This document shows positions 1 through 44,754 of a DNA stretch of 44,754 nucleotides, in pieces. Below the pieces are notes generated by a model. That model saw only the letters and a list, made by a program, of their open reading frames with translations. It searched no databases and had not been told where the DNA came from. Positions within the stretch are counted from its first letter, which is position 1; the number at the start of each line of letters is the position of its first letter. Made by a program: the position numbers and the translations under genes. Origin of the DNA: an uncultured Bacteroidales bacterium. GTDB lineage: Bacteria > Bacteroidota > Bacteroidia > Bacteroidales > Paludibacteraceae. Location: NCBI GenBank assembly GCA_937892015.1, contig CALAUY010000049.1, forward strand, positions 1 through 44,754. The letters are read 5' to 3'.

Positions 1-44
1 GAACCCATCGGTTTCCTCCGTGGGAACCACCCTTTTACCCCATT

Positions 45-110
45 CGGACTACTCATTAGACCCACCCTGACTACTCATTAGCCCCATCCTGACTACTCAT
101 TAGCCCCATC
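45..110. repeat. 22-bp tandem repeat, 3 copies
   Basis: Read directly: CGGACTACTCATTAGACCCACC (45-66), CTGACTACTCATTAGCCCCATC (67-88) and an identical copy at 89-110. Confidence 0.9.
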
Positions 111-172
111 TTAGCATGGCAAGAAGATCAAGGAAGGTATTTACATCCGTGGGATTTTTTATTCAACAAAAG

Positions 173-204
173 TTTGGTAGTTCCGATTATAATGTGTACC
201 TTTG
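173..204 (+). promoter_or_regulatory. Bacteroidota-type promoter (-33 TTTG / -7 TAnnTTTG) for the GH97 gene
   Basis: TTTG at 173-176 and TACCTTTG at 197-204 with a 20-bp spacer, about 43 bp upstream of the ATG at 247. This matches the known Bacteroides sigma-ABfr consensus layout. Confidence 0.5.
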
Positions 205-246
205 ACACCATCAAATAATTAAGCAACCAAAACAACAGGTTAAACT

Positions 247-2187
247 ATGCGAACAAAACTACTATTACTATTGGCATGCTGCCCGCTGCTGATGATGGCA
301 GAGAGCAAGCTTGTGAGCTCACCTGACGGCAAGATGGTCGTGGAGGTGAAGGTGGAGAACGGAAAAGCCATGTACGCGGTGACGTACGACGGAGTGGAGA
401 TGCTGCAACCCTCACGGCTGGGTCTTAAATCGAACTTCGGCGACTTCACGGAGGCGCTCTCCTACGTGTCGGACAAGGAGGACGTGGTGGAGAAGCAATT
501 CGACATCACACGCACCAAGACATCGCATGTCGACTTCAAGGCAAACCGTCTGGACATGACGATAAAGAACGCCCACGGACAGCAGATGGTGGTGACGTTC
601 CTCGTTGCCGACCATGACATCGCCTTCCAATACACCGTGCTTCGCCAATGGCGCAACGAGACGAGGAGCATCGTCATCGAGGAGGAGAAGACCGCTTTCC
701 GACTGCCTGACGAGACAACGGCATTCCTCTCCCCACAGAGTGACGCCATGATCGGTTTCGCACAGACGAAACCCAGTTACGAGGAGGTGTACTCCGCTGA
801 CGCTCCCATGACGCAGCCATCACAATACGGTCATGGCTTTGTGTTCCCTGCCCTCTTCCACGTAGGCAACAAAGGCTGGGTCCTCATCAGTGAGACAGGT
901 GTGACATCAGCATACGTAGGCTCGCACCTCAGCGACTTCGATGAGGTCAACGGCTATACCATCGCCTACCCTATGAAGGAGGAGAACAACGGTATCGGCT
1001 CCACCTCAGCAAGTATCGCACTGCCGGCAAGTACCCCTTGGCGCACCATCACCATCGGCAAGACCCTCAAGCCCATCGTCGAGACCACGATCGCCTTCGC
1101 TCCGCTGGAACCGCTTTACGAGCCTTCTGAGGACTATAAGCCGGGACGCTATACATGGAGCTGGCTGATCTGGCAGGACGAGAGCTGCAACTACGACGAC
1201 CAGGTGACGTTCATCGACCTTGCCGCCAAGATGGGATATGAGTATTGTCTGGTGGATGCCTGGTGGGACACGAATATCGGACGCGAGAAGATCGCTGAGT
1301 TGTCGAAGTACGCCCAGTCGAAGGGTGTCCATCTGCTGCTGTGGTATAACTCCAACGGTCATGCCAACAATGCGCCACAGGGTCCTTTCAACTGCATGAA
1401 CACGAATATCGCCCGTGAGCGGGAGATGGCATGGATGAAGAGTATCGGTATCAAGGGTATCAAGGTGGACTTCTTCGGAGGTGACAAGCAACAGACTCTC
1501 CAGCTCTATGAGGATATCCTCAGCGACGCCAACAAATACGGTCTGCAATGTATCTTCCATGGCTGTACCCTCCCCCGCGGATGGGAGCGGCTGTATCCTA
1601 ACTACGTGGCAAGTGAGGCTGTACTCGCCTCAGAGAATGTGTTCTTCGACCCGAATGCAGCTAACCGTGAGCCCTTCGACCTCACGTTGCACCCCTTCTG
1701 TCGTAATGCCGTCGGCTCGATGGACTGGGGTGGCACCATCATGAACCGTTTTATGAGCAAGGACAACAAGAGTCGTCATCGTCGCAAGACCACGGATGTG
1801 TTTGAGATCGCCTGTGCGATCACTGTCCAGACCTCTATTCAGTGTATGGCGGTACAACCCAACAACCTGAAGGAACTGCCCAAGGCTGAGCTTGATATCC
1901 TCAAGTCGCTGCCCACCACATGGGACGAGACTCGCTTCATCGACGGCTATCCCGGCAAGTATGTCGTCCTCGCCCGTCGTCATGGCAACCAATGGTATAT
2001 CGCAGGACTGAACGGGGAGAGTAAGTTGAGGAATCTGACCCTCCAGTTGCCGATGCTGAAAGGAAAGACGGTCAACTACTATTCCGACAATATCAAGGGC
2101 TATGCGGAACTCAGACAACTGAAAGTCGACAAGAAAGGACAAGCGAAAGTGGTGATGCAACCCAATGGGGGTGTCATCCTGAAATAA
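247..2187 (+). CDS. glycoside hydrolase family 97 (SusB-like alpha-glucosidase/alpha-galactosidase type), secreted
   Basis: 646-aa ORF with ATG start and signal peptide MRTKLLLLLACCPLLMMAES. The N-terminal block SSPDGKMVVEVKV..GKAMYAVTYDG....PSRLGL and the overall length are typical of GH97. Substrate specificity cannot be told from the sequence alone. Confidence 0.8.
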   Translation: MRTKLLLLLACCPLLMMAESKLVSSPDGKMVVEVKVENGKAMYAVTYDGVEMLQPSRLGLKSNFGDFTEALSYVSDKEDVVEKQFDITRTKTSHVDFKANRLDMTIKNAHGQQMVVTFLVADHDIAFQYTVLRQWRNETRSIVIEEEKTAFRLPDETTAFLSPQSDAMIGFAQTKPSYEEVYSADAPMTQPSQYGHGFVFPALFHVGNKGWVLISETGVTSAYVGSHLSDFDEVNGYTIAYPMKEENNGIGSTSASIALPASTPWRTITIGKTLKPIVETTIAFAPLEPLYEPSEDYKPGRYTWSWLIWQDESCNYDDQVTFIDLAAKMGYEYCLVDAWWDTNIGREKIAELSKYAQSKGVHLLLWYNSNGHANNAPQGPFNCMNTNIAREREMAWMKSIGIKGIKVDFFGGDKQQTLQLYEDILSDANKYGLQCIFHGCTLPRGWERLYPNYVASEAVLASENVFFDPNAANREPFDLTLHPFCRNAVGSMDWGGTIMNRFMSKDNKSRHRRKTTDVFEIACAITVQTSIQCMAVQPNNLKELPKAELDILKSLPTTWDETRFIDGYPGKYVVLARRHGNQWYIAGLNGESKLRNLTLQLPMLKGKTVNYYSDNIKGYAELRQLKVDKKGQAKVVMQPNGGVILK

Positions 2188-2190
2188 CAA

Positions 2191-2219
2191 AGAAAGGACG
2201 GCATCTCACCGTCCTTTCT
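2191..2219. terminator. bidirectional rho-independent terminator between the convergent GH97 and dnaA genes
   Basis: Hairpin AGAAAGGACGG-catctca-CCGTCCTTTCT. T-rich tracts follow it on both strands. Confidence 0.7.
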
Positions 2220-2233
2220 TCTTACATTACTCA

Positions 2234-3643
2234 CTATTGTTTTAATTTAAAAGAATTCTCAATACTGCTCAACTCCGCGGAGAACGACTTGTCGACCTTC
2301 AGTCGCTGCTCGATGGTGGAGCAACTGTGTATCACTGTCGAGTGGTCACGACCTCCTATCAGCTGTCCGATACGTGAGGCTGGCATCTTCGTGTACTTCT
2401 GAGCCAGATACATAGACACCTGACGCACGATGACGTAGTCACGCTTACGGGACTTGCTGAACACATTCTGCTGGGACACGTTATAGTGTTCACAGACACG
2501 CTCCAGGATATCGTCAACGGTCAGCGGTTTGTTATCCACCTTCACGGCACGCTTGATGACACGCTCGGCAAGACGCATATCCACATGACTGTTATAAACG
2601 ATCGAGTAAGCCATCAGGGAGTTCACCACACCCTCCAGGTCACGGACAGAGCCGTTGGCGGTCTCAGCGATAAACAGGATGACATCCTCCGGAATCCGCA
2701 ATCCGTCACGCTTACACTTCGCATGCAGGATATCCACACACAACTGAACGTTGGGTTTCTCCAACTCAGCAATCAGTCCACAGGCGAAACGTGTCAGCAG
2801 ACGGTCTTTCATACCCTGCAGGTCCACTGGGGGACGGTCGCTGGCAAGGATGATCTGCTTACCGTTACGGAACAAATGGTTGAAGATATGGAAGAAGGTG
2901 TCCAGCGTCTTGGGTGCTGTCGCCCACTCCTGGATATCATCGACTATCAGAACATCGATGGTCTGATAGAAATGGATAAAGTCATTGACGGTATTCTGAC
3001 GAGTGGCATCGGAGTACTGCACCTGGAAGAGACGAGCCGACACATACAGCACACGCTTCTGCGGGTACATCTCCTTGCACTTCACACCTATCGCGTTAAT
3101 CAGGTGTGTCTTACCACAACCAGAGGGTCCAAACACGAAGAAGGGATTGAACGTCGACTTACCCGGATGCTCCGCAATGGAGAGTCCTACGGTACGTGGG
3201 AGCTTATTGCTATCGCCCTCGATGAAGGTCTGGAAAGTCTTGTGGACATCCAACTGGGGATTCAGGTCCTGCGGGACAGCTGCATCCAGGGTCGTTGGTG
3301 CTTTGTTACCACGAGTGGTCGCTTGCGGACGCTCGATATTGACAGGCTCGCTACCCTCTTCCTCCACCGTCAGCTTATGTGCCTTGTCCACTACGATGCG
3401 ATAGTTCAGCTGGATACTCTTGCCAAAGCAACGGCATAACACCTTACTTAATAAAGTCACATAGTATTGCTCCAAATACTCATACACGTAGCGGCTGGGC
3501 ACCTGTATGAGAAGCGTCTGCTTTTCCTCATCGTATTTCTCGAATACGATGGGCGCAAACCATGTTTTATATTGCTGCTCTGTGACGTTCTCCCTGATGA
3601 GATGAAGGCAGTCGCCCCAAAGCGCCTTTGGAGCTTTTTCCAT
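2234..3643 (-). CDS. dnaA: chromosomal replication initiator protein DnaA
   Basis: 469 aa. Walker A GPSGCGKTHL, Walker B LIVDDIQ, sensor motif VRDLEG, and a C-terminal DnaA-box-binding HTH (RKRDYVIVRQVSMYLAQKYT...IGQLIGGRDHSTVIHS). Confidence 0.95.
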   Translation of the reverse strand: MEKAPKALWGDCLHLIRENVTEQQYKTWFAPIVFEKYDEEKQTLLIQVPSRYVYEYLEQYYVTLLSKVLCRCFGKSIQLNYRIVVDKAHKLTVEEEGSEPVNIERPQATTRGNKAPTTLDAAVPQDLNPQLDVHKTFQTFIEGDSNKLPRTVGLSIAEHPGKSTFNPFFVFGPSGCGKTHLINAIGVKCKEMYPQKRVLYVSARLFQVQYSDATRQNTVNDFIHFYQTIDVLIVDDIQEWATAPKTLDTFFHIFNHLFRNGKQIILASDRPPVDLQGMKDRLLTRFACGLIAELEKPNVQLCVDILHAKCKRDGLRIPEDVILFIAETANGSVRDLEGVVNSLMAYSIVYNSHVDMRLAERVIKRAVKVDNKPLTVDDILERVCEHYNVSQQNVFSKSRKRDYVIVRQVSMYLAQKYTKMPASRIGQLIGGRDHSTVIHSCSTIEQRLKVDKSFSAELSSIENSFKLKQ

Positions 3644-3872
3644 GCGGCGTTATACTTATTTATTAATAAAACTAACCTTGATAAGGAATATAGTTTTCGT
3701 TTTCGAATGCAAAGTTCGTACTTTTTTTTGAGATATGCAAATCCGTATTTATTCACAAAAATTATCCAACCTCTCATAACTTACTAATTTATGGGAGTTT
3801 AGGACTCCTTTGCAATAATTTAAGACTTTTCGCCCTTGCAGAATTACAAGTTTCTGCATTTCAATCACTTAG

Positions 3873-3904
3873 CAAAAACCGCACACAGAACTATCCGTGT
3901 GCGG
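3873..3904 (-). terminator. rho-independent terminator downstream of the MlaD-like gene
   Basis: Stem CCGCACAC (3879-3886) pairs with GTGTGCGG (3897-3904) around a 10-nt loop. The A-run at 3874-3878 is a T-run on the - strand, downstream of the stop at 4019. Confidence 0.7.
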
Positions 3905-4018
3905 TCTTATTATTCTCAGTACTCCGAACTATGTTAATATCAAGCAGTTCCGAAGCCTTCGTTGAAACTTGTTGACTACTCCTTTCCTATTTAGACAAAA
4001 TAAAAATTACACACTTTT

Positions 4019-4918
4019 TTACTTGTCTTTTTTGCCGAAAACGGAGAAGTGTACGTAGCGTTTTGGATGTGCCTTCAAATCTTTCACCAATGAGTCTGCG
4101 TCAGCGGCAGTAGCACTCAGATTACGATAGAGGCTGGCATCACGCATCAGCAAGCCCAAAGTACCCTCGTTGCTATTGAGTTTACGGGTCATCTCCTCCA
4201 CATTGGCAAGGGTCTGGTTCACCTTTGCCGTCATCGATGCCACATCGACAGCAGAGAGGTTAGCTGTCAGCTGCTGGGTGTTATCCAGTACACCATCAGC
4301 CTTTTTCATCATCGACGGTACCTCGTTACCCAGACTTGCAGAGAGTCTGCGCAGGTCGACACTCGTCTGGTTCAGGTTTGCCGTCATGCCCTCCACGTTA
4401 TGGAGAGTATTACGGAGTGCCGGGTCAGCCAGCAACTGGTTCAGACTGGTCAGGATAGAGTCCAACTTCGGCATCATCGACTCAACGGCAGGAACTAACT
4501 CCGCCGCCTTACCCATCATGCCCTGTTCTATCATGCCGGGGATGGTGTCACCCACTGAGAGGAACTTCAAGGGATTATCTGACAACACCAGGTTAATCTT
4601 GATATTGCCAAGAAGGTCACTGGAAAGTTCAGCATGAGAGCCTACGGGGATGCGCATCGCCTTGTCAACACCAATCTTCGCCACGATCTTCTTTGTATTC
4701 TCGTAGTCATAGACGATCTTCTCTACAACTCCAACCTTATAACCGTTGGCATAGACAGGTGAGGAATTAGACATACCACTGACATCCTCAAAGGCAAGAC
4801 AATAGGTATTGCTTGAGGAGAAAATACTTAACCCCTTCAGGAAATTCAAGCCGAAATAAAGCACGATTAACGCCACTATTGCCACTAAGGCTATCTGTAT
4901 CTCTTTCGTAAATTTCAT
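4019..4918 (-). CDS. MlaD/MCE family protein (outer-membrane lipid transport component)
   Basis: N-terminal TM helix IALVAIVALIVLYFGLNFL, MlaD-fold block VSGMSNSSPVYANGYKVGVVEKI, and a long helical C-terminus. The ORF-track start at 4960 is a GTG overlapping the upstream gene, so the first ATG (4918) is preferred. Confidence 0.75.
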   Translation of the reverse strand: MKFTKEIQIALVAIVALIVLYFGLNFLKGLSIFSSSNTYCLAFEDVSGMSNSSPVYANGYKVGVVEKIVYDYENTKKIVAKIGVDKAMRIPVGSHAELSSDLLGNIKINLVLSDNPLKFLSVGDTIPGMIEQGMMGKAAELVPAVESMMPKLDSILTSLNQLLADPALRNTLHNVEGMTANLNQTSVDLRRLSASLGNEVPSMMKKADGVLDNTQQLTANLSAVDVASMTAKVNQTLANVEEMTRKLNSNEGTLGLLMRDASLYRNLSATAADADSLVKDLKAHPKRYVHFSVFGKKDK

Positions 4919-4925
4919 ATCTTCT

Positions 4926-6158
4926 TTACTCTTTTGTTTTCTTTTTAGCTCTGAACTCACGGATTGCCGAACGGGTATCTACTTTCTGTGTACCTTTAAA
5001 GGCTATGACAAAAGCCTCAGGGAAGTTACCCACCAGACGCTCACGTACATTGGCGATCTCGTCATAATCCTCTGACTCGCCAACCGTATATTTATAAAAA
5101 CCACCTTCCTCAAAATATTTCGCCTCCAGTCCGTCCAGTTTCGACTTACTGATTCTCTGACGGGAGGTACTTGCCATAATCTGAACCTTGAAGACCAGCG
5201 TGGAGTCTTGGGACTGCGCCTGCGCTTGTTCTTCCTTGACAACCTCCACCTTCACTGGGGGGGCAGCAGGCTCTTTCTGCACCTTTACAGGAACTGTCGT
5301 CTTCACCGTCTGCGGTTGTTCGTCCTTTGGGACGACAGAGGGTATATTGATGTCTTCCTTCTGCTCTGCCTGATAAGGGACGGTGATGCGACCGTCAAAC
5401 TTCCGCTTATAGTCAAGGAACGCTTTGTAGATACCATACCCCAAGCGGTCAATACCGTCCTTGCTGTTCAGGAACTGCTCCTCGTCAGGGGTTGTGATGA
5501 AACCTAGCTCTATCAGACAACTGGGCATGGAGGTCTCACGCAGCACCAGGAAACCAGCCTGCTTCACCCCTTTGTTCTGGCGGTTTGCCGACGAGCAAGC
5601 ATGTTTCTGTACGAACTTGGCTAACTCCACACTCTGTGCCATGTTCTTATCCTGCATGAACTCAAACATGATATAACTCTCGCTGGAGTTGGGGTCGAAG
5701 CCTTCATAACGCTGCTTATAGTCTTTCTCTATCAGAATAACGGAGTTCTCTCGCTTTGCCACTTCCAGATTGGTACCGGCACGGTGCATTCCTAATGTGT
5801 AGGTCTCCAGTCCCCTGATGGTCTTACCCCGAGGTACCGCATTGGTATGCACGGAGATAAACAGGTCTGCTTTGTTCCTATTGGCGATGTCAGCACGGGT
5901 ATGCAGGGGGATGAACACATCTGTCTTACGGGTATAGATGACTTTCACGTCTGGACAATTATTCTCCACATAAAGTCCGAAAGCAAGAGCAACGTTCAGG
6001 TTGATGCTCTTCTCTTTGGAGAAAGCTCCCAAAGCACCTGCGTCATGTCCGCCATGACCCGGGTCAATGACCAGCGTGAACTTCTTGTTTGCAGCCATTG
6101 AGACAACTGCAAACAGCATCGTTACCCATATTAAAACTAATATCCTATTCTTCTTCAT
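4926..6158 (-). CDS. N-acetylmuramoyl-L-alanine amidase (Amidase_3, AmiC-like) with C-terminal SPOR domain
   Basis: Motifs LVIDPGHGGHDAGA, DLFISVHTNA and ETSMPSCLIELGFITTPDEE. A Pro/Lys/Val/Gln-rich linker follows, then a SPOR-like end (FKVQIMASTS...GGFYKYTVGESEDYDEI). Confidence 0.85.
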   Translation of the reverse strand: MKKNRILVLIWVTMLFAVVSMAANKKFTLVIDPGHGGHDAGALGAFSKEKSINLNVALAFGLYVENNCPDVKVIYTRKTDVFIPLHTRADIANRNKADLFISVHTNAVPRGKTIRGLETYTLGMHRAGTNLEVAKRENSVILIEKDYKQRYEGFDPNSSESYIMFEFMQDKNMAQSVELAKFVQKHACSSANRQNKGVKQAGFLVLRETSMPSCLIELGFITTPDEEQFLNSKDGIDRLGYGIYKAFLDYKRKFDGRITVPYQAEQKEDINIPSVVPKDEQPQTVKTTVPVKVQKEPAAPPVKVEVVKEEQAQAQSQDSTLVFKVQIMASTSRQRISKSKLDGLEAKYFEEGGFYKYTVGESEDYDEIANVRERLVGNFPEAFVIAFKGTQKVDTRSAIREFRAKKKTKE

Positions 6159-6206
6159 TTCTTTTCAGGGTGCAAAAATACGCATTTTCCACGTAAAAAG
6201 CCTTCG

Positions 6207-6590
6207 TTACTCTTGAGTTTTATCATTTATTAAATGTAACTCCACACCAGCTCCCTTACTGTAAGCCCCCATCGGAGGGTTTTGCTTCGTCAGTTCGAGG
6301 TCGATACTCACGACATCAGGAAACTGTCTGAGAATCGCATTGGCGACACGTCCTGCCACATGCTCCAAGAGTGCCGACGGCTTCTCCATCTCCACTTGGA
6401 CGACACGATAGACTTCCGCATAGTTGAGGGTATCCCTCACGTCATCTGACTGCATCGCCCTCGTAAGGTCATACCCCAAACGAAGGGTGATGAGAAAGTC
6501 TGCCCCTACCTTTCTCTCCTGAGGCATCACCCCATGGAAAGCATGGAAACGGACTTCCTTCAACACGATATACCCTGACTCAACCTGCAT
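6207..6590 (-). CDS. folB: dihydroneopterin aldolase
   Basis: 127 aa from the ATG at 6590; the track start at 6626 is a GTG extension. FolB-like blocks VRFHAFHGVMPQERKVGADFLITLRL and LNYAEVY. Confidence 0.85.
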   Translation of the reverse strand: MQVESGYIVLKEVRFHAFHGVMPQERKVGADFLITLRLGYDLTRAMQSDDVRDTLNYAEVYRVVQVEMEKPSALLEHVAGRVANAILRQFPDVVSIDLELTKQNPPMGAYSKGAGVELHLINDKTQE

Positions 6591-6597
6591 CACCTCT

Positions 6598-7119
6598 CTA
6601 TTCTTGTGATTCCTCCTGTTCGTCACTGCTGCCTGGCAAGTATTTCTTCAAGGCTCGCTCTACACCCACCTTCCAGGTGTTGATGCTCTCGTCTTTCAGT
6701 GACAACGATGCCACCAGACGGATGACATGCTCCAAAGGCATCCGATAACGCAACACACCAGAGATCAGCTTGGCATAGTTCCAATACTCGGGGTTGAACT
6801 TCTCGGAGAGTCCCTCTACCGTCGTCTTATAACCTCTTTTGTTCTCAAACTGGAAGTCATAACGCTTGGTACCGTCGGGATTCACCTGCTTGATAATCTT
6901 CCCATGTGTAACGGTCTTGGGTAATACGATACCCTCCTCGTCGTCCTGTAAACCGGTGAATATCTCATAGGGATAACCGTTGAGCAAGCCCACGAAAGCC
7001 ACCCATTTCTCCTTGTTGTTCTGGAAACGTACCACATCGCACTCTAATACCTGAGGACGTACCTCCACCACTTCTTGGCGTTGGTCCTGTAATGTCTCTT
7101 TCCTGTTATTTCCTTCCAT
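6598..7119 (-). CDS. stand-alone protein resembling the C-terminal region of adenosylcobalamin-dependent (class II) ribonucleotide reductase
   Basis: 173 aa from the ATG at 7119 (MEGNN...). RPQVLECDVVRFQNNKEKWVAFVGLLNGYPYEIFTG and the C-terminal ...INTWKVGVERALKKYLP resemble, from memory, the RP..L...v....ge.w.v.vGl..g.PyEvF ... R.LKkY layout at the end of NrdJ-type enzymes. No catalytic domain is present. Confidence 0.45.
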   Translation of the reverse strand: MEGNNRKETLQDQRQEVVEVRPQVLECDVVRFQNNKEKWVAFVGLLNGYPYEIFTGLQDDEEGIVLPKTVTHGKIIKQVNPDGTKRYDFQFENKRGYKTTVEGLSEKFNPEYWNYAKLISGVLRYRMPLEHVIRLVASLSLKDESINTWKVGVERALKKYLPGSSDEQEESQE

Positions 7120-7138
7120 ATCTTGATTAATTTGTTTG

Positions 7139-7146
7139 CAAAGATA
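7139..7146 (-). promoter_or_regulatory. -7 box (TATCTTTG = TAnnTTTG) for the RNR-C-like/folB/amidase/mlaD gene string
   Basis: The - strand reads TATCTTTG about 20 bp upstream of the ATG at 7119. No clean -33 TTTG was found. Confidence 0.35.
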
Positions 7147-7231
7147 CATAAAGTTTTCTTTTTAGACAACATTTTCCGAGAAAACCGCTCGAAAGTTCTC
7201 CATTTTGGGAAAGATTATGTATTTTTGCAGC

Positions 7232-7990
7232 ATGAAGAATCTATCAACACGGCGAACAATTCGCCAATACAGCAACAAAGAAGTGAGCCAAGAGCTCCTT
7301 AACCGTCTCTTGTCAGAGGCAAGTCGTACACAAACCATGGGCAACCTCCAGCTATATAGTGTGGTGGTCACTCGCTCGGAGGAGATGAAACAGAGACTGG
7401 CACCTGCCCACTTCAACCAGCCGATGGTGACACAGGCTCCTGTCATCCTGACGATATGCGCTGATTTCAACCGCACCTCCACATGGGCTCATTGCAGGAA
7501 AGCAGAACCAGGTTATGACAACTTCCTCAGTTTTATCAATGCGGCAACGGATGCGTTGCTCTATACCCAGACACTCTGTAATCTGATGGACGAGGAGGGA
7601 CTGGGGTATTGTTACCTGGGGACTACGGTCTATATGCCCCAGCAGATTATCGATATCCTTGAACTGCCCCGACTCACCATGCCAGTGGCAACGCTGACGG
7701 TAGGATGGCCCGCTGAGGAGCCTGCACAGAGTGACCGTCTGCCGCTGGAGAGTTTTATCCATGAGGAGACGTACACCGACTATCTGGCAATGGACATCGA
7801 CAAATACTACGAAGCGAAAGAACACCGTCCGGAGAACCTGGAGTTTGTCCGTATCAACAATAAAGAGACCCTCGCTCAGATCTTCACCGACATCCGTTAT
7901 ACACGGAAGGATAATGAAGCTATGAGCGAGGGACTTATCGACACCCTCAAGCGGCAAGGTTTTCTGCCTTGGACGGTCAGAGGGTATTAG
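7232..7990 (+). CDS. nitroreductase family protein (NAD(P)H-dependent oxidoreductase)
   Basis: MKNLSTRRTIRQYSNKEVSQELLNRLLSEASRTQTMGNLQ...APVILTICADF is a typical nitroreductase N-terminus. The track start at 7205 is TTG; ATGs occur at 7217 and 7232. TATTTTTG (7220-7227) may be a -7 box, which would imply a near-leaderless mRNA. Confidence 0.8.
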   Translation: MKNLSTRRTIRQYSNKEVSQELLNRLLSEASRTQTMGNLQLYSVVVTRSEEMKQRLAPAHFNQPMVTQAPVILTICADFNRTSTWAHCRKAEPGYDNFLSFINAATDALLYTQTLCNLMDEEGLGYCYLGTTVYMPQQIIDILELPRLTMPVATLTVGWPAEEPAQSDRLPLESFIHEETYTDYLAMDIDKYYEAKEHRPENLEFVRINNKETLAQIFTDIRYTRKDNEAMSEGLIDTLKRQGFLPWTVRGY

Positions 7991-8012
7991 TCTGGGGATA
8001 TATAGTCATATG

Positions 8013-8052
8013 AAGTAGCCTTCCCTTTTCTGGAGAAGGCTACTTTCTTTTT
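8013..8052 (+). terminator. rho-independent terminator after the nitroreductase gene
   Basis: AAGTAGCCTTC (8013-8023) pairs with GAAGGCTACTT (8035-8045) and is followed by TCTTTTTTT. Confidence 0.75.
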
Positions 8053-8925
8053 TTACTCAACAATGATGGGCTTGTACTTTGGAACAAGTGCCTTCATGAT
8101 ACACCAACCAATCAGGTAGGCAACGGCACAGATGCAGAACACGACCATGTAGGCGGCTGGCTTTCCCTCGAAACCGAAGAAGGTGAAAGCAGAGCCCTGA
8201 CCAGCAGCCCAGTCGAAGAATTTACCGCTACCGAGGTTGATACTCATAGAGCCCAGTCCACCAGCCATCGTTCCTAAACCGACGATGGTACCAATGGTAG
8301 ACTTGGGGAACATGTCACCGATGGTGGAGAACAGGTTTGCCGACCAAGCCTGATGACCTGCGCCGAGCAGACCGATCAGGATAGCGGGCCACCATGCGCT
8401 GTAGGCTCCCAGAGGCTGTGCGAAAAGTCCAAGCACGGGGAAACAAGCGAAGATGAACATGGCACGCATACGACCCAGATAGGGGTTCATGCCTTTCTTG
8501 TCTACGAAATAGGTGGGCAGATAACCACCACCGATGGAGAGGATGGTCACAATGGCATAGAGGGTGAAGATCAACGCGATACCCATGGTGGAGTCTGAGG
8601 TGTAGCCATACTGGTCTGAGAAGTAGGCTGGAGCCCAGAACAGGAAGAACCACCATACACCATCCGTCATGAACTTACCAACGAGGAACGACCATGTCTG
8701 TTTGTAGGTGAAGCACTGCAAGAACGGGATGGTCTTCTCTTCCTTCACATTCTCACGATCCTGAGCCTCTGCGATATCATTGTCTTGCTCGATATAGTTC
8801 AGCTCTGCCTGATTGACACGCTTGTTCTGTGCGGGCTTCTCATAGAGCCACATCCACAGTCCCATCCAAATGAAACCGAGGGCACCGATGATGATGAATG
8901 CCATCTCCCAACCCCCGGCACGTGC
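8053..8925 (-). pseudogene. MFS transporter (hexuronate/ExuT-like), 5'-truncated; only about the C-terminal 6-TM half remains
   Basis: Family-like sequence starts near ...GGWEMAFIIIGALGFIWMGLWMWLYEKPAQ, the central-loop region of ExuT-type MFS proteins, and runs to the stop at 8053. The ~60 codons upstream in the ORF (to 9111) are antisense read-through of the susD fragment. Confidence 0.7.
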
Positions 8926-8931
8926 CAACAG

Positions 8932-10026
8932 ATTATTTCGATGGTGGACGACGTGCTCAACGACCCCGAATGGGAGGAGCCTCTCTACCACTACGATGGC
9001 GGCAAGTCCGAACAGAACTGCCCGTGGGGACCGTATGCACCAATCATCAACTCGTGGGAGAGCCGTGCCAACCGACTCGCATCGTCTATCCCCACCACCT
9101 TCTTCGCACACGCCATCATGAGTTGCTATGATATAAAGAACTCAGACCGTAAGTCGGCACTGGACCCCCGCGGCGACATGCTGATGACACCACGCTCGAT
9201 GGGTACTACCGCCAACTCCGATGTGCTGCGTTACCTTGAGAGCAACATCGGTATGGACAACTCGATGAAAGTGACGTATTATCCCGACCTCTATGCCACG
9301 GATGCTATGTCGAATCCTTACACGCAAAACAATGGTTATATCGCGCTGATTACCACCGAAGAACTGATGTTCATCAAGGCCGAGGCTCAATACTGGGCAG
9401 GCGACAAAGCAGCAGCCTACAACACCACCGTTGAGGCGACAAAGAAGAACATGGAGCGTTATGGTATCTACGAGTCGGCACTGGCCACTGCCGCCAAGAG
9501 ACGCTACGACCGTTTCTTCGAGGTGAAGTTGCCGGGCGCAGTTGATTTCACCATCGGCGATCTGATGCAACAGAAATACGTGGCGATGTACCTGCAACCC
9601 GAGCAGTGGACAGACATGCGTCGCTACAACTATAGCTCCAAAACCAACGGCATCCAGTACGACAACTGCTTCGTCTATACAGTGTACACCGTCCACAACG
9701 GCTCTTCTAAGAAATGGGATGCTTCCAGCTTCTCCGGCGAATACTCGCTACGCCGTCCGTACAACCTCTACGAACCCTATTGGTGCACTTCGGACGACTA
9801 TGGCATCAATGCTGAGTTGTCGCCCAATGCGTGGATCAACCGCCTTAATGCCGACACCGAGACTGAGACCAAGTATAACAAGGGCGAACTGGACCGCATC
9901 GGCTATTACACGACCAATGCGGCAGGGGAGAAAGTGTTGGACTACCGCGTACTCAAGCGCCGACTAATCTGGGCACACAACACGAGCGGAAAGGCCGTTT
10001 GCAACGACCCCACACCGTGGATGTAA
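8932..10026 (+). pseudogene. RagB/SusD family outer-membrane nutrient-binding protein, 5'-truncated (no signal peptide or lipobox, no upstream susC)
   Basis: SusD-like C-terminal blocks: ...DPRGDMLM..., YIALITTEELMFIKAEAQYWAGDKAAAYNTTVEATKKNMERYG and YVAMYLQPEQWTDMRRYNYS. About 365 aa remain of an expected 500-600. Confidence 0.75.
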
Positions 10027-10097
10027 ATGCGGTTGGATTCTAATAATAGGATTAATGACACCTTATTAATATATACGCGTGCGTAAACAATAAAGAT

Positions 10098-10955
10098 ATG
10101 AAACTAAGAACAAAAATACTGATGCTTGCGGCGATGACCTTGACCGCAGCGTCTTGTGCGAAGCACGATTTCTTCGACGAAACGACCATCACCGGCAACG
10201 TTGGTCCCGAGGCGTACTGGGAGATAGGTAGTGCCGCCGTCAGTGCCGGTGGTGAGATGGAGTTCACCGTGCAGTACTACTCATCGGTGAGCGAGCTCGA
10301 CCACTCTGAAGTGTGGTACGACATCGAGGAGACGATTGACCAGACCGTCACCTGTCCGTGGACCAGCACCTTCAGCTATTCGCTGTCGAGCAACGTGAAA
10401 GCGCAGAAACGTGTGTCGCAGAAAATCAAGGAGTATCCCCATCTGGCGGAATATTGGAGCGACTCGCTTCATGCTTTCACCTTCACCGGCACGTTCCCCG
10501 TCAGCGGCACACTCGCCCGCTTCTCGTGGAGTCACCCCGAGGAGTTCGACTCCACGAAAATGGTCACGTATTTTGGCGAGGGCTATATGGAGACCTTCAA
10601 AGAAGCGGTGCATACCCGCATGCAGTACGCCGACTACCGTAAGATGTACATCGGTATGGGACTGATGGACGACTTCACACAATATACCGACTCCACCGAG
10701 GACAAGAACCAAGGCGAGGGTATCTATGTGTACCATTTCAAGCAGGATGCCGACGGCAACACCCTCCCGTGGGTGACCGACTCGATGGAACTGTATTGGA
10801 ACAAAGTGACGTTTGAGATGCTGGTGGAGAACTCTGCCAACGGCTATTACGACGTGGATTACAACCGCTCGTATTCGCTCAACGCCCTGATGAAAGTCTA
10901 TGATGTGCGCGGCGTCTATTCCGCTACGCAATCCAAAGAAATTGCAATCAACTAA
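10098..10955 (+). CDS. lipoprotein of unknown function in the SusE/F position (candidate surface glycan-binding protein)
   Basis: 285 aa with ATG start and lipoprotein signal MKLRTKILMLAAMTLTAAS-C. Lies immediately downstream of the susD fragment. I recognise no domain. Confidence 0.6.
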   Translation: MKLRTKILMLAAMTLTAASCAKHDFFDETTITGNVGPEAYWEIGSAAVSAGGEMEFTVQYYSSVSELDHSEVWYDIEETIDQTVTCPWTSTFSYSLSSNVKAQKRVSQKIKEYPHLAEYWSDSLHAFTFTGTFPVSGTLARFSWSHPEEFDSTKMVTYFGEGYMETFKEAVHTRMQYADYRKMYIGMGLMDDFTQYTDSTEDKNQGEGIYVYHFKQDADGNTLPWVTDSMELYWNKVTFEMLVENSANGYYDVDYNRSYSLNALMKVYDVRGVYSATQSKEIAIN

Positions 10956-10971
10956 ACAGATTTTTGAGCCT

Positions 10972-12672
10972 ATGAAACGCAATATCTTCAATCATCTCAT
11001 GTTGGCATTACTGCCGCTCCTGGCGGTCAGTTGTTACGACAACGTCCCCAAAGTGGAGGAACTGCCGCAAGATGCCGTATCGTTTGAGTACAGCGTACTG
11101 GGAGACTACGCGCTCGACTACTACGTGGGTTCGGTCATCAAGTTTGTCAACACCTCGCCCGCAACCACAGAGGGTACACCCGCTTGGGATTTCGGTGACG
11201 GTGCATCCGCGACAGGTGACGAGGTGGAGCATTTCTTCGAGGAGGCCGGCACGTACACCGTCAAACTGACCATCGGCAATTACAGCAAGAGCCAGGTCAT
11301 CATGATATCTGACATCAAGCCACTGCTTACCATCAACCCCATTGAGGGCGGTATCTGCGAGGTGAACACCTCCAAAGTGTCCTTCTCGCTCGAAGTGCCT
11401 AACCCGCAAAACTACTCGCTGGAGTATCTCTGGACACTCCCCGCAGGCACGAAAAATGCTAATGGAGAAATTATCACCACCTGCACCGACCGCTTGCCCG
11501 GTGACCTCACGTTCACTAATGTCGGCTCACAGACAGTCAAACTGCAAGTGAAGATGAACGGGCGTACACTCGAAGAGGGCTCGGCGAATGTACAAGTGGG
11601 CTTCAACCAAGACGTCCCCACGCTCTATTACGCCGTGCAGGGCGGACATATCATGGCATACAAACTGGTGCCTGATGCCGACCGGCCTGCTGACATGGAA
11701 ATAGCGCCATACGACCTCGGACTCTCGTCAGGTCAGCATCCCTTCAACCTACTCTTCAAAGACTCGTCGCTCTTCGTGCTCGATTGTGGCAAACAGTTCT
11801 ACTATGTCAACGACGAGGACGGCGTGCTTGGCGATGGTAAGATTTCCGTCATTAGCAAGGACGGTAGCAAAGTGGAGACGATGATCTCCAACGCCGGACA
11901 GGCCGCTTTCGACGACCCGTTCTACGGATACATCGAGGACGATATCCTCTATTATGCCAACCGCAACACGGGCATCATCCCCGTGCCTATCAATACGCGC
12001 AACGCGCTTTATAGCAGCGCCGAATTTCCCTATCATGTGCAGCACAACTATCTGGGCTACTACAACAACGGTTGGGGATACGGCTCTATCGGCGGATGTC
12101 TGGGTAAGATTGACGGCGTTTGGCATTGGTGTAAGTTCTACAACGGCACCGGCATCTTCCGTTTCACCGACTCCGACATCCTCTCGTCCTCCATCGCGCA
12201 AGGCGATGCCAACAACGTGCCGGCTGCAGGTATAGCGCTCGGCGGTATGTGCCCCAAATCCTTCGCGTACGACAAGAAACTCGGAAAGTTCTATTTCACC
12301 CTCTGGGACGAGGGCTACGCGGGTTTCTACGCTTGCACAATGGACGAGCTGAACGCAATCGGAACGAGCAAATCAAACCTTGCACCCTACAAGATTCTGA
12401 GCGATACAGGACTGGGGTTCGAGGCGAATATCTCCGGTTCACCCGCTTCAGTGGAAGGCACTTCTTCCGAGCCCGTAGCTATCTGTCAGATGGCACTGGA
12501 TGAGAACACAGGTTGCGTCTATTTCGGGTATCGTAACACGAAGAACGACCCCACGAATGCGCCTACAGGCCTCTATCGCTACAACCCCGAAACGAACAAT
12601 ATACAGACTGTGCTGGAAGGTGCGCCCATCTATGGTGTGGTGGTCAACCCAACGAAAGCGAAACTATTCTGA
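10972..12672 (+). CDS. PKD-domain lipoprotein with a beta-propeller-like C-terminal region
   Basis: The ATG at 10972 gives MKRNIFNHLMLALLPLLAVS-C (lipobox); the track start at 10900 overlaps the previous gene. PKD block FVNTSPATTEGTPAWDFGDGASATGDEVEHFFEEAGTYTVKLTIGN. The stop overlaps the next start (ATGA at 12670-12674). Confidence 0.65.
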   Translation: MKRNIFNHLMLALLPLLAVSCYDNVPKVEELPQDAVSFEYSVLGDYALDYYVGSVIKFVNTSPATTEGTPAWDFGDGASATGDEVEHFFEEAGTYTVKLTIGNYSKSQVIMISDIKPLLTINPIEGGICEVNTSKVSFSLEVPNPQNYSLEYLWTLPAGTKNANGEIITTCTDRLPGDLTFTNVGSQTVKLQVKMNGRTLEEGSANVQVGFNQDVPTLYYAVQGGHIMAYKLVPDADRPADMEIAPYDLGLSSGQHPFNLLFKDSSLFVLDCGKQFYYVNDEDGVLGDGKISVISKDGSKVETMISNAGQAAFDDPFYGYIEDDILYYANRNTGIIPVPINTRNALYSSAEFPYHVQHNYLGYYNNGWGYGSIGGCLGKIDGVWHWCKFYNGTGIFRFTDSDILSSSIAQGDANNVPAAGIALGGMCPKSFAYDKKLGKFYFTLWDEGYAGFYACTMDELNAIGTSKSNLAPYKILSDTGLGFEANISGSPASVEGTSSEPVAICQMALDENTGCVYFGYRNTKNDPTNAPTGLYRYNPETNNIQTVLEGAPIYGVVVNPTKAKLF

Positions 12673-15167
12673 TGAAGCGAACGCTACATATAGCTCTTGC
12701 TCTGAGCCTCTGCTCCCTGCTTCTTGCCCCTTGTTCACTCAAGGCGCAACCCAAGCGCGAGTTCCGCGCTTCGTGGCTCACTACCGTTTGGGCAATCGAC
12801 TGGCCTACATCGTGGGGAAATGCGAACAAAGCGCAGCAACAGCAAGACGAACTCAAAGCACTCGTCGATTCGCTCGAAGCAGCGAACATGAACGCCGTCT
12901 TCTTCCAAGTACGCGGCTTCTGTGACGCAATGTACAACTCTCAATACGAGCCGTGGAGTACCTACCTGACGGGAACGCGTGGTGGACAACCCTCGTACGA
13001 TCCGCTGGCAGTGCTCGTGGAGTATGCCCACAGTAAGGGCATCGAGGTGCATGCGTGGATGAACCCCTACCGGTACAGCACATCCTCCGCAACTCACGGA
13101 ACACTCGCAACCGACTACGCCAACACCCATCCCGATTGGCTCGTCAACTGCGGCGGAATCTACATCCTCAACCCCTGCATGCCCGAAGTGAAAGAGCGGA
13201 TTGCAGCAGTGGTGGCCGATGTGGTAGAGCACTACGATGTGGACGGCATCATCTTCGATGACTATTTCTATCAGTCGGGTTACTTGAACACGTACGACGA
13301 CAGCTATTATCAGGCCAGTGGCACTACCCTCAGTCGCGCTGATTGGCGGCGAGCGCAAGTGAACGAGATGGTGAGGATGGTGCGCGATACGATTCGCTCC
13401 ATCAAACCGTACGTCCATTTCGGCATTGGCCCGGCGGGCGTTGCCGGCAAGTCGAACACCTCCGCGCCCGTCTATGGCGTCGAACCGTGTCCGGTCGGTT
13501 CCGACTGGCAGTACAACGGCATCTATTCTGACCCGCTGGCGTGGTACAACGAGCAGACCATCGACTACATGGCACCACAACTGTACTGGACCATCGGTTC
13601 AAGCAACGACTACGACGTGCTCTCCAATTGGTGGAGCAAGATGGCATCGGTCTTCGGGCGACATATGTACCCGTCACAGGACCTCAGCGGCGGTAAGGGC
13701 TCGAGCACTTCGATGGCCGAAGAGATTGGTAAACAGATGATTCTCGACCGCGACCACGACCTCTTGGGCGCACCCGGCAGTTGTTGGTACTCGCTCAACA
13801 CGGGCATGAAAACGGCGGGATTCTTCCGTTATATCCGCAACAACGTCAATCCCCACTTGGCAGTCGTGCCACAGATGTGGTGGCTCAAACAAGATACAAC
13901 CCTGTTCGTCAATAACTTACGTTATCAGAGTATGGGCAACGGCAAGATGTACCTCACATGGGATGCACCGATGGACAATCTGCGATATGTGGTATATAAC
14001 GTACCGCAAGACACAGTGGGCAAGATTGGCGCATTTGCCGGTGGCGATTTCATCCGTTCTATCACGTATGGCACTAACTATGCCATCGATATGACCGGCG
14101 ATGTGGGACGTTTTGGCGTGAGTGTACTCGACCGTTTTGGCAACGAGTACCCCGTCCGTACTTATGGCAACACTGCGATTGGCAACGCAACCCCGGCAAC
14201 CCTCACTTTCCCCGCTGATGGGACTTCACCGCTCTTGCCAACGTGGTTCGCGTGGAACAAAGTGGCCGGTGCCGATTCGTATTTTGTGCAGTTCTCTCGC
14301 ACGGCCGACTTCTCTTCGCTCGACTACGAGACAGAGACGGTCGATACCTGTTTCTTCACCGCCAACGTGCTTTGGCTGACTGAAGGTGCCACCTACTATT
14401 GGCGCGTCGTAACACGTTCGCCCAACTGCCGCGATGCATATTCCGAGACACGCTCTTTCGGATGCTCCTACTTCAAGATGGTCTATCCCGCCGACGAGGA
14501 ACGCGACTGCTCACAGACGCTCACTGCCGTTTGCGACAGTGTCCCTGACCCGTCTGCCGTCTATACGTTCGAGTTCTCAAGGACTGTTTCGTTCGGTGCC
14601 AGTGATATCCTCTACAACGTCTCTGCCGGCCAACCCAGAGCTTCCGTCCCGGAAAACATACTGCTCGCATCTTCTTATTACTACGTGCGCGCAACGGTAG
14701 AGTATTCGGGCGTATCGGCCACCACCGACGTACACCGTTTCCGCACCGCCGCGCAAGTGGTACCCGTACCGACAGTTATCAGCCCTGCTGAGGGCGATAC
14801 CATCATCGGTAGCGAGGTGGAGATTTGTTGGCAAGAACAGGCCTCTTCCGGTTTCCGTGTGGAACTCTCTACTTCCGTCACTTTCGCCGGACGACAAACC
14901 AAGGCGGCTGTCAAGGACCCGACAACGTTCTGCCACACCTTTTCGGATGTTGACCCCGGCACCTACCACGTCCGCGTCAAAGCGGTGGCCGACGGAGTCT
15001 ATACCAATCCAAGTCCCGTCGTCTCCTTCATTATCGAAGCACCAGAGTCCGCACTCACGAACTCCCAAGAAGAGACAACCGCCTGCAAAATACTCGAAAA
15101 CGGACAGGTCATCATCATCCGCGACGGCAAACGCTACACAGTTATGGGAACAATAATAGATAAATAA
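12672..15167 (+). CDS. secreted glycosyl hydrolase-like family 10 (GHL10, YngK-type) protein with three tandem beta-sandwich modules and a shared C-terminal tag
   Basis: 831 aa. Signal peptide ending LKA-QP. GHL10 N-terminal signature REFRASWLTTVWAIDWP...NMNAVFFQVRGFCDAMYNSQYEPWS...YDPL...AHSKGIEVHAWMNPY. Three ~90-aa repeats each end in YYWRV, YYVRA or YHVRV. Tail KILENGQVIIIRDGKRYTVMGTIIDK. Confidence 0.8.
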   Translation: MKRTLHIALALSLCSLLLAPCSLKAQPKREFRASWLTTVWAIDWPTSWGNANKAQQQQDELKALVDSLEAANMNAVFFQVRGFCDAMYNSQYEPWSTYLTGTRGGQPSYDPLAVLVEYAHSKGIEVHAWMNPYRYSTSSATHGTLATDYANTHPDWLVNCGGIYILNPCMPEVKERIAAVVADVVEHYDVDGIIFDDYFYQSGYLNTYDDSYYQASGTTLSRADWRRAQVNEMVRMVRDTIRSIKPYVHFGIGPAGVAGKSNTSAPVYGVEPCPVGSDWQYNGIYSDPLAWYNEQTIDYMAPQLYWTIGSSNDYDVLSNWWSKMASVFGRHMYPSQDLSGGKGSSTSMAEEIGKQMILDRDHDLLGAPGSCWYSLNTGMKTAGFFRYIRNNVNPHLAVVPQMWWLKQDTTLFVNNLRYQSMGNGKMYLTWDAPMDNLRYVVYNVPQDTVGKIGAFAGGDFIRSITYGTNYAIDMTGDVGRFGVSVLDRFGNEYPVRTYGNTAIGNATPATLTFPADGTSPLLPTWFAWNKVAGADSYFVQFSRTADFSSLDYETETVDTCFFTANVLWLTEGATYYWRVVTRSPNCRDAYSETRSFGCSYFKMVYPADEERDCSQTLTAVCDSVPDPSAVYTFEFSRTVSFGASDILYNVSAGQPRASVPENILLASSYYYVRATVEYSGVSATTDVHRFRTAAQVVPVPTVISPAEGDTIIGSEVEICWQEQASSGFRVELSTSVTFAGRQTKAAVKDPTTFCHTFSDVDPGTYHVRVKAVADGVYTNPSPVVSFIIEAPESALTNSQEETTACKILENGQVIIIRDGKRYTVMGTIIDK

Positions 15168-15209
15168 CTAGATAAATAACATGACAACGGCAACAAGAGA
15201 CAATATTCT

Positions 15210-15311
15210 ATGAGAGAAGCAATTAGAGATAAGGAACGTCTGCTGCATATACAATCAGCAATCATGCAGTTGGTTGGAACATGCTTACACCACCCTGTGA
15301 TTGTCCTGTGA
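15210..15311 (+). pseudogene. remnant of a DUF86/HepT-type toxin gene (N-terminal ~28 codons only)
   Basis: ATG at 15210 gives MREAIRDKERLLHIQSAIMQLVGTCLHH..., which resembles the conserved N-terminus of HepT/DUF86 proteins (M.e.irDkeRL.HI..ai..i). The frame then runs into the 11-bp tandem repeat and stops. The start overlaps a preceding mini-ORF stop as ATGA, as in MNT-HepT pairs. Confidence 0.35.
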
Positions 15312-15358
15312 TTGTCCTGTGATTGTCCTGTGATTGTCCTGTGATTGTCCTGTGATTA
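15295..15358. repeat. 11-bp tandem repeat CCTGTGATTGT, about 5.8 copies
   Basis: Read directly: five perfect copies at 15295-15349 plus the partial CCTGTGATT. Lies about 125 bp upstream of the ATG at 15482. Confidence 0.95.
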
Positions 15359-15481
15359 ATAGACATTCAAAAGACTACAAAACAACAAACAAAATAATTT
15401 ACTTAACGCAACCGAGTCATGAGGGACGTGTTCCCACAAGGGGAGGAAGCAAAATTTATTAACTAAAAACAAACACAATTT

Positions 15482-18400
15482 ATGAAAAGACTCTCTCTTT
15501 TCGCTGCTGTCCTTTTTGCAGCAGTAATGTCGTTCGCACAAGCGCCGGCAATCATGTTCTCCGAGGCTGCCTCGACCGGAGCATTGACTGACAGCACTTT
15601 CACGGCGACAAATTTAACTCTTCGGACTGTTGACACCGGTAACAAGATGTCTATCGATGCCAACAATGCCTCTTTCGGCGAGAGTGCAGACGCTCGTGTG
15701 CCATTCTCTTATCGCCTGAAAGCCGGAGCTAAAACGACCATGTCGGATTCAGAACCTACCACCAACTACTTGAAGCTCAATGCAGCTGTTGCCGGTCAGT
15801 TGGTGATTGCTGTTCGTCCTTCCAGCAGCGGTGCTGAGGACAGAAACCTCATCGTTGCACAGAATGGCGTTGAGCTCTACAATCAAGTTATTCTTGAGTC
15901 AGCCTTGAAGCATACCGAAGATGGAGTTACCTACTTCAACTTCGTTAAGGTAAATGTTGAGGCCGGTGAAATTATCCTCACCTATCCCGTTGGAGCCCTC
16001 AATTTCTACTACTTCGGCTTGATGACAAACTCTGCGGCCTTTGTAGAAAAACTTTGGTCAGGAGAACCTCTCGGTTGGACTGCCGCTGACTCCCGTCAAT
16101 GGACCGGTTTCGGCGAGTATGTCTATTGGGAGAGCAAAGCAGAGCATACTATCTATGGAACACATGATGGTGTGACTGTTGACACACTCTTTACCAATGA
16201 CGCTATTGATGGTACGGCTTTCTGTGTGGATGGTGCCGGTAACTTCGTAGTTGAGGGTGTTTTCCCCTCTGTTGCGTCTCACGTTTTCTTGGTTAAACAC
16301 GACCTCTCTGCATCGGTTGATATCCCCGTTACCGGTCTCGCTCGTACGGACATCGTAACTGCTACCGGTGATGTGTTCTCTGCTGAGGGCGGTTATGTAT
16401 TCCTTTATGGTAACTCGGCGAACCTGCTTATTTTAGCTATCAAGAATGCCGGTGCTGCTGACCAAGAGGTTGTAACCAAGACGGTTGCTGTTGCCGGTAG
16501 TAATGTGCAGAACTTTGTGGTTGCCGGAGATACGCTTGTTCAGTATGTGCAGCGTCGTTCGCAAGGACAAACAGGTTTTGATAAGTTAGAGAACGGCGTT
16601 AACACCGGCTCTATTGCCGGCATGCGCGGTTACAAGCACACCACTCTTGGTGGAGCAATGCTTACGTTGGCAGGCAACGAATTTGCAATCTATCCTGCAG
16701 GTGCAAACAACTATTCTTCTGAATTCTCTGTTGCCAACCTGACAGAAGGTTCTTTGGCTGCTAGTAAAGCAGATGCGTTGCAGACTCTCTTCTGCGCAAA
16801 CACAACCACCCGCGCGAACTCCACTAACGTTGGTGTATTCCTTAATGCTTCGAAGATTGACGACAACACCGCTTACATTCAAGTGGGCAATGGCTCTGAT
16901 GGTACTGCCCTGTTCAAACTCTCAGTTGAACCCGCTGTATTGTCGGCTTGCTATCTGAAGCAGGGCAATGAAGGCGCTACTTGGGAAGCTACCGGCACAG
17001 CCCAAGGCACACATTATGTACGTGAAGGCATCTTCATGGCCGACTCACTCTTCATCAACACTACTGCTTCTGACGAGGGGGCTGTCATGTTCACCCGCGA
17101 TAATATCGCCTTCACCGGCAACGTGGCTGTGAACGATACCGTTCGTTTCGTTTACAACGCCGCTTCCGGCGTTATGGGCGTTGAACTGCTCGGCAAGTTT
17201 ATCCCGAAACTGACCTTCAACGTAAAAGTTCCTGAAGGCACGCCGAACTGCTACATTGCCGGTAACTTCAATGACTGGACCTTTACACGTATGACGCAAC
17301 TCACCGACAGCACTTACACCATCACTATTACAGGTGACGGCGTGGCCATCGTTGATAGCGTACAGTACAAGTACACTTGTGGTACTGACTGGGCTTATGT
17401 TGAGAAAGATGCCAACAACGAAGAGATTGGCAATCGCCATTGGGCAGAGAACGACGTTGTTGCACGCTGGTTCGATGTTCCGTCAGTTAACGCTGTTACT
17501 TACGAACTCAATGGTGGCGTCTTCAACGACTACGGCTGGACAGGCAAGGGTGCTGTACTCCTTGATCTCCAGAACGACTTCAATGCCGCTTATAACACTT
17601 CTATGAATTGGGTTAAGGTAGAGGATGGCGTTTACTATTACCATATTGGCAACACTACGGACGAGACACCTCAACCAATATGGAAGACCGAAGCTGAGGC
17701 TGTTGGAGAGGCTTGCACCGTTACGGGCTTTGTCCAGAACACCACTTACAATACCGAGAACCGCCTGAAGAACCTCATCTCCGTTACCAATGTGGATAAG
17801 TATGGTTGGTTGAAGGACGTGATTGTTAAGACACGTACCGCTGCCGGGTTGGCTGCTACTGACGACGACCTCTCAGAGAACATCTATCGTAAAGAGATTT
17901 CCGCTATCTTCTTACAGTCGCCTGCTGAGACCTCTTGGCCGGCAGCTCCGAGCTATGCCATTGCCGGTACTATAGAGGCAATGATGCCGGTTTGGAAACA
18001 CGGTTTCTGCAACCCCGACCACGTCAATGCCGAGTTCACGCTCAATGCACCGTATTATAGCGGATACACGTTCGATGGCTGGTATGCTGAGTCCGACTTC
18101 TCCGGAAGCAAAGTAACGTCTATCAACGACAGTACACCGGCTTGCACCCTCTATGCAAAGTGGGTTGAGTACATCCCGACGGTTGCTGAAGCTATCGCCG
18201 AGGCACAGAACGACACCGTTAAACTCGGTGCGGTGGTTACCTTCATCCGTGGCGCGAAGAACGTTTACGTTCAGGATGCTACCGGCGGCGTTCTACTCTA
18301 TACCGCTGCCAATGCAACGTGCAAAGTGGGCGATTTCGTAGTTGTTCGCGGTAAGAACACCACATACGGCGGCGCTCCTGAGATTGGTGGCGCAACCTTC

Positions 18401-19975
18401 CTCTCCAGCGAAGAAGGTCATGCTCTGCCCGCCGAGCTCACCACTACGCTCTCTGCACTCACTGCTGAACCGCTCAAGTACTTCGCGCAGCGCGTTTACG
18501 TTGAGGGACTTGTCCTGGCTTCTTACGATAACAATGGCAATGCCTTTGTTACCGATGGCGTGGACACTGTTCAGTGCTACTATGTAACGCCTGACCAGAC
18601 TGCTATCCCCGTTGGCTCGAAAGTGAATATCCACCTGATTGCCGCTTACTACAACAAGTTCCAATTCGTTGGTCCAAGCGATGGCATCGAACTGGCTCCT
18701 ACTGCCGGTGGCGACCCGTATCAGTATCCTGCTCTTGGCGAAAACGGCGTTTACACGCTCACCAACAAGTGGCTCTACAGCAATGTGATGGACAACTTCT
18801 CTGCTAATAAACCGGCAGCCGACGACTACGCTCGTGGCATGGTGGCCAAGGACGGTAAGATGTACTTCATCAACCGCACTATCGGTGGCTTCACGGTTGT
18901 TGACGGCGCTACGGGCGAGATGCTTGACCCGATTACTATCACCGGTGACCACCTCTTCCAGCAACAAGATACCGCCGGCGAATGGTCAGCTTGCGCTACG
19001 CTCGCATACAACGACGTGAAACTTGACAACGCCGGCCACTTCCTCATCGCAGGTTGTGTCACCGGTGGCAACCGCTTCCAAGTTTATACGGTTGACATCG
19101 CTACAGGTGTTGCTACCGAACTCATCAATGAGCGTCTCTACGACAACGAGGAATGGGGTGCTGAACTTGCTGAGGCTGCTACCAAGTGGCGTTTCGACGC
19201 ATTCAACGTTTACGGCGACGTAACAAGCAATGCTATCGTCATGGCTGCCGATGCCAACTCCTTCTACGCTTACAAGTGGACCATCGAGAACGGCGTTGCC
19301 GGTGCTGCCGAGCGTATCAACTGTACGCCGGAAACAACCGACGAATCGCTCCTCGTAAAGGACGGTGCACTCTCTGTTACCGCTTTCGGTACGGCTCCGC
19401 AGATCTTCCCCGTTGACTTCAACTACTTCTACGTTGACGGATTCAACCATCTGCCAATGCTGTTCGACATGGACGGTACGCTCATGGAAGACTTCGCTAC
19501 ATGCCCCACCGGCGTGGCTGTTCCGATGGCCGGCGACACCTGCACGATGAACTTCGGTCACAACGGACTCTGCGAGTTCCAGATTGGTGACGAGTACTTC
19601 CTCGTAATGGCCGCCACCAACACCGTTGGCTCACCGACATCTGCATTCGCTATCTATAAGTTCGCTGACGAGGCGAAATCGTTCGCCGATATGGAACCGC
19701 TCTACTTCTTCCCGAAAGCCGGTATGGGTTCTGCTACCAATGGTTGCCGTACCGCCGTTCCGTCTGTCGAAGTTAGTGGTACCAAGGCCACCATCTACAT
19801 CTACACCAACAACAATGGTTATGGTGTTTATGAGATGACCGGCAAAGAAGGCACCGGCATCAAGAACATCGATGGCGACAATGTAGAGGTAATGAAAGTG
19901 ATTGAGAACGGTCATGTTTACATCATCAAGAATGGTGTACGCTACACGGTTCTCGGCGCTCAAGTTAGCAAGTAA
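15482..19975 (+). CDS. 1497-aa secreted mosaic surface protein (CBM-like module, Listeria-Bacteroides repeat, OB-like module, propeller-like C-terminal region, shared C-terminal tag)
   Basis: Signal peptide MKRLSLFAAVLFAAVMSFA-QA. CBM20/48-like block YIAGNFNDWTFTRMTQL...YKYTCGTDWAYVE (~nt 17205-17480). Flg_new-type repeat YSGYTFDGWYAES (~18040-18170). OB-like block VKLGAVVTFIRGAKNVYVQDATGGVLLY...GDFVVVRGKNTTYGGAPEI (~18180-18400). Tail KVIENGHVYIIKNGVRYTVLGAQVSK. Confidence 0.6.
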   Translation: MKRLSLFAAVLFAAVMSFAQAPAIMFSEAASTGALTDSTFTATNLTLRTVDTGNKMSIDANNASFGESADARVPFSYRLKAGAKTTMSDSEPTTNYLKLNAAVAGQLVIAVRPSSSGAEDRNLIVAQNGVELYNQVILESALKHTEDGVTYFNFVKVNVEAGEIILTYPVGALNFYYFGLMTNSAAFVEKLWSGEPLGWTAADSRQWTGFGEYVYWESKAEHTIYGTHDGVTVDTLFTNDAIDGTAFCVDGAGNFVVEGVFPSVASHVFLVKHDLSASVDIPVTGLARTDIVTATGDVFSAEGGYVFLYGNSANLLILAIKNAGAADQEVVTKTVAVAGSNVQNFVVAGDTLVQYVQRRSQGQTGFDKLENGVNTGSIAGMRGYKHTTLGGAMLTLAGNEFAIYPAGANNYSSEFSVANLTEGSLAASKADALQTLFCANTTTRANSTNVGVFLNASKIDDNTAYIQVGNGSDGTALFKLSVEPAVLSACYLKQGNEGATWEATGTAQGTHYVREGIFMADSLFINTTASDEGAVMFTRDNIAFTGNVAVNDTVRFVYNAASGVMGVELLGKFIPKLTFNVKVPEGTPNCYIAGNFNDWTFTRMTQLTDSTYTITITGDGVAIVDSVQYKYTCGTDWAYVEKDANNEEIGNRHWAENDVVARWFDVPSVNAVTYELNGGVFNDYGWTGKGAVLLDLQNDFNAAYNTSMNWVKVEDGVYYYHIGNTTDETPQPIWKTEAEAVGEACTVTGFVQNTTYNTENRLKNLISVTNVDKYGWLKDVIVKTRTAAGLAATDDDLSENIYRKEISAIFLQSPAETSWPAAPSYAIAGTIEAMMPVWKHGFCNPDHVNAEFTLNAPYYSGYTFDGWYAESDFSGSKVTSINDSTPACTLYAKWVEYIPTVAEAIAEAQNDTVKLGAVVTFIRGAKNVYVQDATGGVLLYTAANATCKVGDFVVVRGKNTTYGGAPEIGGATFLSSEEGHALPAELTTTLSALTAEPLKYFAQRVYVEGLVLASYDNNGNAFVTDGVDTVQCYYVTPDQTAIPVGSKVNIHLIAAYYNKFQFVGPSDGIELAPTAGGDPYQYPALGENGVYTLTNKWLYSNVMDNFSANKPAADDYARGMVAKDGKMYFINRTIGGFTVVDGATGEMLDPITITGDHLFQQQDTAGEWSACATLAYNDVKLDNAGHFLIAGCVTGGNRFQVYTVDIATGVATELINERLYDNEEWGAELAEAATKWRFDAFNVYGDVTSNAIVMAADANSFYAYKWTIENGVAGAAERINCTPETTDESLLVKDGALSVTAFGTAPQIFPVDFNYFYVDGFNHLPMLFDMDGTLMEDFATCPTGVAVPMAGDTCTMNFGHNGLCEFQIGDEYFLVMAATNTVGSPTSAFAIYKFADEAKSFADMEPLYFFPKAGMGSATNGCRTAVPSVEVSGTKATIYIYTNNNGYGVYEMTGKEGTGIKNIDGDNVEVMKVIENGHVYIIKNGVRYTVLGAQVSK

Positions 19976-20011
19976 ATACTGCCCATGCTGTTTAAACAGT
20001 AACCTGATAAT

Positions 20012-20039
20012 GAGGGCGGCGCAATACCGCGCCGCCCTC
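20012..20039 (+). terminator. GC-rich hairpin terminator after the 1497-aa gene
   Basis: GAGGGCGGCGC-aatacc-GCGCCGCCCTC, an 11-bp perfect stem, followed by a weak T-rich tract (TGTCTTAATCTTTT). Confidence 0.65.
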
Positions 20040-20058
20040 TGTCTTAATCTTTTCTCCG

Positions 20059-22359
20059 ATGAAAAAACGCATACTCCTACTCTCGATTCTTATCTGTACA
20101 ACGGCGTTGAGCCAAGCTATCACACTCAACAACGTTGAGTACACCATCGACACGCTTGCCCGTTTCTCGCCGGGCCCGGGTGCCATGTACTACCAACTAC
20201 AGATGCTGCGAGCAACTGACCGCGGTGGACGACTCAATTGTTGGCTCATGACTGTCGATACCAAGAACCCGTACGTCTCTATCGAAGCTGTAATGGGGCG
20301 CGATGCCGTCATCGGAACAGAACGACCGTCGGCCATGGCGGTCAGAAAAAGCACCTCCACGAAAATATTCTATGGAGGCACCAACGGCGATTTCTTCGCC
20401 ACCACCGGTGATGTGGGACGCCCGACCGGCCTCAGCATCGTCAACAACGAATTTGTCTATACACCCACCTCTTCCGCCCGTCGGTTTGGCGGCGTAGATG
20501 AAGCGATGCGTGCTGTGGTGGGCACAACAATGAAATATACCGGCAAACTGCTGTTGCCGGATACAACCCTTACCATCAAACATGTCAACTATACGCGAGC
20601 CGCTGACGAGCTCGTACTCTATAACCAACACAACGGCACTACTACGCAAACCAATGCGTACGGCACCGAACTACTCATCGAACTGCTGCCGGGATATGCT
20701 TGGCATACCACCGCAACCCTCAAAGCGCGCGTCGTCACTAAGCAAGTCGGTGTAGGCTCAATGGCCATCCCTGCCGGCAAGGCCGTCCTCTCCGGACACG
20801 GCACCATGCAGACGATGCTCAACACCCTCAACGAGGGCGATACTGTTACCGTCAAGTTCACGCTCAAGATTGACGGCACGAACACCAACGTGTCGCAGTG
20901 TATAGGCGGCGACAACTATGCACTGATTGTGGATAGTGGCAGGGTAGAACAGTCTAATTTCTGGAACGAACTGCATCCCCGCACCGCTTTCGGCAGCAAC
21001 GAAACGGGTGACACCCTACTCTTCCTCGTTGTGGATGGGCGCGGCGTCAGTACCGGCTGCACAACGAAAGTGCTGGGCGAGATTATGCACTACTACGGCG
21101 CATGGAAAGCCGTCAACTGGGACGGTGGCGGCTCATCGTGCCTCTATATCCGGCCTTTCGGCGAAGTAAACCACGGCTCTGACGGCACCGAGCGTGCGGT
21201 CGGTAATGCGATGTTCGCCGTGGCGAACATACCGGAAGACGACAACGTGATTGCCTCCATCGCACCCTATCAACCCGACTACGCCCTGCCACGTTACGGC
21301 ATGGCAGCACCCGACTTCGTCGGATACAACCGTTTCGGCGTACTCATCGACACGCACGTCGAGGGCGTCACCCTCTCTTGTGACGAGACGCTTGGCCACA
21401 TACTCAACGATGGCCGCTTCTTCGCCGACGGCACACAAAACGGGCTCTTACATGCAGTACTCAACGACTCCGTCGCATGCGACATACCCGTCCGACTCAA
21501 TACCTCCTCGCCCATCACTATCCGTCTCGACTCGCTCCTCATCGACTCCCGACACCCCTATTCCATTGAGGTGAGCGGCATCGTGGGTAACGCCTCCATA
21601 GAGGTGTACCCGGGCGCTCTCACGTGGCACTCGCTCAACGACCAAGTGGCCACCGTAAGCGATGAGGGCATCATCCTCGGTGTGAGCAACGGCAGTACAC
21701 AAGTCATCGGACGGCTCGGAGATTACACCGACACCATCCTCGTCAACGTAGAGATACCTTCCCATGTGCCAATGCAGTGGGAGGACTTCCTCGCATTCGA
21801 CGAATGGAAAATAACGTCCACCACGGGTTTCAACCCCACGTGGGTCGTCAGCAACTGCCTCGGTTGCCCGTCAGGACTTGCGTTCACGTACGTCATTGGC
21901 CGTTCACCGTTCCTGAAAATAGAGAACAAAGAGCGTATGTACTCGCTGCCGGACTCTATTCGTTGGGCGTTTCAAACCGATGCGCAACTGACCAAAGTGA
22001 ATATGGGCATCCGCACCGACAAGGCCGAACAAGCCACTACCATCACGCTCTTCCCGGAAGGCGTACCCTCTAACACGCAGAACCAAGTGTGCATCCCCGT
22101 TCGCGAGACGTTCGGTGACGACCCTGCCATCTTCCCGCTCTGGTTGGAGTACATCAATTTCCTTGTGGACACCAAAACCACCACCGGCACCCACAACATC
22201 ACGCTTTGGCCGATTGAACTCATCTACAACGAATACGTCGAGTCGGCACTTCCCTGCACTTCAGCTGAACCTACTGCCCGCAAAATACTCGATAACGGTC
22301 AACTCCTCATCATCCACAACAACACCCGCTATACCCTCCTCGGCACAGCAATACATTAA
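20059..22359 (+). CDS. secreted phosphodiester glycosidase family protein (NAGPA/DUF2233 domain) with a Big_2 domain and the shared C-terminal tag
   Basis: Signal peptide MKKRILLLSILICTTALS-QA. NAGPA-type blocks GGTNGDFF and RTAFGSNETGDTLLFLVVDGRGVSTG...AVNWDGGGSS. Big_2-like block LTWHSLNDQVATVSDEGIILGVSNGSTQVIG. Tail KILDNGQLLIIHNNTRYTLLGTAIH. Confidence 0.8.
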   Translation: MKKRILLLSILICTTALSQAITLNNVEYTIDTLARFSPGPGAMYYQLQMLRATDRGGRLNCWLMTVDTKNPYVSIEAVMGRDAVIGTERPSAMAVRKSTSTKIFYGGTNGDFFATTGDVGRPTGLSIVNNEFVYTPTSSARRFGGVDEAMRAVVGTTMKYTGKLLLPDTTLTIKHVNYTRAADELVLYNQHNGTTTQTNAYGTELLIELLPGYAWHTTATLKARVVTKQVGVGSMAIPAGKAVLSGHGTMQTMLNTLNEGDTVTVKFTLKIDGTNTNVSQCIGGDNYALIVDSGRVEQSNFWNELHPRTAFGSNETGDTLLFLVVDGRGVSTGCTTKVLGEIMHYYGAWKAVNWDGGGSSCLYIRPFGEVNHGSDGTERAVGNAMFAVANIPEDDNVIASIAPYQPDYALPRYGMAAPDFVGYNRFGVLIDTHVEGVTLSCDETLGHILNDGRFFADGTQNGLLHAVLNDSVACDIPVRLNTSSPITIRLDSLLIDSRHPYSIEVSGIVGNASIEVYPGALTWHSLNDQVATVSDEGIILGVSNGSTQVIGRLGDYTDTILVNVEIPSHVPMQWEDFLAFDEWKITSTTGFNPTWVVSNCLGCPSGLAFTYVIGRSPFLKIENKERMYSLPDSIRWAFQTDAQLTKVNMGIRTDKAEQATTITLFPEGVPSNTQNQVCIPVRETFGDDPAIFPLWLEYINFLVDTKTTTGTHNITLWPIELIYNEYVESALPCTSAEPTARKILDNGQLLIIHNNTRYTLLGTAIH

Positions 22360-22401
22360 CATCGCCATCTCGAAATAACGAAATAACGAACCCTAATAAT
22401 A

Positions 22402-25400
22402 ATGAAAAAATCTCTTTTCCTTACCGCCCTGCTCGCGGTTGCGTTTGCCCTCAACGCTCAGAGCATTCGCGTCCTCAGTACCCAAACGATAGGTTACGGC
22501 AATATGCCGCATATCTCTGCCGATGGTCTCCGCGTGAGTTGTCTGCCTTCCGGTGAAGCTTGGTCGGAGGTTATCGCCGACATCTACGTCACCAACGAGA
22601 ACTGCCAACTGATTCTCCATCAGAACGGTCTCTGCCGGCAACTCACGCCCGACGGTGCCGATGCGCACTACATCTGGTCGTCGGTGTCCCCTGACGGTAC
22701 GAAGATTCTGTACAACACGCAGCACGGCACCTCTGTCTGCAACCTACAAGGGCAGAAAGTGGCGTATCTCGGACATATCAACGCGCCTGTCTGGTACGGC
22801 AACGATTATGTGGTAGGGCACCTCGACCTCGCAGAGGATATCGAGACCATCTCCTCCGTCATCCTCATGGCAAAAGCTGACGGCACCGCAGTGCAACAAC
22901 TCACCACCAACAGCGAGATTGCGATGTACCCGTCTGCTTCTCCGGCCACTGGACGTATCGTCTATAACAACCTCGCCGGCGATGTGCGCATGTTGCAACT
23001 CAACCTCGCAGAGAACGTCATCCCACAACAACTGCCTCAAGTGGTGACGGCCGAACGCAAAGCGCTGAAAGCACCCATTCAGAAAGCACGTAAGAACACG
23101 TTTGCCGACATCAAGATATACATCAACCCGGGGCACGGCGGTCACGGCTCTAACGACCGAGGCCTGACCATCTATCCTTTTGCTTCCGGTGACCCCGAAG
23201 GGTTCTGGGAAAGCAATTCCAACCTCGACAAGGGACTCATGCTCGACTCGATGCTTACGTCACTCGGCGTGCAGACGATGATGTCGCGCCGCACCAACAA
23301 CGATGGTGGCGGCAATGATGTCGATGTGCTCCAAGCTTGGCTCAACGCGGGTAAGATAACGCAAGAGCAGCACGACTACATGCTCGCCAACGGCGATGAT
23401 CGCGCGCTCTCTGCCATCGCTGCCGAGGCCAACGCATACGATGCCGACTTCATGATCTCTATCCACTCCAACGCCGGCACTCCCGCCAACTACATCTTGC
23501 AGCTCTATTCCGGAAAAGAGCTCTCTGATACGCGCTATTACGCCCACACCAACCGCAACGAGGCCGAGTCACGCGCCGTAGTGAACGTTTTCGCGCCATA
23601 CCTCTACGAGAACGCCAACTCTGATTGGACTCGTCAACCCATGATCGAGGGCGACAAGACGTTCGCTTACCGCATCTTCGGGTGGAGCAACGGTTACGGC
23701 GTTCTGCGCAACCTACAGGTGGGCGGCACCATCTCCGAGGGTTCGATGCACGACTATACCCCCGAAACCTACCGACTCATGAATATGGGCTACAAACGTG
23801 CCGAGGCGTTCCATTTCATGCAGTCGTTCCTCGAATACTACCTCGAATACACGTATCCTAAGGGCGCTATCGGCGGGCAAGTGCGCGATGCCTATCAAGG
23901 CATGACCTTCCCCGCCATCTATTTCCACCCGGGCTCAACCGACGGACTCATGCCGCTCAACCGTGCCAAAGTGGAACTGCTGCAGAACGATGTTGTTATT
24001 GCCACCACCTACACCGACACCCTCTACAACGGCTGTTACTATTTCTGGGATGTCGATACCGGCACTTACACCGTTCGCGCCTCAATGGACAATTACTACG
24101 CCAAGGAGAGCCAAGTGCACGTGACAGCCGGACATATCACGTATTGGAAAGCATTGCTCAACCTGCAACGCCAAACGCCTCCCGAAGTGATTGCTTACAC
24201 GCCGCATCCGGCCACTATCACCGACTCGGTAGAGGTCTCCACCGGCATAGAACTGACGTTCAACTGGGATATGAACGTCGATTCCACGATGGCCGCGTTC
24301 TCCATCTCTCCAGCTGTTGACGGCACTATCAGTTTCCACAACGCCAACCGCATCTTACGCTTCACGCCCTCCGGACGACTGACGCCAAACACCGAGTTCA
24401 CCGTCACACTCTCCACCCAAGCTTGTCATCCCGACACCGCTTGGCCAAACCATCTGGTGCAACCGTTCGTGTTCACTTTCCGCACAAAAGGACGCGGCTC
24501 GATCGTCTTCCTTGATTCTTACCCGCAAGATGGCGCCACCGACGTGCCGCTCAACCCGTCATTCATCACCCTCTTCGACCAAAAACTCAACACCTCCACC
24601 GTCCGTAAGGCGTTCTCCGTTGCCGACATGAACGGCACGACCGTGGGCATCAACACCCGTTCCATCAGTTGCAACGCCGCGCCAGAACCCTATGGGTACG
24701 CCGCGTTCGAACTGACCGGTGAACTGCGACCGAACACGCAGTATCAGATGACCATTGCCGGTTCGCTCAAAGATAATATCGGCATCACGCTCGATGTGCC
24801 CGTCACCGTCACCTTCACCACCGGTTCGGATGAGACGCCCGACCTGCCTGTGGTGGATGTGCTCGACACCCTTCAGTTCGTCTATGACCGCGACCTTTCC
24901 TTCGCTGTCATCAGCGGTTCTACACTCCGCAACACCAACAAGAAATACTGGGGCGTTGCATCCAACGAACTCCGCTACAATTTCTTCGATGGCGATGGTT
25001 GCGAGGCAGTCTATACGATGAAAAACAAGACATTGGTAGAGGCATGTAGTGATGACCGAGTCGGACTCTACGTTTTCGGCGATTTCTCGCAGAACGAGCT
25101 GTATGCGAAATTCGAGACCGATGGCGACATTCACTATATCAAAGTGTGCGACCTCGACTACGGTGGCTGGAAATGGCAAGAGTTAGACCTCTCGACACTG
25201 CCCCTCGGAGTCAAACTGCAACTGACGGCTCTGCGTATCAACCGCGGCAGTAGTATTCTCTCCGCCTCAGGAGCCATCTACCTCAACAACCTCTCTTTCC
25301 TCGCCGCACCATCGGCCATCAACCACATCTCCGACGACACCTCTTTCCGCAAGGAAGTGATTGACGGACAAATCTATATCTACAAGAACGGCAAACGTTA

Positions 25401-25428
25401 CTCCGTCCTCGGCCAAATGCTAAAATAA
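22402..25428 (+). CDS. secreted multidomain N-acetylmuramoyl-L-alanine amidase (PD40/TolB-like propeller + Amidase_3 + CarboxypepD_reg-like + 2 SbsA-type Ig domains + shared C-terminal tag)
   Basis: Signal peptide MKKSLFLTALLAVAFALNA-QS. PD40-like block SVSPDGTKILYN. Amidase_3 blocks IYINPGHGGHGSNDRG and ADFMISIHSNAG. Ig-like blocks PPEVIAYTPHPATITDSVEVSTGIELTF and LDSYPQDGATDVPLNPSFITLF. Tail KEVIDGQIYIYKNGKRYSVLGQMLK. Confidence 0.8.
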   Translation: MKKSLFLTALLAVAFALNAQSIRVLSTQTIGYGNMPHISADGLRVSCLPSGEAWSEVIADIYVTNENCQLILHQNGLCRQLTPDGADAHYIWSSVSPDGTKILYNTQHGTSVCNLQGQKVAYLGHINAPVWYGNDYVVGHLDLAEDIETISSVILMAKADGTAVQQLTTNSEIAMYPSASPATGRIVYNNLAGDVRMLQLNLAENVIPQQLPQVVTAERKALKAPIQKARKNTFADIKIYINPGHGGHGSNDRGLTIYPFASGDPEGFWESNSNLDKGLMLDSMLTSLGVQTMMSRRTNNDGGGNDVDVLQAWLNAGKITQEQHDYMLANGDDRALSAIAAEANAYDADFMISIHSNAGTPANYILQLYSGKELSDTRYYAHTNRNEAESRAVVNVFAPYLYENANSDWTRQPMIEGDKTFAYRIFGWSNGYGVLRNLQVGGTISEGSMHDYTPETYRLMNMGYKRAEAFHFMQSFLEYYLEYTYPKGAIGGQVRDAYQGMTFPAIYFHPGSTDGLMPLNRAKVELLQNDVVIATTYTDTLYNGCYYFWDVDTGTYTVRASMDNYYAKESQVHVTAGHITYWKALLNLQRQTPPEVIAYTPHPATITDSVEVSTGIELTFNWDMNVDSTMAAFSISPAVDGTISFHNANRILRFTPSGRLTPNTEFTVTLSTQACHPDTAWPNHLVQPFVFTFRTKGRGSIVFLDSYPQDGATDVPLNPSFITLFDQKLNTSTVRKAFSVADMNGTTVGINTRSISCNAAPEPYGYAAFELTGELRPNTQYQMTIAGSLKDNIGITLDVPVTVTFTTGSDETPDLPVVDVLDTLQFVYDRDLSFAVISGSTLRNTNKKYWGVASNELRYNFFDGDGCEAVYTMKNKTLVEACSDDRVGLYVFGDFSQNELYAKFETDGDIHYIKVCDLDYGGWKWQELDLSTLPLGVKLQLTALRINRGSSILSASGAIYLNNLSFLAAPSAINHISDDTSFRKEVIDGQIYIYKNGKRYSVLGQMLK

Positions 25429-25488
25429 AATCGTCAATAAATCGTAAATAACTTGTTCAATCGTAGATTGTCCAATCGTCAATAAATT
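25429..25488. repeat. AATCGT-word repeat cluster; inverted partner of 33606-33670
   Basis: AATCGTCAATAAAT occurs twice (25429-25442 and 25474-25487), with CAATCGTAGATTGTCC between. The reverse complement aligns by eye at about 75% over ~55 nt with 33606-33670, including an exact 12-mer TGACGATTGGAC. Confidence 0.7.
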
Positions 25489-26024
25489 ATGTGCCCCATT
25501 ACTCCTGCAATACAGATTAGGAGGATGGGGTGCATTTTTAGTACCAGCGTTCCGATAAACACCAGCACGAAGAGCGCAACGCTCCACCGGTCTATGAAGT
25601 TCTCCGGAGTCATCAACAGTAGCGCAGCAGCAGCAATCAAACCGATGACCGTTACACGCAGCGTTTGGAGACTCCCCTCCACCCATTTATTGCCCTTCAG
25701 GCGCAGATAAACCTGACAGATAATCAGCATGATAATAACAGATGGCAGGATGATGGCAGATGTGGCCACTACCGAACCCGCCACGCACATCCATTCGTTC
25801 ATGCCGGCAGTCTGGCAAGCCGTGAAACCCGTGTACGTTGCCGAGTTGATGCCAATCGGACCCGGCGTCATCTGACTCACGGCTACTATATCGGTGAACT
25901 CCTGCGGTGTCATCCAACCGTATCGCAGCACCTCGTGCTCGATAAGCGAAAGAATAGCATATCCGCCACCGAACCCGAACAACCCAATCTTAAAGAACGA
26001 CAAAAACAACCGGAGGTAAATCAT
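25479..26024 (-). CDS. chromate transporter family protein (short-CHR, C-terminal-type half)
   Basis: 181 aa. FFKIGLFGFGGGYAILSLIEHEV...MTPGPIG is a typical CHR domain. The start overlaps the stop of the upstream partner (ATGA). Confidence 0.8.
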   Translation of the reverse strand: MIYLRLFLSFFKIGLFGFGGGYAILSLIEHEVLRYGWMTPQEFTDIVAVSQMTPGPIGINSATYTGFTACQTAGMNEWMCVAGSVVATSAIILPSVIIMLIICQVYLRLKGNKWVEGSLQTLRVTVIGLIAAAALLLMTPENFIDRWSVALFVLVFIGTLVLKMHPILLICIAGVMGHIIY

Positions 26025-26578
26025 TGGTTGCCTCCTTCCTTATTCGTCTTATCAGTCCAATAAGTCCATGCCAACCCGCCTACTATAGCTATCACAATCA
26101 CCACTACCGGCGAAACGCCTGCCAGCCATATCAGCAACGCTGCCGATATGGGTATCCACACGTTCCGCCACGTCACTTTGGCTGATTTGGCCATCTTGTA
26201 CAGGGGAGCTGCTATCAGTGCCACCACAGCGGGACGAATACCCTTAAACACCGCCTCCACGTGCGGGTTCTCGCGAAAACGTGTGAAGAACATCGCTATC
26301 AGTAAGATAATCAAAAAAGAGGGCAGTGTGGCACCCAGCACGCTACTAATCACGCCGCGCCAACCGTTCACCTTATACCCCACAAACACGGCCGTGTTCA
26401 CCGCAATGATGCCCGGTGCCGATTGCGCGAGGGCTATCAGGTCAAGAAACTCCTCCTCGCCTATCCATGCGTGGTTGTCCACCACCTCCCGTTGCACCAA
26501 CGGAATCATCGCATACCCGCCACCAAGCGTGAAGGCACCTATCTTAAAGAATGTCGCAAACAGTCGAAGAGACTTCAT
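26021..26578 (-). CDS. chromate transporter family protein (short-CHR, N-terminal-type half)
   Basis: 185 aa. FFKIGAFTLGGGYAMIPLVQREVV...AQSAPGIIAVN. Pairs with 25479..26024. Confidence 0.8.
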   Translation of the reverse strand: MKSLRLFATFFKIGAFTLGGGYAMIPLVQREVVDNHAWIGEEEFLDLIALAQSAPGIIAVNTAVFVGYKVNGWRGVISSVLGATLPSFLIILLIAMFFTRFRENPHVEAVFKGIRPAVVALIAAPLYKMAKSAKVTWRNVWIPISAALLIWLAGVSPVVVIVIAIVGGLAWTYWTDKTNKEGGNQ

Positions 26579-26617
26579 GATGAAATAATCTTATAGGTCT
26601 AATGAGGTATTTGCTTG

Positions 26618-27316
26618 TCAATTTAGCATGAAGCGTCCTTGCTTGATTCTCCTATACGTATTCTGCACTTTTCCCACATATCGCATCGTCTCACCGCCCT
26701 GAAAAGCCCCGTATCGCACCACGCTGTCGGTGTAATAGACCGAGTCGCTCAGCAGTGCAAGAAAAGGCTCTACCTCTTCCCACCGGTTGGGATTGGCCTC
26801 GTACTTACGGGCGAGCGCACGTGCATCCAATATATGTGCAGTGCCGGCGTTGTATGCCGCAAGCACAAATTTGGTTCGCTCCACGCTATCGCGTACATAC
26901 CGGAACTGGTGATTGAGTGTTGCAAGGCACTGCGCGCCGGCTTCTATATTGTCGCGAGGCTCAAACACTGTCGAGTCGTTCAGCCCGTACTTAGCAGCCG
27001 TCTTTGGCATCAGTTGCATCACGCCGCTCGCCCCATACTGCGACTGTGCAGTTGGCCTAAACCGACTCTCCGCATAACCGACCGCTGCCAGCAGCTCCCA
27101 GTCCCATCCTACTATCGGTGCATATTCCTTGAAATAGGCGGCATAAGGGATAGTCTCCTCCTCTTCCGCCACCTGCTCCTGCTGAACGGCAATCTCGTAA
27201 CCTTGTTGCGCTCCTCTACCTCCAAGCAAAACGAAGATCACCACGGCTCCTACCGTGGCGATGATATACGTCTTCCCTTTGCGGAACGACTTACGATATG
27301 TCCATGCACTGTTCAC
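26618..27316 (-). CDS. membrane-anchored lytic transglycosylase (SLT domain)
   Basis: N-terminal TM helix TYIIATVGAVVIFVLLGG. SLT motifs AESRFRPTAQSQYGASGVMQLMP and AAYNAG. The GTG start overlaps the udk stop (GTGA). Confidence 0.8.
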   Translation of the reverse strand: MNSAWTYRKSFRKGKTYIIATVGAVVIFVLLGGRGAQQGYEIAVQQEQVAEEEETIPYAAYFKEYAPIVGWDWELLAAVGYAESRFRPTAQSQYGASGVMQLMPKTAAKYGLNDSTVFEPRDNIEAGAQCLATLNHQFRYVRDSVERTKFVLAAYNAGTAHILDARALARKYEANPNRWEEVEPFLALLSDSVYYTDSVVRYGAFQGGETMRYVGKVQNTYRRIKQGRFMLN

Positions 27317-27930
27317 GAATGGTCGTTAATCTGTTGCTTGATGAACTTCGCCAGCATGTTGATGGCGGCTGTATTGCTACCGCCTTGCGGCACTATCACG
27401 TCCGCATAACGTTTGCAGGGTTCGATGAACTGCTCGTGCATCGGTTTTAGTACTTTCTGGTAGCGGTCAATCACCGCCTCTGTGGTACGACCGCGCTCTA
27501 CTATATCGCGCTTGATGACGCGTATCAGTCGGTCGTCTGCATCCGCATCCACGAAAATCTTCAGGTCCATCTGTGCCCGCAGTTTCTTATCCACCAACGC
27601 CAAGATTCCCTCTATCACCACCACCTCGCGGGGCTCCACGTGAATCGTCTCCTCTTGCCGCGTACAGGTCAAGTAGCTGTAGATGGGCTGCTCGATAGCT
27701 TTGCCCTCACGCAACTCTCGCAGATGACGCTCCAGCAACGGCCACTCAAACGCGTCCGGGTGGTCGAAATTGATGTTCTGACGCTCCTCTACCGGCACGT
27801 TCGACGAGTCCTTATAGTAGCTGTCTTGAGGGATAACAACCACTTCACCTTTCGGCAGACGCTCTGTCAGCTTCTTCACCACCGTTGTTTTACCCGAGCC
27901 GGTGCCACCCGCAATTCCGATTATGAACAT
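27313..27930 (-). CDS. udk: uridine kinase
   Basis: 205 aa. P-loop IGIAGGTGSGKTT, plus YYKD...NFDHPDAFE and KIFVDADADDRLIRVIKRDIVERGR, typical of Udk. Confidence 0.9.
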   Translation of the reverse strand: MFIIGIAGGTGSGKTTVVKKLTERLPKGEVVVIPQDSYYKDSSNVPVEERQNINFDHPDAFEWPLLERHLRELREGKAIEQPIYSYLTCTRQEETIHVEPREVVVIEGILALVDKKLRAQMDLKIFVDADADDRLIRVIKRDIVERGRTTEAVIDRYQKVLKPMHEQFIEPCKRYADVIVPQGGSNTAAINMLAKFIKQQINDHS

Positions 27931-27940
27931 GAAACTGTTT

Positions 27941-28079
27941 TACAAATTTACCACGCGAAGCAATCGTCCGAGCTTGCGAGGAAAGACATTTACAAATTTA
28001 CAAATTTACCACGCGAAGCGATCGTCCGAGCTTGCGAGGAAAGCACAGCGAAGCAGATCGTCCGAGCTTGCGAGGAAAG
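27941..28079. repeat. three copies of a ~31-36-bp intergenic repeat (core GCGAAGC[A/G/AG]ATCGTCCGAGCTTGCGAGGAAAG); a fourth copy is at 33552-33597
   Basis: Cores at 27955-27985, 28013-28043 and 28048-28079. Copies 1 and 2 are preceded by TACAAATTTACC, which on the - strand reads GGTAAATTTGTA and contains the -7 consensus TAAATTTG. The core can fold as CGAAGC-loop-GCTT(G)CG. Confidence 0.9.
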
Positions 28080-28112
28080 AAATTATTAATTATTCATTTG
28101 TCTGCACTCCTG

Positions 28113-29534
28113 TTACCGAGATTCGCTCAGTTCTGCATGCATGGCAGCTGCGGCTTTGCGACCGTCTGACATCGCAAGGATGACTGTGGCCCCACCGCGC
28201 ACGATATCGCCACCGGCAAACATCACTTTACTCTCTTTGGGGTCAGTGAACTGCGCACGCAGCGAGTCGTCCGTCACGATTGTACCTTTTCGGCTGATTT
28301 CCAGCCCCTGTACACTGTTCGGGATAATCGGATTAGGCGACACTCCGATTGCCACAATCACCTCATCCACATCCAGCGTTTCTATCTGTCCCTCAACAGG
28401 AACAGGACTACGCCTACCCGATGCGTCGGGCTCGCCCAACGTCATCACCTGAAGGCGCACTTGCGACACGCGACCTTTCTCGTCACCCACATACTCCACA
28501 GGGTTGTGTAGCGTCAAGAAACGTACGCCTTCCTGCTTGGCGTGCTCCACCTCCTCTATTCGCGCCGGCATCTCTTCCTCGCTACGACGATAAACGATAG
28601 TGGCCTCAGCACCTAATCGTCGTGCCGTACGGACAGAGTCCATCGCCGTGTTGCCACCACCTACAACCACAACCCGCTTGCCGCGCATCACCGGCGTGTC
28701 GTGACCCGACTCGGCAGCACCCATCAGGTTGACGCGCGTGAGGTACTCGTTGCTTGACATCACCCCGATGAGGTTCTCGCCCGGGATGTTCATAAAGCGA
28801 GGAAGACCTGCGCCGGATGCCACAAAAATACCCGCGAAACCATCGCTTACGAGGTCATCGATAGTGAGCGTCTTACCCACGATAGTATCCGTCATGAACG
28901 TCACGCCCAGTTTTCTCAGCCCGTCAATCTCCACGTCCACAATACGGTTGGGCAGACGGAACTCGGGGATGCCGTATTTGAGTACCCCGCCTATCTCGTG
29001 CAACGCCTCAAAGACCGTCACGTCGTAACCGAACTTGGCCATGTCGCCGGCAAATGCCAAGCCCGCCGGACCAGAACCAATGACGGCTATTTTCTTGCCG
29101 TTCTTGGGCGCAGACTTGGGCGGAACAATCTCGCCGTTCTCGCGCTCGTAGTCTGCCACGAAACGCTCCAAATAGCCGATTGCCACGGGCTTCTTCTGCA
29201 TCTTGTTGTATATACACTGCGCCTCGCACTGCTTCTCTTGCGGGCAAACACGACCGCACACGGCGGGTAGAGTCGATGACTCTTTGATGATGCCGATAGC
29301 TTCGGAGAAATGCTCCTCTTGGATTTGCGCAATAAAAGCGGGGATATGAATACCAACGGGACACCCCTGCATACAGCCCGGGTTCTTGCAGTTCAGGCAA
29401 CGCTGCGACTCGGTCACGGCCTGCTCTTTCGTGAGTCCTTGTGCCACTTCTTCCAAACGTGTCGTCACGCGATACTCCGGCGTCAACTCGTTCATCCGAA
29501 CGCGTTCAATCTGTGCTCTTTCTTTCGCTGTCAT
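28113..29534 (-). CDS. nfnB: NADPH-dependent glutamate synthase small-chain-like oxidoreductase (NfnB/SudA type; 2x[4Fe-4S] + FAD/NADPH)
   Basis: 473 aa. Cys clusters CLNCKNPGCMQGCP and CGRVCPQEKQCEAQC. Dinucleotide folds IAVIGSGPAGLAFA and VVVVGGGNTAMD. Pairs with the downstream ferredoxin-NADP-reductase-like subunit. Confidence 0.8.
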   Translation of the reverse strand: MTAKERAQIERVRMNELTPEYRVTTRLEEVAQGLTKEQAVTESQRCLNCKNPGCMQGCPVGIHIPAFIAQIQEEHFSEAIGIIKESSTLPAVCGRVCPQEKQCEAQCIYNKMQKKPVAIGYLERFVADYERENGEIVPPKSAPKNGKKIAVIGSGPAGLAFAGDMAKFGYDVTVFEALHEIGGVLKYGIPEFRLPNRIVDVEIDGLRKLGVTFMTDTIVGKTLTIDDLVSDGFAGIFVASGAGLPRFMNIPGENLIGVMSSNEYLTRVNLMGAAESGHDTPVMRGKRVVVVGGGNTAMDSVRTARRLGAEATIVYRRSEEEMPARIEEVEHAKQEGVRFLTLHNPVEYVGDEKGRVSQVRLQVMTLGEPDASGRRSPVPVEGQIETLDVDEVIVAIGVSPNPIIPNSVQGLEISRKGTIVTDDSLRAQFTDPKESKVMFAGGDIVRGGATVILAMSDGRKAAAAMHAELSESR

Positions 29535-29540
29535 AATGGG

Positions 29541-30362
29541 TCACATTGTTTTGTATTCGGCCATACGGGCCAGCTCCTCTTCACGATAAGCGCCACTCCG
29601 TTTCATCATCTCATCGAAATCTACTTGATGAGCATCAAACTCAGGGCCGTCAACGCACACAAAACGCGTAACACCGCCCACAGTGACGCGGCATGCACCG
29701 CACATGCCCGTTCCATCAACCATGATGGTGTTCAGACTGGCGTCAGTCGGAATATCGTATTTCTTGGTCGTGAGAGCCACGAACTTCATCATGATAGCCG
29801 GACCAATGGTCACACATTTATCCACTTTCTCGCGCTGAATGACGGCCTCCACGCCATGGGTGACCAGTCCTTTCTCTCCATACGAGCCATCGTCGGTCAT
29901 GATAACCAACTCATCGGAACAAGCGCGCAGTTGCTCTTCGAGGATGATAAGTTCTTTCGTGCGAGCAGCAAGCACCGTCACCACTCTATTGCCAGCCTCG
30001 CGCAGAGCCCTTGCGATGGGCAACATAGGTGCTGCACCCACTCCGCCACAAGCGCACACCACCGTCCCGAAAAGGCGGATATCCGTGGCCTTCCCCAATG
30101 GACCCACCACGTCTTCTAAATACTCGCCCGGCTCTTTGGCGCAAATCTTATGCGTTGAGACGCCCACTCGCTGAATGACCAGCGTGATTGTTCCGCGAGA
30201 TGTGTCGCTGTCGGCAATAGTGAGAGGGATACGTTCGCCCTGTGCATCCGCGCGCACAATGACGAAATGGCCGGCTCGGCGACTACGCGCTATCAGAGGT
30301 GCCTCCACGACCAACTCGAACACGTTCTCCGAGAACTGTTTTTTTTCTACTATCTTGTTCAC
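29541..30362 (-). CDS. nfnA: sulfide/dihydroorotate dehydrogenase-like FAD/NAD-binding subunit (NfnA/SudB type)
   Basis: N-terminus (M)NKIVEKKQFSENVFELVVEAPLIA. C-terminal [2Fe-2S]-type Cys motif GTGMCGACRV...FVCVDGPEF. The track start at 30368 is TTG; I prefer the GTG at 30362 by analogy with MNKI... homologues, but the start is uncertain. Confidence 0.75.
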   Translation of the reverse strand: MNKIVEKKQFSENVFELVVEAPLIARSRRAGHFVIVRADAQGERIPLTIADSDTSRGTITLVIQRVGVSTHKICAKEPGEYLEDVVGPLGKATDIRLFGTVVCACGGVGAAPMLPIARALREAGNRVVTVLAARTKELIILEEQLRACSDELVIMTDDGSYGEKGLVTHGVEAVIQREKVDKCVTIGPAIMMKFVALTTKKYDIPTDASLNTIMVDGTGMCGACRVTVGGVTRFVCVDGPEFDAHQVDFDEMMKRSGAYREEELARMAEYKTM

Positions 30363-30370
30363 AAGCAAAA

Positions 30371-30433
30371 CCTGAAACTTGAAACTTGAAACCTGAAACT
30401 TCGTACTTTAAACTTTAAACTTTAAACTCTAAA
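30371..30433. repeat. compound 7-8-bp microsatellite (CTGAAACTT/GAAACTT then CTTTAAA x3.5)
   Basis: Read directly: CCTGAAACTTGAAACTTGAAACCTGAAACTTCGTACTTTAAACTTTAAACTTTAAACTCTAAA. The 3' end overlaps the deoC stop codon (30429-30431). Confidence 0.9.
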
Positions 30434-31310
30434 AGTACTTCACTTCTTTGCCCTCGATAGATGAGAGCAGATTATTTGCGAGGCGACTTGCACCGATACG
30501 CATGCTGTGGTTGTCTAACCAATCCTCACCAAGAATCTGTTTGACCAGTGTGTAGTGCTTCACGGCATCTTCGGTTGTACTTACTCCACCCGCAGGTTTG
30601 AACAGCACTTTCTCGCCCGTCTTTTCGTGCCACTCCTTAATCATCTTGCACATGATGTACGTTGATTCGGGCGTGGCGGCAGTTGCAATCTTGCCCGTAG
30701 AGGACTTGATGTATCCTGCACCTGCTGCCATTGCGAGGATGCTCGCCTTGGCGATGTTCTCTGCCGTCTTCAGAGCTCCCACTTCGAGGATGACCTTGAA
30801 ATCGGCATCGCCCGCAGCGGCTTTCATCTCTTGAATCTCATCGAAGCAAGTCTGGTAGTCGCCTGCGAGGAACTTTCCCTGCGACAGCACCACATCGATG
30901 TCGGTTGCACCGGAAGCGACTGCCAGTGCCACCTCTGCCACCTTCACCTCAATGAACGTCTGCGAAGCGGGGAAACCTCCCGCAACGGACGTGATACCTA
31001 CTCCCTCTGCCGTCAGTAGCTCCTTGATTGTAGGAACAAGGGCCGGATAGGCACAGATGGTGGCCACGTTCTTCAGGTCGGGGAACTCGTCGGTGAAATC
31101 GTTCACTTTGGTGGTCATCTTTGCCAGTTTCTCGTCGGTATCATCGCCATTGAGGCTGGTCAGCTCAATCATGCTGAGTAGCCGTTCCCACACTTGGCGG
31201 TTGTTGTTCTCCGCATAGTGCGCAGCAATGATTTTCTCCACTTCTGTCTTCACCTCTTCATCGGTGAGTTGCGTGTTGTACAGCGCAAACAGTTGTTCAA
31301 ATTTATCCAT
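30429..31310 (-). CDS. deoC: deoxyribose-phosphate aldolase (long form)
   Basis: 293 aa. GATDIDVVLSQGKFLAGDY, KVILEVGAL and AGAGYIKSSTGK (Schiff-base Lys context) are typical of DeoC. Confidence 0.85.
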   Translation of the reverse strand: MDKFEQLFALYNTQLTDEEVKTEVEKIIAAHYAENNNRQVWERLLSMIELTSLNGDDTDEKLAKMTTKVNDFTDEFPDLKNVATICAYPALVPTIKELLTAEGVGITSVAGGFPASQTFIEVKVAEVALAVASGATDIDVVLSQGKFLAGDYQTCFDEIQEMKAAAGDADFKVILEVGALKTAENIAKASILAMAAGAGYIKSSTGKIATAATPESTYIMCKMIKEWHEKTGEKVLFKPAGGVSTTEDAVKHYTLVKQILGEDWLDNHSMRIGASRLANNLLSSIEGKEVKYF

Positions 31311-31320
31311 ATGATGTTGT

Positions 31321-31344
31321 TTTTCTATGTTTCTATGTTTCTAT
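31321..31344. repeat. 8-bp tandem repeat (T/G)TTTCTAT x3
   Basis: TTTTCTATGTTTCTATGTTTCTAT in the psd-deoC spacer. Its end abuts or overlaps the psd stop codon (31344-31346). Confidence 0.85.
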
Positions 31345-32048
31345 TATTCGTTGTTCTCCATCTCTGTTGGTACGCCGCCGAGTCGTGCAAGGATAGTCTC
31401 GTTGCCGCGGACCGTCTCGCCCAATCCGACGAACATCTCCGTGTCCAACGGCAGATAGATGTCCACTCGTGAGCCGAACTTGATGAATCCGAGATGCTCG
31501 TTGCGATGACAAGCACGTCCCTGTTTGGCGTACGTAACAACACGTCGAGCCATAGCGCCGGCGACTTGCCTAACCATCACGGACAAGCCCGACCGGGTCT
31601 TGATGACGACCATCGAGCGCTCGTTGTCTTTTGACGATTTAGGCAACCAGGCCGCCATGTGCCTACCATTCTGATGCTCCGAACGCAAGATAGTACCCTC
31701 GACCGGATACCAATTAGCATGTACGTTGAACGGACTCATGAATATACTGACCTGCAATCGTCGGTCGTGAAAATAATCGTCCTCGTCGGTAGGCTCTATC
31801 ACCACCACCTTGCCATCGCACGGCGAGATGATGAAGTCGGGGTCGTCAATCTCCAATATACGGATGGGGTTGCGGAAAAAATAGGTGACGAACACGAGCA
31901 GTGCAGCGGTAATCACCAGCGTCAAGGCAAACACCCAATGCGGTTGGCGCAAGTAGATGGGGATGTTGATGGCAAAGAGCAAGAAGCAGAGAAAGATGAT
32001 GATGTTCCTGCCCTCGCGGTGTATTTTCAGTCGTTTTCTTTTAGTCAC
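31344..32048 (-). CDS. psd: phosphatidylserine decarboxylase proenzyme (short Bacteroidota type)
   Basis: 234 aa. N-terminal KIHREG plus two TM helices, SPCDGKVVVIE, and the self-cleavage region FIKFGSRVDIYLP. GTG start with no in-frame ATG nearby. Confidence 0.85.
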   Translation of the reverse strand: MTKRKRLKIHREGRNIIIFLCFLLFAINIPIYLRQPHWVFALTLVITAALLVFVTYFFRNPIRILEIDDPDFIISPCDGKVVVIEPTDEDDYFHDRRLQVSIFMSPFNVHANWYPVEGTILRSEHQNGRHMAAWLPKSSKDNERSMVVIKTRSGLSVMVRQVAGAMARRVVTYAKQGRACHRNEHLGFIKFGSRVDIYLPLDTEMFVGLGETVRGNETILARLGGVPTEMENNE

Positions 32049-32099
32049 AGTTGTATGGTTTTTAGTGGGATGTTGTATTAGTCGTGTAAACCGTATGGA

Positions 32100-32534
32100 T
32101 TATTTCTCAAATTGGTCGAACGGTATCTTGGCAAGGGCGTCTGCCACTTGGTCGAGAGCCGTCTGCACTTTGTCGCCAATCATCATCTTGAACATCATGG
32201 GCAGATCCACTCGTACGGTCAGTTTGATGCGTGTGTCGTGCTCCGCCACTTGCTTCATCTGAATCCAACAATTGCCGTCCACCGGTGCGTTCTCTATCCC
32301 GTATTTGATGTAGTCATCGGTCTCTTTGTCCACGATGCGAATGCCTATTTTCTGGCCGAGCCCATCGACCTTGAATCGCAAGTAATCTTGCTCGAACTCC
32401 AAGTCACTGACCTTATCTTGCGGAATGAGGTCACGCATGCGCTGCAAGTTACGCATGTCGCTTCCGGCGCGAAAGATGGAGTCTATACTCGATGGATTGC
32501 TGACAATCTTGCTTTCGTATTTTACTTCTGCCAT
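32100..32534 (-). CDS. conserved hypothetical protein, 144 aa (possibly SRPBCC-like fold; not verified)
   Basis: Clean ATG ORF packed tightly between pyrE (1-bp gap) and psd, with coding-like composition. I recognise no motifs with confidence. Confidence 0.5.
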   Translation of the reverse strand: MAEVKYESKIVSNPSSIDSIFRAGSDMRNLQRMRDLIPQDKVSDLEFEQDYLRFKVDGLGQKIGIRIVDKETDDYIKYGIENAPVDGNCWIQMKQVAEHDTRIKLTVRVDLPMMFKMMIGDKVQTALDQVADALAKIPFDQFEK

Positions 32535-32535
32535 A

Positions 32536-33195
32536 TTAACGCTTTTTAGATGTTGCTTTTGTCTTTGCGGGTTTCCATTCGTTGGGGTTATCGTGCCATG
32601 TTTGGATGATGTCGGCTTCTTCTTTGCTTATTCGGCCCATCTCCAGTGCTTTGGAGATGATGTTCGAGTACGACGTGAGCGTATGGAAACGGAGATGCGT
32701 CTCGCGCAGCGCCCTGATGCTCTCGGCAAACTCATAGTCGAGGATGCTAATCAGTCCGAGCACATTGGCACTGCCCTCCGACAGCGCTTTCTCAGCAGAT
32801 GCGGAGTTGATGCCCAACGACAACTGGTCGGTGATAATCACCACTTTCTGGTGCACCTTCACATCGCCCTCTATCCGGTTCTCAAAACCGTGACTCTTGG
32901 GGTGCGTGCTTACATAGACCAGCGGCAAGTCGAGCGTCTCTGCCACCAACATACCCATGGCAATGGCGTTGGGCGCAACGGCCGCAATAACCTCCACGTC
33001 GGGATATTGCTCAACGATAAGTCGTGCCAGTTCCACCTTGATAACATTGCGAACTCGGTAACTGAGAATCTTGCGACTGTCGAAATAGACCGGCGACATC
33101 CAACCCGTATTCCACTCAAACGGATTCTTAGCTTGCAGTTTCACTGCTTTCAAATCGAGCAACTTCTGTGCAATAAAATCGTTCAATTCTTTCAT
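32536..33195 (-). CDS. pyrE: orotate phosphoribosyltransferase
   Basis: 219 aa. FEWNTGWMSPVYFDSRKILS matches the F.w.SG..SP.Y.D.R pattern. PRPP-binding loop VVIITDQLSLG. Confidence 0.9.
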   Translation of the reverse strand: MKELNDFIAQKLLDLKAVKLQAKNPFEWNTGWMSPVYFDSRKILSYRVRNVIKVELARLIVEQYPDVEVIAAVAPNAIAMGMLVAETLDLPLVYVSTHPKSHGFENRIEGDVKVHQKVVIITDQLSLGINSASAEKALSEGSANVLGLISILDYEFAESIRALRETHLRFHTLTSYSNIISKALEMGRISKEEADIIQTWHDNPNEWKPAKTKATSKKR

Positions 33196-33259
33196 GTTGC
33201 ATTGTGTGTTTTAGCATGTACGTTCGTTTGCATTCGTGCGCCAATACTCTGCGCGACTG

Positions 33260-33291
33260 CAAAGTTACTGCTTTTTTTTGATATGTGCAAA
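33260..33291 (-). promoter_or_regulatory. Bacteroidota-type promoter for pyrE (-33 TTTG / -7 TAACTTTG)
   Basis: The - strand reads TTTG-cacatatcaaaaaaaagcag-TAACTTTG, a 20-nt spacer. The -7 box lies about 65 bp upstream of the ATG at 33195. Confidence 0.5.
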
Positions 33292-33425
33292 TAAATCGGC
33301 TAAAAAAATATAAAATATTTTTCTTTTTTGGTTTTTTTGGCCATTTTGTGCTGTTTTATGCGAAAAAATCCGTGCCGTTTGTGTGCGTTTTTATGTTGAG
33401 GGGTTACGGAGAAGGTTGCAAGAGA

Positions 33426-33469
33426 GTACGGAGAAGGTACGGAGAAGGTACGGAGAAGGTACGGAGAAG
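33426..33469. repeat. 11-bp tandem repeat GTACGGAGAAG x4, with degenerate flanking copies
   Basis: Perfect copies at 33426-33436, 33437-33447, 33448-33458 and 33459-33469. Degenerate copies GTTACGGAGAAGGT (~33403-33416) and GTACAGAATGG (33470-33480). Confidence 0.95.
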
Positions 33470-33551
33470 GTACAGAATGGTCCTCACCATGTAGCGAAGA
33501 ATGTGCAATTTGTATATTAAGCCATGCGGATGGGTGGTTTTTTCGAACACG

Positions 33552-33597
33552 CACAGCGAAGCAGATCGTCCGAGCTTGCGAGGAAAGAATCGAACGA
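33552..33597. repeat. solitary copy of the 36-bp repeat seen at 28044-28079
   Basis: CACAGCGAAGCAGATCGTCCGAGCTTGCGAGGAAAGA is identical to copy 3 of the udk-nfnB spacer array, in the same orientation. Confidence 0.9.
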
Positions 33598-33605
33598 ATC
33601 ACAAT

Positions 33606-33670
33606 ATTAGTGACGATTGGACGAGTTACGAGTGGACGATTGATTTACGATTGAATTAATTGGACGATTG
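33606..33670. repeat. GGACGATTG-word repeat cluster (3 copies); inverted partner of 25429-25488
   Basis: GACGATTGG at 33612-33620, GGACGATTG at 33634-33642, TGGACGATTG at 33661-33670. Confidence 0.75.
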
Positions 33671-33803
33671 CGGCGCGGATGAGAGGATTTTTCGAACACG
33701 AATTATACGAATCGAACGAATAAAACAAAGGCGGCAGTTTCATACCCCTCCCCCGCAAGCGGGACCTCCCCTACCTTAGGGGAGGAGTTTGATTAGTATC
33801 GAA

Positions 33804-33930
33804 GCTAATGAGACTAATAGGACCAATGAGACTAATAGGACCAATGGGACTTATAGGACTAATGGGTCTAATGAGACTAATAGGGGGAAAGACGACTAAT
33901 GGGACTAATGGGTCTAATAGGACTAATGGG
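33804..33930. repeat. 9-bp periodic array, consensus ACTAATRGG, about 13 units with one interruption
   Basis: GCTAATGAG ACTAATAGG ACCAATGAG ACTAATAGG ACCAATGGG ACTTATAGG ACTAATGGG TCTAATGAG ACTAATAGG [GGGAAAGACG] ACTAATGGG ACTAATGGG TCTAATAGG ACTAATGGG. Confidence 0.9.
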
Positions 33931-34014
33931 ACCAAAGACAAATTTGTGCCCCCGTGTTCTTTGACGTATTGATAATTTTACCATTGTACAAAATTCAGCG
34001 TATAGGTCAAAAAT

Positions 34015-35544
34015 TCAGTTATACGAGGTGGAGTTCGATGTTGAGGTGTTTGAGTTGTGAGGAGAGTCCGGCAGGGGTGTTTTTTCGGGATGAAGTCGGA
34101 AGAGAACTGTATCTTTGCCGTTCACGGACCCGAATCCGGTGAAATGTGTGCTGTCGTAGTGGAAACTGTCGAAGATGAAGTCGGTGCGAAAAGTCTCTTC
34201 CCGCAGTGCATAGACAGCGTGTTTGCCATCGGGTCGCTCCACGTAGGCGAAATTGTGGTGCAGGCGTATCTTGGTGAACACGCACGGCAATAGATGAAAG
34301 CGTTCGTACGCCTTGAGTCCAACCCCCTCTTCGGTCCGTACAATGCGAAAATCCGGCACATCTTCCGGCGCGGCAAGATACTCTTCGATGAGGTGTGTCG
34401 GCAGTTCTTTGGCGCAGAAACGCCGCAATTGCCACTGTTTATCAATCGGCAACCATATCTTGAGTTTGCGTCGAGGCGAGTCGGGCGGGACACGTAGTAG
34501 CCGAGCATGGTTGTAAAAAACCGTCCGAACACGTTCGCGGTTGCAGTTAAGCGTGTTGATAAACCGCAGATTAGGGAATCGCTCGGCCAGATAGAGTGCA
34601 ATGCCGTACGTGATACATAAGTTGCGGCATACCCCGCCTCGCAGTCTATAATGGTTTTGCGCCAGAAGTCGATGATACATGGACGGCGTCACCACACGCA
34701 CATGCAGTTGTGGCGACACGTGATAGTGTCGGCCGACCATGAGTGTGCCGGCATGCCGCGCAGCTATCCATGGGGCATGTTCACGCAAGTAGGCGTTCAG
34801 CGGCTTTGCGTTGCGCCCATCGAAACGTATCACCCGTGTCCGCTTGTTCCCCTCACGGCGATAAAGGGTGAAGCGGTGGCAATGCCACACATTGAACCTC
34901 AAGGCATGTTGCAACGTCTGCACGCCGAAAGACCATCCCCGCACATCCGGCCAACGCGCCCGGCTCTTCGTTGGCCTGAACACCCGCGGCGCTATAGGTT
35001 GCCGCTCGGGCAAACAGAAAAATTTCTCGCGTATCTCTTCGGGAATCTCCGCCGCTTCGTGCTCTATGAGGTCACTGCAGACTAGGTCGAACAGCTCTTC
35101 AGCGATGGACTGCAACCGTAAACCGTCCCATTGCTGCGCGCGATGAGTAGTGAGCAGATAATGCGAACGAAACCCGTCCTCGAAGATGATATGATGAAAA
35201 CTGACCTGTATGCCGGCTATTCGAAAATAGGCAATATCCCCTTTCGAATCATAGAAGACAGCGATGTGCTCGTAACGTTCGCCGTGCGTGGTGATATGCT
35301 GAAACAGCTTGCCCGCATAGCCCTTGATGAACGCGTAGCTCACAACTTCAGGCCCTTCGGGCAACTTGACGAAAGCGTTGAGCAGATTCAGGCAAACCAG
35401 CAAGCGTAACACATCCTCCTCGCCGGCAGGCGGCCAGGTGTGCCAAACGAAATAACATGCCATCAGCGCATGCTGACGCGGGATGGGGGCACGTGGAGTG
35501 GACGCGTCAGCGTATATGTCTCTTACTCTCGCCCCAATGTGCAA
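34015..35544 (-). CDS. orphan hypothetical protein, Arg/His-rich, about 480-509 aa, no recognisable domain
   Basis: Long uninterrupted ORF with no signal peptide or TM helix. The track start (35544) is TTG; the first ATG is at 35463 (MACYFVWHTW...). The C-terminus is a low-complexity tail, PHNSNTSTSNSTSYN. A comM terminator upstream implies this gene is transcribed on its own. Confidence 0.5.
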   Translation of the reverse strand: MHIGARVRDIYADASTPRAPIPRQHALMACYFVWHTWPPAGEEDVLRLLVCLNLLNAFVKLPEGPEVVSYAFIKGYAGKLFQHITTHGERYEHIAVFYDSKGDIAYFRIAGIQVSFHHIIFEDGFRSHYLLTTHRAQQWDGLRLQSIAEELFDLVCSDLIEHEAAEIPEEIREKFFCLPERQPIAPRVFRPTKSRARWPDVRGWSFGVQTLQHALRFNVWHCHRFTLYRREGNKRTRVIRFDGRNAKPLNAYLREHAPWIAARHAGTLMVGRHYHVSPQLHVRVVTPSMYHRLLAQNHYRLRGGVCRNLCITYGIALYLAERFPNLRFINTLNCNRERVRTVFYNHARLLRVPPDSPRRKLKIWLPIDKQWQLRRFCAKELPTHLIEEYLAAPEDVPDFRIVRTEEGVGLKAYERFHLLPCVFTKIRLHHNFAYVERPDGKHAVYALREETFRTDFIFDSFHYDSTHFTGFGSVNGKDTVLFRLHPEKTPLPDSPHNSNTSTSNSTSYN

Positions 35545-35584
35545 GTCCGTAAATATGTTTTTTTAGTTAGTTGATTGTCAGTAC

Positions 35585-35624
35585 ATAAAAAAGAGGCGCA
35601 ACGTTTACAGCCATTGCGCCTCTT
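35585..35624 (-). terminator. rho-independent terminator of comM/yifB; the loop contains its stop codon
   Basis: AAGAGGCGCAA (35591-35601) pairs with TTGCGCCTCTT (35614-35624) in an 11-bp stem. On the - strand the hairpin is followed by TTTTTTAT. Confidence 0.7.
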
Positions 35625-37167
35625 TGTCAAGTTCGCGGTACGAGATAGCTTCGCGAAGATGGTTGGCGGAGATGTCGGTTGCACCCTCAAGGTCGGCAAT
35701 GGTGCGACTGACCTTTAGAATACGGTCGTACGCGCGCGCGGAGAGTCCCAAGCGGGTCATTGCCATCTCGAGCATCGATTCAGAAGCCTCATCCAGATGG
35801 CAGTACTTGCGCAGCAGTCGGGAGGTCATCTGGGCATTGCAGTGGATGTTCTCTACGTCTGCAAACCGCTCGGATTGTATCTTGCGGGCTGCGAGCACAC
35901 GAGCGCGAATAGCAGCCGACGGTTCGCCGGGTTCGGCTTTCTGTAGTTCAGCGAACGGCACAGCCTGAATAGGCACTTGCAAATCGATACGGTCGAGCAA
36001 TGGTCCGCTGATGCGTGACAAATAGCGGTGTACAGCCGCAGGCGAGCAGGTGCAGGTGTGCGTGGGGTCACCGAAATGTCCGCATGGGCAGGGGTTCATG
36101 GCCGCTACCAGCATGAATCCCGCCGGATACTCAACCCCCATCTTCGCCCGCGTGACGGTAATCTTGCGGTCCTCAAGCGGTTGACGCATCACCTCTAATG
36201 CCGACCGTTTGTATTCGGGCAACTCGTCCAAGAACAGAACGCCATTATGTGCCAACGAGATTTCTCCCGGGTGCGGGTTAATGCCGCCACCCACGAGTGC
36301 CACGTCCGTGATAGTGTGGTGCGGTGAGCGGAACGGTCGTTGCGTGATGAGTGCAGTCTCAAGACCCGACGATACCCCGCGTCGCTTGCACATCAGGCCC
36401 GCCACGGAGTGTATCTTCGTTGTTTCCAGTGCCTCGTCAAGCGTGAGCGGAGGAAGGATAGATGGCAACCGTTTGGCCATCATCGATTTGCCCGCCCCCG
36501 GAGGCCCGACCATGATGATATTGTGTCCTCCGGCCGCTGCTACCTCTAAAGCCCGCCGCACGTTCTCTTGTCCACGCACATCCGAGAAATCGAGGTCTTC
36601 AGGAAAAGCATGTCGGCTAAACTCGGCATCGATATCCACCACCGTCGGTTCGACCGGCAACTCGTCGTTGAGGAAAGCAATCACCTCCTTGATGTTATTC
36701 ATACCCAGCACTTCCAGCCCTTTCACCACCGCTGCTTCGTGCGTGTTCTCCATCGGCAGAATCATGCCCTTGAACCCCTCTCTCCGCGCGCAAAGAGCCA
36801 TCGGTAGCACGCCCCGTACGGGTTGCAGACTGCCGTCTAACGACAACTCGCCCATTATCAGGTAATGGGGCAGTTTGGTGGTATGCACCTTCTCGTCCGC
36901 TGCCAAGATGCCGATGGCCAGCGGCAAGTCGTACGCGGCCCCCTCTTTGCGGATGTCGGCAGGCGCCATGTTGATAACCAGCGAACAATGGGGAAAACTT
37001 GCGCCTGAATGAATCAGCGCGGACGAGATACGGTCGCGGCTCTCTTTGACGGAACTGTCCGGCAGTCCGACAAGCGTAAAATCAACGCCACGAGACGAAC
37101 TGACCTCCACTGTGATGGGAACGGCATCGATACCTAATACTGCTGATGCGAATGTCTTTACGAGCAT
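35605..37167 (-). CDS. comM: YifB/ComM family Mg-chelatase-like AAA+ ATPase
   Basis: 520 aa. Lon-protease-like N-terminal domain (YDLPLAIGILAA), Walker A VGPPGAGKSM, Walker B VLFLDELPE, and the C-terminal Mg_chelatase_C region. Confidence 0.9.
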   Translation of the reverse strand: MLVKTFASAVLGIDAVPITVEVSSSRGVDFTLVGLPDSSVKESRDRISSALIHSGASFPHCSLVINMAPADIRKEGAAYDLPLAIGILAADEKVHTTKLPHYLIMGELSLDGSLQPVRGVLPMALCARREGFKGMILPMENTHEAAVVKGLEVLGMNNIKEVIAFLNDELPVEPTVVDIDAEFSRHAFPEDLDFSDVRGQENVRRALEVAAAGGHNIIMVGPPGAGKSMMAKRLPSILPPLTLDEALETTKIHSVAGLMCKRRGVSSGLETALITQRPFRSPHHTITDVALVGGGINPHPGEISLAHNGVLFLDELPEYKRSALEVMRQPLEDRKITVTRAKMGVEYPAGFMLVAAMNPCPCGHFGDPTHTCTCSPAAVHRYLSRISGPLLDRIDLQVPIQAVPFAELQKAEPGEPSAAIRARVLAARKIQSERFADVENIHCNAQMTSRLLRKYCHLDEASESMLEMAMTRLGLSARAYDRILKVSRTIADLEGATDISANHLREAISYRELDKEAQWL

Positions 37168-37190
37168 GGTTATGTCTGTTTAAATGAATA

Positions 37191-40100
37191 TCACGGACTT
37201 ACGTCTTTGTTGGTGCTGTCTTTGCGCTGCTGTGAGGGCCAATTGAAATCGTGCTTGAACACCAAGCCGAGTCCTTGCACCGTGTTCGCTTGGCGCAACG
37301 AATATTTGTCCACCGTATGGGTGTACGCCTTGGCGCGCAGTTTGCCATCGCGGGTGAGCATGTACTCTACATCCAGATTGCCGAAAATGGGATGGTTTGA
37401 GATGTCGTTGTACCGGTAACCGAAATTGCCGTTTATGAGCAGTCCGCGAACGGGATGAATCTCAAACTGCGCCTCGTATTCTTGCGAAGCGTCCGAGCCA
37501 CTTCCATCTGAACGGATATTAAAGCCGAGCGTAAACGCATTGGTAATCTTGCCGAGCCAGTTGTTAATCTGCCCCGTCAACGTAGAGGAGATGATGGAGA
37601 ACGTCTCGTTGACGCCAACCAAGTTGCTGTTCTGTAGATACTCGGGTGTGTAGAACCGACCAAAGACGAGCAGATACAGCACTTGTCGGGTAATCATATC
37701 TTCGGTGTTGATGATGGAGCGCACTTGGGATGCCACCGTTTCGTCGGACGATGGCAGGTCGATACCGAAATGAATAATCGGGTTCGGTAGTTCGCTCGAT
37801 AGTTTCAGTACGCAATCGACCGGTACGGAGCTGCGGTTGGTATATAGCTGCGAAGCATCGGAACCAAAGAGGTCTCGCAGCGATGCCGTCAGGTGGTACA
37901 ACGCTGTGGCATCGAGTATAGGCGAGACAGGGTCGCCCTGCCATGTGACTGTCGAGCCGGCAGCTATCTCGAACTCGCGGCGGATAACATTTTGGAACGT
38001 GAAGGAGAAAGTGCCTGCAGCAAGAGTGTAGTTGCCGAACATCGTGCATCCGTCGGCAGTACTGTACGACAACCGCAGATTGCCCTCACCGCGCCCTCTC
38101 AGCTGGTCGCCCGTTCGTGGGTCAATCACCACCCGTGCGAGGATGTCCGGCGTGGCATCTATCAGAAGGTTGAGGTTGAGTGCGAAAGGTGCCTCGCTGC
38201 CGGTGGGGACTGCTACCTGTACCTCTTCCGGAGCTGTATGGTCCACGAACTGCACAAAATCCGATGACGAGGCAGAGGATGCACCACCCGCCATGATGAC
38301 CACAGTGGAGCCGGGGGCTGTAGTGGCCACGGCATCTATGCGGCAACCGTATTGGTCACCGTCTATCTGCACGTCACCGGTCGCGTAAATCTTGCCCGAA
38401 TAGAGCTCGTTGGGCGATTCGGGCAGATTGAGTACCATTGCTTTGTCGGCGTGGATATCCACGTGGTACGCAAGGTCATCGAACTGCCCGTTGTGCGTCA
38501 CACGCCCCTCCAGCACCACGGGATTGCCGTCAGCATCATGGAGTGTCTGACGCGGGATGCGGATAGTGGTGGCCTCCAAGATGACCGAATCCGACAACGT
38601 ATAGCGCGTGCCCGTATATGGAACGGTAAAACTAAGGTCGTTCCCTTTCGCGTTGACGAGTACCTGTACGGTTGGCTCTCGTTCTTGCGGCATACGATGG
38701 GCATAGATATGCACATCTCCGGAAGCGCGCCCACCGATATCTTCCGCGAAACTACGAACCCAAAAGCCGATAAACCCCGCACGCACAGAGTCGGGATAGA
38801 CGTGCAGTTCCCATGCATGGTTAGGTCCGCCTATGTCGCCATTGACCGTCACCACTTGGCGCTGACGGCTGCCGGTTGTGTCGGTTATGTTCTCCAGACA
38901 TTCGCCCTCAATGAGCACGTGCCCGCGATGGTCCAGCGAAGCTGTGGCGTAGAGGTCACCAATCTCCGAGTCGTTAATCTTGGCTTTCTTCATCGCCAAG
39001 TCGGCCTCAAAGACGGGCTGAGCGAAGATGCCGTATGCAGTGGCCCATCCGGTGGCTGTGCCACCGAAAGAGATAGCGTTATGCACGTCAGTGAAAGCGC
39101 CTAACAAATAATCGAGGTCGATGCTCTGCAGTTCGATGCGGATAGAGTCGGAGAGGTGCGTTGATGCCACTCCGTGCAAGCGGATGAACTGCGACAAACT
39201 ATGCAGCGAGAAATCGTTCACCAGCACGGCCGTGTCGGCTGCTGTATAGGTGATGCTCGACTCTTCCATCCTCCACAGCGAGTCGCCCAAGATAATGTCT
39301 GTGGGGCGAATATGCAGATTCACCAGCGGCAGACCGGCATATTGGCGGAAAACAGCCGAGAGGTTGAGCGCACCGGCATTGTGGATAGTATCGACGTTGC
39401 TCCAGTTGAAAGCCATGTCGAGCGAGTCATTTACTGCATGCGAACTGAGGAAGAACTTCATGTCACCCAGATGTTCTGCGGAGATGGTGTAGCCGTGATG
39501 CAGGAAAGCAGCGAGCGAGAGGTTGAGCCGTTCGTCGATATTGTCGAAATTGAGCGATATATTTTCCAGATGCTGTGTTTCCGTTCGCATATCAGGCACT
39601 ACAGCCTGGAGATTGAGTTGGGCTGTCGATTCGTGGATGAACCCCTTGATAATGGGTACTTCGTCGAACAGTACCGGCAACTCCAACACCGAGAAAAGGC
39701 CGGAGAGGTCACGGAAATAGACGTAAAAATCCGCGTCGTTGCGCGTCTTGGTAGCCATCAGTTGCTTGCGTGAGGCGGCAGGTACAGCTTGCGGGATATA
39801 GCGCAGCACAAACTTCTTCATCGTTGTAGCGAGCGTGCTGAGTTTGTACGTGCCGGCAAAAGAGGCGTTCATATAGTCGGACTGCAGGCGGATAGCGTCG
39901 GGTGCTGTGGCCGGTCCATCGTGTGAAGCGGTCAGTTCCAGCGACTGCATGCGGGCAGTCTTACCGGCATGCGTAAACGACAACGTGTCAATGTTCAGCG
40001 CACCGGAGAAAGCATCGACCGAGCCCGCTGAGGCTTGCATGCGCAACCCAAAACGCAAGTCCGAATCGGCATATTTGTCCGACAGATGCAACTCGCCGAG

Positions 40101-41708
40101 TCGCAGATGATGGCAGAGTAACGTGCAGTCGAAAGCCGGCACAGATGACGACATGTCAATCGTACCGCCAAACGCCAGGCTGAGGTTCGGGTCATCGGAA
40201 CGGATCTTGCCGCGGAAGATGTTGTTGCGGAAATTACCATCGAGGACGAGGTCTCTATAATCATAGCCGCGGAAGTGCAGACTCTCCACTTTGGCCAGCA
40301 CATCACCACGGAAAGGGGCATCATCGGTCAGTCGTCCGTTGACGTGCACGGAGAGCGAGGCTGCTCCAAGTTCTCGCGAGTCGAACATCTTGCCGAGCTG
40401 AAAACGTCGAGTGGCAATATCGCCTGTAAAAGCCAACGTAGAGAACGTACTGTCCGTTTGCGCGCTGCCATTCGTGGTGATGTTGCCCAGCGCCGAAGTG
40501 AAAACGCCATGCAACGTGAGGTCACGTAGCTGCCCCACAACGCTGCCGCGATAATGCATGTCGCCCAGTCGTGACACCGGACCGGAGAGCCGGAACGGTT
40601 TACCTTTGAGTCCGGAGATGAGGTCTTGCAGCAACGCTTTATTGACGAACAGGTCCTGACATTCGGCTTTCCAGTACGTGGCATCGAGGTTGGGTAGTCC
40701 GTTGGCCGTGACATCGCCTAACAGCAACCGCTGGTCGTTGTAGCTGAGCGTCAGTTCGGCCGCATGCAGTGAATCGACACGTCCCACGAGATGCGCTTTC
40801 ACATCGACATACCCGCGAAAAGTGCGCAACTTAGGGATGAACAGCGACAAATCGGACGGCGTGAGATGGGCCTCGTCCATGCGGAACGAGACGGCCGATG
40901 AGGGCTCTACGAAGGTGGAATCGCCCAGTGCGAGACTCATGTCTGTTGCCCGGATGCGCGATGCGGGCAAGGCGGCATACACTTCCGGCAGATACAACCG
41001 CGACGGAGTCAGGATGACCCGACCACGGAAATCCTCTAACCGAAAGATGTCGGCATCCGGACTCAGCACGCCCCCACCCGACAGCGACCTATCGCAATGC
41101 CGCATCGTCAGTGCCAACCGGTCAACGCCCGCATCTAATGAGTCAATGGAGAAATGGTTGAGCCCGAACTTCGAGTCGGTGATGTTCAGCAGCCAGTCGT
41201 TGAACTGAATCTTCGCGTCTCGCAACCCGACATTCTTCACCTCTAAACGCAGGCGGAACGGCCTCTTTTCTTGCTCTTCTTTGTGGAAAGCATCGATGAG
41301 GAACCGGTAGTTCATCACCGAATCGACATCGAGGCTGTCGGTCTCACGAAAGACCGTGTGGGCATATAGCCGCACGTGCGCCAAATCGACTTGCCGAAAC
41401 GCAATCATATCGTCTCGCACGAACGCCCCGAGGTCAAAGCGTGCGTCTAACGTATCGACAAAAAGGAGGGTATCGCCCAGTTGGTCCTCCACCATCACGC
41501 CGCGGATGAGGAGTCGGTTGGGAAAAGAGTAATCGACTTGGTCGACGTGTGCGTGCGTGTCGAGCGAAGTCTCCAAACGTCGCATCACAGCACCCACAGC
41601 AGCCGTCTGTACGCGACTGGACTGTGCCACAGCAAACAGTACTGCAGCCACCATCAGCACACAGCCGGCAACAATACCAATAGATGCTATGACACGGCGC
41701 AAGTGCAT
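37191..41708 (-). CDS. tamB: translocation and assembly module protein TamB (DUF490 family)
   Basis: 1505 aa with a single N-terminal TM anchor (IASIGIVAGCVLMVAAVLFAVA). Long beta-rich body and a C-terminal DUF490-like end (...GNFGYRYNDISNHPIFGNLDVEYMLTRDGKLRAKAY). Size and layout are typical of Bacteroidota TamB. Confidence 0.8.
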   Translation of the reverse strand: MHLRRVIASIGIVAGCVLMVAAVLFAVAQSSRVQTAAVGAVMRRLETSLDTHAHVDQVDYSFPNRLLIRGVMVEDQLGDTLLFVDTLDARFDLGAFVRDDMIAFRQVDLAHVRLYAHTVFRETDSLDVDSVMNYRFLIDAFHKEEQEKRPFRLRLEVKNVGLRDAKIQFNDWLLNITDSKFGLNHFSIDSLDAGVDRLALTMRHCDRSLSGGGVLSPDADIFRLEDFRGRVILTPSRLYLPEVYAALPASRIRATDMSLALGDSTFVEPSSAVSFRMDEAHLTPSDLSLFIPKLRTFRGYVDVKAHLVGRVDSLHAAELTLSYNDQRLLLGDVTANGLPNLDATYWKAECQDLFVNKALLQDLISGLKGKPFRLSGPVSRLGDMHYRGSVVGQLRDLTLHGVFTSALGNITTNGSAQTDSTFSTLAFTGDIATRRFQLGKMFDSRELGAASLSVHVNGRLTDDAPFRGDVLAKVESLHFRGYDYRDLVLDGNFRNNIFRGKIRSDDPNLSLAFGGTIDMSSSVPAFDCTLLCHHLRLGELHLSDKYADSDLRFGLRMQASAGSVDAFSGALNIDTLSFTHAGKTARMQSLELTASHDGPATAPDAIRLQSDYMNASFAGTYKLSTLATTMKKFVLRYIPQAVPAASRKQLMATKTRNDADFYVYFRDLSGLFSVLELPVLFDEVPIIKGFIHESTAQLNLQAVVPDMRTETQHLENISLNFDNIDERLNLSLAAFLHHGYTISAEHLGDMKFFLSSHAVNDSLDMAFNWSNVDTIHNAGALNLSAVFRQYAGLPLVNLHIRPTDIILGDSLWRMEESSITYTAADTAVLVNDFSLHSLSQFIRLHGVASTHLSDSIRIELQSIDLDYLLGAFTDVHNAISFGGTATGWATAYGIFAQPVFEADLAMKKAKINDSEIGDLYATASLDHRGHVLIEGECLENITDTTGSRQRQVVTVNGDIGGPNHAWELHVYPDSVRAGFIGFWVRSFAEDIGGRASGDVHIYAHRMPQEREPTVQVLVNAKGNDLSFTVPYTGTRYTLSDSVILEATTIRIPRQTLHDADGNPVVLEGRVTHNGQFDDLAYHVDIHADKAMVLNLPESPNELYSGKIYATGDVQIDGDQYGCRIDAVATTAPGSTVVIMAGGASSASSSDFVQFVDHTAPEEVQVAVPTGSEAPFALNLNLLIDATPDILARVVIDPRTGDQLRGRGEGNLRLSYSTADGCTMFGNYTLAAGTFSFTFQNVIRREFEIAAGSTVTWQGDPVSPILDATALYHLTASLRDLFGSDASQLYTNRSSVPVDCVLKLSSELPNPIIHFGIDLPSSDETVASQVRSIINTEDMITRQVLYLLVFGRFYTPEYLQNSNLVGVNETFSIISSTLTGQINNWLGKITNAFTLGFNIRSDGSGSDASQEYEAQFEIHPVRGLLINGNFGYRYNDISNHPIFGNLDVEYMLTRDGKLRAKAYTHTVDKYSLRQANTVQGLGLVFKHDFNWPSQQRKDSTNKDVSP

Positions 41709-43258
41709 TATGCGTTCATCAACTTACGGAACAGCACTTTCATGTCGGTCGCTTTGCGGATAATCTCGTGCAGGTCGTCTATCTTCACGCGATCTTGCTC
41801 CATCGAGTCGCGATAACGGATAGTGACGCTACCGTCAGTGAGCGTGTCGTGATCGACCGTGATGCAGAAAGGCGTGCCGATTGCGTCTTGCCGACGATAA
41901 CGTTTGCCGATAGAGTCTTTCTCGTCGTACGTGGTCTTGAAGTCGAACTTCAGGAGGTCTTGTATCTCGCGAGCTTTCTCCGGCAGTCCATCTTTGCGGA
42001 CCAGCGGCATAACGCACGCCTTGACGGGAGCGAGCACCGGCGGCAAGCCCAGCACCACACGTGTGTCACCGCCCTCCAGTGCTTCCTCGCGATATGCGCC
42101 GCAGAGGATAGACAGGAACATACGATCCACGCCGATGGAGGTCTCAATCACGTACGGCGTATAGGATGTGTTAGTCTCGGGGTCGAAATACTCAATCTTC
42201 TTGCCCGAATACTTGGCGTGCTGCGAGAGGTCGAAATTAGTGCGGCTGTGGATGCCCTCCACCTCCTTGAAGCCGAACGGCATCTGGAACTCGATGTCGG
42301 TGGCGGCATTGGCGTAATGTGCCAGTTTCTCGTGGTCGTGGAAACGATACTTATCATCGCCCAGCCCGAGGGCTTTGTGCCAACGCAGACGGAACTGTTT
42401 CCAGTGCTCGAACCAATCGAGTTCGGTACCGGGTTTGATGAAGAACTGCATCTCCATCTGCTCAAACTCTCTCATGCGGAAAATGAACTGTCGGGCCACT
42501 ATCTCGTTGCGGAACGCTTTACCAATCTGGGCAATACCGAACGGCAGCTTCATGCGACCGGTCTTCTGGACGTTCAGGTAGTTGACGAAGATGCCCTGTG
42601 CCGTCTCGGGACGAAGATAGACCCGCATAGCGCCATCGGCTGTTGAGCCCATCTCGGTGGAGAACATGAGGTTGAACTGACGCACATCGGTCCAGTTGCG
42701 TGTGCCGCTGATGGGGCAAACAATCTCCTCATCGACGATAATCTGTTTCAGTTCGGCAAGGTCCATCTTGTTCATCGCATCCGAATAGCGCTGATGGAGT
42801 GCATCGAGATGCGCTTGGTGTTCCATCACGCGGACGTTGGTGGAGCGAAACTGTGCCTCGTCGAACGCGTCACCGAAACGTTTGCGGGCTTTATCTATCT
42901 CCTTCTGGATTTTGTCCTCGATTTTCGCCAACTGCTCCTCAATGAGTACGTCGGCACGATAGCGTTTCTTGGAGTCGCGGTTGTCAATGAGCGGGTCATT
43001 GAATGCGTCCACGTGCCCGGACGCTTTCCATACGGTCGGGTGCATGAAAATAGCGGCATCAATGCCCACGATATTCTCGTGCAGCAGCGTCATCGAATCC
43101 CACCAATAGCGCTTGATGTTGTTCTTCAGTTCCACACCATTTTGTCCGTAGTCGTACACTGCCGCCAACCCATCGTATATCTCCGATGAGGGGAAGACGA
43201 AACCGTATTCCTTGCAGTGCGCTACAATCTTCTTAAATGTTTCTTCTTGAGTTGCCAT
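41708..43258 (-). CDS. glyQS: glycine--tRNA ligase (homodimeric class II, GlyQS type)
   Basis: 516 aa. N-terminus FKKIVAHCKEYGFVFPSSEIYDGLAAVYDYGQNGVELKNNIKRYWW. Class II motifs FRNE...R..REFEQME and SIGVDR. Confidence 0.95.
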   Translation of the reverse strand: MATQEETFKKIVAHCKEYGFVFPSSEIYDGLAAVYDYGQNGVELKNNIKRYWWDSMTLLHENIVGIDAAIFMHPTVWKASGHVDAFNDPLIDNRDSKKRYRADVLIEEQLAKIEDKIQKEIDKARKRFGDAFDEAQFRSTNVRVMEHQAHLDALHQRYSDAMNKMDLAELKQIIVDEEIVCPISGTRNWTDVRQFNLMFSTEMGSTADGAMRVYLRPETAQGIFVNYLNVQKTGRMKLPFGIAQIGKAFRNEIVARQFIFRMREFEQMEMQFFIKPGTELDWFEHWKQFRLRWHKALGLGDDKYRFHDHEKLAHYANAATDIEFQMPFGFKEVEGIHSRTNFDLSQHAKYSGKKIEYFDPETNTSYTPYVIETSIGVDRMFLSILCGAYREEALEGGDTRVVLGLPPVLAPVKACVMPLVRKDGLPEKAREIQDLLKFDFKTTYDEKDSIGKRYRRQDAIGTPFCITVDHDTLTDGSVTIRYRDSMEQDRVKIDDLHEIIRKATDMKVLFRKLMNA

Positions 43259-43263
43259 ATTTA

Positions 43264-44715
43264 TTAGATAAATTTATTTTTTGAATCTTCATTTTGTCTG
43301 CGCCCCTTTTGCACTTGGTCGCGCATGTTGTTATTGCACCACGTGTTGGCATACTCGTAGATGCCGCGCTTCTCCAGCTCTTCCATCACCTGCGGTCCGA
43401 TGGCGTGAAGCAGTTTGCACGCCTCGTCTGCATCCACGCAATAGGCCACCGTGAAGTGGTCCATCATCGCCTTGTGCCAGCCCAACTCGTGGGCACACAG
43501 CGTCAGCAGCACATTCGTTTGCCAGATATACTCCAACTTGCAAGCGTGCTGTAGCGCCGAGTAGGCTTTACGGAAGCGACCCATGCCCATGAACGCGCCG
43601 CCCATCATCGTGTAGGACGCCGCTGTGGGGAACTCCCTTGTTAGTCGTTCGAACACCGCTATCGCATCTTCCACGCGGCCTAGTTGGGTGTACTGGTCGG
43701 CGAGCACGGACAACTGGTAGGCCGTGGCATCCTCGCCTTCTGCGCGAATCAGGTCGGCCAGCAGCGCACTAGCTATCTCCGCCTCCTTGGCATCGGCGAA
43801 GAAGAACGCCACACGCTCCACCAACTCCCAGTCGTCGGGACTGGTCATAAGTGCTTTCCACCCCCATTCGACGGCTTGCTCCGTACGGTCGCGCTCGTGG
43901 TCCAGTCGCGCCAAGAAGAGGTAGATATTCGCCCGCTGCTCATAGTCGGCATGCTCAGCGGCCTCTTGCCCATATTGGTAAGCCTCGTCTATACGCTCGG
44001 TGTGCAAGCAGCATTGCGCCTTCATCACCATGCTGTCAGCGTTCTCGGGATTGATGGCCATCGCATAGTCGCAGCACTCCTCCGCCTCTTTCCATTGCTC
44101 CTTGTCCATATAGATGCCGCTTTTGGCCAGCCATGCCTCCAAGCAGAATGAGTCAACCTCCAGCGCACGGTCGGCGCATTGCAGCACCTCCTCTGCCTTA
44201 CCCACACGGTTCAGGCAGAACAGCAAGCCCAGCATGGCGCGCAGGTCGTCCGGCACTGCTTCCAAGCAGCGGCGGTAGTACCGAATGGCGATGGAATACT
44301 GTCCCGCATTCAAGAAACCTACCCCAAGGTCGTACGCCACCATCGGGTCATCGAACTCCATCGCACGCTCCGCCCAACTGATGGCCTCCGTCACACGCCC
44401 CAATCGAGCCAGTGCGCCCGAGCGCAACATCAAGTGAAGCAGGTTGTCCTCCATGAACACCGACTCCAGCAACGTCATACATTCCTCAGGACGGTCGTCC
44501 ATCAGCGCGTACTCTGCCTGGAGCGAGATTGTCACCAGTTCCGTCGGATGCAACGTCTCTGCCAACTTAAGCACGTCCTCCAGCGCGTCCATGTCACTCG
44601 AGCCCGCGTAATAATGGAATATTTCATCCAACTCCATCGGATCGAAGTACATTGATGCACCGGCCGCTTTCTGATGCTCGTATTGCTCTACTATTTGAGG
44701 TTTCTCTTCTTCCAC
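43264..44715 (-). CDS. tetratricopeptide (TPR) repeat protein
   Basis: About 483 aa of repeated 34-aa helical units (A..YY.R.LE..P; EA..W..KAL...P). The start is uncertain: GTG at 44715 or an internal ATG. It is first in the string TPR-glyQS-tamB-comM. Confidence 0.7.
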   Translation of the reverse strand: MEEEKPQIVEQYEHQKAAGASMYFDPMELDEIFHYYAGSSDMDALEDVLKLAETLHPTELVTISLQAEYALMDDRPEECMTLLESVFMEDNLLHLMLRSGALARLGRVTEAISWAERAMEFDDPMVAYDLGVGFLNAGQYSIAIRYYRRCLEAVPDDLRAMLGLLFCLNRVGKAEEVLQCADRALEVDSFCLEAWLAKSGIYMDKEQWKEAEECCDYAMAINPENADSMVMKAQCCLHTERIDEAYQYGQEAAEHADYEQRANIYLFLARLDHERDRTEQAVEWGWKALMTSPDDWELVERVAFFFADAKEAEIASALLADLIRAEGEDATAYQLSVLADQYTQLGRVEDAIAVFERLTREFPTAASYTMMGGAFMGMGRFRKAYSALQHACKLEYIWQTNVLLTLCAHELGWHKAMMDHFTVAYCVDADEACKLLHAIGPQVMEELEKRGIYEYANTWCNNNMRDQVQKGRRQNEDSKNKFI

Positions 44716-44754
44716 TATAGTTCGTTATTCTTTACTTTCTTTTTACGTCCCACT

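Follow-up and report, generated by a model that had tools for sequence, protein, structure and literature searches.

The window analyzed is the 44,754-nt contig CALAUY010000049.1 (assembly GCA_937892015.1) of an uncultured Bacteroidales bacterium belonging to the Paludibacteraceae. An ORF check places four large exported proteins on the forward strand, each with a Sec-type signal peptide, downstream of two lipoprotein genes and a SusD-like remnant (Table 1). The three co-oriented exported enzymes described in the initial annotation are all present, and Pfam profiles return GHL10, NAGPA, and Amidase_3 on the respective proteins. The housekeeping genes located 3' of the amidase gene (SecA, Lgt, Fmt, and NAD kinase) mark the latter as the boundary of the locus.

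Table 1. Position of genes and C-terminal tags at the locus (coordinates of the window)
Feature	Position	Strand	Remarks
MFS transporter gene, 5'-truncated	8053..8920	-	abuts SusD remnant
SusD-like remnant	8911..10026	+	C-terminal ~370 residues, ~227-599 of ~600-aa homologues
Lipoprotein, 285 aa	10098..10955	+	lipobox ...TAASC
PKD lipoprotein, ~566 aa	10972..12672	+	lipobox ...LAVSC, one PKD domain
GHL10 enzyme, 831 aa	12672..15167	+	PF02638, E=5e-63
GHL10 tag (KILENGQVIIIRDGKRYTVMGTIIDK region)	15090..15164	+	by eye
Exported protein, 1497 aa	15482..19975	+	beta-propeller, tag; between GHL10 and NAGPA
1497-aa protein tag	19898..19972	+	tag HMM
NAGPA/DUF2233 phosphodiester-glycosidase-family protein, 766 aa	20059..22359	+	PF09992 E=7e-22, Ig-like modules, tag
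NAGPA tag	22282..22356	+	tag HMM
Exported amidase, 1008 aa	22402..25428	+	Amidase_3, CarboxypepD_reg, two Big_5, tag
Amidase tag	25351..25425	+	tag HMM

The GHL10 enzyme is composed of a TIM-barrel catalytic domain (residues ~26-374) followed by Fn3-like modules and the tag, and it matches positions 1-284 of the 311-position PF02638 profile with 213.5 bits against a cutoff of 27.9. Among solved homologues, Clostridioides difficile Cwp19 (PDB code 5oq2, E=7e-74) is closest to the catalytic domain, and Escherichia coli DigH aligns with 36% identity over 335 amino acids (E=2e-64), the identity to the two proteins spanning 36-45%. The putative active-site set of Cwp19 comprises Asp195/Asp196/Tyr197, Trp127, Arg132, Gln295, Tyr297, and an aromatic-Ser cis-peptide, and the motifs so defined (FDDYFY, WMNPYR, PQLYW, and the W-Y-S equivalent) all align in the window protein, with Ser250 of Cwp19 replaced by a glycine. 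FDDY, NPYR, and PQLYW are retained in 52-62 of 66 GHL10 orthologues. [quoted passage not shown] By homology, the GHL10 catalytic domain is predicted to cleave this same backbone.

The exported amidase is arranged with a propeller-like N terminus, the Amidase_3 domain (residues ~235-480), a CarboxypepD_reg-like module, two Big_5 modules, a beta-rich C-terminal domain, and the tag. The placement of the amidase between a TolB-like propeller and Ig-like modules stands for Amidase_3 and for the Big_5 pair (7e-23 in Pfam), but the N-terminal PD40/TolB signals are weak (E values of 0.007 and 7e-4). The Pfam match to Amidase_3 covers profile positions 1-83 of 174 (32.4 bits compared with a cutoff of 27, E=1e-7) and is partial because of insertions in the domain. 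A loss of the zinc-binding His and Glu residues is not seen; His-245, Glu-270, His-355, and Glu-446 are invariant across 18 homologues, in a profile alignment the His/Glu/His residues coincide with GH, E, and SxH of Rv3717, and 75-84 of 84 orthologues retain the catalytic motifs. A structure model covering residues 218-512 has moderate confidence (pLDDT 74), and its top 32 PDB matches in Foldseek are all MurNAc-L-Ala amidases (E~2e-9), among them Ami1, Rv3717, AmiC2, AmiB, CwlD, CwlV, and AmiP, with target-normalized TM scores of 0.6-0.8 and a maximum of 0.81. As modeled, the 1008-aa protein has the complete Amidase_3 fold. A separate full-length amidase is encoded at 4926-6158 (Amidase_3, 3e-45), in agreement with the view that the 1008-aa protein is an accessory exported paralogue; the SPOR domain ascribed to this second amidase is weak and falls below the Pfam cutoff (E=0.023).

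In the NAGPA-family protein the PF09992 match scores 78.8 bits against a cutoff of 25 and extends over profile positions 14-166 of 169, and comparison with PDB sequences returns 3ohg (7e-8), 6ozd (2e-4), and vertebrate NAGPA (0.01). The sequence NWDGGGSS contains the invariant catalytic DGGGS motif of human NAGPA, which includes Asp286 (PMC13474241), and 86 of 96 orthologous ORFs have DGGGS; approximately 10 related loci have a second NAGPA paralogue. The sole known NAGPA substrate is the eukaryotic GlcNAc-1-P-6-Man glycan (PMC13474241), and a literature search found no substrate for a bacterial NAGPA/DUF2233 protein. Judging from its gene context and from the conservation of DGGGS, the window protein may hydrolyze phosphodiester-linked wall glycopolymers.

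The 1497-aa protein has a variable N-terminal extension of ~660 amino acids and a conserved core (~660-1497), as delineated by the coverage profile across loci. In the core, a repeat of the InlB-B/List_Bact type is combined with an OB-like module and a beta-propeller, followed by the tag. Profile matches are to Flg_new (7e-8) and, weakly, to DUF5689, and there is no PDB sequence match. The AF2 model (pLDDT 80) is most similar in fold to 4ftd, a DUF4623 protein from Bacteroides eggerthii (1.4e-12), the other matches being generic propellers, and none of the profile, PDB, and fold searches gives a catalytic assignment. Of the two lipoproteins, the 285-aa protein has no match in Pfam or NCBIfam. 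The second, for which Met-25 of the 10900 ORF is the likely true start, matches PKD and PKD_4 (E=2e-11 in Pfam), with its PDB sequence matches confined to PKD domains.

The shared tagging of the three enzymes noted at the outset extends to the 1497-aa protein. The tag is ~25 amino acids long, with the consensus K-x-[ILV]-[ED]-[ND]-G-[QH]-x-x-I-x-x-[ND]-[GN]-x-R-Y-[ST]-[VL]-[LM]-G, and is detected confidently by the tag HMM on three of the four window proteins; that of the GHL10 enzyme, located by eye, is picked up by the HMM in 38 orthologues. No Pfam or NCBIfam model matches the tag, and Por_Secre_tail (PF18962/TIGR04183) is not found on the window proteins. The amidase tag aligns where homologues have the Por_Secre_tail T9SS C-terminal domain (alignment A1), and orthologues of the GHL10, NAGPA, amidase, and propeller proteins in 22 loci end in PF18962 or a T9SS-CTD-like C terminus, the latter scored by a home-made HMM. 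Tag and T9SS CTD are mixed in 4 loci. Because orthologues carry a canonical T9SS CTD at the same position, the tagged proteins may follow a T9SS route.

The gene order of lipoprotein, PKD lipoprotein, GHL10, beta-propeller protein, NAGPA, and amidase is conserved in most of 79 related species-level loci, and this six-gene synteny persists down to 35-40% identity. Among the 59 related loci in which 9.5 kb or more of sequence precedes the amidase gene, NAGPA is found upstream on the same strand in 56, GHL10 in 55, and the homologue of the 1497-aa protein in 55, whereas the PKD lipoprotein is syntenic in 41 within the flank available. The association of the gene set is far beyond chance, and the linkage of GHL10, NAGPA, and amidase genes noted previously is strongly conserved among relatives, but the unit is larger than this trio with six conserved genes here and ten in relatives. 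In all eight independent contexts intact SusC (TIGR04056, 5e-181) and SusD lie directly upstream of the enzymes, and homologues of the 285-aa lipoprotein (52-81% identity) lie directly 3' of SusD, matching by analogy the slot typical of a PUL surface glycan-binding protein. MurK and MurQ precede SusC/SusD in six of the eight contexts, forming one co-oriented array, and are missing next to SusC in the other two. The MurQ of relatives scores 309-321 bits with TIGR00274 (equivalog cutoff of 302), the kinase is similar to PDB chains 8oqw and 8ow9 ("Putative novel MurNAc kinase"; ~1e-94), and a divergent NagB-like/PIG-L gene occurs in four contexts. This co-oriented linkage of importer and MurNAc genes is the signature of a catabolic PUL, and the PUL origin suggested for the locus is thereby substantiated. 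At least several hundred species-representative genomes, from gut and rumen Paludibacteraceae, carry the locus.

The copy in the window is truncated. The SusD remnant, correctly recognized in the initial annotation, has 63-88% identity to full-length homologues bearing PF12741/PF12771, and the homology begins at nt ~8908-8923 (tblastn and blastn). No SusC gene, MurK, MurQ, or N-terminal ~225 residues of SusD are found in the window. In their place is the 5'-truncated MFS gene, in which the MFS_1 profile match starts at position 143 of 347; upstream sequence of the eight related loci contains no homologue of this gene, which is outside the conserved locus. The junction is either a deletion, a rearrangement, or an assembly chimera, and with the missing genes it indicates that the window copy is a recently decayed PUL or lies on a chimeric contig. 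The chances are about even that the window locus is such a non-functional relic or chimera, arising from recent loss of promoter-proximal genes or from a metagenome mis-join, and says little about activity in this organism. The clean mid-MFS to mid-SusD fusion at ~8911, evident in the junction sequence itself, the left flank that is non-syntenic with the closest relative having upstream context (L084), the full-length SusD of close relatives at 84-88% identity, and the demonstrably scrambled metagenomic contig L087, which also has a truncated SusD, all point that way. Against this, the six ORFs downstream of the junction are intact with conserved catalytic motifs, and the downstream synteny chrA-chrA-SLT-udk agrees with the nearest relatives (L001 and L002). 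With the importer genes missing, uptake through the window locus cannot work in this genome as described below; the window holds a PUL remnant, and the family of loci is a PUL.

The domain identities, conserved catalytic residues, synteny, and SusC/SusD/MurK/MurQ linkage in relatives make it likely that a PUL conserved in Paludibacteraceae is directed at the peptidoglycan of other, mainly dead or lysing, bacteria and that the region is its secreted-enzyme half. The peptidoglycan target put forward earlier is favored by the resemblance of the GHL10 enzyme to Cwp19/DigH, the Amidase_3 fold with its zinc-binding and catalytic set, and the MurK/MurQ genes adjoining in relatives. The four tagged proteins would leave the cytoplasm through Sec and afterwards be released or attached at the surface by way of the T9SS. 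Outside the cell, the Amidase_3 enzyme would cut stem peptides off MurNAc, un-crosslinking sacculi and leaving "denuded" glycan strands that the GHL10 enzyme would cut into oligosaccharides. In the most speculative step, the NAGPA enzyme might clear the glycan by cleaving GlcNAc-1-phosphate glycosidic linkages, for example the linkage units joining teichoic acids or other wall polymers to the O6 of MurNAc. Binding or presentation of substrate at the surface is the probable role of the propeller protein and of the two lipoproteins. In complete loci, SusD/SusC would import the oligosaccharides, and MurK and MurQ would turn MurNAc into GlcNAc-6-P, which then enters catabolism; no periplasmic exo-muramidase or glucosaminidase of the NamZ/NagZ type is encoded at the locus.

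The enzymes might instead serve antagonism, with a T9SS-secreted amidase and glycan-cleaving and polymer-stripping enzymes killing Gram-positive competitors and fragment uptake being secondary. Every catalytic protein is exported and tagged, homology and fold models suggest that the polymeric wall is the target, and the six ORFs remain intact despite the lost importer, as expected were the enzymes useful without SusCD. However, the enzymes follow SusC/SusD in every context and MurK/MurQ in most, co-oriented, and no immunity gene or toxin-like module is seen at the locus. The presence of importer and catabolic genes favors scavenging, and antagonism as the main role is considered unlikely. The two activities are compatible in a "lyse and eat" manner.

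Remodeling or recycling of the producer's own peptidoglycan or surface layer, as in division, autolysis, or vesicle release, would accord with both characterized GHL10 enzymes working on the producer's own wall and with the weak TolB-like signal in the amidase. This is highly improbable given that housekeeping is covered by the full-length amidase and an MltF-like SLT (26618-27316), the T9SS CTDs of orthologues route cargo over the outer membrane and away from the periplasmic sacculus, and the SusC/SusD linkage indicates import from outside. Only slightly more credible is a different glycan, such as PNAG- or chitin-like GlcNAc polymers or fungal, protozoal, or host phosphoglycans, acted on by diverged Amidase_3-like and GHL10 enzymes. 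The C-terminal domain of PgaB is a structural relative of GHL10, which also gives weak NCBIfam matches to PgaB (3e-4), and one GHL10 member, DogH, is reported to be starch-active (PMC9967864); the eukaryotic substrate of NAGPA and the divergence and partial Pfam match of the amidase point the same way. Yet the locus-linked MurQ and MurK act specifically on MurNAc, a sugar found only in peptidoglycan. The Amidase_3 catalytic residues are all present and invariant, and Cwp19/DigH (E 1e-64 to 1e-74) are far closer to the GHL10 enzyme than PgaB is.

Peptidoglycan is among the largest bacterial necromass pools in the rumen and hindgut, and a literature search found no description of Bacteroidota harvesting the polymer as opposed to small muropeptides. 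A peptidoglycan PUL would offer a concrete recycling route in which secreted amidase, GHL10, and NAGPA are coupled to SusC/SusD and MurK/MurQ, with an extracellular pathway from amidase to denuded-glycan cleavage parallel to the septal one of E. coli, a candidate for the natural substrate of bacterial NAGPA/DUF2233 proteins, a lytic enzyme set for Gram-positive walls, and possibly a new secretion tag. No paper describing such a PUL was found in the search. A bolder joint reading, which we hold only tentatively and regard as doubtful, is that this is the first SusC/SusD-type peptidoglycan system, with NAGPA as a "wall-uncovering enzyme" that cleaves poly-GlcNAc-1-P or the LCP-type linkage between GlcNAc-1-phosphate and 6-MurNAc, and with the tag as a new, minimal T9SS-CTD substitute in which a beta-hairpin-like ~25 amino acids stand in place of the ~75-aa domain. 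If so, teichoic acids and secondary wall polymers would be stripped, and DUF2233 would gain its first bacterial function.

Several known systems resemble parts of the locus. The Tannerella forsythia/Bacteroides fragilis peptidoglycan-salvage cluster (ampG, namZ1, murT, murK, and murQ) is likewise from Bacteroidota, is dedicated to exogenous peptidoglycan and MurNAc, and shares with relatives of the window the cytoplasmic steps by MurK and MurQ. It uses periplasmic exo-muramidases (NamZ, GH171) and inner-membrane transporters, and SusC, SusD, TonB, and the outer membrane go unmentioned in the paper describing it, whereas the present locus has SusC/SusD, two lipoproteins, and four secreted tagged proteins and lacks NamZ. 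E. coli AmiA/B/C followed by DigH (YddW) perform the same chemistry, with peptide removal by Amidase_3 and cleavage of peptide-free strands by GHL10, but these periplasmic enzymes work on the septum of the cell itself, are not encoded together, and have no tie to import or catabolism. Cwp19 shares the FDDY, NPYR, and PQLYW residues with the window GHL10 enzyme but is an S-layer-anchored autolysin with CWB2 repeats, compared with the Fn3-like modules, tag, and PUL setting seen here. In the Bacillus subtilis murQRP-amiE-nagZ-namZ operon an amidase, glycan-degrading enzymes, and MurQ are also co-encoded for wall catabolism; its Gram-positive enzymes are exo-acting with PTS uptake, and GHL10, NAGPA, SusCD, and T9SS are absent. 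The NAGPA uncovering enzyme and the bacterial DUF2233 structure 3ohg belong to the same catalytic-core family, with DGGGS common to the window protein, although the window protein resembles vertebrate NAGPA only marginally in sequence (E~0.01) and joins the domain to Ig-like modules and the tag. Classical T9SS-coupled PULs, such as the Flavobacterium johnsoniae chitin utilization locus with its secreted ChiA, have the same layout of SusC/SusD, surface lipoproteins, and secreted depolymerases with a T9SS C-terminal signal. The locus described here differs from these in its predicted peptidoglycan substrate, in having Amidase_3, GHL10, and NAGPA enzymes rather than classical CAZyme glycoside hydrolases, and in the ~25-aa tag that replaces the T9SS C-terminal domain in the lineage of the window.

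The locus family represented in the window is a predicted polysaccharide utilization locus (PUL) directed at peptidoglycan. The ORFs of the initial annotation are all found where it had placed them, all on the + strand, and Pfam returns the GHL10, NAGPA, and Amidase_3 domains it had assigned to the three enzymes. Its description of these enzymes as co-tagged, predicted secreted proteins also holds, with each having a Sec signal peptide and a common C-terminal motif of ∼25 residues (the tag), and both features recur in the 1497-aa protein, whose gene lies between those of GHL10 and NAGPA. The surrounding sequence is ordinary chromosome close to dnaA with no compositional anomaly or foreign-DNA signature. 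The Rfam scan of the window identified no RNA family, σ70 promoter and terminator scans performed no better than on shuffled sequence, and the Bacteroidetes-type promoter pattern has zero matches within the locus. The 315-nt gap between the GHL10 and 1497-aa genes contains a perfect 11-bp tandem repeat, which could serve in regulation or phase variation. Housekeeping wall enzymes lie on either side of the locus, one an MltF-like lytic transglycosylase and the other the separate amidase that had been annotated as a SPOR-domain protein; the latter has a full-length Amidase_3 domain, but its SPOR match is below threshold (E = 0.023).

Features of the locus and its surroundings in the window
Feature	Position	Strand	Remarks
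Amidase_3 protein	4926-6158	-	housekeeping
SusD remnant	8785-10026	+	homology from ∼8911
Lipoprotein gene	10098-10955	+	5' of GHL10
Lipoprotein gene with PKD domain	10972-12672	+	5' of GHL10
GHL10	12672-15167	+	PF02638, 5e-63
Tandem repeat	15294-15357		CCTGTGATTGT x 5.8
1497-aa protein	15482-19975		
NAGPA	20059-22359	+	PF09992, 7e-22
Amidase, 1008 aa	22402-25428	+	Amidase_3 1e-7, first half of profile only; then CarboxypepD_reg and two Big_5 Ig-like domains
Tag copies	15090-15164, 19898-19972, 22282-22356, 25351-25425		consensus PQKVLRDGQLYILRNGKTYNALGAEVK
SLT protein	26618-27316	-	housekeeping

Relatives of the amidase are encoded in at least 565 stretches when one genome per species is scanned, nearly all from Paludibacteraceae or unclassified Bacteroidales metagenome-assembled genomes of rumen and gut. 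The order lipoprotein, PKD-lipoprotein, GHL10, 1497-aa protein, NAGPA, and amidase is repeated down to 35-40% identity in the 79 loci fetched. Co-conservation of the three enzymes, which the initial annotation had set as a test of its proposal, is apparent in the loci with enough upstream sequence, where NAGPA (56/59), GHL10 (55/59), and the 1497-aa protein (55/59) precede the amidase on the same strand. A search 3' of the amidase in relatives for further locus genes returned housekeeping genes only, and the amidase gene therefore forms the end of the locus.

The upstream end is seen in eight independent contigs reached via their SusD. SusC and then SusD directly precede the two lipoproteins and GHL10 in all eight, agreeing with the PUL-derived origin proposed earlier, and two further genes stand before SusC in six. 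One of these encodes MurQ, the MurNAc-6-phosphate etherase (TIGR00274, over the equivalog cutoff), and the other a kinase matching PDB chains 8oqw and 8ow9 ("Putative novel MurNAc kinase," MurK) at ∼1e-94. A divergent NagB-like/PIG-L fusion gene occurs in four contexts (L082, L085, L088, and L090; 2.3-4.7 kb, - strand), where it is accompanied by a GT2 and a DUF4922 protein, all divergent from MurK/MurQ/SusC. Locus L089 instead encodes at 4471-6426 a Metallophos and PQQ-propeller protein similar to extracellular phosphoesterases of the ShfP type (bioRxiv 10.1101/2024.03.27.587046), which are predicted to target (lipo)teichoic acid, the head groups of phospholipids, or eDNA.

The window copy is truncated at this end. 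The SusD remnant reported in the initial annotation is genuine, being 63-88% identical from ∼8911 to residues ∼227-599 of SusD-like proteins of ∼600 aa, and it lacks the first ∼225 codons. The onset of homology is abrupt, with a clean junction at ∼8908-8920 to an MFS gene on the - strand that is itself 5'-truncated (first ∼140 profile positions missing). SusC, MurK, and MurQ are found nowhere in the 44.7-kb contig, the six remaining locus genes are intact, and the left flank has no synteny with the nearest relative having upstream context. A single deletion within an ancestral locus that included the MFS gene was rejected, as no MFS homologue is present upstream in eight relatives. The junction is either a recent deletion or rearrangement or a metagenome mis-join producing an assembly chimera. 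A second truncated SusD (P0156, from bovine gut metagenome contig L087) was rejected as independent confirmation of a deletion; its breakpoint differs, and the contig is scrambled, reading GHL10 C terminus, 1497-aa protein homologue, GHL10 fragment, and SusD fragment from residue ∼293. Truncated SusD calls in this family can therefore be assembly artefacts.

In the 1008-aa amidase, His-245, Glu-270, His-355, and Glu-446 are invariant in an alignment of 18 homologues, so the loss of zinc-binding residues that would have counted against the earlier proposal is not observed, and a profile from this alignment places the His/Glu/His set on that of Mycobacterium tuberculosis Rv3717. When residues 218-512 are modelled with AlphaFold (pLDDT 74), MurNAc-L-Ala amidases make up the whole of the top 32 PDB fold matches. 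Because of these fold matches and the invariant catalytic residues, insertions rather than a broken domain probably account for the half-length Pfam match. The TolB-like propeller previously assigned to this protein is seen as an N-terminal TolB/PD40 signal, but a weak one.

The earlier statement that GHL10 has no firmly assigned substrate is out of date, with Cwp19 and DigH having been characterized on peptidoglycan glycan. Residues 26-374 of the window protein match the solved catalytic domain of Clostridioides difficile Cwp19 (7e-74), a lytic transglycosylase degrading peptidoglycan (PMC6016235), and the proposed Cwp19 active-site residues (PMC5765458; DDY, W..NPYR, and PQLYW) are kept in it and in most orthologues. 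It is also 36% identical over 335 residues (2e-64) to Escherichia coli DigH, a hydrolase specific for the "denuded" glycan strands that amidases produce (PMC12288456).

The NAGPA protein retains the DGGGS motif, which is essential in human NAGPA (PMC13474241), and its similarity to the vertebrate enzymes is marginal. A literature search on bacterial NAGPA found no bacterial substrate or function. The chemistry of its family, the conserved motif, the additional paralogues, and the gene context suggest that it may cut GlcNAc-1-phosphate linkages, as first proposed. A second NAGPA paralogue lies between NAGPA and the amidase in about ten loci (L011, L012, L022, L029, L037, L044, L063, L068, L072, and L074), and two loci have a second full-length amidase paralogue (L029 4498-7500 and L044 4476-7481); expansion within the locus thus falls on enzymes.

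Conservation of the 1497-aa protein is confined to residues ∼660-1497. In a model of this core (pLDDT 80), the best fold match is to 4ftd, a DUF4623 structure from Bacteroides; the other matches are generic β-propellers, and none in the fold search is enzyme-like. From their position in the locus, this protein and the two lipoproteins are probably substrate-binding or scaffolding components. Residues 1-660 (window 15482-17461) form a lineage-variable extension that has no Pfam match, and many relatives have a version of ∼805-860 aa that lacks it; one stretch of the extension resembles, by eye, a starch/glycogen-type carbohydrate-binding module.

The tag matches no Pfam or NCBIfam model, nor does it match Pfam when searched alone. 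For each of the four tagged proteins, orthologues in many genomes bear in its place the canonical C-terminal domain (CTD) of the type IX secretion system (T9SS; PF18962, Por_Secre_tail), and crude HMMs divide the loci into 58 tag-only, 22 CTD-only, and 4 mixed. The tag may function in sorting, as a minimal or novel signal, and from this substitution we infer export of the window proteins from the cell via the T9SS or an equivalent route. Five unrelated ORFs flanking L002, L003, L007, L014, and L062 also carry the tag.

MurNAc is found in peptidoglycan only. Because MurK and MurQ are linked to loci that also encode the amidase and an enzyme of the Cwp19/DigH type, peptidoglycan is the predicted substrate of the locus family, in line with the target first suggested. 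The secreted amidase would take off stem peptides and un-crosslink sacculi, GHL10 would break up the denuded strands, and NAGPA may cleave GlcNAc-1-phosphate linkages through which MurNAc carries teichoic acids or other polymers. Oligosaccharides would be imported by SusD/SusC, and periplasmic enzymes and transporters not linked to the locus would hand MurNAc on to MurK and MurQ for entry into GlcNAc-6-phosphate catabolism. Antagonism, self-remodelling, and a different target glycan are rival readings; the genes for import and for MurNAc use speak for scavenging, with which a "lyse and eat" strategy is compatible.

Full-text literature searches for a peptidoglycan-targeting PUL or T9SS-secreted amidases returned nothing matching. 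The locus family is predicted to be a PUL new in its predicted substrate and enzyme set because no description occurs in the literature searched and the characterized systems lack this combination. The closest are the Tannerella forsythia/Bacteroides fragilis peptidoglycan-salvage cluster, the Bacillus subtilis murQ-amiE-nagZ-namZ operon, the E. coli amidase-then-DigH pathway, and C. difficile Cwp19, none of which has SusC/SusD alongside Amidase_3, GHL10, and NAGPA enzymes that are secreted.

Follow-up and report, generated by a model that had tools for sequence, protein, structure and literature searches.

The window analysed here, a whole contig of 44,754 nucleotides from an uncultured Bacteroidales bacterium of the Paludibacteraceae, carries a conserved SusC/SusD-type locus, the distal half of which is formed by four consecutive genes for signal-peptide proteins (cargo 1 to 4; Table 1). 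The truncated SusD-like gene upstream is a remnant of the SusC/SusD head of this locus, and the enzymes that it encodes suggest a cell-wall glycan as the substrate. A preliminary description of this DNA had reported that the four proteins end in one common C-terminal tag but are unrelated in domain content, and that two upstream lipoproteins carry a lipobox and no tag. All of this was borne out: the reading frames and C-termini read exactly as given there, the tag was recovered by regular expression, HMM and tblastn, and the domains differ from protein to protein. The statement that every signal peptide ends in A-Q applies to three of them, but the third reads ALS-QA. None of the four cargo proteins has a valid lipobox. 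An exact sequence look-up with cargo 3 returned no record.

Table 1. Genes and C-terminal tags of the locus. A slash marks the (putative) cut; scores are those of the tail HMM.
Feature	Position	Strand	Description	Signal peptide, lipobox or putative cut	Tag core (position)	Score (bits)
SusD-like gene, 5′-truncated	8716..10026	+	corresponds to residues 170-603 of the orthologue			
Lipoprotein	10134..10955	+	same locus as the cargo; no tag	lipobox AASC		
PKD-domain lipoprotein	10972..12672	+	same locus; no tag; stop overlaps start of cargo 1	lipobox AVSC		
Cargo 1	12672..15167	+	831 aa; GHL10 glycosyl-hydrolase-like enzyme with FN3/Ig-like domains	signal peptide aa 1-25, A/Q		
Cargo 1 tag	15051..15164	+	aa 794-831	ES/AL	KILENGQVIIIRDGKRYTVMGTIIDK (15087-15164)	60.8
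Cargo 2	15482..19975	+	1497 aa; Listeria-Bacteroides repeat (Flg_new)	signal peptide, A/Q		
Cargo 2 tag	19856..19972	+	last 39 aa	GT/GI	KVIENGHVYIIKNGVRYTVLGAQVSK (19895-19972)	49.1
Cargo 3	20059..22359	+	766 aa; NAGPA phosphodiester glycosidase with Big-like domain	signal peptide		
Cargo 3 tag	22246..22356	+	last 37 aa	ES/AL	KILDNGQLLIIHNNTRYTLLGTAIH (22282-22356)	52.4
Cargo 4	22402..25428	+	1008 aa; Amidase_3 (N-acetylmuramoyl-L-alanine amidase) with CarboxypepD_reg and Big_5	signal peptide, A/Q		
Cargo 4 tag	25315..25425	+	last 37 aa	PS/AI	KEVIDGQIYIYKNGKRYSVLGQMLK (25351-25425)	52.4

The common module comprises ∼38 residues (36-39 aa from the putative cut), i.e. a disordered linker with the motif [ST]/[AG][IVL], followed by a 26-residue predicted three-stranded β-meander. 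Its extent had been put at ∼25 aa, but the common region runs further upstream to [ST][AG][IVL], conserved 37-39 residues from each C-terminus in the window. Likewise, AlphaFold2 (AF2) predicts three short strands behind the linker, and not the two proposed before; in the cargo 1 model (mean pLDDT 88.5) the linker spans residues 794-801. The consensus K-[IVE]-[ILV]-[ED]-[ND]-G describes three of the tails, but the fourth reads KEVIDG. On direct reading the tag holds no hydrophobic helix, the tail being an amphipathic β-meander, and neither Foldseek with the isolated tail nor a PDB profile search returned a match. A six-frame regular-expression scan of the whole window confined the motif to the four C-termini, 1-5 residues before the stop. 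The tail HMM, whose training set included these same four tails, scored them at 49-61 bits (E 5e-17 to 2e-13). Support independent of this HMM came from an orthologue tail of another genome, which matched the other three window tails in tblastn (E 5e-7 to 6e-6).

To determine how widely the tag occurs, we used an exhaustive profile search, as a word-indexed search with a 45-aa tail alignment gave just 8 candidates. This identified 10,249 protein clusters (at 50% identity), mainly from Paludibacteraceae and unclassified Bacteroidales metagenome-assembled genomes of rumen and hindgut, with a few from Muribaculaceae; related loci were collected with a hand-made degenerate DNA pattern for the tail. 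The carriers span many architectures, among them numerous CAZymes and CBM proteins from gut bacteria that degrade fibre. Their domains are of extracellular types (Big_2, FN3, CBM26/20, X25, LRR_5, β-helix, F5/8-C), the kinds also named for the T9SS cargo of Prevotella intermedia. Signal-peptide-like N-termini were seen in 84 of 101 family members and a lipobox-like one in a single member. No Pfam or NCBIfam model matches the tag, and NCBI labels the proteins bearing it as ‘hypothetical’. Among C-terminal tags it appears to dominate in Paludibacteraceae and in their uncultured Bacteroidales relatives from rumen and hindgut. It is also modular, because paralogues without it have their C-terminus where the linker would start.

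The position of the tag is strict, in line with the earlier proposal of a C-terminal rather than internal motif. Among the best 150 of the 10,249 cluster matches, it ended 0-2 residues from the C-terminus in every case, and in 926 kb of DNA 170 of 171 tail matches lay 0-7 aa from the stop. The spacing from the anchor Gly to the C-terminus was 18-20 residues in 308 of 313 tails. Some likeness between the four tails is visible at the DNA level, as previously described, and could suggest chance similarity or a local artefact, such as a recent duplication of, or gene conversion between, the four neighbouring genes. Such an origin is refuted by the 10,249 carrier clusters, by the tail HMM matches and by orthologous loci in other genomes, where the same four genes keep the tag while the tail sequences have diverged, and we give it practically no credence. 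The tag had also been thought to define this co-localised cargo set; given its presence on > 10,000 clusters, this did not hold, and the four genes lie side by side because all belong to the conserved SusC/SusD-type locus.

Upstream of the core, [ST][AG][IVL] was present in 70% of the proteins versus 6.6% expected (∼10-fold), and stood at exactly -18 in 129 cases. In 158 of 176 proteins the predicted released piece measures 36-38 aa; for the four window tags it is 37-39 aa. In tag copies of Muribaculaceae and Sodaliphilus the motif reads TGI. The orthologues of cargo 2 in two of the collected loci (L120 and L122) have the tail too. In GHL10 homologues, a ∼65-aa domain with a B/D/E-like motif order replaces the tail behind the same PTAL site. 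One copy of this domain weakly matches DUF6383 (PF19910; E 0.04, below the Pfam threshold), a C-terminal, putatively T9SS-targeting domain of Porphyromonas gingivalis PG2216; the mini-tail itself gave no such match.

We asked whether known models of T9SS C-terminal domains (CTDs) recognize the tag. TIGR04183 and PF18962 matched neither the whole cargo proteins (E ≤ 1) nor, in a check proposed earlier, their last 120 aa (E ≤ 10), and the type B (TIGR04131) and type C (NF033708) models did not match the tag. Nor did a type A CTD model feature among the 25 Pfam families that occur most often in 150 tag-family representatives. As controls, we used proteins of Prevotella intermedia, in which short T9SS CTDs of 43-55 aa, three-stranded, have been validated experimentally (Ye et al. 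2025, PMC11969387). Its long CTDs were detected by TIGR04183 at 26-29 bits, and a validated short CTD was missed by both models, so their failure on the tag is uninformative. The preliminary choice between a minimal or divergent CTD and an undescribed tag is supported in part, by the C-terminal confinement, but short CTDs are not entirely undescribed, because P. intermedia has them.

Direct comparisons gave no significant relationship. HHalign runs among the tail, the ∼65-aa domain and P. intermedia long CTDs yielded probabilities < 4%, and the validated short CTD received 4.0 bits from the tail HMM, through permuted fragments only, with 54 of 2000 shuffles equally good. BLASTP did not bring even two short CTDs with matching motifs into register, which makes pairwise methods of no use for judging tag–CTD relatedness. 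At one locus (L039), a mini-tail gene adjoins a gene that, by motif inspection, ends in a P. intermedia-style short CTD. CTDs certified by model were nearly absent from the collected loci, with one sub-threshold TIGR04183 match among 26 secreted non-tail C-termini; canonical-looking CTDs in L007, L043 and L079 were certified by neither TIGR04183 nor PF18962.

No T9SS machinery gene was found in the window, nor was any component confirmed in ∼880 kb of related DNA, which consists of 8-kb tiles and covers very little of each genome. Two candidates from these tiles were rejected: an ORF with an FGE motif as PorK (L036), which is a generic FGE-domain protein, and a 1,761-aa ORF as Sov (L049), which is a β-helix adhesin. 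A PorV/PorQ-like ORF (L050) had no PDB match, nor had the unannotated 509-aa and 289-aa ORFs of the window. Complete T9SS sets are documented for Muribaculaceae, one of the carrier families. Our literature search found no statement on a T9SS in Paludibacter or Paludibacteraceae; McBride and Zhu are said to have listed Paludibacter propionicigenes as T9SS-positive in 2013.

The failure to find T9SS genes and the near absence of certified CTDs in the sampled DNA, the lack of detectable homology to any CTD class, and a motif order unlike that of type A and P. intermedia short CTDs would suit a tag for a route other than T9SS, e.g. a dedicated outer-membrane receptor/exporter or outer-membrane vesicle (OMV) targeting, that mimics CTD logic by combining a signal peptide, a C-terminal module and a processing site. 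We consider this unlikely. A dedicated adjacent partner gene, as PorP/SprF for type B CTDs, was sought and rejected, there being no recurrent neighbour of the tail genes (the most frequent, SusC-like, occurs at 17 of 119 loci). In homologues a CTD-like domain can take the place of the tag, and the cleavage-type motif of the tag agrees with the PorU consensus of P. intermedia. Moreover, we know of no route besides T9SS by which Sec substrates that are large and folded cross the outer membrane in Bacteroidales. In a wider sense, proteins with the tag could follow a sorting or surface-attachment route outside the known T9SS recognition mode, either through a separate outer-membrane pathway or through a lineage-specific PorV/translocon that reads the 26-residue meander with a motif-B-like final strand and no D/E; this, too, seems doubtful to us.

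The tail might instead be a small functional module kept on the mature protein, e.g. for dockerin-like docking, for docking by β-strand complementation or as a ligand-binding mini-domain, with no role in sorting. The tail forms a mini-fold of its own that is strongly conserved and is found on many CAZyme/CBM proteins, and Amidase_3 enzymes can be periplasmic. A retained module would, however, leave unexplained how starch-binding, LRR and adhesin-domain proteins cross the outer membrane, and sits poorly with a strictly fixed distance to the free C-terminus, with a tag that is never internal or repeated, with a conserved processing-type motif in the disordered linker and with the lack of an enriched partner gene nearby. 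We therefore regard it as decidedly improbable.

Collectively, we favour the explanation that the tail common to the four proteins serves as a minimal C-terminal sorting domain, and probably an ultra-short new class of type IX secretion signal. The signal peptides suggest that the proteins are exported by Sec and cut by signal peptidase I before Gln. After folding in the periplasm, the flexible ∼12-residue linker would expose the predicted 26-residue meander, whose free C-terminus is predicted to lie at a fixed 3-5 residues past the last invariant Gly. The meander may then be recognized by the T9SS translocon and the PorV shuttle, upon which a PorU-type sortase would cut at P-[ST]/[AG]-[IVL], as the conserved motif suggests, release a 36-38-aa peptide and either free the enzyme or join it to a surface glycan. 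On this view, the four cargo proteins would act as surface or extracellular enzymes of the SusC/SusD-type locus, and the two lipoproteins would be surface-bound via the lipoprotein route.

If the tag is a T9SS signal, it is the shortest class seen to date, with 26 residues in the folded core and ∼37 released, is distinct in sequence from all modelled CTDs, and narrows the minimal recognition needs of PorV and the translocon. Because it appears to be dominant in these fibre-degrading lineages and not covered by existing models, cargo prediction with TIGR04183/PF18962 would miss most of their secretome; a tag-family HMM can be built at once from the present alignments. Polysaccharide utilization loci (PULs) would then exist whose surface enzymes bear the tag in place of lipid anchors, and the tag offers a compact secretion or anchoring tag for engineering.

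Compared with known sorting signals, the tag lacks the combination of signature, hydrophobic transmembrane helix and basic tail that marks the sortase, exosortase and rhombosortase tags (LPXTG, PEP-CTERM and GlyGly-CTERM), and no NCBIfam model of these matches it. Unlike Bacteroidota surface lipoproteins, which rely on signal peptidase II and a lipoprotein export signal, its cargo in the window has no lipobox cysteine. With type A CTDs it shares the pairing of a Sec signal peptide with a C-terminal β module whose free C-terminus matters, but these are seven-stranded Ig-like β-sandwiches of 70-100 aa, whereas AF2 predicts a 26-aa three-stranded meander for the tag. Its last strand, YNxxGxx[VI], resembles motif B of type A (YNxxGxxV) but stands at the very end of the tail with no D or E after it, which departs from the B-D-E order; P. 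gingivalis reportedly needs both the final strands that bear motifs D and E and the complete sandwich. The rumen bacterium ‘Ca. Paraporphyromonas polyenzymogenes’ exports CAZymes through its T9SS, and the gene clusters concerned hold CTD enzymes together with a lipoprotein enzyme (PMC5831590). Like the window locus, these clusters belong to an uncultured Bacteroidales lineage, in their case of the rumen, and combine secreted enzymes with lipoproteins, but their cargo has TIGR04183-detectable CTDs and lies outside PULs (PMC5831590), whereas the window cargo bears the mini-tag inside a SusC/SusD locus.

The closest parallel is offered by the P. intermedia short CTDs, with cleavage and glycosylation shown by experiment in that species alone (PMC11969387). 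At 36-39 aa from the putative cut, the tag is shorter than these domains (43-55 aa) and falls below the 40-55 aa expected of their type; it lacks the colinear series of motif B (Y..G with a basic residue), motif D (GxY/GxN, then I) and motif E (K/R), and is carried by Paludibacteraceae and allies rather than Prevotella. Yet both occupy the extreme C-terminus of signal-peptide proteins, both escape PF18962 and TIGR04183, and LRR, FN3 and β-helix proteins are among the cargo of the tag family and of the P. intermedia T9SS alike. The P. intermedia domains form one predicted three-stranded sheet behind a coiled linker (PMC11969387), an arrangement also predicted for the tag, and [ST][AG][IVL] agrees with their experimentally derived cleavage consensus, PT/GI with a conserved hydrophobic residue at +2 (PMC11969387).

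The tail shared by four proteins of the window is a real module, strongly constrained and confined strictly to C-termini, and the family to which it belongs is very large and unannotated. Translation of the four consecutive ORFs gave the coordinates and C-termini of the preliminary description, and a six-frame regular-expression search of the whole window recovered the common motif only at these four sites, 1-5 residues from the stop. Also as described were the likeness of the tails at the DNA level, the unrelated protein bodies (Pfam domain content differs for each) and the two upstream lipoprotein genes, which lack the tail. The written consensus fitted three tails but not the fourth (KEVIDG), and the signal peptides said to end in A-Q do so in three cases, the other reading ALS-QA. 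The common region reaches further upstream, to ES|AL, GT|GI, ES|AL and PS|AI in cargo 1-4, at 38, 39, 37 and 37 residues from the C-terminus. The N-terminal region of the 1497-aa Flg_new cargo lacks a counterpart in the orthologous locus L122, and a 315-bp gap lies upstream of the gene; either the start was placed wrongly or this part of the protein varies.

Coordinates of the features discussed
Feature	Sequence	Coordinates	Strand	Content
Cargo 1 ORF	Window	12672-15167	+	GHL10 with FN3-like domains (Pfam)
Cargo 2 ORF	Window	15482-19975	+	Listeria-Bacteroides repeat protein, Flg_new (Pfam)
Cargo 3 ORF	Window	20059-22359	+	NAGPA phosphodiester glycosidase with Ig-like domains (Pfam)
Cargo 4 ORF	Window	22402-25428	+	Amidase_3 with CarboxypepD_reg and Big_5 (Pfam)
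Cargo 2, N-terminal region	Window	15482-16225		First ~250 residues; alignment begins at L122 orthologue residue 79 (window 16226)
Lipoprotein gene starts	Window	10134 and 10972		By orthologue alignment; first in-frame start codons 10098 and 10900
Enzyme set behind SusC/SusD	Window	10134-25428		Also in L120 and L122
Two 5'-truncated genes, head-to-head	Window	8053-10026	+ and -	SusD homologue from residue 170 of 603 (+), C-terminal half of MFS transporter (-); junction about 8716-8770
Mini-tail gene	L039, sheep-colon 'Bacteroidaceae' MAG	93-1190		
GH43-like gene	L039	2516-4771		
Barrel-like ORF	L050	3073-4491		473 aa

The tail HMM was run on 12,923 stop-to-stop segments, covering all six frames of the window and of 119 related loci (926 kb); 170 of the 171 matches at ≥ 20 bits end 0-7 residues ahead of a stop. 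Internal occurrence, raised as a possibility in the preliminary description, is thus confined to one match, and the 150 best database matches are all C-terminal as well. The exception, a weak match (26 bits) on the - strand, frame 2, of the related locus L056, covers aa 1105-1138 of a 1725-aa open frame, and could reflect two fused genes (a lost stop codon or a frameshift) or a degenerate copy. An exhaustive search of 1.84 billion representatives with a 40-sequence tail profile (A2) returned 10,249 proteins at E ≤ 0.001, of which 341 reached E ≤ 1e-10; the best 150 of the 10,249 all match to within 0-2 residues of the C-terminus. Among these 150, proteins of ≥ 150 aa with a Met start have a signal-peptide-like N-terminus in 84 of 101 cases and a lipobox in 1 of 101. 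The domains of these best matches are all of extracellular types (Big_2, FN3, Flg_new, CBM26/CBM20/X25, F5/8-type-C, BspA-type LRR, beta-helix and hyaluronate-lyase N-terminal), and where sources name the proteins it is as 'hypothetical protein [Paludibacteraceae bacterium]'. The tail persists in GHL10 cargo orthologues with identities as low as about 52%, and PF18962 is not among the precomputed domains of any of them. Many divergent tails score below threshold, at 12-19 bits (L052, L054, L058, L065, L066 and L082; e.g. KFLRDGTIYIRRSENTYSLVGTKVR and KRIENNLLYIALPNGTRYDAQGKRIE); the 10,249 significant clusters understate the breadth of the family.

A degenerate DNA pattern for the tail core found at least 119 stretches in the GTDB species collection. 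Among those listed, nearly all come from Paludibacteraceae (including Ca. Gallipaludibacter) or unclassified Bacteroidales MAGs of rumen, hindgut and human gut, the others being a few Sodaliphilus/Muribaculaceae, one Prevotellaceae UBA1726 and several 'Bacteroidaceae' MAGs. Three GTDB records titled 'Firmicutes bacterium CAG:95', 'bacterium' and 'Mycobacteriaceae bacterium' (loci L010, L083 and L094) bear Bacteroidales-type tail genes and GHL10 homologues; they share a single binning project as their source and appear to be mislabelled.

Across 313 distinct tails, numbered from the Gly of ENGQ (G0), conservation is strongest at K-5 (99%), G0 (100%), Q+1 (94%), I+4 (99%), G+8 (97%), Y+11 (94%) and G+15 (99%), followed by [ND]+7 (93%), [RK]+6 (92%), N-1 (89%), E-2 (80%) and N+12 (79%); the C-terminus lies 18-20 residues past G0 in 308 of them. 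Upstream, P-T-A-[IVL]-[ED]-N fills positions -19 to -14, and [ST][AG][IVL] occurs in this stretch in 176 of 250 proteins (70%, against 6.6% expected from the same proteins), in 129 cases at exactly -18. A putative cut after S/T would release 36-38 residues in 158 of the 176. The preliminary description had assigned two short strands to the conserved part; AlphaFold2 predicts three (805-809, 812-817 and 820-822 of the GHL10 cargo; mean pLDDT 88.5) after a disordered linker (794-801), and the same fold for the isolated module (core pLDDT 82-90, linker again disordered). A docking or binding module retained on the protein would suit such a small predicted fold and sits poorly with a putative cut that frees the tail; we regard it as improbable.

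The ending is also exchangeable. GHL10 homologues in four related loci (L007, L010, L043 and L045) match the window enzyme no further than residue 791 (40-43% identity; E 2e-70 and 3e-179 for the two that were tested), and in the tail's place, behind the same P(T)TAL site, carry a ~65-aa domain reading WYVSEGxIV...LPYxxYNLLGxP...LPAxxGVxxxQVGQxKKxIVL, with a B/D/E-like motif order. Neither TIGR04183 nor PF18962 certified this domain; one copy weakly matches PF19910 DUF6383 (E 0.04), the C-terminal domain of Porphyromonas gingivalis PG2216. DUF6383 is described as having a putative role in T9SS targeting, and PG2216 is listed among predicted or identified T9SS substrates. L045 holds both mini-tail genes and the long-domain homologue. 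In another family, tail-less paralogues stop at ...KDIQIKQY and tail-bearing members run ~45 residues further. In L039, a mini-tail gene adjoins a GH43-like gene ending IYSVSGIRR...GVNIV...KVISE, which by motif inspection would be the GxN subtype of the Prevotella intermedia short CTD (B / GxN-I / E pattern), so that this one locus seems to combine two kinds of tag.

That the terminal ~80 aa might match the standard type A CTD model was not borne out: neither PF18962 nor TIGR04183 matched. Pfam-A and NCBIfam 20.0 gave no match to these, TIGR04131, NF033708 or any sorting-domain model on the whole proteins (E ≤ 1) or the last 120 residues (E ≤ 10). P. intermedia has 48 short T9SS CTDs of 43-55 aa, with one three-stranded sheet, motifs B, D and E, a PT/GI cleavage consensus, and cleavage and glycosylation shown by mass spectrometry (Ye et al., 2025; PMC11969387). 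Using the published peptides as bait, we retrieved long-CTD cargo, which matched TIGR04183 at 26-29 bits, and a fragment of the validated short-CTD cargo P0285, reading ...LEILFNGDFVT|GINGINNNDTEVKTVYDLQGRRLPAEAATKKGVYIINGKKVVVK, which matched no model at E ≤ 10. Read by itself, the lack of HMM matches would suggest novelty; given this control, it does not tell a new system apart from a short T9SS signal.

Neither the window, which is a whole contig of a Paludibacteraceae-type MAG, nor the sampled tiles of related loci showed any T9SS component. Among 26 plausible secreted non-tail C-termini of these loci, TIGR04183 gave one sub-threshold match (E 0.011); the PorV/PorQ-family model NF033709 weakly matched one C-terminal fragment (E 0.29). 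The latter may belong to an outer-membrane-barrel-like ORF in the related locus L050 (N-terminal GMGGA...NPAGL), two genes downstream of a tail gene, for which no PDB match was found. Paludibacter propionicigenes reportedly has T9SS genes. Complete T9SS sets are documented for Muribaculaceae, and rumen Bacteroidales export CAZymes by T9SS (PMC5831590); we found no literature statement on T9SS in Paludibacteraceae. A T9SS-independent sorting route would fit this negative result in the DNA sampled and is unlikely beside the tail's exchange with a CTD-like domain.

The preliminary description also allowed that the tag defines a co-localised cargo set. On long contigs, orthologous loci keep the order MurQ-like SIS, SusC, SusD, lipoprotein, PKD lipoprotein, GHL10, Flg_new, NAGPA and Amidase_3, with diverged tails on the same four genes and never on the lipoproteins; the four genes therefore lie together as members of a conserved polysaccharide-utilisation locus, and the tag does not define the set. 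This locus is probably aimed at a cell-wall-type glycan: an N-acetylmuramoyl-L-alanine amidase, the phosphodiester glycosidase NAGPA and GHL10, combined with the MurQ-like etherase known from orthologous loci, suggest peptidoglycan or a teichoic-acid-like glycan. The window itself is without the SusC and MurQ-like genes, and the head-to-head junction of truncated genes reflects either a real deletion or rearrangement or chimeric assembly of the MAG. Two or more tail genes occur in 35 of 120 sequences (window plus 119 loci), most densely in L062, a Paludibacteraceae MAG locus with six tail-bearing ORFs within 8 kb. No partner gene recurs beside them, the commonest neighbour being SusC-like (17 of 119 loci).

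The tag works like a CTD in where it sits, in its pairing with signal peptides, in a linker with a PorU-type motif, in its predicted three-stranded fold, in the range of cargo that bears it and in being exchangeable for a CTD-like domain; the best-supported reading is that it is probably a new and minimal form of T9SS sorting signal. By sequence-defined membership it falls outside type A, B and C CTDs and the P. intermedia short CTD: the enlarged tail HMM scored the validated short CTD at 4.0 bits (54 of 2000 shuffles as good), HHalign probabilities against CTDs stayed < 4%, and PDB profile and Foldseek searches returned nothing. The one recurring local likeness is of the tail's terminal YNxxGxx[VI] to canonical motif B (YDLQGRRL, YNLLGVPV, YSVDGKLVK); as this element lies at the tail's end, the canonical B-D-E order is not preserved. 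The tail might derive from the N-terminal half of a type A CTD or have arisen independently. Its spacing from putative cut to Tyr, 28 residues, is similar to the 19-30 residues between cleavage site and motif B in long CTDs.
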